NCBI RefSeq assembly: GCF_964355755.1
Contig: NC_092672.1
Span: 37,206,437-37,270,436 of the forward strand
Direction: 5' to 3'
Source of the DNA: Antedon mediterranea
Taxonomy: Eukaryota; Animalia; Echinodermata
DNA: 64,000 nucleotides
Part shown: positions 1-64,000 of the stretch, in pieces
How the letters are laid out: each line of letters starts with the position of its first letter
How positions within the stretch are numbered: position 1 is the stretch's first letter
The notes under the pieces: model-generated
Database searches by the model: none
What the model was told of the DNA's origin: nothing
The model's input: only the letters and a program-made list of their open reading frames with translations
Position numbers and translations under genes: made by a program

Positions 1-309
1 GGAAGTGTAGACGATGGGTCTCGGAATGAAGGTTTTAGAAGGACGTTCTGGCCTGGACGTTTCCGGTTATTGTAATGCTTGATATTCGTAAAACTAAACC
101 TACTACTAACCTGTTTTACAGTATTTTAGTTGATTAATACCATTTTAACGTAAAGTGTTAGGGCCCTTATAGGGTGGAGGTGGGGATGCGGAGTTAATTT
201 GAGGGAGGTGCTTATTCAAGGGATACGTTTAATTTTTTAGTTTTAATAATATAATAACATTTATAAATAACTTTAAGTAACTTTGTGTAAAACACACATT
301 TTTTTTCAA

Positions 310-630
310 CAGAAAGCTAGCGCCTGATATAAATTAAACTTTTGCAAAGTTTCAATTTAAAATGTTATTTGGTTTTTGACCTATGTTAAATACGAGAAAA
401 TCGTTAAATCGCGCGTAAATCACGTTGCGCAACTCTAACGTCATTCACAATAGGAGGTGCACAATTTCACGTAAATGCCCACATGTTGACATCAAAACAG
501 TTCAAAAAGTACAGAAAAGCGATAAAACGCATAGTGATACCGGACCGACAGACAGACAGAGAGACCAACAGACCGACAGACAGACCGACCGACCGATCGA
601 CCGACATATTGAACTATAGAGTCGACTAAA
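310..630 (-). mobile_element. Possible non-autonomous Helentron/DINE-like element with (GACA/GACC)n tract
   Basis: gacagacaga/gaccgacc tract 545-605 followed by tatagagtcgactaaaaa, as in DINE/HINE-type repeats; ends not firmly defined. Confidence 0.35.
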
Positions 631-717
631 AATAGAAAGTAATATAAATAAATATAATTATAAATAAATATTTAATAACATAGCCTGATATATATTTGAA
701 ATTTATCTTCTGCTTAC

Positions 718-3700
718 CCTCCTCACTTTCGGGAACCAGTTCATCATCCGTAGGGCCATTTAAACCTAGAATATATTGATAAAATAAAGTAAAGTTAGAT
801 TTATTATTATCATGTTTATACAAACAAGGACCATGTTTTAGTATAGCATTTATTTGGTATTCAGGGCTCGATATTTCACTAGTCCGGCGTACAATGTCTA
901 GTTCAAACTGCTCTGGGTTAGTAAATCATCCGTCCGTCAAGCCCGGTCTAGTGTGTAAATAATTAAGCAAGAGACTAGAGGCCTAGACTTTCAAAATGCA
1001 TTATTAAAATACAGGCTGAAACATACGGGGCGCCGTTCTGGACATTCCCAATTTTGACGACAAAATAAAATTATGTAACACTGACATTGATTCTATTTGG
1101 ACATAACAAATTCTGTACAGACATAATTAACTTTTATCATAATTATTTAGTTACGCACATAATTGTTAATTATGTTTAATTTTGTCTCTTAAAAAAATAT
1201 TTATGTTTTTTTGTAAAAGACATAGGCCTAATTGATTATATTGTGAACAGAATTTCGTTTAATGCACAGAATTAATTATTATTAATTATGTGTCGACAGA
1301 ATTCATTCTGTAGACAAAATTATTTTCCATGAATTCATTCTGTGTCGACCATGATAATTCCGTGTAGACAAAATTGATTTTTTTAGAATAAAATAATAAA
1401 AAGTAAAAAAATACATAAAAAGTAAGAAAGATATAAAAAAATTGTCGCTTCACTATGGTTAATTATTACAGTTTACCAGTACTGAATTTTTTATTTGTAT
1501 TTTATCATCAATTCTTGTGTATATTCATGTTGTATATTTATTTGTAATCAAGGGTAAAGAAGATGAAACAAGAATCGACTTCTAATCTTGATTCTAATAT
1601 TCATATTCGTATATTTTTTTTCTCTTGTTTGCTTTTCTGTTTTGTATTGTTATTTAAACCAATTATGAATAAATGTTGTATTGATTGAAATTGATCGAAA
1701 TTACCGTTAGGTATACAATCTCGTTTACATTCGTCTTTTGTGGGGAATCTGTTACCGGTATCCATCATTTGACAGGACCTGGTTCTAAATGGGAGACACA
1801 AGCCTCTGTCTGTATGATAGTACCATTCGAGCCCACCACCATCACAATCAGGATCAAGTGATGTACCATTATGGCTGTCTGGTACTGGTTGGTAGCAGCG
1901 ACCGTTACAGGTTGTACTGCAATTTTCCCTCGAAACAAACCGGTTACCGTTACCTCCACTACCTCTGTATTTAAGTGGTTTACACGTCATAGTGCCATTG
2001 TCATAATACCTACATAAAAAAGAAGAAAAATGTTTATAGAAGCATCCAGTATAACGAATTGTCTATGCAATTACAAAATAATAATAATCACATTTAAAGA
2101 TGTATTGTTCACATGACAAAAAAAGATGAATAACATTTTTAGATCATTTTTTAGTTTTAATAAAGGTACCTAAAAAATGTGATGCAGTGTTGATAAAAAA
2201 ACATTCATGATAATGGGCTTTCGTTTCTTCCTTAAATTAAGGTTTTATCAAATCAATAACTATTATGTGAAATTAAAATTGCCTATTTAACAAAAATGTT
2301 TACACATTATTTAAAAAAGACAATATATTGTTAATAATTATACTTATCTAATTGAAAAAGTCATTTGTTATGATCCATTTGTTTCAGACCTAAATGTACA
2401 TTCACCATTGAAATTGGTTAGCGTGTAACATCAGAAAATAGATAAATATTATGTACTTTATGACCAAAGTAAAAATGCAAAACATACCATCTATGGTGTG
2501 TTAATGGTCCATCACCATGGTCTTTTGGTAGTGCACATACTAAACGAAAACAATATTAGGAAGTCAATATTATGTTTCGTTTTTAGAACGTTATTCACAA
2601 TCCTTTAGTGAGTTTGTCATGAACCACAGAACATTGTAATAGTAGGTTATTATTCGAGTTTGAAATAATGGAAAATGGTAGCTTAATAGTAGCCTCCCGT
2701 AAATAGTTATGTCGTAATTTACCTTCCTTATCGGTATTGGATTCTGTAGGAGGCCGATCAGAACCTGAAAGAAAATAACGTTTGTTTGGTATATTTAATG
2801 TATTTCCATGCTGTGATGATATTTATTACCATTTTTTTTATATTTTACCTTGTTTTGCTGTACACTAGTAATAATTATAACCCCTAAATACATTTCTGTC
2901 ATTTGTTTGGACGATTGCGGGTCACATGATAAAGAAATAAGTAAAATCGAGTATTCGGTTTATAAACAGCTTACCTGGGCACGGATCTCGTACACATATT
3001 CCATTTTCTTTCCAGTCTCCGCGGCAGTATAAACCTCCATTTTGAGGTCTTGGTGCGTTGCAAGCACGGTCACGTGTTTTGGTTCCCCTACCACATGTTA
3101 CGGTACAGCTCCAGGGAGACCACTCGCCCCATCCTCCATTTACTATGGAAATAAGAAAATATGAAAATTGTTATCGTCTAAATGTGTGTTTTTAGAATAC
3201 TTATAATGCATGCATAGCAAATCGAGTATTTTGGTTTAAACAGCTTACCTGGGCACGGATCTCGAACACATATTCCATTTTCTTTCCAGTCTCCGCGGCA
3301 GTATAAACCTCCATTTTGAGGTCTTGGTGCGTTGCAAGCACGATCACGTGTTTTGGTTCCCCTACCACATGTTACGGTACAGCTCCAGGGAGACCACTCG
3401 CCCCATCCTCCATTTACTATGGAAATAAGAAAATATGAAAATTGTTATCGTCTAAATGTGTGTTTTTAGAATACTTATAATGCATGCATAGCAAATCGAG
3501 TATTTCGGTTTAAACAGCTTACCTGGGCACGGATCTCGAACACATATTCCATTTTCTTTCCAGTCTCCGCGGCAGTATAAACCTCCATTTTGAGGTCTTG
3601 GTGCGTTGCAAGCACGATCACGTGTTTTGGTTCCCCTACCACATGTTACGGTACAGCTCCAGGGAGACCACTCGTTCCATCCTCCATTTACTATGGAAAT

Positions 3701-6700
3701 AAGAAAATATGAAAATTGTTATCGTCTAAATGTGTGTTTTTAGAATACTTATAATGCATGCATAGCAAATCGAGTATTTCGGTTTAAACAGCTTACCTAC
3801 TGGGCACGGATCTCGTACACATATTCCATTTTCTTTCCAGTCTCCGCGGCAGTATAAACCTCCATTTTGAGGTCTTGGTGCGTTGCAAGCACGATCACGT
3901 GTTTTGGTTCCGCTACCACATGTTACGGTACAGCTCCAGGGAGACCACTCGCCCCATCCTCCATTTACTATGGAAATAAGAAAATATGAAAATTGATATC
4001 GTCTAAATGTTACGGTACAGCGTCAGGGAGACCACTGACTCCACCCTCTATCAATTTTACCTGAAAACAATTGTTCAACGCCAATGTTTTTTTTTTGTTC
4101 GTTAAATTACAGTTTTTTTAGGTAAACATTTTTGGTCAAAGTGAACTATTATGACATTAAAAAAAGAAAGAGAAGAAAAAACAAAAAAGATTTAAAACAA
4201 TTATTTAGACAAGAATAAAATATTTCCTCTTCCAAGGTATCCCAACAAAAATATATCTTAAGGTTCTTATGAGACTGATACAAACTATATCAGAATCCCG
4301 AAGATTAAATATTTAAGAAATCGAACGGAATCCGTCCCCATTGAAATCCTGATATCATTTTTAGAACGAAACTAAAGATTGAGAAGTTTCTGTTGGAGTC
4401 TCTGTTTTCGACACCCCAACTAAAACGTACGTTTAATTATGTTAAGGGGCTTTCTGGCGCGAAAAAAAAAATAAATGGAATGCAATGGCGGCTCTGTGGC
4501 TGGCCAGCAGGCAGTCGTTGAATTGATTATGGATCAAAAATAGTGAATATAAATTATTGCTGTTTAATAACATAAAGATGATATTACTGATTAAGATAAT
4601 GAACTTTATTTAAAATGTATCTTTTGCTTACCTCTATTTGGTTTAGGCATTGGAAAAACAAAATGCCCGCCTATAGTTGATAAAATAAAAGTAAATTTAG
4701 ATTTATAATATAATATGTTTATAAACAATGGCCATGTTTTAATATAAAATTCATTTCAGTATTGATACAACTGATAATGATTTAGTATCATTTTATGTTT
4801 CAGTGAAAGACACCTGTAGGAACTTCACATACATAATATTTGCGTGTGTGCGCTCAGCGCATAGAAGTTATGCAAATTACTGTTGTAAATATAGCGAACG
4901 CGCAACGATCGGTCTCTCTCTCTCTGCGTCAAGTTTTCAACGAGAAGACATCGACATTTTTATGAGCAAACCATTGCGAGTTTTAGTACAAGTTTTACGA
5001 TAATTAGTTGTTCTAATTATTAGCATTATTACATTTCGATATTAGCGTTATAACTTTACTTCATATTTTATTACGTGTTACTGTATGTTATCGTGTTTCA
5101 ATTATTGTACCGTTGTATATCGTCCTGAACTGGCCTAGGCTTTACACTGCGCACGTACTACGCGCTTCGTGTGAATATTGTGACTGCTACACTCTGTGCA
5201 TAGTTTATTTACTTCGAGCCTAGGATTCTTCCAGCTTTGGACATCGTTCGACTGCTACAGAACTCCATTACCGTATTCTAAATAGGGTAAGTAAAGACCG
5301 AATTACTTATTTCCTAAAGTGGTGACCCCGACGTGATTCGTACGGACCTAGTGGAGTATTCATCTGTATATTTGTAACATTTGTATTATTAATTAGCGAT
5401 ACTCGGCCTAACTAAGCCTATCCTGTATACGAGGGAGCAAACAGCATTGATCGTACTACTCGCCTATATTATAACATAGTACTACAACTATTTTTGAAAA
5501 CATTTCTGATACACAGTTTACGTTTAATTATAATAAGCTAGAACAATTATTAATTTTTGGAGGCTAAAATGGAAGAACCTCCTCCAGCCGAAGCAGCAGT
5601 TGCTGTGGATCAAGCGTGAGGTAATGCTGGAGTACCAGTCGCTACGCAACGCGCAGTACCTTTTAGCGGCATTTACGCTCAAGCTACCGCCATTTTGGGC
5701 TAACTATCCCGCGATATGGTTTGCCCAAGTAGAAGCGCAGTTTGCAACTCGCAATATTACCACGGAAGCTACGAAATTTGCCTATATCGTGGCGTCGTTG
5801 CAGCCTTCGATCGTCCAGGAGGTACGTAATCTGCTATTCTTAGTTCCTCCTGCTGAGGGTCCATACAGCAAGTTAAAGGAAGAGTTAATTAAGCGGACCT
5901 CCGATTCGGAGAAGAAACGGTTACACACCAACTACTAACTACGGAGGAATTGGGTGACAGAAAACCAACACAATTATTGCGCAAAATGTATCAGTTGTTA
6001 GGCAGCCGCACATTAGAAGATTCGATCTTGAAACAGTTGTTCATTCAGCGATTGCCCAATAGTGTGCAACTGATTTTAGCTGCAACGGACGGAAACGTTA
6101 CCGTCGCTCAGATAGCGGAATTAGCCGACAGAATTTTAGAGGTATCTCCCAGCCCACTCAGAGTAGCCGCAATCTCTAACCCGACAGTTGCTAACGCCGA
6201 CCGAAACGAAATTCAAACGCTACGAGCTGAAATTAACAAGTTGACCGCTATGGTATCATCCTTGGCAAACGATCAACATCGAGATAAGAGCAGGAGCAGA
6301 AGCCGAAATCGGAACCGTTCTTCAAGGCAGCACGTAGATGCCGGTCGCCATGCAGTTTTCCAACTTCGGAAAACTCCAAAGCCGGCGAATAACTGCGACG
6401 AATTCGTGCGGCACCGTTTCTGATAGTCGCTTATTTCACATTTATGATAGAGATACTGGACTAAAGTTTTTAGTAGATACGGGAGCCGAGATTAGCGTCC
6501 TTCCTGCAACAAAACAAGACCGTCAACTTCGAAAAAGTTATTTTGTTTTGCAAGCAGTAAACAACTCTCAAATCAACACCTATGGTGAACGATCATTACC
6601 ACTTGATTTTGGTTTTAGGCGGACATGCAGATGGGTGTTTACTAAAGCCGATGTTCCTTCAGCAATTATCGGCGCAGACTTTTTGCAACATTTTGGTTTA

Positions 6701-7441
6701 TTGGTCGATGTTAAACACCGCAAGTTAATTGATTCTACTACTAATTTAAGTGTGCAGGGTACCGCATCTAAGCTTTGCTCGCTTAGTCCTGTTTGCCTCG
6801 ACCTGTGATTGATTCACGTTACGAATCAATAATAGGCAGATACTTTCCCAAAAGCACACGTCCGAGTTTCAAAGAGGCCAAACTAAAGCATGATGTCACT
6901 CATCGTATAACTACCAAAGGTCCATCGATCGCTGCCCGACCTCGGAGATTGGCTCCACAGAAACTTAAAATCGAATAATGCCCAGCTGAAGCACTCAGCT
7001 CGTGCGATTTTAAGTTTCTGTGGAGCCAATTTCCGAGGTTCTTATGAGACTGATACAAACTATATCAGAATCCCGAAGATTAAATATTTAAGAAATCGAA
7101 CGGAATCCGTCCCCATTGAAATCCTGATATCATTTTTAGAACGAAACTAAAGATTGAGAAGTTTCTGTTGGAGTCTCTGTTTTCGACACCCAAACTAAAA
7201 CGTACGTTTAATTATGTTAAGGGGCTTTCTGGCGCGAAAAAAAAAATGGAATGCAATGGCGGCTCTGTGGCTGGCCAGCAGGCAGTCGTTGAATTGATTA
7301 TGGATCAAAAATAGTGAATATAAATTATTGCTGTTTAATAACATAAAGATGATATTACTGATTAAGATAATGAACTTTATTTAAAACGTATCTTTTGCTT
7401 ACCTCTATCTGGTTTAGGCATTGGAACAGCAAAAGGCCCGC
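718..7441 (-). CDS. Multi-exon extracellular-type protein with TSP1 repeats and Kunitz/BPTI domains (partial model; start and end not identified)
   Basis: AG/GT-bounded, phase-compatible exons on the minus strand: 7441-7403 and/or 4670-4632 (39 bp), four TSP1 exons (3967-3797, 3690-3523, 3416-3249, 3142-2975), 2764-2723 (SDRPPTESNTDKE), 2539-2488 (VCALPKDHGDGPLTHHRW), 2009-1705 (Kunitz), 765-718 (GLNGPTDDELVPESEE). Confidence 0.75.
1705..2539 (-). CDS. Kunitz domain exons (2539-2488 and 2009-1705), two Kunitz-like domains
   Basis: Spliced translation CALPKDHGDGPLTHHRWYYDNGTMTCKPLKYRGSGGNGNRFVSRENCSTTC, then CYQPVP...WYYHTDRGLCLPF...GNRFPTKDECKRDC; Kunitz WYY and GNxNRF..xC..xC motifs; phase-2 junction TG|G gives W. 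Confidence 0.88.
2944..4010. repeat. 274-bp tandem repeat, ~4 copies (TSP1 exon plus intron)
   Basis: Near-identical units with exon starts at 2975, 3249, 3523, 3797. Confidence 0.95.
2975..3967 (-). CDS. Four tandem thrombospondin type-1 (TSP1) exons
   Basis: Each 168-bp exon (171 bp for 3797-3967), phase 1-1, reads VNGGWGEWSPWSCTVTCGRGTKTRDRACNAPRPQNGGLYCRGDWKENGICVRDPCP; WxxWxxW, CTVTCG and RxRxC motifs; tag| acceptors and |gtaag donors. Confidence 0.9.
4008..4060 (-). pseudogene. Truncated, diverged fifth TSP1 exon remnant
   Basis: ttttcag| followed by KIDRGWSQWSP*RCTVT, with an in-frame TGA, then fused to the repeat intron. Confidence 0.65.
4815..5318 (+). repeat. 5' LTR
   Basis: Imperfect terminal inverted ends TGTAGGAA/TTCCTAAA; directly followed by PBS; near-identical to 7586-8101. 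Confidence 0.88.
5320..5337 (+). promoter_or_regulatory. Primer binding site complementary to tRNA-Trp 3' end
   Basis: TGGTGACCCCGACGTGAT, the reverse complement of the eukaryotic tRNA-Trp 3' end ...ATCACGTCGGGGTCACCA, 1 nt after the LTR. Confidence 0.9.
5569..6392 (+). pseudogene. gag: Degenerate gag
   Basis: ATG at 5569; frameshifted pieces in ORFs 5600-5938 and 5950-6423 (KLPPFW, LGDRKPTQLLRKM, QLFIQRLP, RS-rich tract); only the C-terminal CRSPC half of the zinc knuckle remains. Confidence 0.85.
6338..6978 (+). pseudogene. pol: Retropepsin protease and RT N-terminal fragment of pol
   Basis: LVDTGAEISVLP active site, IIGADFL motif; frameshifted continuation HDVTHRITTKGPSIAARPRRLAPQKLKI. 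Confidence 0.88.
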
Positions 7442-8101
7442 CTATAGTTGATAAAATAAAAGTAAATTTAGATTTATAATATAATATGTTTATAAACAAT
7501 GGCCATGTTTTAATATAAAATTCATTTCAGTATTGATACAACTGATAATGATTTAGTATCATTTTATGTTTCAGTGAAAGACACCTGTAGGAACTTCACA
7601 CACATATTATTTGCGTGTGTGCGCTCAGCGCATAGAAGTTATGCAAATTACTGTTGTAAATATAGCGAACGCGCAACGATCGGTCTCTCTCTCCTCTGCG
7701 TCAAGTTTTCAACGAGAAGACATCGACATTTTTATGAGCAAACCATTGCGAGTTTTAGTACAAGTTTTACGATAATTAGTTGTTCTAATTATTTAGCATT
7801 ATTAAATTTCGATATTAGCGTTATAACTTTACTTCATATTTTATTACGTGTTACTGTATGTTATCGTGTTTCAATTATTGTACCGTTGTGTAATTATATA
7901 TATCGTCCTGAACTGGCCTAGGCTTTACACTGCGCACGTACTACGCGCTTCGTGTGAATATTGTGACTGCTACACTCTGTGCATAGTTTATTTACTTCGA
8001 GCCTAGGATTCTTCCAGCTTTGGACATCGTTCGACTGCTACAGAACTCCATTACCGTATTCTAAATAGGGTAAGTAAAGACCGAATTACTTATTTCCTAA
8101 A
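7036..8101 (+). repeat. Duplicate of 4261-5318 (host intron, 39-bp exon and LTR copy 7586-8101)
   Basis: Direct near-identity; the second LTR is preceded by host flank rather than by a polypurine tract. Confidence 0.92.
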
Positions 8102-11100
8102 CACATTCCCTACGTTTTTTAGATCTAATTTAAGATCACCAACTATATTTAAAGTAAAAATAATACTATATGGTCCTTTTGCGATAACTTTTTTCGTCTT
8201 TAAATGGTTAAAAATGTGAAAAATAAGTCGATTCTAATAATTATAGCGGCCCGCTATAAATCCCAAAATGCATTGCGCGCGGATTGATATTTTTGTTTTT
8301 CTTCTGTAATTCACCCACTTTTCGATCGATCGTGAGGCCAAAACAAATGGAAGAGTCCTAACTTTTAAGCGAAAATACCGGGTTTTCCCCAATTTGTATC
8401 AACAGAGTCTGGCAAAAATAGAAAGAAAATTAACGCAGCAACTATACAACGTCAGGCTAGGTATATAGCTAGCGTACGATGTTCGTACGTTACCGATGTT
8501 TACCAGCTAGGCCTACAAAACTAAGCCTAGCTATGCTAGTTAGGCCTACAAAACTAAGCCTAGCTAGGCTAGGCCTAAGACCGTCCACGAGAGGTCATTC
8601 GCCGCGAGCTACTTAGGTAGTGCATTGTTTTTCACTTTTTATCATAATTTACCATAAAACGTACATTTAAGACAAGGAATGACCTGGTTTAATGTTTTTA
8701 AAGTAATATATGTATTATTTTTACAAAACGTCACAAATTGTAGGGAAGGTGTCTTGTAATATCATTTTTATAATGATTGTCATTATTTTAAAGGGTTTTT
8801 GGAAGTGAATAACTTTATTAAAACTGCAAAATAACATTCAAATATAACAATCTTATTTTTCTTTTTTTTTAAACTTGAAATTGAACTGTATGTACCAACT
8901 TTCTATACAAATTCTATAAGTTACTCGCGATTTACTGAAATGTGGTGTGGTGTACGATCTATAACATTAATCACGCATTTGGTTCGTGCGAAGCATCATA
9001 CGAACGCGCATCCACTTCTTTCCGATTATAACGTGATAAACTAGAAATAAAAATGTTTGAGCGATTTGCCGATTTGTTGTAGTGAGAGTATTGTTTTGAG
9101 GGTCAAGAAATTCAATTTTGTTTTTCAAAATGGCCACCATGAAAATAGAAATTTTTGCTCATATCTCAGCTTCCACATCGCATATGGACGTGATTTATGT
9201 TTTGAGGGTCAAGGAACTCAATTACAGCATTTTTCGCGCCGCGGATAAGAAGCTTTTTCATCGCGGTAGCTATAGTGCTAAGGCCGACAGTTTTGCAAAT
9301 TTGTAAACTCGACTATAATTTATAGGTCCCAGCTGCTGGACCAAAGAAAACGTCTGGGAAAAAAAATCTATGAGGCTCACGGTTGAACGATTTCGGATTC
9401 TCGCCCTTTGATTGGTTTACGCGAATCAACAAACTGTGAATAATTTTCTCATTTGTACCACCGTGAAGTCAAGTTGTCACTAGAGGGTATTCAGTTGCAT
9501 GCCTACAGGTTGAGGTCACACACACAGCACATTAAAGTTCAAAATTGACCATTTTTAAATGCCATTTTTTAATTAGTTGATTAATATTTGTTGGCAAATA
9601 ATACTTTATGGCCACCATTTTTCACACAATCATTACAATTATAAAACTTTACACGGAGGTACCTTTTATGAGGGGTCAACAGTGTCAATTTATCATTATT
9701 TTAATAAAATAAAAGGACTTTTATTACCAGTGGTTTATTATTATTATTTGATCTTATTAAATTCCTTGTGGATACCAGATCCAGAAATGATCCCATAATT
9801 CAAAACCAGAAAGCTAAACAAAAGATCTAGTACTACCTTATTAAAAGACATTACGGTTTAATTTGGGTCTGCTAGTTAGATCTAGTTTTGTTTGCGTTAA
9901 TTATACATATACTTATATTATATAACATTATTAGTTGACCCTCAATGGAGTATTGCATTATTTATATAATAAAGTACTATAGTTGTTTAAGCCGTAATAA
10001 TTTTTTCTTTTACTTACTTCACTTCAGAAACATAATGAACAGATTTAATGACTTTCGGTTCGATAGCTGCATTGAGTCGACGTCGCTAATAATCATTTTT
10101 TTTTCATAAATTCCCCTTTTTCATTTATGGTCGTCACTAGATACCTGCATTCTTGAGAATTACGTGACGTTAACGACCGAGATTTATGACGTTGTTTTTT
10201 TGGTCTAAATTGTTTAAAATATTATCATTCCACCTTAAACAACATTTTTGATATACTTCCTATTATTTTATGCTTGAATTTTCCTAATACAGTTTATAAT
10301 ACCTATTAATATTATAAACAATACATTCACACTTGGCTGCGTCACCTCACATTATGATGATATTACCTCAATGCTATCATCCCATAGCATGTGATCAATA
10401 AAAGATGATTTTATTCAATGTAAATTCTGCGCTCATGTACCAACGTATACATCAAATGTTAAAAACTGTGAGTTTTTGTTTACAATCACACAATCGAAGT
10501 AAATGTAATATTATTCCTACCATGAAGACATTACAGTATAATATTATTGTATACGGAAGTGTTTGCGATTACTTCGACCGTTGGGCCTGCTAGTTAGTAG
10601 GCCTAGTACTCTAGTAGCCTAGAAATCATAGCTTTGCAGTTAGTGTAATGTATAGTGTATTTACAAAGTATTTACTTACTTGCACCGCCAACTGTCATCG
10701 TTCTTAAAATATATGTCAATAATATCCATAATGCCAGAAGGTCACTTATACAGAAAGATGAAAACATGCTGTATCGTTGTTCACAAATATTGATCTTCTT
10801 ATTACAAAGTGTAGCCTACAAGAAGTATTATAAGAAGAAGCAAGCAAGCTACACAAATTGGTGGCGCTATTTTATATAAAATAATACCGTAAAACCTCGA
10901 AAAAGAATCTCATGGGCTTCTTTTTTGTTTAGTAGTACTCTTGGGCTGGCTTCTTTTCAATATGGGCTTCTTTTCGAGATTGCTTTTGCAAACTAAAGAG
11001 GAGGACTTATTTTCGAAATGAATGCTGTAAATGTTGTGTAGGCCTATTGGTGATCAAAATACCATTTTTAAACTTATGATATAAACTTGACCATACATTA

Positions 11101-13134
11101 TATCTGCATCACAAGTTATCTGGTCTTAAATCACCTTGTTCCTTTTATAGTCTATCTCTCAAAAAGAAGTCTATACTTCTTACAGTTTTTTTGCTGGTAA
11201 AAAGAAATGTTTCGATCCAATTTTTGGTCAAATGTAACTATTATGGCATTAAAATGGCATATTAAAAAAAAATTATCATGAGGAGTTAAAGAACGTGATT
11301 TGTTAATTATTATGACGTTGTGGTTGGCTAAATTTAAATATTTACAGAAAGCAAATCTATAATAAATTTACGTATGGGCAAAATTCGGTAAATCACGTGT
11401 TACTTCTTGAATATTTACTCGATGGCATATGAAGTTTTTTCATACTTTCGGTACGGATTTTAATCACCTCTGTTTACTAATTAAAGTGAGTTGGATAATT
11501 AGTTATTGACAATTAGAACGAATTTAGGTTCCACGATTTTCCCATTTAGGGGTGTTTTCCGATCACGCATAACTCTTAGGCCTATACATAGATATATAGA
11601 ATAGAAATAATTCTTCGTTCCTTTTAAGACCAGTGGTGGCGCCAGGATTTGCCGGATGGGGGGGGGGGGGGAAGGAGCCGATGTCCCCGACCGGGGGGGG
11701 GGGCGTACGCGTCAGAACATTTTGAAAAAAATAGATGCTTACACACTGTTTAATAATACTAATAATAAACTTTGATCGAAAAACACTTCAAACGAAATGA
11801 ACATTTGGTAATGCGGCACTCCGAAAATGCCTCGATAGTGCATGTGTTTAGTGTACGACTGTGCTTTGGTGGTCTGTTAACCTCAGATATATACCCTATA
11901 GCCGGGTGAATAACTCAATGTAAGTTAGTATACAATGATTGCCGTAATCGCCGTGTCTATAACACAAATCAATAAAATGCCAAATACATTTTTTTTCGTC
12001 CGTGTACATAGAACAAGACATTTCATGTTTATGTTATGCCTATGAAATAATAATAAAAAAAACATCATGTTTCTTTCTCGTTTTTTTTATCGTTTATACT
12101 GCATACCATTATATAAAAAACCTTCATACGCGAGAAAAAAGTTCACGATATTACACTGTACAGGGGTGTAAATATACAGGTCCACGCTAACGCTTGCACA
12201 AGGACCAGGGCGGAAAATGGTGTATATTTGGAGAGTGATGACGTCAGCATTCACACGAGGAGCGAGCTAAGACAACGTGATGCTGGTAATGGAGCATGCA
12301 TGTGTTTTGAAAATAACTCAGTTGTGGGTATTTTCCGAAGATTTTAAATCGCGTTTTCTTTTAAAACTCTTGAATTCATAAATAGTAATTAAACTCTTAG
12401 CTCTTTCACTATGTAGGCCTATTTACACAACTATAGCTCTAGCCTACTCTTCTTAATTAAAAGTGTCAAGCGCGTCGAATCCGCGTCTAGCGACGGTCGC
12501 GGGTTTGGTGCATCTTTTTTTCCCTTTAGAATTAAAGGGGCGGCTAGCCACCCTATTCACCCTCAGATGATGCCAATTTAAAAAAGCCTATAGTCTGTTG
12601 TACTGTACTTCCGATCTAAGAAACATACTGATATGAGGACTGGAGGTAATGAAAACAATAATTCCCACATTATGTCCATTTTGTGGATTTTAGTGATAAG
12701 AAACTCTCGAAAATAATTATTATCATATAGGCCTAAATAATTTATTTAAATTTTCATAATTTGAAAACCATATTTTTAGAAATTAACATTTAAAAATGGA
12801 GGCTAACTGTAAGTCTATAATATGAAAAAGCAATTTATCAAATTAACTATTCACAACATTAAAGCTCTTGGAAGTCTAGACAGGATTAAGTGTATTTCTA
12901 TTTTTATTTTGCTTACATTGACGTACTGGAATACATAAACACAATAAACTTGAGAATAAACATCTAAAACATGTCAGACATCTAAATCGGCACCCAATTA
13001 ATATTGTAATTGGCAATCTTGGTAGGTAATTAAAGTAAAGCAATCAATCAATAAATTTAACGTGTTTCTCATGCGAATTCATAAGTACTAAATTAATTTG
13101 ATTAAACTAAGAGAGTAAAGATCCAACAGCGCAA

Positions 13135-13450
13135 AGTGAGTGAATGGCCAAACGGTTAAGACAGTGGAACCATAATAACTAGCGATTTTAAGAGCAAGGG
13201 TTCGAGCCTCACTCGCTCCATGGTTCTGGTGGTAGAACGTCGAGTCCTCTCGGATAAGGAATATAAACCGTAGGTCCAGTGTACACATCTAGCTCATGTG
13301 CACTTTAAAGAACCTACTACTCGTCTCAAAAACATCTTTTGAGACGAGTAGGGGGTTACCCCGGTGTACTTGTATAACACAGACACTGTCACACACAGCC
13401 ACTGGCATAACTCATACGCTGTTTAGGGACACCCTCTGTAAATAAGGTGA
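13135..13450 (+). mobile_element. tRNA-derived SINE with Deu/Nin-like core (tail type A)
   Basis: A box tggccaaacggt, B box ggttcgagcc, core ctcggataagga-taaaccgtaggtcc...ttaaagaacc...gagtagggggttaccccggtg, A-rich tail. Confidence 0.75.
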
Positions 13451-14907
13451 CAAAAATAAATAGATAAAAAAAAAATAAATAAAATAAAAAAAAGCTTGTA
13501 ACAGGCAGTCCATGAACTAAAACGAAAAACAGGACAACACGTGACCGGAAACCTGGTAAAGGAACAAATGCAATGTTTCAGAATAATTAACAAATAATAA
13601 ATCATAAAAATAACTAATTTATATATAGATAATCTGTGTTAGTAAACATCCTGAAATTGAAGACAACATTTTCCCTGAATTTTGGTTATTGATATTCATA
13701 AACAAAACATTAGGTAACATGAGTAGACAAACAGGATATGAATGAAAATAGGTTCGTAGGCCTGTATTGCTACTAATATTACTGTAGGGATTTGTTTCAT
13801 TTTCTTTCTCGTACTAAAATCTATTCATTACAATGTCAATCAATCAAAATCAATCAATAATAACATAACCCATTTTCTTTTCTCTTTCAACAAAATAACA
13901 ATTTAAATATAAATAATAAAGAGGCAAACCCCAGGAAGAACATAATTTGAAGGTCTCCCTCCAAAAAAAACGTGTGGCGGGTTAAGAGAAAACAAGTTGT
14001 AATCATCCTGTATAAAATCACTTACTTATCCTACAAGACTAAAGAAGACTAATTACATTCGCCAATTTGGTTCAGCAAATTACACAAGAAACTCAAATCG
14101 CGAAAATCAAAGGTCGCGAAATAGTTGAAAATGTAAAATCGCGAAAATTTAGGGCCGCGAAAATGTTGGGCTTTACAGCATTCATTTTCATCCAACATAA
14201 TTATAAACAACAAGAAGATAGTGATTTATTTTTATTTCAAGCAATATCATAAATTACATTGAAAATACAAAAAAAAACGTGGAAATGTTGAACAATTAAC
14301 ATTAAAGAAAGCATTGCGGTAAACATTAGCAATATTATATTAAAAAATAAACTATATTAATAACCGATTATCTTAAAAATACTTTATCATGATCCATAAT
14401 TCACATGAGACTCACATGTGACGCTATATCACGGAATCGACTATAATATTGTTTGTAGATACATTACTTTTGTACTGAAAGGGAATGTAGTAGTCTTTTG
14501 GCATTTTAAGTACATTTAATTACATGGGACATTTATTAAAGGTGTATTACGTCACTGAATACGTCACGGTTTTTAGTTCAAAATTGTAAGTGAATATTAT
14601 AATAAATCCAAAGGCAAATTACTGAAAATAATGACAATGCTGTACTACTGGGTATCATTGGCTGGATCTCAATGAAGATACAAAATGAATAAAGCAAAAA
14701 GCTCAATCAAAACGATAAAGTAAAACCAAAGATTGTATAGCGCCGCTACGCGGCGCTATCGCGTAGCGGCGCTATATAATCTTTGGTAAAACATCTAGAA
14801 AAAGTAGCATATATATATATATATACACTAGTTGTGTTCCAACCGTACCACGCCGAGAATGTTAAAGGGTCGTTATCCGATCGAGTTAAAGAACAATACC
14901 ATGAAAG

Positions 14908-14979
14908 CCCCAGTGGTCTAATGGTTAGGGCAACTGCATATCAAGCAGACGGTCCGAGTTCGAGTCTCGGTTGGGGCGA
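14908..14979 (+). tRNA. tRNA-like sequence with ATC (Asp) anticodon inside a (TA)n-flanked repeat; probably a pseudogene or repeat component
   Basis: Cloverleaf: gccccag/ttggggc acceptor, ctgc-atatcaa-gcag anticodon arm, ccgag-ttcgagt-ctcgg T arm, T5 terminator 2 nt downstream. Confidence 0.55.
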
Positions 14980-15228
14980 CTTTTTCTCATTCTCACAGAT
15001 TTCCTCATCTTTATCGTTTCAAAAATTAATTAAATAATTTTCAGTGTATCACCGAGCGGTTTGGAATTTATTTCTATGCCTGTTGTGTTTATATATATAC
15101 AGTATATATATATATATATATATATTCAGGTTGAAATTTTCAGACCGTTTGGATAGAGTGCTCAATACCAAGGTAGAGCATAAATAAATAAAATAACAGC
15201 AGAAAACTTGGTTACTTCATTGTTTTAA

Positions 15229-15284
15229 TCACTACAAATTTGTTTCGTACGACCAGCATGTAGCTGGCCGCACTCTTCAGGTGA
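15229..15284 (-). ncRNA. Type I hammerhead ribozyme, family A
   Basis: tcac-CTGAAGA-gtgcggccagc/tacat/gctggtcgtac-GAAA-caaatttg-TA-gtga on the minus strand. Confidence 0.85.
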
Positions 15285-15342
15285 AATATAAAACATAAGT
15301 GACACAGTTGTCTCATAGTGCTTAATAGAAGTGTTTTATATT

Positions 15343-15398
15343 TCACCTGAAGAGTGCGGCCAGCTACATGCTGGTCGTACGAAACAAATTTGTAGTGA
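15343..15398 (+). ncRNA. Type I hammerhead ribozyme, family A
   Basis: Same motif on +; stem I tcac/gtga, 11-bp stem II, palindromic stem III acaaatttgt, GUA cleavage triplet. Confidence 0.85.
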
Positions 15399-15586
15399 TT
15401 AAAACAATGAAGTAACCAAGTTTTCTGCTGTTATTTTATATATATATATATATATATAAATCCAAAAGCAAATTACTGAAAAAAATGACAATGCTGTGTG
15501 TATCAGTGGCTGGATCTCAATGGAGATACAAAAATAAAAAGCGAAAAGCTAAATCAAAACGATAAAGTAAACAGCCAGAAAAGTTA

Positions 15587-15623
15587 GCAGAGCTTTCGGG
15601 CAACACTAGCCCTTCATCAGTGC
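15587..15623 (-). ncRNA. Minimal hammerhead ribozyme, family C
   Basis: gca-CTGATGA-agggc/tagtgtt/gccc-GAAA-gc-TC-tgc. Confidence 0.78.
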
Positions 15624-15684
15624 AAGTGTTTATATATAAAAATCAAGATCAAATAAGTTAAAACTGCCTCAATATAGATTTATT

Positions 15685-15723
15685 TTAACGACATGTTTCG
15701 GGCATAGCCCATCATCAGGTGAA
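15685..15723 (-). ncRNA. Minimal hammerhead ribozyme, family B (PLE pLTR)
   Basis: ttcac-CTGATGA-tgggc/tat/gccc-GAAA-catg-TC-gttaa; palindromic acatgt stem III. Confidence 0.78.
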
Positions 15724-16520
15724 AAGAATTGTAACAAAGGATAACATATATAAGTCACAAAATTACATAATAAAACAAATCAGCCAATCAAAGATGTTAA
15801 CAAACAAAAGGCATAGTTATACAGGCACGCCTCTAAAAGCTATGGTGTACAAAGCAGGAATGGTTGCTTATAAAGCAGGAAATTTAAAACAAAGACAAAA
15901 GCTTCAAGTGTAAATAATTGTTAATATGTGAATGTCTCTGGCAAAATTAATGTTTAAAGGATCTAAATTGTACATTTGCCGGTAGGGGCAAGAGTGCCAA
16001 GCTTTACAATTATTCTTTCTTCTATAATTCTACGAGATGTCTCAGAACCATTACATACTTTAACACCAGAAATTGTAATATCCGAAAGGGAATGCTCATT
16101 ATTACAACAAGCACGAATGTGCAATACTCGGGGTACAGCGAAAGAAGCTGTAAGACGTCATAAGACCGGATGTAACGTCACATACACATCAAAAACCGCG
16201 CTACCAAATACGGCTATACGATACCATCTTCGAGACGTCATATGGCTGCATCCGGTATGAAATTAAAAAATCCGGCTCTCTATAGCTTTGAGGACATGTC
16301 CCTGTAGTATATTCATGCTAAATCCGAGCTCAATACTACAACGAATAAGGGAGGAGTAGTACTTTATAAATTGCACTTTTTGCTCAATAGTGTCCGGATG
16401 GAAGAAGAAGAGGAAAAGATGAGAGAGTCCTAGACTCAGGTACCCCGACTAATAAAACGATATATACTCTATATCATTTTACGTATACAGTATATTTCAC
16501 CATAAAGTTAAAGAAAAATA

Positions 16521-16591
16521 GGTTTCGCCAGGGCTCGAACCAGGACCTTCTGCGAGTTAAGCAGACTTGACAACCACTACACTACGAAACC
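16521..16591 (-). pseudogene. tRNA-Val(AAC) pseudogene
   Basis: ggtttcgtagtgtagtggttgtcaagtctgcttaactcgcagaaggtcctggttcgagccctggcgaaacc. Confidence 0.75.
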
Positions 16592-16804
16592 TCTTACACC
16601 AAAAATGTGGGTTACACAAAGTTTTTTAATCCATTTAAATTACAAATAAATTATTATGTAATAAGCACAAAGCAAGATAAACATGTGTAAAAGTGATAAT
16701 TACCGATTACACAAAATAAATATTTTTAAAAATAATAAAAATAAGATATACTGTATATCATATTACCTTATCAGTACTTTTTACCATAAAGTTGAAAAAA
16801 AAAA

Positions 16805-16876
16805 GGTTTCGCCCGGGCTCGAACCGGGGACCTTCTGCGTGTTAAGCAGACGTGATAACCACTACGCCAAGAAGCC
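16805..16876 (-). tRNA. tRNA-Val(AAC)-derived copy, acceptor-stem mismatches (likely pseudogene)
   Basis: Intact D, anticodon (tctgc-ttAACac-gcaga) and T arms, poly-T terminator; two acceptor mismatches. Confidence 0.7.
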
Positions 16877-17146
16877 GCATATAACTACATAACGCTGTGG
16901 TGTGTGTCACACATTGTGGCTTCTTAATTAAACAAATTAATTAACAAACAAGCACGAATGTGCAATACTCGGGGTACAGCGAAAGAAGCTGTATACAGAC
17001 GTATACAGTTAGCAAGTTAAAGAAAAATAGGTTTCGCCGACCGATTACACAAAATAAGTATTTTAAAAAATAATAAAAATAAGATATACTCTGTATAATT
17101 ATCATATTGCGTATACAGTACTTTTCACCATAAAGTTTAAAAAAAA

Positions 17147-17218
17147 GGTTTCGTCCGGGCTCGAACCAGGTACCTTCTGCGTGTTAAGCAAACGTGATAA
17201 CCACTACGCCAAGAATCC
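17147..17218 (-). pseudogene. tRNA-Val(AAC) pseudogene
   Basis: Diverged duplicate of 16805-16876. Confidence 0.7.
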
Positions 17219-18059
17219 GCATATAACCATATAACTACATAACGCTGTGGTGTGTATCACACATTGTGGCTTCTTAATTAAACAAATTAATTAACAAAAA
17301 ATTAAAAATCCGGCTCTATAGCTTTGAGGACATGTCCCTGTAGTATGTTCATGCCAAATCCCAGCTCAATACTACAACGAATAAGGGAGGAGTAGTACTT
17401 TAAAAATCGCACTTTTTACTCAATAGTGTCCAGATGGAGGAAGAAGAGGAGAAAATGAGTAAGTCCTAGACTCGGGTACCCCGAGTAAAAAGCACGAATG
17501 TGCGATACTCAGGGTGCAGCAAAAGAAGCTGTAATGACGTCATAAGACGGGATGTGACGTCACATACACATCAATAACCTACCAAATACGGCTATATGGT
17601 ACCATCTTCGAGACGTCATATGGCTGCATCCGGATTGAAATCTAAAAATCCGGCTCTATAGATTTGAGGACATGTCCCTGTAGTATATTCATGCTAAATC
17701 CCAGCTCAATACTACAACTAATAAGGGAGGAGTAGTACTTTAAAAATCGCACTTTTTACTCAATAGTGTCCAGATGGAGGAGGAGGAGAAAATGAGTAAG
17801 TACTAGACTCGGGTACCCCGAGTAAAAATGGGTGGCTACAGGCCGGGACATTCACATATTAACAATTATTTACACTTGAAGCTTTTGTCTTTGTTTTAAA
17901 TTTCCTGCTTTATAAGCAACCATTCCTGCTTTGTACACCATAGCTTTTGGAAGCGTGCCTTTATAACTATGCCTTTTGTTTGTTAACATCTTTGATTGGC
18001 TGATTTGTTTTATTATGTAATTTTGTGACTTATATATGTTATCCTTTGTTACAATTCTT

Positions 18060-18098
18060 TTCACCTGATGATGGGCTATGCCCAAAACATGTCGTTAA
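18060..18098 (+). ncRNA. Hammerhead family B, core-mutated (GAAA to AAAA)
   Basis: cctgatgatgggctatgcccaaaacatgtc. Confidence 0.6.
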
Positions 18099-18444
18099 AA
18101 TAAATCTATATTGAGGCAGTTTTAACTTATTTGATCTTGATTTTTTTCTATATCCTGCCTATGCAGCTCTTTGATTTATATATATATATATATATAAATT
18201 GCAGATCCAAATAGTTTATCTAAAACAATAGGCTATTGTATACGACTTCCTGATGACTCACTTCTATTAGTATTAAGCACTATGAGACAACTGTGTCACT
18301 TATGTTTTATATTTCACCTGAAGAGGCAAATTACTGAGAAAAATGACAATGCTGTGGGTATCAGTGGCTGGATCTCAATGGAGATACAAAAATAAAAAGC
18401 GAAAAGCTAAATCAAAACGATAAAGTAAACAGCCAGAAAAGTTA

Positions 18445-18481
18445 GCAGAGCTTTCGGGCAACACTAGCCCTTCATTAGTGC
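18445..18481 (-). ncRNA. Hammerhead family C, core-mutated (CTAATGA)
   Basis: Same motif with G-to-A in the CUGANGA box. Confidence 0.6.
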
Positions 18482-18922
18482 AAGTGAAGGAATTTGGATA
18501 ACGTCATATAAAGCTGGCAAGTGCTGCCTGGGTGGACATGAATAAAAGAAATATAACAAAGGGAGCCAGGGTGGAGTCTGAATAAGAGTGGTAAACAAAG
18601 AAGGTAGCTTGGTAGAGATATAAACAATTTATATATATATATATATATTAATGTCCTCATCTTTATCGTTTCAAATTAATTAATTAAATTTCAGTATATC
18701 ACCGGGCGGTTTAGAATTAATGTTCTTTGCCTGATTTGTTTATATATATTAATGTTCTTATATAATTTTAAAAAAAAGGTAATGGTCGTAGAAGAAGAAT
18801 ACAGAGTATCTCCTAGCACACCGTTACGTAATATCTGGTAACTACACGTTTCTATTAGGAAAAGGAACAGGTGTGGAATGTTAACAATTTTTTGATTAAA
18901 TCAATTTTAAAAACAACTCCCT

Positions 18923-19280
18923 TGAGTGAGTGGCCGAGCGGTTAAGACAGTGGAACCGTAATTACGTAGCCATAACATCGGCAGGGGTTCGAGGCTCACT
19001 CGCTCCATGGTTCTGGTTGTAAAACGAGTCTTCTCGGATAAGGATCTAAACCGTAGGTCCAGTGTACACATCTAGCTCGTGTGCACTTTAAAGAACCTAG
19101 TACATCTTTTGAGACGAGTAGGGGGTTACCCCGGTGTATTAGTATATCACAGCCACTGATCAGGGAGTTGTTATTACAACTAACTAATAACAACTCCCCG
19201 CACTGATCACCAACTGGGCCCTCTGGGAGACCAGTCTTTGACTGAAGAGGTTACCCAGTATAAATATAAATTTCAATCAA
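18923..19280 (+). mobile_element. tRNA-derived SINE with Deu/Nin-like core (tail type B)
   Basis: A box tggccgagcggt, B box ggttcgaggc, same core, different 3' tail. Confidence 0.75.
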
Positions 19281-19750
19281 TTAACCCTACTCACATCAGT
19301 TAACATTGTCTTCAAATACATGTTGAAACCAACAAACTTCTTATTGTTTACGATAAAAAAATATATTATAGTAATTTCGATAAACAGTATAATAATATTT
19401 ATAAAACTATTACAAACATTAATTCAATCTGGCCTATACGTGACCTTAAATAAACTGGAAACATTGTATGTAAATGTTGCTTAATGCAGTTACGTTCAAA
19501 CAGCAAAATACCGGAATGTGCAAAATGAACTTTCGAAAAATGAACTATCATAAACATGTTTCTGCTGAGCGTATATACACCTCACCTCACATAACATCTC
19601 TGTGACATCACTGGAGTTTAGATAGGTATATTATTACAGTAGGCCTACTGTAGATAATGCGCGCGCGCGCGAAGTGTGTGCTAGCATGGTGGCAATTTCA
19701 GCCAAAATCTAGACACAGCTTATAAACGTGCCGATTTGATTCAGCATAAT

Positions 19751-19949
19751 TCAACTTTCAACAGATTCACTTTGATGTCGTTTTTTAACCATCTGATCAC
19801 TTGTACTTGCATCGGATTCAGTAAATGTTACATACTGAGTATCTACAAATGCAAGCTTTTGGAGCATAAGGTCAAAGGTCGAATACAACTCAGCAAATGT
19901 TGGTCTTTGGGATGGAAAGGCTTTCCAGCATTTCGTCATCACTTCGTAC
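19751..19949 (-). pseudogene. Duplicated last coding exon of the RTK (orphan or alternative last exon)
   Basis: [26 protein letters not shown]...; two aa differences from 29542-29740; acceptor intact; no upstream kinase exons in this copy. Confidence 0.8.
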
Positions 19950-20140
19950 CTGTAAAAGAGGTTTCATTTTTTAGGCTCATAAGTTATTAGTTGATTCAGC
20001 TATAAATGAATGAAAAACCGAAAATGCATAAGCTATGTACTTGGTGATTAACCCAACCCCACCCCGTTTTTCGGCCAAACAACATTTTTTTTTTAGTTCG
20101 TTTAAAGTTTTCGCAAAAGTAAGAAGTGTTTTCAATTAAA

Positions 20141-22221
20141 ATGTTAAAAAAAATGTACATCGTGGAGAAATTTGAAAAACGAAAGAGGACAAAGGGGGGG
20201 TATTTTGGAGTGGGCATGATAATTGAAGAGGGAGGTAAAATGGTTATCAGTTGTTATATAAATGATGTTGAGTCTCCAAGCATGAGCAAATTGATGACTT
20301 TGGAAACTGGTGTAAAGGTGATAATTACAGACGTAATTGGGGGAAATGATTGTTTGAGGTTAACAGCAAAATCTAAGGTAATGTTTTTAGTTCGTTATTA
20401 TTTAGTTGTTAAAATGACGTTGTTTAGTTTTGTTAACTGCGCATGGATATAGAACATGTTGTAAATTGAAGACCTAGTCTAGGAGGCCTAGTCCTGGAAG
20501 AAATAATACAGAAGTTACAATATAGGCCTATACTGTAGTATAAAACTGAATTGAGTTGAGTTTAGCCATATTATCAATACTTTAGATTTTAGATTTTAAA
20601 TATTTCATGAGAATTTGTTAGGCCTAATTTCCGCTTTTTTATTATTTGCGATTGTAGGTTATGACGAAAGTGGCAAACTTCAATGTTGACATGGGGGTAG
20701 TAAACAATTTTATCCGACCAGAAGTTGTGTCTCTATCAGAAGCGAAGGGTAGTCCACAGAAGAAACGAATTTCGGTGCAGGGATGTGTTGTTGAGGTAAC
20801 TTTATATTTCATTTATTTATTTTTTTACATATTTATGAATAGGTTTTATTAAAATTTGAGAATAATTCAGAATTTCGGATAATAATGCTGGGGTAAGTAT
20901 TAGGAATTATGTTAAACTTGTTAAAATTCCTAGTTGAAATGACAGTGTGATTGATAGTTTTGGGTTATGTAAAATTATGAAATGTTATTACCGTTGTTTC
21001 ATTGCTGTAATTTTTGTTTTAGATGGGAGAGTATGTATGTACTGATTCGTATAAGAGAAGATCGATATGGTTAGGAAATGGAGATACAAAGATGGAAGTA
21101 GTGCTGTGGGGTGAGGCGGCGGCATCCACCTTTGACTTAGTGGCAAATGAGGTGATAATAACTGCAGTTGTTGTGCAGGGCATTCAACTAAGAAGTACGC
21201 CGTCGACGGTGGTAGAAGTAAGTTTTGTTTTGTTATAACTACTTTAAACTGAAATTCTATTTTGTATATTGGAACGAAAAATTATTAATTATGATTTAAT
21301 TTCCAGCTATTGTAAATGAATATCGAGTAGAAAGAATTGTATAATCGACATCGCTCTGTATTGTCAAACTCCATTTGTTTAACCAATTAGTAGTGTCATT
21401 TAAATTACTAATCAATATTAATTATATTTTATATTTGGTTTGTATTATAGGCGAATGGTATGGATAGCGTAGAGGGTGTGATTATCGCTGTTGGCGACAC
21501 CAGTGATGGGTATGTAAAATTCTACATTATTGTATTGATGCTTGTACAGTGTTATTGAATGTTTTAAAAGGCAAATTGTGACATAACCATATTTTAAAAA
21601 ATAAACGCCCCGGGGTGTTATTTGTTAAGTGGTAGTTGCGCTCCCTCGATAGCCTGGTCAAAAAAATAAAATAAAATCAGTGACTTCTGTTACAATGGCG
21701 GACTCAAACGCTCACATTATCTTATCAGTTAAAAATTGACATGCACCCCCACATTTTGCTTCAAGGATGGATCCACATGGATGCGCCTCCCTGGCGCAAA
21801 CGCGCTGGATCCGCTCTTGAACATGAAGTTTCATGTTTAAGATTATTACTATCGTTTTGTAATGTAAATCTACAAAAATACACAATAACTTTGAAAATGA
21901 AAATCAACATATTTGTTAACAAGTTATAAAAACTGTATATTTGTTTCCATTAAACTTCACTTCACTTAACAGACATGGAATATTTTAGTATTAAATTTAT
22001 AACACAACAATATTTGAATGCTATTTTGTAGTAATGCTGTTTAAATTTATTTTTATTTTAGATATCCAGTCGATATTTATTTGGAGACTGAGGAATGTTT
22101 AAGGCTTCCGGAAAGTACGCATTTTGATATCAACCTTATCACTTTGCCCTGCGGTGTAGAGTTTTCGGCCGACAGTTCGGGGCTGATATCCGAAATCAAA
22201 ATGCTAGATTTTGAGGAATAA
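20141..22221 (+). CDS. Five-exon OB-fold (RPA1-like ssDNA-binding) protein, ~262 aa
   Basis: Exons 20141-20377, 20658-20795, 21023-21217, 21451-21509, 22062-22221, all GT-AG, sum 789 bp with no internal stop; motifs RISVQGCVVE...KRRSIWLGNGDTKMEVVLWGEAA...LRSTPSTVVE resemble RPA OB folds. Confidence 0.75.
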
Positions 22222-24218
22222 ATTGTGTAGGCCTACAGATTATATTTAGTTAATTAGTGTTAATTTTGTAATTGTTTTGATAAACGACTAACAATGTCGA
22301 GTCGATAAAAAAATGGTAATAAACGTTAAATCAATATATATTTAAATTGTGTCATGTGAAATATGTTGATTGCTTTTTTTGTAAAAATAATGTAGATTAC
22401 ATCTGTACTGTATTTCGTAAACGTACTGATAGCAATTGGATAATAACGTTTCTGATTAAATGGAATGTTTAGTTCTGATGAGATGGGAAAACCAGGATGA
22501 AAACTGTATACACAGCAGAGCTTTTTCCTTGCAATGTACCAAGGACTACTAGTAAAAATCACAATAAAAATAATTATTATTAGCATTACTTACCTGAAAA
22601 ATTGTATAAATAAAAAAATGAGTGTTTTTTGAAACAATATTCATAAGGTATAATATTATAAAGTTTACTTTAATGTATGTGCAATATTTATATACAGTAC
22701 TATAAAAAGATTGTTTGTGTGCTGTCTTATATTAACAACTTATTCTATAATATTATTATATTATATAATAATGAATTTTGTATATACAATATTGAATGAA
22801 TAAAGATTGAAGGAATAAAGATGGGAGAGACCCATAAAAGATTAAAAAAAATAAATAAAAATAATTATTCAATTGTACGAAAATAAACTAATAAGTAGTA
22901 CGCATACTGTAAAGCCCAACATTTTCGCGGCCCTAAATTTTCGCGATTTTACGTTTTTAACTATTTCGCGACCTTTTGTTTTTGCGATTTCCGTTTATTG
23001 TGTAACTTAAAAAAATGATTCGTCCTTTTTAAGAATGTAAAGACTATGTAGTTCTTAGAAGTATTTTGAAATGTTTGTATTGTAATTAGCAATACAATAA
23101 GGTTAATGAACTGTTATCTAAATAGAGTAGGTATTACCAGAACGTGATATTGTTGCGGTGGTTGTTTTCGGAAAAAATACGGATTTCATCATTGTTCGTA
23201 AATCGAAACTGGCATGTATTGTTATGTGTGTCAGCTTCCATACAGACAACAATACAATAATGGGTAGCTTTAAACAATCAACTCAAGCAAAAGTTTGGAT
23301 AATGGTCGGTTAAACGTGACTCCTTTGCGCGTGTACGTCGCTACATTACGCAGCGGGAACCAATCAAATCAAAGTACCTACGGTTGCAAAAAGCTTAGAG
23401 TACGTTTCATCTGACATTTTACAGCGGTTTGTAGGAAGTAAAATGAAAGAGGAACATAAATTATAGAAAATATTTATTGTGTCATGACAGGAAATCTTCA
23501 TGGTATTTATAGAGACAAAACTTGTTTGTTTTGATGTAATAAAGGTGGTTTAGCTAGACGCTAGACTATAGATCAATCTATTTTAAACCTTCTATTGCCA
23601 TTTTGTTTGTTAATGTTATGTTGCATTTTGGCAATATAGTTGAAAGTACAGTAGAGTTTATTAAACAAAATAAACACCAGACTGCATAAATAGAATACTT
23701 TTTGAACAAGCCTATAGTCTGTTGTACTTCCGATATACTGATATGAGGACTGGCGGTAATGAAAACAATAATACCCACATATGTCTATTTTAAGAAACTC
23801 TCGAAAATCATTATTATCATTTAAATAATTTATTTAAATTTTCATAATTTAAAAACCATATTTTTTAGAAATTAACATTTCAAAATGCTAACTGTAAGCC
23901 TAATATGAAAAAGCAATTTATAGAATTAACTATTCAAAACATTAAAGCTCTTGGAAATCTAGACCGGATAAAATGTATTTCTATTTTTATTTTGCTTACA
24001 TTGACACACCGGAATACATAAACATAATAAACTTGAGAGTAAACATCTAGGCCTAAAACATGTGAATCGGCACCCAGTTAATATTGTCATTGGCAATCTT
24101 GGTAGGTAATTAAAGTAAAGCAATCAATCAATAAATTTACCGAGTTTCTCATGCAAATTCATAAGTACTAAATTACAATAATTTGATTAAACAAGAGAGT
24201 CATGATCCAACAACGCAA

Positions 24219-24500
24219 AGTGAGTGAAGGCCAAGCGGTTAAGACAGTGGAACCGTAATAACTTAGCCTATTAACAGCAAGGATTCGAGCCTCACTCGCT
24301 CCATGGTCCTGGTGGTAGAACCAGTTTTCTCGGATAAGGACTATAAACCGTAGGTCCAGTGTACACATCTAGCTCATGTGCACTTTAAAGAACCTAGTAC
24401 ATCTTTCGAGACGACTAGGGAGTTACCCCGGTGAACTAGTACACATCCACACTGGCATAACTGATACGCTGTTTAGGGACACCCTCTGTAAATAAGGTGA
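24219..24500 (+). mobile_element. tRNA-derived SINE (tail type A, duplicate of 13135)
   Basis: Homologous to 13135-13450. Confidence 0.75.
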
Positions 24501-24654
24501 AAAAAAAATAAATAAAAAAAAACAAAAATAAATTAAATAAAAAAAGCTTGTGAACTAAAACGAAAAACAGGACAACACGTGACCAGAAACCAGAAAATCA
24601 AATGCAATGGAGTTTCAGAATAAATAACAAATAATAAATCATAAAAATAACTAA

Positions 24655-25477
24655 GGGCCTGTTTCTGCTGCAACTGCTCAAAATACGGTATAAAAATACG
24701 GTATAAAATACGGTATTTTTTATACCGTATTTTTTAGTACCCCGTTTCTGCTAACAATACTTCTTGGGTGGTCGTGTTAAATTTCATCTTTTTTACCCAA
24801 ATTGCCATTCATTTATTTGATCGATAATTAAAAGTTGAAATAAAGGAAGTTTTACGTCTCACTTTCAACAGCCTAGCCCTAGTGATAGAGATGTTGTGAG
24901 AGCACAGAAAACATCGTAATGGGGACAATTAATTCGTTCCCTCCCCGAGTTATTGTATTTTGCAATGTTGTACTGCTTTCGCAGGCTCTTCAGCTTTGAG
25001 TTTACTTGCTTTGGAGACAAGTTTATTCCATACTCCTGCTTTATTTTTTTAGAAATGTCTTTATAAATGTGGTTGTCCCTTTTATTACCTTTTAGTTGGT
25101 CAGACATTTTAGCTTCCCCACACACATTTATTTAGTAAAACTGTGACGTATTCGCTCCACATTTTCGCCGAATATATCTATACATGTGTGTAAAGCAGCT
25201 AACAGCGACAGAAAATAAAAACACGAATGGTGACCTTTTGTCATGTAAAAAAAAAATACGGTATTTTTTATTGGCAGCAGAAACGGGTACAAAAAATACG
25301 GTATAAATTTGTAAATACCGTATTTTATCCACAAATTTTGTGGGGAAAATACGGTATACAAAATACGGTATATTTTTTATGAGCGCAGTTTCTGCTGCCA
25401 AAAATATACCGTATATATACGGTATTCAAAAAATACCGTATAATATACGGTGTTTAGTTGGCAGCAGAAACAGGGCC
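24655..25477 (-). mobile_element. PIF/Harbinger derivative with Myb/SANT-like ORF remnant
   Basis: TIRs gggcctgtttctgctgc/gcagcagaaacagggcc, TAA TSD confirmed by the empty site at ~13615, subterminal aatacggta repeats, ORF 24865-25125 (IYKDISKKI...SPKQVNSKLKSLRKQY) of trihelix/Myb type. Confidence 0.88.
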
Positions 25478-26596
25478 TAATTTATATATAATCGGTGTGA
25501 GTAAACATCCTGAAATTGAAGACAACATTTTCCCTGAATTTTGGTTATTGATATTTATAAATAAAACATTAGGTTACATGAGTAGAAAAACAGGATGTGA
25601 ATGAAAATAGGTTCGTAGGCCTGTATTGCTACTAATAGTTCTGTAGGGATTTGTTTCATTTTCTTTCTCGTACTAAAATCTATTCATACAATGTCAATCA
25701 ATCAAAATCAATCAATAATAACATAACCCATTTTCTTTTCTCTTTCAACAAAATAACAATTTAAATATAAATAATAAAGAGGCAAACCCCGGGAAGAACA
25801 TAATTTGGTCTCCCTCCAAAAAAAAACGTGTGGCGGGTTAAGAAAAAAACAAGTTGTAATCATCCTGTATAAAATCACTTACTTATCCTACAAGACTAAA
25901 GAAGACTAAATACATTCGCCAATTTGGTTCAGCAAATTACACAAGAAACTCAAATCGCGAAAATAAAAGGTCGCGAAATAGTTGAAAATGTAAAATCGTG
26001 AAAATTTAGGGCCGCGAAAATGTTGGGCTTTACAGCATTCATTTTCATCCAAACATAATTATAAACAACAAGAAGATAGTGATTTATTTTTATTTCAAGC
26101 AATATCATAAATTACATTGAAAATACAAAAAAAACGTGGAAATGTTGAACAATTAACATTAAAGAAAGCATTGCGGTAAACATTAGCAATATTATATTAA
26201 AAAATAAACTATATTAATAACCGATTATCTTAAAAATACTTTATCATGATCCATAATTCACATGAGACTCACATGTGACGCTATATCACGGAATCGACTA
26301 TAATATTGTTTGTAGATACATTACTTTTGTACTGAAAGGGAATGTAGTAGTCTTTTGGCATTTTAAGTACATTTAATTACATGGGACATTTATTAAAGGT
26401 GTATTACGTCACTGAATACGTCACGGTTTTTAGTTCAAAATTGTAAGTGAATATTATAATAAATCCAAAGGCAAATTACTGAAAATAATGACAATGCTGT
26501 ACTGGGTATCATTAGCTGGATCTCAATAAAGATACAAAATGAATAAAGCAAAAAGCTCAATCAAAACGATAAAGTAAAACATATAGAAAAAGTAGC

Positions 26597-26627
<31 letters not shown>

Positions 26628-26728
26628 ACGCGCGTGCGTACAACTGAGGACTAGTGCTGTTCCGCCGTACCACGCCGAGAATGTTAAAGAGTCGTTATCC
26701 GATCGAGTTAAAGAACAATACCATGAAA

Positions 26729-26800
26729 GCCCCAGTGGTCTAATGGTTAGGGCAACTGCATATCAAGCAGACGGTCCGAGTTCGAGTCTCGGTTGGGGCG
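26729..26800 (+). tRNA. Duplicate tRNA-like (ATC anticodon) sequence
   Basis: Identical to 14908-14979. Confidence 0.55.
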
Positions 26801-26908
26801 ACTTTTTCTCATTCTCACAGATTTCCTCATCTTTATCGTTTCAAAAATTAATTAAATAATTTTCAGTGTATCACCAAGCGGTTTGGAATTTATTTCTATG
26901 CCTGTTGT

Positions 26909-26942
<34 letters not shown>

Positions 26943-27067
26943 CCAAAGGCAAATTACTGAAAAAAATGACAATGCTGTGGGTTTCAGTGGCTGGATCTCA
27001 ATGGAGATACAAAAATAAAAAGCGAAAAGCTAAATCAAAACGATAAAGTAAACAGCCAGAAAAGTTA

Positions 27068-27104
27068 GCAGAGCTTTCGGGCAACACTAGCCCTTCCTCA
27101 GTGC
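27068..27104 (-). ncRNA. Minimal hammerhead ribozyme, family C (CTGAGGA variant)
   Basis: Core still matches CUGANGA...GAAA. Confidence 0.75.
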
Positions 27105-27165
27105 AAGTGTTTATATATAAAAATCAAGATCAAATAAGTTAAAACTGCCTCAATATAGATTTATT

Positions 27166-27204
27166 TTAACGACATGTTTCGGGCATAGCCCATCATCAGG
27201 TGAA
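27166..27204 (-). ncRNA. Minimal hammerhead ribozyme, family B
   Basis: Intact core on the minus strand. Confidence 0.78.
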
Positions 27205-27709
27205 AAGAATTGTAACAAAGGATAACATATATAAGTCACAAAATGAAATTTAAAACAAAGAAAAAAGCTTCAAGTGTAAATAATTGTTAATATGTGAATG
27301 TCTCTGGCAAAATTAATGTTTAAAGGATCTAAATTGTACATTTATGCCGGTAGGGGCAAGAGTGCCAAGCTTTACAATTATTCTTTCTTCTATAATTCTA
27401 CGAGATGTCTCAGAACCATTACATACTTTAACACCAGAAATTGTAATATCCGAAAGGGAATGCTCATTATTACAAAAATGGGTGGCTACAGGCCGGGACA
27501 TTCACATATTAACAATTATTTACACTTGAAGCTTTTGTCTTTGTTTTAAATTTCCTGCTTTATAAGCAACCATTCCTGCTTTGTACACCATAGCGTTTGG
27601 AAGCGTGCCTTTATAACTATGCCTTTTGTTTGTTAACATCTTTGATTGGCTGATTTGTTTTATTATGTAATTTTGTGACTTATATGTGTTATCCATTGTT
27701 ACAATTCTT

Positions 27710-27748
27710 TTCACCTGATGATGGGCTATGCCCGAAACATGTCGTTAA
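27710..27748 (+). ncRNA. Minimal hammerhead ribozyme, family B
   Basis: Intact core cctgatgatgggctatgcccgaaacatgtcg. Confidence 0.78.
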
Positions 27749-27953
27749 AATAAATCTATATTGAGGCAGTTTTAACTTATTTGATCTTGATTTTTTTCTA
27801 TATCCTGCCTATGCAGCTCTTTGATTTATATATATATATATAAATTGCAGATCCAAATAGTTTATCTAAAACAATAGGCTATTGTATACGACTTCCTGAT
27901 GACTCACTTCTATTAAGCACTATGAGACAACTGTGTCACTTATGTTTTATATT

Positions 27954-28009
27954 TCACCTGAAGAGTGCGGCCAGCTACATGCTGGTCGTACGAAACAAAT
28001 TTGTAGTGA
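27954..28009 (+). ncRNA. Type I hammerhead ribozyme, family A
   Basis: Identical motif; the paralogous copy at ~18314 is deleted after CTGAAGAG. Confidence 0.85.
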
Positions 28010-28044
28010 TTAAAACAATGAAGTAACCAAGTTTTCTGCTGTTA

Positions 28045-28119
<75 letters not shown>

Positions 28120-28294
28120 TCTCAGTAATTTGCCTTTAGATTTATATATATATATATATATATATAAATCTAAAGGCAAATTACTGAGAAAAATGACAAT
28201 GCTGTGGGTATCAGTGGCTGGATCTCAATGGAGATACAAAAATAAAAAGCGAAAAGCTAAATCAAAACGATAAAGTAAACAGCCAGAAAAGTTA

Positions 28295-28331
28295 GCAGAG
28301 CTTTCGGGCATCACTAGCCCTTCATCAGTGC
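28295..28331 (-). ncRNA. Minimal hammerhead ribozyme, family C
   Basis: gca-CTGATGA-agggctagtgatgccc-GAAA-gc-TC-tgc. Confidence 0.78.
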
Positions 28332-28771
28332 AAGTGAAGGAATTTGGATAACGTCATAGTATAAAGCTGGCAAGTGCTGCCTGGGTGGACATGAATAAAA
28401 GAAATATAACAAAGGGAGCCAGGGTGGAGTCTGAATAAGAGTGGAAAACAAAGAAGGTAGCTTGGTAGAGATATAAACAATTTATATACATATATTAATG
28501 TCCTCATCTTTATCGTTTCAAATTAATTAATTAAATTTCAGTATATCACCGGGCGGTTTAGAATTAATGTTCTTTGCCTGATTTGTTTATATATATTAAT
28601 GTTCTTATATAATTTTAAAAAAAAAGGTCATGGTCGTAGAAGAAGAATACAGAGTATCTCCTAGCACACCATTACGTAATATCTGGTAACTACACGTTTC
28701 TATTAGGAAAAGGAACAGGTGTGGAATGTTAACAATTTTTTGATTAAATCAATTTTAAAAACAACTCCCTT

Positions 28772-29120
28772 GAGTGAGTGGCCGAGCGGTTAAGACAGTG
28801 GAACCGTAATTACGTAGCCATAACATCGGCAGGGGTTCGAGGCTCACTCACTCCATGGTTCTGGTTGTAAAACGAGTCTTCTCGGATAAGGACTATAAAC
28901 CGTAGGTCCAGTGTACACATCTAGCTCGTAGAACCTAGTACATCTTTTGAGACGAGTAGGGGGTTACCCCGGTGTATTAGTATATCACAGCCACTGATCA
29001 GGGAGTTGTTATTACAACTAACTAATAACAACTCCCTGCACTGATCACCAACTGGGCCCTCTGGGAGACCAGTCTTTGACTGAAGAGGTTACCCAGTATA
29101 AATATAAATTTCAATCAATT
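28772..29120 (+). mobile_element. tRNA-derived SINE (tail type B, duplicate of 18923)
   Basis: Homologous to 18923-19280. Confidence 0.75.
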
Positions 29121-29541
29121 AACCCTACTCACATCAGTTAAAATTGTCTTCAAATACATGTTGAAACCAACAAACTTCTTATTGTTTACGATAAAAAAAT
29201 ATATTATAGTAATTTCGATAAACAGTATAATAATATTTATAAAACTATTACAAACATTAATTCAATCTGGCCTATACGTGACCTTAAATAAACTGGAAAC
29301 ATTGTATGTAAATGTTGCTTAGTGCAGTTACGTTCAAATAGCAAAATACCGGAATGTGCAAAATGAACTTTCGAAAAATGAACTATCATAACATGTTTCT
29401 GCTGAGCGTATTATACAGTTACTAGGCCTACTGTAGATAATGCGCGCGCGCGCGCGAAGTGTGTGCTAGCATGGTGACTATTTTGTATCAGCCAAAATCT
29501 AGACACAGCTTATAAACGTGCTCTTATAGATTCAGCATAAT

Positions 29542-32500
29542 TCAACTTTCAACAGATTCACTTTGATGTCGTTTTTTAACCATCTGATCACTTGTAATTG
29601 CATCAGATTCAGTAAATGTTACATACTGAGTATCTACAAATGCAAGCTGTTGGAGCATGAGGTCAAAGGTCGAATACAACTCAGCAAATGTTGGTCTTTG
29701 AGATGGAAAGGCTTTCCAGCATTTCGTCATCACTTCGTACCTGTAAAAGAGGTTTCATTGTTTAGGCTCATAAGTTATTAGTTGATTCAGCTATAAATTA
29801 ACTCCCGCTGTTTTGATTTACGTATTTCATCGTGTTATTTATAAATAAATGATTGATAAATTATCTCCGGTAATTTGAATTTAACTTTTATCGATTTCAA
29901 TCGATAATTGATCAATTCATTATTATTCGAAACATGATGATGATGTTTTTTCCACATGTGCACTGTATTGTTTACGATCATATTAATGTAATATAATGCT
30001 TTATTATTGATGCAACTTTATACTTTATTAATCAGTTAATAATGGGAAAATGACATAAACAGAGGCACGATTAAAGTGTAATGTATGTTGCGCTTGGTTA
30101 GCTGCTGTAAAGTGTGTGTGCATTTGATTTGGTAAAGCCATGAATCTGAATTAAACCACTAAAATTAAGTTACAAATATGTTAAAGTTACACAATTGCGA
30201 CAGGTCACCCGAACTCATTGGCCGTCATTGCATATTATTACCCGTATCTCATTGCGACGATGCGTGCGTAGTTGATATTAAAATACCATTTTAAATATTT
30301 TCGATTGTTGATTTGTTTATAATCTGTTTCGAATAACGCAATTAAATCTCTGGAATTCAATGAAACGTAAATTGCTGTGGGGCCTATAATGTATCTTACT
30401 TCTATGGCAATGTTTTAAGGTATTATGAACCATACGTAGGCATATTAAAAATGTAGGCCTAATGAACGACCCTCTAAAAATGTTAATGTTGACAACTTAA
30501 ACGGTGCTTGTATGGTAGCACTGCTTGTGTCATTATTAGTTGTGAAGAAACTGTACTTTCAAATGCATTAAAATTGAAATTATATCTTTCAATATCATAC
30601 ATGCCAGACCAGGTGCATAGACAGCTTTCATGTTAAAGAATGCTAAGCATTACATTTGTCATGCAAACATTGACGTCAAAACTATGTGAATGCTATGAGT
30701 TACTTTGAAAGTACAGTACATTGACATTGACGTTTTTATTATTTTTAGGGAATGACGTCATGAAGGACTTTTTTGTTTATGCCAACATATCTTCGCGCAT
30801 CCAAAACGTCGGGGTGAAAAACCGAAAATGCATAAGCTATGTGCGTACACATTTCTCCGGTGCAAAAACAAATACATAAAAATATTTCAACGTAATTATA
30901 GCTGTTTGTTCATAATAGATACACCATCGTGGTCATCCCACCATTTACTTAAAGTAAAGTAAATAAATTCTATCGTAAAAAATAAAGCACCAAAGAAGAT
31001 ACTTCATAAAGCGACATGTCTGACGTCACAGCGTCGGAAATACATCCGTTTTTACGGGGCGCGTATAAGGACATTATTTTATTAATGTACGGTATGAGCG
31101 GCCGTTATGACCAGAATAGACAACATTTACGGACTATTCTTGCGATATCGGCCGCCCATAATAATTCACAGTAGAAACACTTACACTTCGCGTGGACATT
31201 GTCTTGGCTGCGGCATACGGTACCCATCTATGAGCTTGTCAGTCAGGTCACTAAGTGAGATGTCTGGATAAGGAGGCGAGCCTAACGTAATGATTTCGTA
31301 CAATAAAACGCCGAATGACCATCTGAAAACAAAAACATTATAGGAGGATTTATTCATAAAGTTAATTTTATAGGGGCTCTCGATTCGAGTTCAATTGTAT
31401 TTTTTTTTTTACCGGCCCTCGCGTATCACACGAATAATCACAGATGAAGCCTTCGATTTAACCTAAGTTATGTAATGTAAGTCATTCACTCTATTCATCT
31501 ACACAGTTTTGTGGTTAAACTGTAGACAGACGACATAATTATTATTCTTAATTATAGTGTGGGTCCTCCATGGTCCTTGGTTGTTAGTCATGCGGCATAT
31601 GTGGCCGGAAACTACGTCCATCGTCCACCTTGGTAACCACCTTGGTAAACCAATAATATTGATTCATTGCACGCTATAATAATATGTGGTTAGGGTTATC
31701 AGCCATTGTTTCATACTGCTGATAGCCATTACTCCCACAATTGGGAATTCATGTACCCACGTAGTAGGCCTACTTAAAATCTTAAACACACATCGATGAC
31801 GTAGGCCTACACACCTTAACCAATAGTTGACCAATCACAAAGTTATAATCATTTGTTGCTTGCGATTGATCAAAATCTTGAGTTATGCGCAGGTCATTGC
31901 GTTGTATCCTAGTAAGACCTGAAATGTCGTAAAATCTCTCGATAGCTGAGTATTTAATCTAATCAACCTCGTGTCGAAATTGTTCTTTTATATATTTTTG
32001 TCGCATTGTCAGTGCCCTGAAAATTATTGTCTTAAATAAAGGTCAAATCCTACGCAACTTCCTAAATACTACTTCCGGAAATTGTCTTTCCGACCGTGAT
32101 CACTGTGATCTGATCCATCCTACATCCGCCCGCGCTTAGAAATCAAAATTTGCATTGGTATGACATCCGGGAAATATTAACCTTTAGAGGTCGGCTTTTC
32201 CACTTCATATATTATTCCTTATTATTATATTTAACAAAAAACAAAAACAAATCTTCACAGATTTATTCAAATTAAATTAGGTAGACCCCACTTTAATATT
32301 TAACCTATGGTTGACTAATTCCAATTCGAGTTTGCATTGAATTTACTGTACTATTTTTAATATTAAATATATTTTCCCAGAGTTTCTATAGACAAGTTTA
32401 TAAGCGTCTTGTGGCACGGATTTGGTACAGTACATATTTATATATTGTAAATGTGGGTATATTATATCTCCAATCAACATATTTGTTTATACAAAAAGTA

Positions 32501-35500
32501 CGTTACTGATTCTTTACTCCATGCTGAGCCAATATCAAATTTATTGAACCAAAAGAAACAAACAATTCTGACTTACACGTCACTTTGTATAGTACACAAT
32601 CCTTCTCGAATAGTTTCAAGCGAAACCCAGGCAATGGGTCGTTTTCTCTCAGGAGCAAGTCGTTTGTACCCCCGCATGTAAATATCATTAGCAAGGCCAA
32701 AATCAGACACTTTTACTGTCAAGTTCTCGCCCACTAGTATGTTTCGTGCGGCTAAATCTCCATGGTAGTACCGGGTTTTTGATAAATAATTCTGAGAAAA
32801 TAAATTAATCATTGTATTAATTAATTGGTTTTTCATGGTAAACGCAAGGTTAAATATTAAACGTAGTCGTTTTTGACAATATACATAATTATTTAATTAA
32901 AGATTAATACAATAACATCCGCTAGCAATGCAATCGTCAAAGAGACAAGCGTCGTTGTGTCAAAGTTCAATTATTGATGATGTGAAGTAAACCAAGATTG
33001 TATATAGCCAGCTTATTAGACCTCTCTGGAATTGAACCATTTTAAAGCTGGCGCGCGGACAATTCTCTTCAGTGAGCGCGGTGAATGCAGTTAGCAAAGG
33101 TTATTTAGAAGTCTCTATTATGTGGCCTAATTTGTGAATTCACTAAAGTTGACACTCTTACTCTTGACACTATTTGGTGGTCAATGTGGAAACAAGCCGA
33201 ATATTTATTATCTTCCACTGGGACGCAACGGATGACGTAAGCGCAACGCAAGTGAGTTTAACAATGACAAAGCGACAGTTCGGAAAATTCATTTTACTTC
33301 TGACTAGTCAAATTACATGCGGTGTGCTTACGTCCTTGCGTTACGTCCTAGTGGAAACTAGGCTAAAGCAATGTTTCACTGAAAGAGCACCGCCGACGTT
33401 AATGAGAACCTGTGGCCGTATTCACCAATCACACTCAAGTGATTTTAACCCTAGACACCCTGAAAAAGTTATTTTTAAACACAAATTTGCAAGAACCAAT
33501 TGTCTAAAATTCTCGTTATTCAATCAGTTTCCACGTATTTGGCAAAATACCCCTGACCCCATCAAAGACCGATTATTATTTAGCTTCAGCCAATTTAAAA
33601 ATTCTCTTCATTCAACTATTACTGAACTTTAAATTGTGCATTTCTTTGTGTAATTACAATTATTTCTTATAATTGTTGATTGCTCAATTTGTTTTTGCCT
33701 TTTTTGTTTTGAATTTTTGCTATTTATGTCATATTGTAGTTTTCATATTTTTGATCTTTTGATCTGTATTTTATATATTTTAAAGTTTTTGTGTGTCTTC
33801 AATTTTTATGTGATTTATGTATGTGGTTTGGAGTATTGGAGAGCCACTTTGATAGTGCTTGCACTGTTGGCAATCCACAGGGTACTCCATCCACACTTCG
33901 TTTGTTAATGTTGTTGTCTGTATACCTGGAAATTGAATAAATAAATTAAAAAAAATAAATAAATCTATGATAAAAGTGTTTTCCTTAGCAAGTGTCAAAT
34001 TGGGCAGAGAATACACAAGAAAAATACTGGTACTGAAACCATATATGCATTTTAGGAAATAGGATCATTTTCAGCCCCTGAGCCTAACGACTTACATACC
34101 ATTGCCTTAGCTACTTGTCTTGCTATATTATACATATCAGTTTCCTTAAGACAATAAATCGGATCGTCCACATAAATCCCATGTTCTTCAACAACCTAAA
34201 AAAGTACAAATCAATAAAGTAGTAACAGAAGTAAACATTCTTATTTATACATTTGTCATGCTCCCAGCCGATATTCTTAATATGAAAATGTATAAGAGTG
34301 AATGTTCGTAATGTTAGCAGGCATAACAAATAATGAACAATATTCATAATTTTAGAAGATAATTTGTACAGTATTAATACAAAAAGATCAATACTACATG
34401 CACTGTACGATCATGAATATAAAAGCATTATATTAAATTTATTAAAGTAATTGATAGTGTCATTCGGGATATTTAACTAATTACTCTTCGAATTTTAATT
34501 AGGTTATAAATTATAAATGAAGTTAAGATTATAAGTTAATGGAAACGAATTAACTCGAAATGTCACTAAAAACACAATAATTGACTAATTTAAATATTTG
34601 AGAAGATTTTTTTTCTTTGAAATACACACTAATAAATCTCAAACATCGAGACTCACTGAATCAAGGCTGTGAAATAAAATAGAAATAGATGATATAAATA
34701 TATCGTCGTCGTTTCATAAAATATATTTTGATAAAAATAAACTGTGACAATTATTTCACAGGAAAAGACTTACCTGTCTACACGTTCTAAGAAATCTTAG
34801 CAGGTCACCGTACTTCATTAGTTCGGTAATCAGCAAATATGGTTCTGCTATCATACAGCAGCCAATAACTGCTATTATATTCGGATGTTTTCCAATATTA
34901 AGTAATAATTTAATTTCATCGACAAAATCCTCTTTTTGTTCCTGGTTTGCTGTAACTATAAACATAAAAAAAGTTTTATAAATTTCTGCAACAAGAACAA
35001 TATGAACCATGTATCTGGGGTGTTTTGGCTTGCTACAACAAGAACAACATGAAACATGTATCTGGGTTGTTTTGGCTTGCTGCAACAAAAACAATATGAA
35101 CCATGTATCTGGGTTGTTTTGGCTTGCTGCAACAAGAACAACATGAACCATGTATCTGGGTTGTTTTGGCTTGCTGCAACAAGAACAACATGAAACATGT
35201 ATCTGGGTTGTTTTGGCTTGCTGCAACAAGAACAACAACATGAAACATGTATCTGGGTTGTTTTGGCTTGCTGCAACAAGAACAACAACATGAAACATGT
35301 ATCTGGGTTGTTTTTGCTTGCTACAACAAGAACAACATGAAACATGTATCTGGGTTGTTTTGGCTTGCTGCAACAAAAACAACATGAAACATGTATCTGG
35401 GTTGTTTTGGCTTGCTGCAACAAAAACAACATGAAACATGTATCTGGGTTGTTTTGGCTTGCTGCAACAAGAACAACATGAAACATGTATCTGGGTTGTT

Positions 35501-38500
35501 TTGGCTTGCTGCAACACGAACAATATGAACCATGTATCTGGGTTGTTTTGGCTTGCTGCAACAAGAACAACATGAAACATGTATCTGGGTTGTTTTGGCT
35601 TGCTGCAACAAAAACAACATGAAACATGCATCTGGGTTGTTTTGGCTTGCTGCAACAAAAACAACATAAAACATGTATCTGGGTTGTTTTGGCTTGCTGC
35701 AACAAGAACAACATGAAACATGTATCTGGGTTGTTTTGGCTTGCTGCAACAAGAACAACATAAAACATGTATCTGGGTTGTTTTGGCTTGCTGCAACAAA
35801 AACAACAACATGAAACATGTATCTGGCTTGTTTTGGCTTGCTGCAACAAAAACAACATGAAACATGTATCTGGGTTGTTTTGGCTTGCTGCAACAAAAAC
35901 AACATAAAACATGTATCTGGGGTGTTTTGGCTTGCTGCAACAAAAACAACATGAAACATGTATCTGGGTTGTTTTGGCTTGCTGCAACAAGAACAACATG
36001 AACCATGTATCTGGGTTGTTTTGGCTTGCTGCAACAAGAACAACATGAAACATGTATCTGGGTTGTTTTGGCTTGCTACAACAAGAACAATATGAACCAT
36101 GTATCTGGGTTGTTTTGGCTTGCTGCAACACGAACAATATGAAACATGTATCTGGGTTGTTTTGGCTTGCTACAACAAGAACAACATGAAACATGTATCT
36201 GGGTTGTTTTGGCTTGCTGCAACAAGAACAACATGAAACATGTATCTGAGTTGTTTTGGCTTGCTGCAACACGAACAATATGAACCATGTATCTGGGTTG
36301 TTTTGGCTTGCTGCAACAAGAACAACATGAAACATGTATCTGGGTTGTTTTGGCTTGCTGCAACAAGAACAACATGAAACATGTATCTGAGTTGTTTTGG
36401 CTTGCTGCAACACGAACAATATGAACCATGTATCTGGGTTGTTTTGGCTTGCTGCAACAAGAACAATATGAACCATGTATCTGGGTTGTTTTGGCTTGCT
36501 GTAACAAGAAAACATGAAACATGTATCTGGGTTGTTTTGGCTTGCTGCAACAAGAACAACATGAAACATGTATCTGGGTTGTTTTGGCTTGCTGCAACAA
36601 GAACAACATGAAACATGTATCTGAGTTGTTTTGGCTTGCTGCAACACGAACAATATGAACCATGTATCTGGGTTGTTTTGGCTTGCTGCAACAAGAACAA
36701 TATGAACCATGTATCTGGGTTGTTTTGGCTTGCTGTAACAAGAAAACATGAAACATGTATCTGGGTTGTTTTGGCTTGCTGCAACAAGAACAACATGAAA
36801 CATGTATCTGGGTTGTTTTGGCTTGCTGCAACAAGGACAACATGAAACATGTATCTGGGTTGTTTTGGCTTGCTGCAACACGAACAATATGAACCATGTA
36901 TCTGGGTTGTTTTGGCTTGCTGCAACACGAACAATATGAACCATGTATCTGGGTTGTTTTGGCTTGCTGCAACAAAAACAACATGAAACATGTATCTGGG
37001 TTGTTTTGGCTTGCTGCAACAAGAACAACATGAAACATGTATCTGGGGTATTTTGGCTTGCTGCAACAAAAGCAACATGAAACATGTATCTGGGTTGTTT
37101 TGGCTTGCTGCAAAAAAAACAACATGAACCATGAATCTGGTTTTTTGGCTTGCTGCAGCAAGGACAACAAACATGACATTGTATATAGCTTGCTAAACTA
37201 ATAAAAGTTTTATGTAATGAAATACAATGACTGAATAATGTAAACGCGTTTATAATGTAGTGTGTAACGCGTTTGTGATGTAGTATGTAATAGTACAAAG
37301 GTAAATGTTGAATCTTTTGTCGTTCTAAAAAGGTTAATTAGGGCGTTAAATTACAGACATCTTTATACCGAAAGTTAAAAATGTTTGAAGAAGATTAAAT
37401 GAATGTACATCATCATACTCTCAAATGTTACAATTTTTTCTAGTTTAAAGCAACGAGGTGAGGAATATTTGGTAACCTACCGCCAACGCTTTTGACTGCA
37501 ACCTGAACGAGATTGTCTTTTGATAAACGCAGAATGCCTTTGTGTACGACACCAAACTTTCCATGGCCTAACCTTTCCCCAATCTGCAAACATCTTCGAT
37601 TGATTTCGTGTTCTTTGTAGCTATGGTCTCGAACTGGCAAAGATATAATTCGCCGATCTGCTACTTTTGGAGGCTTCTCTGTTTAAAAAAAAGATTGATT
37701 GATTGAAATCTTTGTCACAAAATGTTTTTATATATTTATTTTCCCAACCAACAGTAAACTCAATGTTCAGTATTTACAGGAGGGAGAATAAAAAATTATC
37801 TTAAAAATGTATTGTCTCCCTGAAAAAATAATCCTTAACAAAAATGTTTTTGAATATGCCATTTTAATGTAGCATAATAGTTATCCACTTTGACCAAAAA
37901 TTGGATCGAAAAAAATGTATTTACCTGAAAAAAACTGTAATTTAAAGCAAAAAATGGGCAAAATAACATATTCAAAGTCTGATTTAATTAGGCCTAATCT
38001 TCATTTTTCATGTTTTTTGGGGGACAATACATCTTTAAGATAAAAGAAACTTCATTAAATCAGAGAATACTCTCGAACATTACATAAAACATACCGCTCA
38101 TTCGATTACAAAAAAAAACAACCAAAATCCAATATCTGTGTCGATGTTTCCATAAATGAACAGTTTCTTAAAATACTCTTACGTAACCCATCTCTATCTC
38201 CTACTAGCGCATCTTTATTTAATATCATTTTAAAGACCTTTGTAGTATAGATATCAAAATTGTCGTATAATACACATTAGTGTGTGACTATTATCATGTA
38301 AGGTAAGGTTACCAGATATTGATGAATTACATGAAATATAGCTTTCCGCACACTTCTCTATTTTTTTTTATATACATTAAACTAATGAATATTAGTAACT
38401 ACGTCAACATTATTTAAGATGATGTTTATGTTAAGCAGTATAGCCTTCACTATAAGTGGTGCATAATGTCAGTCCAATGTCCATATTATTCATGCATCAT

Positions 38501-41500
38501 AAAATCTTAGCGTTTGTATTATTTAAAGCGTTTGTATTAAATTTAACTCAAATTTGAGTACGCGACTGCAGCCATGTATATGGCCTTGTTTACAATTAAT
38601 ACGAATATTTTAAATTTTGAATATTCTCGCTTGTCTATTAATGCTATTGGTGGCGTTTTGATAATACTTTGAATGCTAAAATATATATTATAGGATATAA
38701 TACAAGGATATGATGAAGATATATTAGTCGGGTTTTTAAAAATACCAATATGAAAAGTATTGTGAACAGTTTACGAGCGGCTGATCCCTTCAACCTCATT
38801 TAATCTTTATAACCAAGTGAAGGCACGGACACCTTCTATAATATCAGCTGTCTCTTACCAATAAACTTTCCTTTGATTGAATCCATAATAGGTTTGTGAG
38901 TGACTATGACAAGTATCAGCAGAATAAACAAGCCGAGTGTTAAAAATATGTATGGCTTAATCTTGAAGTCCTTATCCTTAATGGGAATTATATTAACAGA
39001 ATCAAGTGTAGTACTATCAAGTGTAGTACTATCGGTTGTACCTGAAAATAAACAATAAACGTTCTTAAGCTCTGTCTACACTATCAAACTTTATGTTAAA
39101 AAAAAGTGATGTGCCCATAATATAGACATGATGATGTCCTATCACTACCATATTTGGGCATACCACTGCCATATTTGGGCACATCACACCCATTTTGATA
39201 GTGTAGACAGAAAAGAGAGAGAAAAAAACTTGAATTTTGCATTTGTTTTAGATTTTATCAATTATATTTTGGCCCGAAAATTTTAATTTGATAAATGACT
39301 ATCGATTGTATTGCTATACGAGGATCATAACATTACATATGCATGTACATTATTTCTGTATGTTATATGAGGACTACAATTATCAATGATTAGATATAGA
39401 TTGCAAAACAAAAATCCAAATACGCATCATGGACGGTAATCTGCGCATGTCTAATCAATCGATTTTTTGTGGAAGAGATGGACAGGGTTTGAAGACATGC
39501 GCAGATCTAACAATTTATGTCGCATTCAATTCAATTCAAAAACTTTATATATACTCGAAATATTAAAGATAACAGTAAAAAATATATACATATACAATAC
39601 AGTATATCACAATGCTTGTTCGATAGCCTTCTGTAATCGAAAATTAATCAATAATCGATGGCTATCACAAATATGAGAAAGAAAAAATTATATTTACTTT
39701 GTGTCCGCACGATGACGTTACACGCGTTACTGCTACTCGAGGCGACGCAGATCCGATCTGAACTCCTGCATTCTGAAGCCTTACATTTGCAGCTGGCTTC
39801 ATCACTTTTATCTTCACAGTCATAAACCGCGTCACACACAAACGCGCCAGCAACACACTGTCCATTATGACAATGAAACTCATTTTCCTCACATTTACAA
39901 TTAAACTCATCAGCTTCATTTGAACAATCAACCCGGCCGTTACATTTATGCGCTAGTAGGACACACTCGCCATCTCCACAGTCAAATTCAGAATCGGAGC
40001 AACTGCAGTCGTATTCATCGGTGCCATCTGTACAATCCATCGTTCCGTCGCACATCAGTCGATTGTCGACGCATTGGCCATCGTTACAGCGATATTCTCC
40101 TGTGGTACATGTGCAGTTGAATTCATCCGATGAATCAGCATGGCAATCTATTCTGCCGTTACATACAAACCGGTTGCCGATGCAGCTACCGTCTGCGCAC
40201 GTAAATTCGTTAACCGTACATCCGCAGTCAGTTTCGTCAGAGCCGTCGGGACAATTTGTACGGTGATCGCACACCCAACTTTTCTTAATACATGTTCCAT
40301 CATTGCACTTAAATTGGTTATCAAAGCATAAGCAATGTTTTTCATCACCGCCGTCAGGACATTGTTGTTGGCCATCGCATATTCTATGACCAGGGATACA
40401 CATTCCATTCGAACACTTGAAATCTTTAGAATCTTTACAACTGCAGTAATGAGCAATTTCATCAGAGAAATCTGGGCATTGACCGCTACCATCACAAACG
40501 AATTTCTCATCGATGCAGATGCCGTTATCGCACGTGAATTCCGAGTCAACGCACGGACAGTTCATTTCATCATAACTACTTTGTTCGCAGAAGACGTGTC
40601 CATCGCATTTTGCATTACCACCCATGCAAAGTCCGTTTGGGCAGCGACCGTTACCGTGACAGGAGCAATTCCGCTCGTCATTTCTGTTTAAGCAATCGTA
40701 ATGTCCATTACATAAAAATATCCGTAGTATATCAGTTCCGTTACCACACGGAATCCTACAACCCTGTTCATCTGAGCCATCCATGCATTGGTTTTTTCCA
40801 TCACATATAAAATAATTTCTTAACTTCCTACCATCACCTGGACAGGTGTAAGCATACTCGCACTCGTTCTCATCCGTACCGTCACTGCAGTCATTGATGC
40901 CGTCACAAATTTGTAATTCCTCATAACAGTTACTCTCGCTTTCGCACCTGTAATTATTCGGACATTTTGTACAATCTGTCTCGTCAGATGAATCGACGCA
41001 GTTATCATGCCCGTTGCAAACATCATTCTTTTTTATACACTCTTTACTCTTGTGACACTGAAACTCGCTTTCTGAACACGTCCCGCACAGTTGGGCCAGC
41101 GTACCAATAACAGGCGTACAGTCCGATTCGCACGCCGCATCTATGGCCATGCATCTACCGTCATCGCATCGAACTTGGTCCTCGTCAAAACAGCAGTTCA
41201 ACTCGTCAGAGTTATCACTACAGTCGACTTTTTTGTCACATCGATGATCATTTGAAATACAAAATCCGTTACCACATGTAAACGCATCGACGCCACAACC
41301 ACAATTGTATTTCTTGAACTCGTCGACGCTATTAGAACAGTATGCGATATTCTGGCATACTTCCTCGCCACTAATACATACATTCTGATCTCCTTTACAA
41401 AGAAACTCGTCATCTGCACATACAACTTGGTCCGTTTTGTCACATCCGTCTGTATGACACATACCATCAGGGCACAACACAGCGTTCCCAGTACACATAC

Positions 41501-43482
41501 TGCAGTTTGACTCATCTGATCTGTCCGCACAGTTATCCACCCCGTCACATCGTAACTGGTTGGCGATACAGAAATTGTCCGTGCAGCGAAATTGATCGGA
41601 AGCACAGGGGCAGCCGATTTCGTCACTGTTATCATTACAGTCTCCTTCGCCATCGCATTTCCATAGCACTGAGATACACATAGCTGATGGAAGGCTGCAT
41701 TTAAACTCTTCTTTGGTACATTCACAGTATTTTTCGTCTGAAAAATCTTCACAATCAAAATGCATATTGCATGCTTCTTCTGGTTTAATGCACTCATTAT
41801 CATCGCACTGAAAGAACGATTTCCCACAACCTATATAAAATATGAAAAAAATATTATTTTCAAAAAGTAGTTTATTTATAACAAGCCTACAAACAGATTG
41901 TGCGATTTTAATTAATAATTATTGACTCTGTAATTTTTAAAAAATGTAAAAAAGAAACAATTACAGGCCTACTATTTTTATTCCTTAAACAAATATTCTG
42001 AATTTAAATAAATCTTGGAATCTTCCCTAATTACATTATTAGACAGTAGTCTAATTAAAACGATGGTCAATGTACTTCCACAGTCATCAGCGTTGGTGCA
42101 AATTTATATTTTTAGATAGTGTTTTTGTGGAAATTTCTATTGTTAGTTTCTTGGTAAAATCTGTTTCTATTCGTTCTGTATGTTTTGTATGAATGTAGTA
42201 TCCGATAAAGGAAATTAATGGATTTTTTTTGTTTGCGCTTTTAATCATTTCTCATTATTCTTCCTTGTCATTGAACTATAGTAATATCTATATTTTTTAA
42301 CACGAGCATATGATAACATCATTTCCAGTTATTTGAGATGGTGCACGATAAGTAGGCCTACACCGGTAATCCACGTCTGCAATGATTACCTTCCACATGA
42401 CCCAAGTAGGCCTACAAACAGGATGTTATCATGAAAAGGTGGAGTTCGAAATTTGAAAGTATTAAACAAAATAATAAACGACGGCCTCAATTGCATTTTA
42501 CACCATTACAGACAAACAAAACAGTATATGGACATCCATTTGGTTATAACAGATTCTATTTTAGGACTGCACCCCCCCCCCCCCTCCCCACGGATCTTAT
42601 GTGGCCCTGATCAGTGTTCAGAGGAAAAAAACAGGCATTAAAAAAATGTCTAAAAGCACCCGAGACCTCCAGCGTTGGTGGGCCACTTGGGGTTCCTAAG
42701 GCAGCGTTACGCCAATGCACCCACTCTCGTTTCACCGTATACCCAAGAATAATATGATTTATGGTTGCCGAAAAGATTGATGGGAAGAACAATCGAATGT
42801 GGGTTGGCGCCTAAAGGAAACGTTCTGATAGATGGATGGGTGAAGACGGGTAGATGGATGGGTGAAGAATAACGGGTAGGATGGATGGGAAATTAAATGT
42901 TCTGATGGGTGGGTAACGAAATGTAAATCATAATAATATCATAACAAGTGAAGAAAATGCTATGTACGTCCAAGGTCCAAATTATTACAGAATCTCAAAA
43001 TAGGCTATAGTTTAGATTGATTTTTTTTTATGAGTTATGTCCCAAAATGAGAACGTAATCTCTAACTGTATATATATATCTGATATATTATCTGATTTTA
43101 TGGAAGTTTATTATGATAATACTCCAGTAAGATGAAAACATTATTGGGTCTTGCTATGAAAGCATGATTAAAAAGAGACTGGGTGCAAAATGCTGCAGAT
43201 CAAACATGACGTCCAAAACATTCAAAATTTTCAATCATGTTTTAGGATCTTAATGCACCACAATAAATACATTCTTAACTTCAAACTGGTCAGCAAGTAG
43301 GCCTATTTGTTTGTGTCAACAACGACTGAACGTCGAGTTCTCTAATTCACAGACGGCGAATGTGCACGTCACTTGATACCAATACAAAACGACCTACCTG
43401 TAGAATTGCCAACTTGCTTAGTTTCCCCCGATTGAAACACATTGAATAACACAATTAATAAATATAATAAATGAACAAACAT
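29542..43482 (-). CDS. Receptor tyrosine kinase with LDL-receptor class A repeat ectodomain, ~1142 aa
   Basis: Exons 43482-43398 (signal peptide [19 protein letters not shown]), 41830-39698 (LDLa array), 39041-38859 ([20 protein letters not shown]), 37678-37481 (GHGKFG, VAVK), 34955-34774, 34195-34100, 32791-32577 ([11 protein letters not shown]), 31322-31185 ([10 protein letters not shown]), 29740-29542 (CW..RPTF); all GT-AG, phases match, total 3429 bp. Confidence 0.88.
33385..33963 (+). mobile_element. 5'-truncated LINE (CR1/L2-like) 3' end in RTK intron
   Basis: [27 protein letters not shown]...SQFKNSL resembles the CR1/L2 ORF2 C-terminus; T-rich 3' UTR and aataaa-rich tail. Confidence 0.65.
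34987..37175. repeat. 47-bp intronic minisatellite, ~46 copies
   Basis: Unit ctgcaacaagaacaacatgaaacatgtatctgggttgttttggcttg, head-to-tail with no spacers. Confidence 0.97.
39070..39211. mobile_element. MITE family 1 (TIR gctctgtctacac, TAA/TTA flanks; Harbinger-like)
   Basis: Related copies at ~51593-51700, 53975-54067 and 56931-57106, with internal cccaaatatgg repeats. Confidence 0.7.
39698..41830 (-). CDS. Single 2133-bp exon encoding ~17 complete and 2-3 degenerate LDLa repeats
   Basis: Repeated C-x-F-x-C-xxG-x-CI-xxx-CDG-xx-DC-x-D-x-SDE-xx-C; phase 1-1. Confidence 0.95.
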
Positions 43483-44009
43483 TGTACGTTTTTAGTTTGT
43501 CAAATGACAGTATAAAAGCAGTGTTCCTGTCGGCCGTGTAACTACTTCCAAACCTCATCATTCACTTTTACAATCAGCTAGCAACGACCAAGCGTAGGCC
43601 TAGCATTTAATAATGCATGTTTAGGCGGATACATGCATTATGACAATCCATAATTGATGATATTAAGAAAGGTAAATCTTGATTTTGTATTTCTTTTCTC
43701 TTCACCTCACGAGACAACTAATGTTTACAAAGATGATACATATTTAATACATACTCGACGAGACATTATTGTCTTAAAACAAAAGCACTTCTTAACCTTA
43801 TAATACTGATCGCCCGCCAGTGCAGTGGTTGATGCTTTAACTTCCTTACACCGGACTAGATACTAATCTTCTTGATCGCGTGTTAAAAGGTGAAATAACA
43901 GACTACAAGACACAACTGCTATTCATTCAGGTAGCACTATAAAAACTAAAGCCGGATAACAATTGCCGTATAAAAGTCACTTCATTAATTTGTGGTTGTA
44001 TTTTTTATG

Positions 44010-44128
44010 AAGTTTTAATATTATCGACTGGGTGGCCATCATCCTTAAGTTTTAATATTATCGACTGGGTGGCCATCATCATCCTTAAGTTTTAATATTA
44101 TTGACTGGGTGGCCATCATCCTTAAGTT
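44010..44128. repeat. 37-bp tandem repeat, 3 copies
   Basis: aagttttaatattatcgactgggtggccatcatcctt x3. Confidence 0.9.
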
Positions 44129-44507
44129 GTGTATCCTGTTGCATCTTAGATAATGATGACGACATATTTATTAATGACTTTTTCATTAACAACATGATGA
44201 TCAAGAAAACCACCTTTAATTGACATAATACATTAAAAACATTAAAACATTTATAAAATGTGCATATTGATAATCATCTTTTGATGACTAATATGTTTCG
44301 AAATTGATTCGGTGATTAAAGTGTCTTTCGTAATATGCTAATGAGCTTATTTCGTCACTTAATACGATTTTTGTCATGACATTACAGGCCTACATTAACA
44401 AGATTAGAATTTCTAATTCGTCACCTTTTCTGTAGACGTCATTTTTTTTTTAAATTTGTTTAAACATTCTTTTCAGCCTTTTCAATTTTTTTGATGAATT
44501 CATAGGA

Positions 44508-45090
44508 ATTATAGTCTGTGATTAGCTATAATTATAGTCTGTGATTAGCTAAAATTATAGTCTGTGATTAGCTATAATTATAGTCTGTGATTAGCTATAA
44601 TTATAGTCTGTGATTAGCTATAATTATAGTCTGTGATTAGCTATAATTATAGTCTGTGATTAGCTATAATTATAGTCTGTGATTAGCTATAATTATAGTC
44701 TGTGATCAGCTATAATTATAGTCTGTGATTAGCTATAATTATAGTCTGTGATTAGCTATAATTATAGTCTGTGATTAGCTATAATTATAGTCTGTGATTA
44801 GCTATAATTATAGTCTGTGATTAGCTATAATTATAGTCTGTGATTAGCTATAATAGTCTGTGATTAGCTATTATAGTCTGTGATTAGCTATTATAGTCTG
44901 TGATTAGCTATAATTATAGTCTGTGATTAGCTATAATTATAGTCTGTGATTAGCTATAATTATAGTCTGTGATTAGCTATAATAGTCTGTGATTAGCTAT
45001 TATAGTCTGTGATTAGCTATAATTATAGTCTGTGATTAGCTATAATTATAGTCTGTGATTAGCTATAATAGTCTGTGATTAGCTATAATT
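44508..45090. repeat. 23-bp minisatellite, ~25 copies
   Basis: Unit attatagtctgtgattagctata. Confidence 0.97.
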
Positions 45091-47003
45091 CCGAGAAACA
45101 AAAATCGTACAGAATGTTATTTGGATAAAAATAGATGTAGAATGTTTTTTCAAATAAAACAACAAATGTTTATTCCACTTATACAAAAATAACACTTGCG
45201 AATGACGTAACATCCGGGGCCTTTTTTGCATCATGGTCCGTTAAGCTTTCTTAGAAACTATAAAATGACGTTATAATCAGAGATAGCTGGTAAATACATA
45301 GAGCGCCGCACAGACGATAATGCATTATGGGGTCAATTATAGTTTAAATTCGTTTTTTAACTTATCACCTATAATATTAATTTCATCTGTGATTTCATCC
45401 AGTCGTAGTCGATTAAACGTATTGTGTAAATTCAAATGTTGGACATGCATTGCATTATAATTATGATTATTAAAGTTATAATCATTAATATAATCAATCA
45501 GAATAATGATATGATCATATTAGATAATAATATAGGCCGCATCGGTGAAGAGAAAGTAGGCGTATCTATGGTTTGAAATCATGGTCAAACATAGGTAATA
45601 AGTCAGACTCCACATTTATTATTTTTTTTAAATATTTCAATTTGACTTTTCCACATACGGTACTCGCCCTCGCAATCACTGTTGCTCTATTATATAAATA
45701 TGGAGTACCATTTCATATTTTACGTACGTGTCCTAGAGCAAAATTTAGGGAAAAGAACAAATATAAAATTGGCTTAAAATGATAAGTAGTAGAATCCTCA
45801 TACAATAATTACAAAGTTCAACGGTAAATTGATCTAAGTTATACATCTTGAAAAGTCGTTAGCATTTTGCTGACCTACAAAAGTATTATGATGCACAGAG
45901 TACTGATAGTAGGCCTACTTCCTTATTTGGCGGTTCATACTTTTGTTGAGCGTGTGGGCAATTGGTTAGGCTTCGGTTTCAAATAACGTATACGTACGAC
46001 TACTAACTCAGACTTTTCCCCATTCGTACCATTCAGTCATACTATATCATGTCATTCATGTTATTTCATCATATCATATATCATAGTATATGATTTCATA
46101 TCACATATATCATAATATCATCATCATATCATCATATCATAAATCATCATATTTATCATCCAATTATCAAACAATCATATCATCATTAAATCGTTATTAT
46201 GAATTAACTTTTGCATTGTAAAATGTTACGGTTCTACCTTCTGGCTGTTTAATTGTGGCATTGTTCGTCTTTTTTGGACAATAAAATATACATGAAGAAT
46301 AAAAAAAAAATCATCTCATCACATTTCATCATATGTCATTATAATTTCATTTATTTATTCATTCATTCAAGTATTCTAAAGTTATTGTCATTACGAGCGC
46401 CACCAGTCGGCGTTTTGATTCCAGCATGAAACGTCATGTGTGCCAAAATGTTTATCTTTATACCGATATTAAGTTGACCCTTCGTCTAAAACTAGTCTAA
46501 CGCACAACGTTAATTTTTATCAAATCACAAGCGATGTGATTGGCTATAACTTGCGTTACGCGCCCTTGTTGAGTTCTAGTCGTAAACAATTTAATAACAT
46601 TGAAACGTATGGGTGAAGTTGCTGTTGCAAAAACGAACTAAAAATTCGGATCGATTATATCTAAATGAAACGCTGGCTATAGGCCATGGCAAGTAGTTGA
46701 CGGGGGAAGGGGGGATGCTGTTAATCTGGAGAGATACATTAAGATATATATACCATACTCAAAAGTGTACTCTCATTCACTTCAAAGTCAAGTCAAACAG
46801 TGTTTGGTACAACTTGTCTTAATCAGGCCACAAAAAGGCAAATCAAATGATTATTTGAAGCTATAAACATACAGTATCAATTCATAAATGATGGCCATCC
46901 AATGTATGAGTTGCAGGGTTTTTTTTCATTCACACATAATATCCAACAACGGCCAACTCGTCACAGGATAGAACATACAAAAACAATAAAAACACTAGAC
47001 ATG

Positions 47004-48580
47004 AAACTCGTCACTTTGACGAGTTAGTTATCCGCACGACAAACGCCACGTGCACGTAATACGTTGGAATATTGCACACCGATAAAGATTAAGGCATTAT
47101 GACCTGAACTGAAGAATATGATTATGTTATTATTGCTGAATTCTGTTATTTTGTGTCATATAGTATACACAGTACAATCTGTATACATATCACATACAGT
47201 GTAGTATAGAATAGATGAAATTACGGGACTCGCTATTTATTCCAATTTTTAACATGTTGACGGTTTCAAAATGAAACGCGAATGTAGCAATTTCGGAAGA
47301 AAATTATCTCAGCAAAAACATATTAACGTGTAGAAGAAATTTGAATACGTGAAATATTGATGCGCGCTCTTTTAAATGTAATGAACTACGACACAAAAGA
47401 TGAAAATATGACATTTTTTATTTAACTGGCCATATGATGACGTCACAACATCCGATTTGCAAAAACTTTACATGATTTCGTATCTACAATCCCATAGCTT
47501 CCAGAAAACATTTTAATCGTGATTATCACATTTTATTCTTACGAGCTATGACAGATTAAAATTTACTGTAAAGATGAAATTAATGACCCACGTAATTAAA
47601 ATTTTTACGCATGATGACGTCACAAAAATTAAAATATTTTTAACTCATGCGAAAAATAGTTGATTGACCTAGACAATATTAAAATCCAATAGAAAATGGA
47701 ATACGGATAAGCGTGATGCGCTCCATTGAATGTGATGAGCAATAACGAAAGACAAAAAAATCCTATATTTTACATTCGTGTGGCCATATGATGACGTCAC
47801 AACATCTGTGAGGTAAAAAATCTGCATGAATTCATATCTACAACATATCTGCTTACATATATATAATTAGGGGTAATCGTTGATCCCGAGAAGCTATTAA
47901 AGATTCAAAATAGGCATAATTTTGACAACATTTTGTAACTTTTTCAACTAAAACGCGCGCAAATGGTCTAAATCAACGTGTTCGTATGACGTAATTTTAA
48001 TTTGAAATGATGTCAATATTTTTGAAAATGACTAGGAAAGGCTGGAAAATCACAATTCAAGAGAAAAAAACATGATTTTCATGCTCTATGCGCACTGTAC
48101 GCGTAATATATTTCGCGCGCGCGGTAATTTTTGACATGCTTAAAATGACATGAAACGCGTAGAAAGAAATTGATTAGAAATTATTTTTGCGCATTTTGAA
48201 ATTTTAAATGCACGTGCGCGCGTAACTTTGTGTAAAACACGCAATTTTTTTCATCAGAAAGTTAGCGCATGATATAAATTAAACTTTCACAAAGTGTCAA
48301 TTAAAAATCACTTTTAGTTTATAATCTATGATCAATCATAAAAAATCATAAAATCGCGCGTAAGTCAGGTTACGCAACTCCGAGGTCTTTCAAAAATAGG
48401 AGGTGACCAACTTCAGGTAAATGTCCACATGTTGTCAAAGTTATAAAATGTTATGTTTACACATTTTAGAGAAACGCGCTGAACAAAAATAGCGAGAAAG
48501 AAAGAAGAATAATACAGAAAAAAAAAATATTGATCCCATACAATAAGAAGGAGTTATCCGCCAAGTGCGGATAACTAAAA
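47004..48580 (-). mobile_element. Non-autonomous Helentron (HINE-like) element
   Basis: Hairpin actcgtca-ctt-tgacgagt next to subTIR tagttatccgcac (47025-47037); other end agttatccgccaagtgcggataacta in an A run. Confidence 0.75.
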
Positions 48581-51500
48581 ACACAAAAGATTAAAAACAA
48601 GTAAGCAGTCAGGAAGTAATATATAAGTTAATTCTACGTTTAAAAGAGAATCATAAAATATATCAAAATAATAATCTAATAAAACGACAAATGAATTATG
48701 ATCTAATATTTTGAAGTCTGTCAAGCATTAAGCAAAGATGATGATGGCGCTGTAATGATTATTCTGCATTTATCGACAATACAATAAGGAACAGGCTATT
48801 CCAAATAAGGATAAGACACATTCAATTCAATACAAGAGAAAAGGAAATGAAAATAGGGTTGAGGTCAAATCGAGGTCAACAATCAAAAAGCGCATAATTA
48901 TACCATATTTATAGAAACTTTGTAATTACGTAGTCAAATCAACTTGAACTCCTGGTCAAAGGTTAAAAAGCATCGTATTATTTGGATAATAATCTGGTTA
49001 AAATGAGATAATTAATCGGATAATTTTGTCTCGAATCTGTTAAACCTGGTTGTCATATAATTTTTATCAGAATTTTGGCTGCGGAAGAAACACCAGTCAG
49101 TTGTCGCTTGTAGTACAATCACTCCTGGCGTTAGAGGGCGACACAGCATATCAATGGAAAGAAAAATGACTATATTGCACCGTATTACTGGGATATAATT
49201 ATTATAAACAACTTAAATGACTGCTATCACAAGATAGGCTACTGTTGATATCTTTATTCATAATTGTTTCCATATTATATTTAACTGAGGTAAGTTTGCA
49301 CATTTTGTTTGGCTTATATTTTCTTTAATACTTTTTATTTTACTTGAGTTTCATGTTTCATCGTGAGGTGTTATTTTTTATATTTCGGCTTTTTAAATTG
49401 TTTATTGTTTTTAAAACAATGACAGAAGATTATTTTTCTTGGACGTCGCTGATTAATTATACTACTTATTAATATAACTTATTCTAGGCCTTCTCAATAT
49501 CTGTGTATAGCTAAAGTGAATACATTTAGTTGATTATCTTTGAAGTATTCTTCTGTCTGTTTTTTTCTCTTTTCCCAGTTTTAAATTGTCATTTTGAAAA
49601 AAGTAAAGATATATACTAAATATGCTAAATAATATTATTATAATAAAAAATTAATCTTTTTTAAACTTAAATTAAGAAAAATAGAATTATCTACTATTAT
49701 TGTTTTATTTATTTTTTATATTGTGCATTTCATTGTAAACGTTTATTGATGCTAGCATTTAGGCTATGTTGCAAGGTAATTTCGGTCAAGTCAATATTTA
49801 CACAACCCTATTATTATTAAAAATAAGTATATCAAAAACATCGACCATAATGATAATAGAAATGATGTTGTCCAGTTAAAAAAGGATACGAACAGTTAAT
49901 GGATTAACAGGCAATTGTAGGTCCGACCTACGAGTTGCAGTTACCTTCTCCTTGAACACAAAATGATGGGTAGGTCTAGCCTCGCCTATATACTGTATAG
50001 CCTAGTGGTTGTAAATCTATATTCATTATTAATTGCATAAACACGTAATAATCTAAAACAACACATCAATCAATCAGTACTATGACTACTTTATTATTAT
50101 AATAGTTAGATGTGTATACAAACTACTTAAAATCCACAAATTAAAATCACAATTGTTTCAGTTCATTTTGTTGTTACTGATGTCAGTGGTCCATATACAC
50201 CTACGGGTCATAGAGCATGGCGTCACATGCCCGCACAAATCATTAGCTTACCACTACTATTCGATCTCAATCAGCTAAAAGATCGATATGAACGTGGGCT
50301 CAGAGAAATCATTGGACCTTTCTTACTACTACTGGCTATAAACATACCATACATAATCATTGTAGGTTGCTTATTCAATGATTAAGATATCTCTCACTGG
50401 ATTTGTTTTTAAGGTAAGAAAAGCTAAGACAGAAATTCTTGTTTTAGTATCGTACGTATTATAGGAAATTTTATATTATATAGAAACACGTTTTCAAATT
50501 GTGGGCTGTTAATTTAATATATAGTAGTAGTACCCCGATACACAGGCGGTATTAAGTCTAACGACAATAAACAGCACGCAGTATTGTGTCTTCTGAAACC
50601 AACCTTCATCCCATATGTTTTGTTTTATTTTTATAGTGAAACACTTTTTTTAGAGGGTTAAGTTTTTTTTAGGAGTTATGTTGGTGTGATATGGTTAAGG
50701 CGTCTGCAGATACGATACTGCAAACTGTTTATTGTCGCTAGACATGATACCGTCAAGAATAATAATAAATGTTTCTAACACCAATTTGAATTAATATTTA
50801 TTAGTAATCAGATATAATCCCACATTTGGATTTTATACAATCACTAATTACGTAATAGTGTGCTACAATCATTTAAACGACATTATGTATTTCTCATTAT
50901 TATTATTATTATTATGGGCTTATTTAGGTAGACTATCTAGAGAAATAACTAACTTATTTCTCCATAGGTAGACTATCTAGAGAAATAGTCATTCTGTAAT
51001 TGGTTATGTTTAATGTAATTGAAATAAAAAAAAGGTAACTAATTATTTTTTCATGAATAACTTTACAAAATGATTTTAAATAATTTTAAATAAGAATTGT
51101 AATTGAATAAAACTAAAACTTACATAAACAACTAGTACTAGTATGCTTTATTTTAAGGGGAATGGGGCCACGACACGCCAAGCCTAATGAGAACTTTGTG
51201 TTTGTGAGCAGTATTCCTGCAACTTGTTATCGTTTATGTTACTCTAGGCAACAACATTACAATAATCATTCTTTTTGTATGTATGTTTGGAACAAAACTT
51301 GAGATAGAAAGGAGAAAGTCTTCACTAATTCGAAACCATGGATTCACATATGCACGGGACGCATGCGCAAGGTTCGGACTTATTAGTCTCGCGTGTTGTG
51401 GGAATTACGCTCATAAGTAGGATTGGTCAGTGACCTTCGTCTGAAAAACATGATATTAATACAGCTGCTGAGAATGTAAAATGCGTAGGAGACAAAATGA

Positions 51501-51863
51501 GACATTAAATAAAATTTGTCAACTGATCTCCACAATCACACTCTCTAAAAAAGAGTTCGAACGGTCCCTTTTCCTGGCTTCACCTTATCTAAAGCTCTGT
51601 CTACTAAATGTGATGTGTCCCATAATGGACATGATGATATTACTACCATATTTGGGCAAATCACATTTTTTTGTAAAACTATTTTGATATTGTAGACAGT
51701 TAAGAAATCGATTAAAATACTTTAAGCAGTAACTGTATTAAATATTGTAATAAATATAGATGATAATTGTATTTAACTACTGTGGATTAGCTTTGCGTCA
51801 TGGTGTTGAGTAATTATTGTTCAGATGTTTGCCCTACTCTGACGTAATTGTATTTATACTTAA

Positions 51864-52040
51864 GCTTGGTTCCCACTAGAACGTAACGCAAGGACGTAAA
51901 CGCAACGCAAGCGTTTTAACCAATGACAAGCGAACTTATAGACAGTTAGCAATCACAAGCGAATAAGTCATCGCTTGTGATTGGTAAATTCACTTGCGTT
52001 GCGTTACGTCCTTGCGTTGCGTCGCTAGTAGGAACCACGC
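51864..52040. mobile_element. MITE family 2 (TIR gcttggttcccactag)
   Basis: Long palindromic arms with acgcaacgcaag motifs; TTAA-like flanks; relatives at ~33210-33364 and 63580-63730. Confidence 0.72.
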
Positions 52041-52979
52041 TTAAGTAACATTGAGAACAATACTCTTGCTTTGAGGTTAGCATTTAATAATTATGAAAAT
52101 GAGTATAAGTAGTCGTTCTACGTTGGCAATATTATGGTATGTTTATTTGCGCTGACAAAGAATATGATGGTGGATTATACTTAATAATATAGATAATACT
52201 AAGACAAATATTAAAGTATAATGAGATATGGGATTATTGTCGGCACATTCGCTTTGTGCAAAAACTATTAATTCAAATTAAAAAATAAACTTTAATTCTT
52301 ATTAGCTTTACTTTGATCGTTCTGTTATTAACAAATGTTTTATCAAATATACAGATACAAAAAAGTTAGTATTATTTAGCGACGTGAAACGCGCCACGCG
52401 ATTACGCGATTACGCAGCGATTACGCAGCGATTCCGCGCTTGACCATATTTCTGAGCATGCGTAGAATGTAGTCATGCAAATGCAACAGAACATTATTTA
52501 AGTAAAGTTACCATTTTTTACCGTTTTCTTAAATGAGAGATCCTGTCCGGGGATCCTGTTCAAACATCGTTAGCAACATGTTGCCAGGAGACGTCAGTGA
52601 CGACAGCCAATGTTTCTATACGGTTCGCTGAGTAATAACAATGTTTAACGTAATTATCAAATCAAATACATTATTGTATATTTATTGACAGTGAAGGATG
52701 CGGAATAATAATAATTAATGTGAATAGATTTGAATTACTAACATCATTAAAAAGAAGCGTGATAAAACAAACACACGATAATTGACAATAACCGCTGGCA
52801 AGTCAATAAGTCATCGTATACCACCAATACGCTACTTTGATGAGCCGAGAGGTTCCCTAAATAAAGTTATTGATTTTGGTACCGATTACAGAAAGAAGAA
52901 TGAAGATTGTTTAATCGACTGTTTAAGAAAGATATCCTCATCTTTAGATTTATTTAACAAATATTAGGAGTAAAATGCG

Positions 52980-53450
52980 TTTCATCATTCCTCTTATCAA
53001 CACTTCATCATCAATCTTATCGACATTTCATCATCACTCTTATCAACACTTGATCATCACTTTTATCAACATTTCATCATCACTCGTATCAAAATTTCAT
53101 CATTACTATACTCTGATCAAAGCTTCATCATCACTCTTATTAACATTTCATCATCACTCTTATCAACATCTCATCATTACTCATATCAATATTTCCTCAT
53201 CACTCGTATCAACACTTCATCATCACTCTCATCAACACTTCATCACTCTTATCAACATTTCATCATCACTCTTATCAACATTTCATCATCACTCTTATCA
53301 ACACTAAATCATCATTTTTATCGACATTTCATCATCACTCGTATCAACATTTCATCATTACTCGTATCAACATTTCATCATCATTCTTATCAACACTTCA
53401 TCATCACTCTCATAAACACTTCATCACTCTTATCAACATTTTATCATCAA
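52980..53450. repeat. Degenerate ~23-bp tandem repeat
   Basis: Unit catttcatcatcactcttatcaa. Confidence 0.9.
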
Positions 53451-53974
53451 CATTATAAGTAATACCATTCAATATAACAGAAATACGGTAAGGAAATAGG
53501 TCAGCAGAAAAATAAATTGTTTGTAAAACATAAATTTAAGCACTTAATCAGTGATGGCTGCTTTAATCATACAATGGATGAAAGAGGGGTTTTCTTTTTA
53601 GAAAAAAACTACTGGTGCTGCAAAGATCACAGATGTTTAGCTAAAAAACACTGTTGATTTAAAAATATATCATCATATTAATGGCCCTACAACCTGATGA
53701 AATACAGGTTTAGTTTAATATTCATTAGATAATTTACCATTATGGTAATTACTGGAAATGAATGATCCCTTGTTTAATTCCGAGGCCAACGTCACAGAAT
53801 CGATTGTATATCATAATCCTTTGCATTCCCGTAGTAATTAACGATTATTCTCCATAGAATTCCACAAAATCGGCGATTTTCAATCTTTTTTAACGCCATT
53901 GTCCGGAAGTTTTAAATGCCACGGAACTGTCATCTTCGGTGTGAACATTATAAAACAAACTTTTAGTTTCTTAA

Positions 53975-54067
53975 GCTCTGTCTACACTTATCAAACTAGT
54001 TTCACAAAAAAAGTGTGTTGTGCCCAAATATGGTATGATATAGTAAGTTTGACAGTGTAGACAGAGC
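53975..54067. mobile_element. MITE family 1
   Basis: gctctgtctacac...gtgtagacagagc. Confidence 0.7.
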
Positions 54068-55532
54068 GTAACTGTGTCTCCTGGATAGGGGTTGGCCGTG
54101 GTGTTAAACTATTCGTTTTACTGGAAAGTCTCCACTTTATTAGGGGTCCCATCAATAGGAGTTGTTCGTAGTAATATTTTCTATCATTCGTTTAATGCCC
54201 CTAATAATAAGACTTTCTCAACTGAGAGGTTCTCTGTAATCGGTGTAATTGCGTAGGCCTAGTAGCAGCTTACAATGTTTGGTCTACATTATATAGAAAA
54301 CTGGTTCAAAGAATTATTTATCAAAATTTAAACTAAAATGACGAATGATTATAATGATCATTGTCTGGGTTTGAAATTAATAATTGTAAAAAAAAAAAAG
54401 TGCAATCTTGATAGATACATTTAAGAAACCTAGGGCGTAAAATGTGAAATAATACTTTATAGAAATGTTAATCATCACGGTTTGTAACGGACCGCCGAGC
54501 TTATATCTAAGAATCTAGGATTGGAAAGATAGTGTAGAAATAGAGTATGACATTAAAGGAAACCAATGATTTATCTATGAACCACCAACCCTCTACATGA
54601 GTTCACACAAAACTTATAACAGACAATTTTGCTTATGTCTTTGGTTTTTGTTCACTAAAATCGGTTTTAATATTCCTGATCCTTTAAAGTTCAGTGTTAC
54701 ATCCTATAGACAAAACAATGAGTTCTATTTATGTTAGATTATTTTCCAATGAACCGTTCTATCATCACATGATGTATGTATACAGTACTGCACTACTTTG
54801 AGAAAAGGGCTTAACAACATTTTTTTTTTCGAAATTGAGATTTTTGTTTTATTCGAATCTTGGGGGTAGGCCCTATACTATATCACTTGAATTGACCAGT
54901 TATCCTAAAATATACTATGAACTTTTGTAATGAAGAACAGAAACACGTTTTGATAAATTACTCAAAAGTAGCTATGTCTAAATAAGCCCTTTTCTCAAAG
55001 TACGGCAGAGTAGTCTTCACACCAGTATGGGACTACTGGACCGTTTTTAGAGATGTTTACCACTTGTTGGTCCCGATCCTTCACTAACAGTGTTAGTGAG
55101 AAGTTGAATAAATTAAATAAAATAAAAACTACGCCGAAAATATTTTCCTTTCTTACTGTTTTTTGTGTGAATGCAGCTGTGACAAGATTTGAACCCTGCA
55201 ACTTGTAGTCGACAAGATCACAGCCACCAAGCAAACCAACTCTGTAAACTGCGTTGGTTGACTTTCAGTGTAATCGGTAAAATGCGAGTGGTTGTCAACG
55301 TCAAAATTAATCTAACCGACTCCATTTATTAATTATGATATCCACAAATTGTATACTCCGATTACATCAAAAGAAAGCACACACTGCCATTGGCAAAACG
55401 TAACATCAACACACAGAGAGAAACTGATTTGAATATTTTTAAGTAAGTCGTCGGCGGATTTGATTGGAATCAACAGGTAGTAGTTGCAGCAGGCTAATTC
55501 TACTAACAACATCTTATTTTTATTTCAGGGCT

Positions 55533-58500
55533 ATGAGTTTTCTGACAATGATAATCAAGATCTTCATTATAATTGCATATTTGTCAGTAGGTAAGTAAAC
55601 ATTTCTTTAGATACAAATAGGCCTTTATTATAAATATAGTTATGTCTATATTTATATAACAACATTTCAAATGAGCTGGTGTGTTATCACTTTGCTATTT
55701 TTCCATGCAAAATCATTATACTGGTGTAAACTCTTAATCTTTTAAACTGTAAAACTGTGTTCACTGCATAAATATGGTGGTAATTTCTTACGTGTGCGCC
55801 GCGCACAGCACTGTGTTCACGCATGTCAGAAACGGCAATCGTTCGGACACTCACGTAACGCGCGCGTTATAATTGCTCACACAGATATTTTTTCAAATTT
55901 TACATATAAAACGTTTACCAAATTTGGCTTCCCCGAAGCAATTCGATTCAATTTAAGCTTAGAATATTTCTAAAATTGAATGCGATTCAAATCACTCTCG
56001 ATCATTCATGTCGTTAACGATTATCGAAATACATTCAGAAAAATCGATGTACATATTCTGTTACTAATAGTCATATCATGTTCTTTGTGTTAATGGAGAT
56101 AGTCAAAACTATGAAGCGATCTCATCAAAGGTCACTTAATACACTGCATATGACAGAACTTTTCAAATAGTATAAAATAACATAATCATGTCTATAAGAT
56201 AAAATATAATTTTCTCCAGATTCGAACTGTGTAATGTGACCTAACTATAAAAGTATTGATTCTAATATTACATTGAATAAGAAGCAGTATTCGTTAAAAG
56301 GATGGAAAATAATTATAAATTTACATAACAATCTATCAAAATATCGTATTAAGTCGATCAGGTAAGAGTAGGCTTAATAAGTTGCATGACGACGGAAATT
56401 ATAGGGACAAAGTTTCAGATGTTGAAATGCCTGCAATATTCTAGTTTTTTTTAAGCAGAAAAAGTATCTCTGTCAAATGTAAAAAAAAATAAAAGTTTAT
56501 TATATATACTGTATAAACATGGATTTGTAGGTTATTGCTACCTCTAAACTATGTTCTATTACCGTAACCTTTAACCTTTGCATGTATTACTTTAACCTTT
56601 AACCTCTCTTATATAGGGTCAGCTTTACGAAGTAATGAGTCAATGCTGACAGAGCAGCTACTTTTATCCTATGGTCCTCGGACAACTCGACCAGTAGATT
56701 TTAAAAATTCTACTGTAAATGTCACCTTACGGTTCATTGTAACGCAAGTTATAAACTTGGTAAAACACATTTTCCTCATTTCATTAGGTCTAAATTATAT
56801 TTATTTTTTAATTTTTATTGTTACATGTTTATGTCTCGTCATGTTGTATTTTTGTGAGGTTCCCTAATGCTTCGGCTGAATGGACAACCCTCGTAAAATA
56901 TTGTTGAAATAAAATAAATAAATAAATAAAGCTCTGTATACACTATCAAACTGACAAAAAAGTGTGATATTCCCAAATATGGTAGTGATGTTTCCCAAAT
57001 ATGATAGTGATATGCCCAAATATGGTAGTGATATGCCCAAATATGGTAGTGATAATGTCATCGTATCCATGGGCACACATCACATAAAGTTTAGTGTAGG
57101 CAGAGCTTAATTTTCACTTATAACAACTTTTCCAGTTTAATAAGTGGCGCAGAAACATTGGACGGTTACTCATAAGATATGATCATTAATGAATAATACT
57201 AAAAACAATGTTTGACTGTTCGCTATGTTAAACAACCGCCTACACTTTGCCCATAACTCCTAATAGAAGCAATTTTGACGGTTATAGTTGATGTCTGTGA
57301 CAACTATACAATGTTTTGAAAGCAAATTAATACATCTAATGGCTTATCAATCTTGCTAAAGGAACATTTATAGATGATTAAAATGATATACTGATCATTT
57401 TCTACAAATACATTTAAAAGCAAAACGTCTAATTCTATCATATTGATGGATAGCCAAAGTTAATATGTGATTAGTGAGTCTTACTTAAAGTGGAGCTCCA
57501 CCCAGAAAATTACTATTTTTCATACATTTCAATTATTATTTAAAAATATCATCCCCCATACTTCATTTTTTTTTAAATTTTTTTTCAATGAGTACGAGTT
57601 TCTTGAAAATCACGCCTTTTTGCGTTTTGGGGGGATACCTTGTAATTTCCTATTCTTTTACATGCAAAAGGGGGGTATATTTGAATAATCCTAAAAAATT
57701 AATTTCTTCACTAAAAAAAAAATTTTAAATGTAGTTTCATGTAATTTTTCCAGATCTTTCTATTTCTGGTATAGTTATCGCGTATACATTGCGCAATTTT
57801 GCGTAAATAGACACTTTCCCCCGTTCGGGTCCAATTGGGTTTTTTATTTTGCTAGGGAGTATGATCACGTGACATTTTTCACAATCACACTACTGCAGCT
57901 GGCGATCTGTTATTTTGTCGCGATGTTATTTTTGACGGGCAAAAAGTATATTAAAACATTCTGAATGTGACCCTATCATGTTTCACAGTGTAATAATGTG
58001 ATTATGAGACTTATTACTAAAATGTCAAATCTAACGAGATTTGAGAAAGATGTGGCTATATATTCAATAAAGCTAGGCCTAGGCCTACTAGAGTGTAGGT
58101 ATGTACCGATGCTGCTTGGGCTCCAGCTGCTAGGCTGACACTCAGCAGTGAAGTTTGTTCTGCTGTCACCCAACCTCGGCCTACCCATATGGGCCATGAT
58201 AGGGTGCCTGAATAGTTGCTTTTCAGTCAGGCCTAAGCTTCCACATCGCTTTACTACTCTTGTTCTGTATAGGATTTTGTGTTTCACAATTCTAATGTGC
58301 GAGAAAACCCAGGAATGATAAATGGAGCGAAACGACCAAGAATTTTTAAACCCATGAATGCATATAGGCCTAGACAAAAAATTCAAGGCTAGCTAGGCTG
58401 AGCAGACGGCTTAGCTAGGCCTAGCTTAAAGTTAATAAACAATCTGATAAGATTATTATGCTGTTGTTGTACAGTGCAAATCATGAGGTTACAATACATG

Positions 58501-61500
58501 TAAATTATACCAGGGAGTTGCTCCCTGATTATACTGACATTTTTATCGGAAATATTACTTAGGCCTAAGTCGTATAAAATCGTATAAAATGTATTCCCCA
58601 TTTTTCGACACATAATTTACCAAAGGGGAGACATTTCACCCATGCGTTCACCGGCGACTAAAACGCGTCAATTGCTAAGTGTAACGCGTTTCGCGACGTA
58701 TTGTAAACTAATAACCCCTAAGTTACTGAAAAAGTGTAATGTATTAAAAAACACTATTTTCTGACCGATTTTTTGGAAATGAGTTTTTGGAAAATATTTC
58801 CGTATTTTCCCTGTTTTTTTTATGTAATCACTTTCAATTAAACATACTTAAACATAATATAAGCTGAGAAAGTCTGAGTGTAGCTCCACTTTAAGTAAAA
58901 TAGTTTTCCATTTCGATCTGAATGATTTACAGTTAAATACATTGTTTAGTACCAAGATTTTTATGGTGTTTTTTTTTTCAGGACGAAAAGGCGCAAGCTT
59001 TAACGGTTAATGGATGGTTTAAAATGGTAAGGGTTTCCTCTTTTGAACTCTTCAAATCAGAACAAAATAGTAGTACATGTCAATAAAAGTGCGGTCTTTA
59101 AATATATAATGATATTTATTACACGATATCATTGTATAAAACTAAATTAGATAGTAGGCATTATGTTGTATTGTATTTACAATTTTTTTTTTTATTTTAC
59201 AAAATGTTATCTACATACAATACTACAGTTATTATGTTGTCCAGTTACTGTCTAAACAGATAAACTTTACTTCTATTGTCCTTAAATAACATGCTGATTT
59301 TTTTTTTCTTATGTAACGACAAATATCAATGAATAATCAGATAAATATTAATGTTTCTATAAAATGCTGTTTACACTGAAAGACAAACCCACAACATCCC
59401 ACGGATTTGGACAAATTAATTATGGTAATATTATGCTAATTTAATTATAGCGATTATGCATTTGGACAAGGACTAATAATCCATTGACAAGACCAAAATA
59501 AAAGAAAATAATATTCCGTTGATTACAATAACGCATCAAGTATTTTAATAGTTATTTTAGTTTAGTTTATTAAATATTAAAATCAGTAAAGATAATCCTG
59601 AGCAATAAATATTACATTATTCTATGGTATTAGAAGCAACAACATTTACATGATGGATAAAAAAAAAGGAGAAAAATGCAAGAGCATGTCTATCGAGCCC
59701 AACAACATTTTGGTGTAACGTCAGGCTAACTCAAAGATCTTCGGCTTAACTTAATGTTATCTCTATGGTCTCACTTCGACAAATTAACAAAGAAAAATGT
59801 ATAGTGTTATGAAACAATTACGGAGACAACACGTATAGGGTCCGACAAGGACTAATTGAGTCAACAACATTCAAGTCAAATTTGGTAGCTTTGAATTCTG
59901 CGCTCAACTAAACAAATACTAAGTATATTATAAATATTAAGTATATTATAAATATTAAGTATATTATAAATATTGTTTATTAATTAACACAGTGTTATTC
60001 TATGTACAGATATGGACGGATCAGAGATTAATATGGGACGAAAATGATCAAAATATTAAAGATATATTTGTTGAAAAGACTGATATATGGCTTCCAGACA
60101 TTACCTTATACAATAAGTAGGTGGAACTATTAGTCTTTATCTGATTCTTTATGCCTGAAGTACGACAAGGATTTCATTTCATTATTTATTCGGTCTATTT
60201 CAGTATATACATAACAAAAAAAACTGAAATTGGGGAGACCAGAGTCAACCTAAGTGAACTTAATCACTATAGCTGAGCCGGTTGTGTAAGCAAATGGCAC
60301 TAAAACAACTAGTAAATATACTAAAGATCGTGCCAATACTATTTATAAACAGAAATTACAACTTCTAAGATGTCCGCAGTAGACCTCTAACCTAATGGTT
60401 TATTGTTGGGTTTAAGGAGGCTGTGGCTGTAGTAGGTACTTTGATGTATGCTAGAAGAACTAGGCCTAGTCATGACCATCCACCTTTCTTATTATTCTCT
60501 GTATTTGCAATGTAAATTTACCAGTAAACGAATTATGCTAAACAGCAAAAATCCAAATCCGATTAGTATACTAAATAATTAAACATAAACTAAACATCTA
60601 GGGACGCATGCACACTCTCTCTGTCCATATTCATTACGAAATTCATTGAAATCAGAGCAGGCGTGAATGTGTCCTTTTAAACTGTTAAATTGCCCTGCTA
60701 TTCCAAACACATTGCTCCTATTTAATAAACAATTTATCTATATTTCTTAGTTTAATTGCCATTATGATTATAGTATAAATGCCTGTATAATATTACATTA
60801 AATAAACCAATTATGCAAATTAATTAAAGAAATGAGAAGTCAATTAAAAGCAGCAACAAAGTATCAATGATAATTATAATTTTATGTTCAATGATATTCC
60901 CAGGAGTTGGTTGCTATTATAAGCAATTCTCAATAGCATTTGGTTAATCTTAAGCTGCAAACGCATTAGCTAAACATAAAGTAAACTATTATGCTGTATT
61001 AATTATGCCGCATAAGATAATGTCGGCTTATCATTTTCATTAGTAAATGTGACATCCATTTTGGAACCTCAATAGTTATAATGTCACTAATATCTAAATA
61101 CTGTCTTATTATTTGTAAATTTTGCAAGTATACTATATTATATGTTATGTCTTTCAGTCATGTTAATGGTGACGTATGTTCACTGTAGGGTAAATAGAAT
61201 AAAACATATAAAAAAAATAATAATATTGGGTTAGATAAATTGACATGTAAGCCGAGTAGCCTACACCATAAAATTGTCCCAATATGCATGATGTACTCGA
61301 CTATGGACAAATTTAATCGTCCGGCTAGGAACAATGAGAATGGTAAAAAGTGGTATGTATATATGACTAAAGGAACATGAACAGAACTAGTTAAAATCGT
61401 GTTTTTTCCAACTTCTTTCTTTTCATAATAAAACAAAAATAAATTTACTTTCTTTTATTTCTCTCGAATCTCACTAGAGGGGAAGTACTGTTATTAAATA

Positions 61501-62107
61501 TAAACAGGATCTTTTTTCTTCTTTAACAAAGTTGATTTTGAATGAATGAATCATTATTGTTTCAGCATTGATGGTCAGTTTGAACGACAAAAAGAAGATG
61601 TTTTCCTTCGAGTGACCTCTGATGGCACAGTCACGTGGGCTTCTCCATCAATCTACACAAGTTCTTGCAGGATGAACGTTAGAAAATTTCCATTCGACAG
61701 CCAGCTCTGTACCTTAGAGTTTGGGTCCTGGACGTACGACGGCTACGAGCTAAACCTCATGACAGTTACGGGAAGAGACGCCGAACAAACCGAATTCACT
61801 GAAAACGGTGTATGGGTATTGACGTCTGTAAACGTTGCCAGACAAGTTCGCTACTTCAACTGCTGTCCAGAACCTTATCCGATCTTGACATATAGCCTTA
61901 AGTTAACCAGGCGTTACGAGTTCTATCTTGCTAACATATTACTACCTTGTATATTACTGTCTTTTCTTTCAATGCTGGTGTTTTATCTGCCACCAGAGAG
62001 TGGTGAGAAGATTTCCTTTGGAATGACCACTATTCTCGGATTACTGCTTTTTCAACAAATGATTGCTGAAACCTTACCTCCGAGTGCGGACAATGCTCCG
62101 ATTATAG
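55533..62107 (+). CDS. Nicotinic acetylcholine receptor alpha subunit (alpha9/alpha10-like), 3' part not found in window
   Basis: Exons 55533-55590 (signal peptide), 56617-56759 (YGPRTTRPV), 58982-59026 (DEKAQALTVNGW), 60010-60116 (WTDQRL..IWLPDITLYN), 61566-62107 (Cys-loop CRMNVRKFPFDSQLC, WTY, loop C YFNCCPEPY, TM1, GEK-TM2); phases match. Confidence 0.92.
56931..57106. mobile_element. MITE family 1
   Basis: gctctgtatacac...gtgtaggcagagc with 21-bp internal tandem repeats. Confidence 0.7.
57489..58890. mobile_element. Kolobok-like non-autonomous DNA transposon in nAChR intron
   Basis: TIRs agtggagctccacccaga/tctgagtgtagctccact, TTAA on both sides, AG...CT termini. Confidence 0.8.
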
Positions 62108-63579
62108 GTAAATACACAAACATTACCATATATTCCTACATTAAAGATGTATTGTCACCCAAAAACATGAAAATGAAGATTAATTAAATAAGCCAATGTC
62201 ACTATTTTATGCTTTAAATTACAGTTTTTCAGGTAACTACATTTTTTACAGTAATGATTTCCTCTCAACACAGTTATAATGGCAATATTTCATCGCTTGC
62301 GCGAAATAAATTTAAAACAATTGTAACTTCTGGGGAATTTTCCTAATTCTGTCAATTAAACGTCCGTTCGGTAAAATCACTCGATACTGATCGTTTATTG
62401 AAGAGATTTAGCTATCAGACGTGACAAAGTTAACAGGTGTGATTAATGACTTTCTTAATAATGTTCGTGTTCGACTTAATTATCTACACGTTTAAATCGA
62501 ACAAACAAATCGGTTGTCAGATATACTTGAATAGACTAATCAAACGAAAGGATTTATCTGGCCTTTAAACGAATACAATCGGAATAATATTATTTAAGTT
62601 CAAGGTAAAAAACGCGTTTCAGTAGAATTCATTCCAACAACATTTATTAACGTCCAAAACACAAATAGTAACAAAAACAACAATGGCAAGAGATAATAAA
62701 GAAAATGAACGAAGGCAGATCTCAGAAAGATTTGAATCTTGTGAAGAGATTGCCTTTACAAATTTATTTTTTTTAAATAGCAAATTTAGAAAAGAATAAA
62801 TAAATAAAGTATAGGCCTAGAATTGTACACTAATAATATTATAATCATCGCAGATAATGAATCAAGGCAAAACGCGATATATTCTTCGTATCTGAAAACG
62901 CGTTTTCTGTACTGTTTGACGAATTTCCACAATTTAGTTTTCAACAGAAAAATCAAAGGAAACCAATTATATACCTACAAAACCAAAATTCATTAATTAA
63001 ACACAATTCAATAAAAACAATTGTTTCTCAATTTAAACAAGCTGGTAGGATGTAGAATGGATACCGTGCTTTCGTCGTCGGGCTTATTGAATATTCAATA
63101 TATTTAATATATCTCGGTAACTTTATTTAAAACCAACCGATGAATAGTAAAATAAAATAAATATTGTTTGTTTGTTTGTTTGTTTTATTGCAGCAAATAC
63201 AAAAAGAACGTTAATAATCTGGCTTAAAAAGCTAAACTATGAACTAAAAAAAATAATTGTATTTCTTCTTTCTGACGATAATAATTGTTTGAAAAATATA
63301 ACATGGTAGTGATTGAAAGGTTGACCCTAATTGTATATCAACTGACCTTTTTACACTTTCTTTATACCCTTATATCCGATAATGACCTTATAGTGCAGCA
63401 GTATAAAATGTGTTGATTGCAGTAAAAAGGCACTCTTAGGGTTTTAGCTTATTTATCTTTATTACAAATAAATGCTTCATAAGATCATCAAACAATAATA
63501 TGAACAAAAATTATGTTTAGATACTGTTTTACATTACGTGCATTGTTGGGTTCGAAATACCTACCCCGCACTGCTTTAA

Positions 63580-63730
63580 GCTTGGTTCGCGACGCAACGC
63601 AAGGACGTAACGCAACGCAAAGTGATTGACTAATCACAAGCAATGGATTATTCGAACAGTGACTTGTCGTTGGTTAACTCGCTTGCGTTGCGCGTGCGCC
63701 CTTGCGTTTCGTCACTAGTTGGAACCAAGC
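63580..63730. mobile_element. MITE family 2
   Basis: gcttggttc...gaaccaagc termini and the same internal motifs. Confidence 0.68.
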
Positions 63731-64000
63731 TTTAAGATCGGTTCCCAAATACGTAAGCACGCCGTAAGCAATTTGACCAATCACGACGCAATTTATTATC
63801 TGAAATGCCTCTTACATTGTGCCTACGTCACGGCGGCGCAACAAAGGTGGCTTTATATATTAATCAAAATGATATGGCTACAAAAAAAAAACAAACGACG
63901 TACTGAATTATTATTATTACACAATAACAAATTAAAGAAAACTCTTCTTTTTAAATTAATTTACAGGAACATATTTCACTTTTATCATCTCGATGGGATG

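Follow-up and report, generated by a model that had tools for sequence, protein, structure and literature searches.

The window, the whole stretch of 64,000 nucleotides from the feather star Antedon mediterranea that was analysed, carries on its minus strand a gene of nine GT-AG exons, which join into a single frame of 1142 amino acids with the sole stop at its end. The intron phases over exons 1-9 are 1, 1, 1, 1, 0, 0, 2 and 2. The product agrees letter for letter with XP_071944938.1 (in RefSeq, 'uncharacterized protein [Antedon mediterranea]'), and the RefSeq gene model is the same as the nine-exon model. The original prediction, made from the letters alone, had proposed nine phase-compatible exons, and this was borne out by the AG acceptors, the GT donors, the one frame and the RefSeq identity. 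The parts of the gene, in positions of the window, are as follows.

43483..43700, minus strand: 5' untranslated region, extending past 43700; an X1 contig (record 353-657) lies on 43396-43700 and overruns the end of the stretch
43398..43482, minus strand: exon 1, start codon and predicted signal peptide (hydropathy), aa 1-28, phase-1 donor; joined to exon 2 in the X1 contig
39698..41830, minus strand: exon 2, the entire LDLa array, aa 29-739, 2133 nt, phase 1-1, 112 Cys (Pfam, own profile, X1)
38859..39041, minus strand: exon 3, a Ser/Thr stalk that holds a 15-nt tandem unit and, after it, the predicted membrane span (hydropathy, X1)
37481..37678, minus strand: exon 4, juxtamembrane part, glycine loop and VAVK lysine, aa 801-866 (motifs); 0 differences in X1
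34774..34955, minus strand: exon 5, from the helix C glutamate into the first part of a short kinase insert, aa 867-927; joint with exon 6 in X1, one synonymous difference
34100..34195, minus strand: exon 6, kinase insert with Tyr935 and Tyr941, aa 928-959 (X1 joints)
32577..32791, minus strand: exon 7, HGD catalytic loop, DFG and activation loop with Tyr997 and Tyr1001, aa 960-1030 (motifs, X1 joints)
31185..31322, minus strand: exon 8, kinase C-lobe, aa 1031-1076 (X1 joint)
29542..29740, minus strand: exon 9, kinase end, conserved tail Tyr1116 and stop (second X1 contig)

Transcript evidence came from one run, X1, whose RNA status was guessed from its intron-free contig. This contig (3794 nt, depth 38.5) holds exons 1-8 without introns: in its record exon 1 lies at 353-657, exon 2 at 658-2790, exon 3 at 2852-2962, exon 4 at 2963-3160, exon 7 at 3439-3653 and exon 8 at 3654-3794, and the joints 5-6, 6-7 and 7-8 are listed. 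The 278 letters that separate exons 4 and 7 equal exons 5 and 6 together (182+96), and junction 4-5 was inferred from this sum on the assumption that two contig listings with equal length and depth are one contig. Junction 8-9 appears in a second X1 contig, whose short side is 30 letters, one below the threshold. In X1, 63 letters stand, in frame, in place of the first 72 nt of exon 3, and 38859-38969 matches with 0 differences. Because one contig holds exons 1-8 free of introns, the LDLa exon and the kinase are on the same transcript over these exons. With the change at the start of exon 3, this contig spans both junctions proposed for a check, 39698/39041 and 38859/37678, and the possibility that the LDLa and kinase exons belong to separate genes was not borne out. 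A lineage-specific chimeric receptor with an LDLa array, one span and a full kinase, as had been predicted, is thus supported by a single transcript. The product has the predicted build of a receptor tyrosine kinase (RTK): signal peptide and one span (both by hydropathy), ectodomain and cytoplasmic kinase domain, from one transcript.

The DNA shows two further features.

34986..37169, no strand assigned: 47-bp satellite, 46 copies, within intron 4 (sequence repeats)
19751..19949, minus strand: a further exon 9, differing at 5 of 199 nt and with its acceptor and frame intact, within a tandem duplicate of the 3' flank

The long open frames of the satellite are repeat artefacts. The second exon 9 may be a true duplicate, or else an allele that the assembly placed in tandem.

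Pfam found 15 LDLa stretches in the product (E 1.7e-109), and a profile made from 14 of its own modules found 17, with 2-3 further degenerate units visible, so that the '~17 LDLa' of the original prediction was a fair count. The LDLa reading frame runs for 756 codons; shuffling the bases of the same 3.5 kb 200 times gave no frame longer than 163. An ectodomain made only of LDLa repeats had been claimed; the array stands, but the claim had omitted the short Ser/Thr stalk (aa 740-757), which precedes the predicted membrane span (aa 769-787, 38899-38955, by hydropathy only). The modules are joined mostly by a one-residue linker (12 of about 19). The best matches to the array are 25-42% identical and taxonomically scattered, and an ESM Atlas query with the ectodomain was uninformative (score 0.78). 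Of 164 arrays, 17 had one-residue linkers at 40% or more of their joints; brachiopod and nematode proteases were among them, as were proteins of brittle stars and acorn worms. Since such linkers recur in scattered arrays, a donor of the array cannot be named.

The Pfam tyrosine kinase domain covers aa 831-1101 (E 1.8e-85). The catalytic residues K863, E879, D971 and N976 and the DFG are intact, both activation-loop tyrosines are present, and all the kinase motifs that had been named (GHGKFG, VAVK, the alphaC Glu and others) were found. In 12 of 13 rows, among them fish FGFR1, a tail tyrosine is conserved at the place of Tyr1116; in the P+1 loop, Ala stands here where relatives have Lys. The best solved single-kinase matches were FGFR1/3, ABL and CSF1R. 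In two quick trees, without bootstrap and with no named PVR among the rows, the kinase fell on a long branch in an invertebrate-deuterostome HGD-kinase clade (SH-aLRT 98 in both; 35/47 and 22/33 rows) of echinoderm, hemichordate, amphioxus and tunicate kinases, whose ambulacrarian subset had SH-aLRT 91 and 95. FGFR-type rows formed a separate starred clade in both, and two relatives bear STYK1-type automatic names, in a protein set that had no vertebrate STYK1. A phylogeny against RET, FGFR, PVR and Tie had been suggested; the two trees place the kinase in the HGD clade, apart from the FGFR-type rows. The HGD loop was common to 116 fetched kinases and is therefore not diagnostic of PVR kinship. 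Judged from its sequence, the kinase is a member of the HGD clade and not a RET, FGFR or ALK. EXTK membership is defined by grouping with named EXTK sequences and by the kinase intron code. Possibly this clade corresponds to the EXTKs of D'Aniello et al. 2008; EXTKs expanded independently across several lineages, according to a passage of a review (PMC3342872).

The ectodomains of the clade relatives are of FN3, IgGFc-binding, EGF, Ig, LRR, sushi or YWTD type. LDLa was absent from the best 120 kinase matches and the 46 exon-7 matches, and among 356 proteins examined the order LDLa, membrane span, kinase was seen in only one other, a predicted springtail protein. The 'receptor class' of the original prediction therefore shrank to one gene in one species. 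Because the relatives carry FN3, Ig, EGF, LRR or sushi ectodomains, the gene is, as far as sequence comparison tells, an ectodomain swap by way of one phase 1-1 exon.

When X1 was compared with the window, exon 2 differed at 113 of 2133 letters, with 8 gap letters besides; over the 1139 letters that begin with the membrane span and end with the stop there was 1 difference and no residue change (Fisher p 2e-20). Synonymous differences alone gave a similar picture, with 15 at 178 sites in exon 2 and 1 at 250 downstream (p 1e-5). This comparison is of two or three haplotypes. The kinase near-identity may be overstated, because contigs keep a single path per variant, and if the downstream exon 9 copy is an allele, alleles can differ by 5/199 there. 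Forty of the 132 rows of differences are listed, covering codons 422-739. Among these 40 the residue was changed in 22 codons. All the Cys residues were spared, as was the DE pair that ends a module, although together they account for 23% of such sites (P 0.003). Hence both ectodomain versions look folded. Over the same 40 differences pN/pS was 0.41; a value below 1 leaves positive selection unsupported and indicates deep divergence only.

Of the 40 listed differences, 19 recur in sample S2, at roughly half the depth wherever both forms are covered, and in X4 at least 33 of 37 difference places lie within 39774-42145. On these two grounds the divergent exon-2 form is allelic. A paralogue as its source is unlikely: in X2 and X4 exon 2 is covered no more deeply than its flanks, and the protein cluster consists of a single member. 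Conversion between modules within exon 2 was rejected as a source of the variation, the best internal DNA match being 31 nt at 81%.

Gene, transcript, architecture, kinase motifs and kinase family are shown, and so is the crowding of allelic differences into the ectodomain. Because the ectodomain differs sharply between gene copies and the kinase barely, we propose a variable, polymorphic recognition receptor that would be clustered and switched on by a multivalent ligand. We give this reading about even odds (roughly 0.5). The array may have arrived in one piece, a phase 1-1 cassette set between the exons for the signal peptide and the membrane span, and may have taken the place of an FN3-type ectodomain such as the nearest relatives have. 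Its modules, stabilised by disulfides and calcium, would form an acidic rod, and several weak contacts with a repetitive partner (a cell surface, matrix protein, gamete or microbe) would bring receptors together. The kinases would then cross-phosphorylate Tyr997 and Tyr1001, the insert and tail Tyr1116, and SH2 proteins would dock on the phosphorylated tyrosines. Two deeply different ectodomain versions may have been retained, each recognising a different partner. One old neutral segment could, against this reading, yield the same exon-2 pattern. The HGD is weak evidence for immunity, because the whole clade shares it and so do arthropod PVRs, described as growth-factor receptors in a section of PMC11024359.

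Somewhat unlikely, in our judgement, is an ordinary growth-factor or hormone receptor whose new ectodomain binds one conserved basic peptide, the allelic differences being neutral drift in a loosely constrained repeat exon. The net charge was negative in 19 of 19 modules scored, LDLa ligands typically present Lys/Arg-rich surfaces, and GRL101 is proposed, in an excerpt of PMC8286064, to bind the basic IGF tail; the pN/pS of 0.41 and the HGD-bearing PVRs also fit such a receptor. Against it, synonymous difference is likewise confined to exon 2 (15/178 vs 1/250), which relaxed protein constraint leaves unexplained. Only 9 of 27 listed transitions are in a CpG-type context, and the divergent form was seen in two samples from two studies. 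Another reading is capture of lipoproteins or yolk-type particles in the manner of an LDL receptor, reported through the kinase; in its favour, the array is long, with megalin/LRP2 as its best solved-structure matches. At the positions that we take to form the lysine-binding crown (an aromatic and three acids), a full crown occurs in one module (aa 66-102), and several are partial. This count, 1/17 against 52/130 in ten LDLR-family proteins (Fisher p 0.006, the modules not being independent), is low as in perlecan, protease and matrix arrays (0-2 per protein). The middle crown position is basic in 9 of 17 modules, and neither a YWTD propeller, an EGF domain nor an NPxY motif was found in the product by Pfam and motif scan. 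The part of PMC7609443 consulted confirms the lysine-in-acidic-pocket binding mode in its general form only. The 'lipoprotein-receptor-type ligand capture' of the original prediction therefore found no support in the crown count or the motifs, and we consider such capture improbable.

The protein might also be a low-activity co-receptor or scaffold, its ectodomain tethering a partner and another kinase carrying out the phosphorylation. Non-RD kinases have low activity in vitro and may signal without catalysis, as told for plants in a portion of PMC8463890, and the long tree branch and the changed P+1 lysine would suit this. The full set of catalytic residues and activation-loop tyrosines, and the zero residue differences between the window and X1 across 1139 nt, speak against it and make it decidedly improbable. 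That the join itself is an artefact (two neighbouring genes, misassembly or dead read-through) has very little chance of being right. It is true that the transcript contigs are all from one run, that 61 letters at the exon 2-3 join are uncovered, that no orthologue with the same layout was found among the proteins examined, and that LDLa repeats are known, from a passage of PMC8286064, to cause assembly errors. But the single contig spans exons 1-8 with exact GT-AG boundaries, and the DNA-type runs X2 and X4 are continuous across the exon-intron borders. Exon 2 by itself contains neither a stop nor a membrane span, the kinase exons have no other leader within the window, and RefSeq built an identical model.

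The locus offers a transcript-backed RTK layout and a clear instance of an ectodomain replaced through one exon, in a family of invertebrate kinases that is large and little studied. What is new is the variation of exon 2 (113/2133) beside a near-fixed kinase (1/1139), which bears on the question of a polymorphic recognition kinase in echinoderms; should the variation be neutral, the gene is an interesting but ordinary product of domain shuffling. A bolder form of the recognition-receptor proposal, which we hold to be unlikely, would make the gene a single-copy animal counterpart of the polymorphic receptor kinases of plants. At least two ancient one-exon LDLa alleles on a shared kinase would read a self/non-self, gamete or pathogen code in feather stars, and with the springtail protein the layout would have been invented at least twice in animals.

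The layout matches no described RTK family in the literature searched (the sea-urchin kinome and RTK surveys of 2006 being outside its scope), so that the predicted novelty holds for described families but is qualified by the springtail protein. In ALK a single LDLa sits between MAM domains, and a glycine-rich region and a kinase of insulin-receptor type complete the protein, whereas the feather-star product has neither MAM nor glycine-rich domain (Pfam: LDLa and kinase only). ALK/LTK is said, in an excerpt of PMC8662651, to be the RTK family that uniquely contains LDLa; matches in its supplement were chance ones inside sequences only. The LDLR/LRP family (VLDLR, LRP1, megalin) likewise has tandem LDLa on a type I membrane protein, but the feather-star protein lacks EGF, YWTD and NPxY, has few crowns, ends in a kinase and has one-residue linkers where VLDLR and LRP1 have four. 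For a crustacean 'LDL receptor' outgroup in PMC11024359, the 16 supplement passages compared, of 274 motif places, were megalin-type proteins with propellers; an LDLa-kinase may be among the others. GRL101-type LGRs also carry a long LDLa array on a signalling receptor and occur in ambulacrarians; they differ by LRRs and seven membrane spans, absent here, and their repeats are usually one per exon, unlike the single exon here (excerpt of PMC8286064). PVR, VEGFR and PDGFR have an Ig ectodomain, which Pfam did not find here (2-5 Ig domains in PVRs, according to a section of PMC11024359), and arthropod PVR shares the HGD catalytic loop. FGFRs differ by an Ig ectodomain and HRD, and the feather-star kinase groups apart from them. 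Closest in the kinase are HGD RTKs of echinoderms (for example Patiria XP_038071438.1, Antedon XP_071965631.1, Anneissia XP_033119419.1), 54-58% identical and with the same catalytic-loop, activation-loop, insert and tail motifs; their own ectodomains are FN3-type, Ig, EGF, LRR, sushi, IgGFc-binding or YWTD, with LDLa in none seen.

The springtail protein (Allacma fusca CAG7719737.1, 969 aa, a prediction on a 4.2-kb contig) likewise has an LDLa array (12 modules by Pfam, 13 by own profile), one hydrophobic span and an HGD tyrosine kinase. It differs in that its kinase lies outside the deuterostome clade and its linkers are of 5-9 residues; an ESM Atlas query with it returned generic kinase clusters only, none shown with LDLa, which counts neither for nor against the layout elsewhere. 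A shared clade of the feather-star and springtail kinases was rejected under LG+G4 (AU p 0.030), but not under a mixture model (p 0.10). On these comparisons, the springtail layout is likely convergent with that of the feather star.

The gene product and its neighbourhood were examined in the window, which holds the following features.

1604-4022, minus strand: exons of a gene that encodes Kunitz domains; its four thrombospondin type 1 exons are nearly identical and spaced by about 270 bp
4261-5318 and 7036-8101: 1.07-kb direct repeats flanking the LTR-like frames
5537-6805, plus strand: disrupted frames resembling those of an LTR retroelement, with DUF7041 and a retroviral-type protease
12625-20007 against 23735-29798: the 3' flank of the kinase gene duplicated in tandem, at about 97% identity for the most part; it includes exon 9 in a second, intact copy
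24868-25131, minus strand: frame for a Myb/SANT-like DNA-binding domain, of probable DNA-transposon origin
43482 to 29542, minus strand: LDLa-array kinase gene, nine exons
34986-37169: 47-bp satellite, 46 copies, in intron 4 of the kinase gene
44507-45090: 23-bp satellite, 26 copies, upstream of the kinase gene
56568-62184, plus strand: Cys-loop ligand-gated ion channel exons, directed away from the kinase gene, with ligand-binding and membrane domains at 61546-62184

Splice sites of the nine exons are canonical, the phases run 1,1,1,1,0,0,2,2, and the joined frame encodes 1142 residues with one terminal stop. When exon 7 was used as query, a 1142-aa protein identical to the model was retrieved (XP_071944938.1, 'uncharacterized protein', Antedon mediterranea). 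The nine phase-compatible exons of the original prediction are thus confirmed by GT-AG sites, a single frame and an identical RefSeq protein. Exon 2, which is 2133 nt long and in phase 1 at either end, contains all the LDLa modules; its open frame is 756 codons, compared to at most 163 in 200 shuffles. Besides a tyrosine kinase domain, Pfam detected LDLa in 15 stretches, and no other domain. A profile built from the product's own modules gave 17, two with only four cysteines; the predicted count of about 17 is therefore a fair one.

The window stretch was present in five sequencing runs, none on record as RNA, and transcript support for the gene comes from a single run, X1. One 3794-nt X1 contig matched exons 1-4 in register with the introns skipped, the first 72 nt of exon 3 being replaced by 63 letters. 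An X1 contig of equal length and depth matched exons 7 and 8, and joints 5-6, 6-7 and 7-8 lay at GT-AG ends. The gap from exon 4 to exon 7 equalled exon 5 plus exon 6 in length, the arithmetic from which junction 4-5 was deduced; the short side of junction 8-9 was 30 letters. Contigs of runs X2 and X4 continued across exon-intron borders, as expected of DNA. Given the intron-free contig over exons 1-4 and the joints through exon 8, separate genes for the LDLa exon and the kinase exons were not found. The LDLa-array kinase gene is real, expressed and apparently undescribed.

The predicted full tyrosine kinase domain was present, with an intact glycine loop, K863, E879, the non-RD catalytic-loop motif HGD with D971, N976, DFG, Tyr997 and Tyr1001. 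Its nearest kinases were echinoderm receptors (54-58% identical), whose automatic names are misleading. The kinase-domain phylogeny proposed originally was run as two quick maximum-likelihood trees. Of 88 collected kinases, one tree took in 47 and the other 33, the remainder being omitted as near-duplicates or for run time. In both, the kinase fell, without a close sister, in an HGD-kinase clade of echinoderms, hemichordates, amphioxus and tunicates (SH-aLRT 98), apart from the FGFR-type rows. This clade may be the EXTK group, for which a passage of a review describes independent expansion in several lineages (PMC3342872); STYK1 is placed by its introns near the FGFR/RET/TIE/PDGFR group (PMC4898815, in part). 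Ectodomains in the clade comprise FN3, Ig, EGF, LRR, sushi, IgGFc-binding and YWTD, and CUB and VWC occur among kinase matches without tree placement. The simplest history would be that a phase 1-1 LDLa cassette took the place of an FN3-type ectodomain, a direction suggested by the relatives rather than by a rooted test. It may be noted that another Antedon receptor of the same broad clade, XP_071947329.1, carries YWTD propellers and EGF, which make up the remaining half of the LDL-receptor kit. Its place is among the Ig and FN3 receptors of crinoids, away from the LDLa-array kinase.

Of 1940 kinase matches, the top 120 contained LDLa in the gene product only; of 3109 array matches, the top 120 contained a kinase likewise in the gene product only. 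The 356 proteins fetched, which included the best 150 of 109,649 matches from an exhaustive search, had LDLa in 161 cases, a kinase in 196 and both in just two; these counts cover the tops of long rankings, and further cases are possible. The second protein with both is an unnamed springtail prediction (Allacma fusca CAG7719737.1), in which 12-13 LDLa modules and a membrane span accompany a distant HGD kinase. One model rejected a clade common to the two (AU p 0.030), whereas the other did not (p 0.10); the predicted springtail layout is likely, if not firmly, a convergence independent of the Antedon gene. The 'receptor class' originally proposed was not upheld, and the gene is a variation on a known receptor kind. 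ALK is named as the RTK family with LDLa (PMC8662651); in the literature searched, at the level of listings, for the LDLa-array RTK layout, its kinase family and EXTK, no description was found.

When the X1 contig was compared with the window, exon 2 differed at 113 of 2133 letters plus 8 gap letters, its length unchanged. Exon 1 with the UTR differed at 1 of 305, and the region from membrane span to stop at 1 of 1139, a synonymous change. The listed differences, 40 of 132 rows, cover codons 422-739; over them pS was 0.084 and pN 0.034, a ratio of 0.41. The 22 residue changes among them hit no cysteine and no DE pair (P 0.003); hence the divergent form looks functional. A second sample, S2, carried 19 of the 40 differences. 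Their depth was roughly half wherever the two forms both aligned, exon 2 showed no excess depth, and the places of difference clustered within 39774-42145 (at least 33 of 37 in X4, 36 of 46 in X2). Therefore, two deep ectodomain versions segregate on a near-identical kinase, a reading to be tempered by the ratio below 1, the 40 of 132 rows covered, the few haplotypes compared and contigs that give one path per variant. The DNA run that best covers the stretch is possibly the window's own sample.

X1 also contained another form of the 3' UTR, similar in depth, with four features in common with the duplicate copy but not identical to it; either an alternative last exon or a twice-assembled allele would account for this. 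Should the downstream duplicate itself be such an allele, the background difference is 1.5-2.4% of aligned letters (61/4063 without and 120/4972 with the most diverged block), with exon 9 differing at 5 of 199. Such a background is lower than exon 2 and well above the kinase figure.

By analogy with receptor tyrosine kinases in general, multivalent binding would cluster the receptors of this gene, their kinases would phosphorylate each other, and SH2 proteins would dock on the kinase insert and at Tyr1116 in the tail. The position of Tyr1116 is occupied by a tyrosine in 12 of 13 aligned rows, fish FGFR1 included. Because the ectodomain varies and lipoprotein features are lacking, we put at roughly even odds (about 0.5) that a variable surface serves as ligand, of the kind recognised in immunity, between self and non-self (allorecognition) or between gametes. 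The non-RD state fits such recognition (PMC8463890, in part), but is also common to growth-factor PVRs (in the part of PMC11024359 seen) and therefore adds little support. The main interest of the gene lies in the polymorphism of its ectodomain, which was not expected and can be tested cheaply.

We scored the crown, the aromatic and three acids at what we take to be the lysine-binding positions of an LDLa module, in the gene product and in ten LDLR-family control proteins picked by source names. The middle position was basic in 9 of the 17 gene modules, and a search of the product found neither NPxY nor YWTD. Ligand lysines are held by acidic pockets in LDLR-family modules (PMC7609443, in part); the gene's modules are net acidic, and the array may still bind basic partners. 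Complete crowns were frequent in the LDLR family (52 of 130 modules) and rare in the gene (1 of 17), and with NPxY and YWTD lacking, the lipoprotein-type ligand capture of the original prediction found no support; classical lipoprotein capture and uptake is unlikely. In its sparse complete crowns, the gene resembles perlecan, protease and matrix arrays, which have 0-2 per protein.
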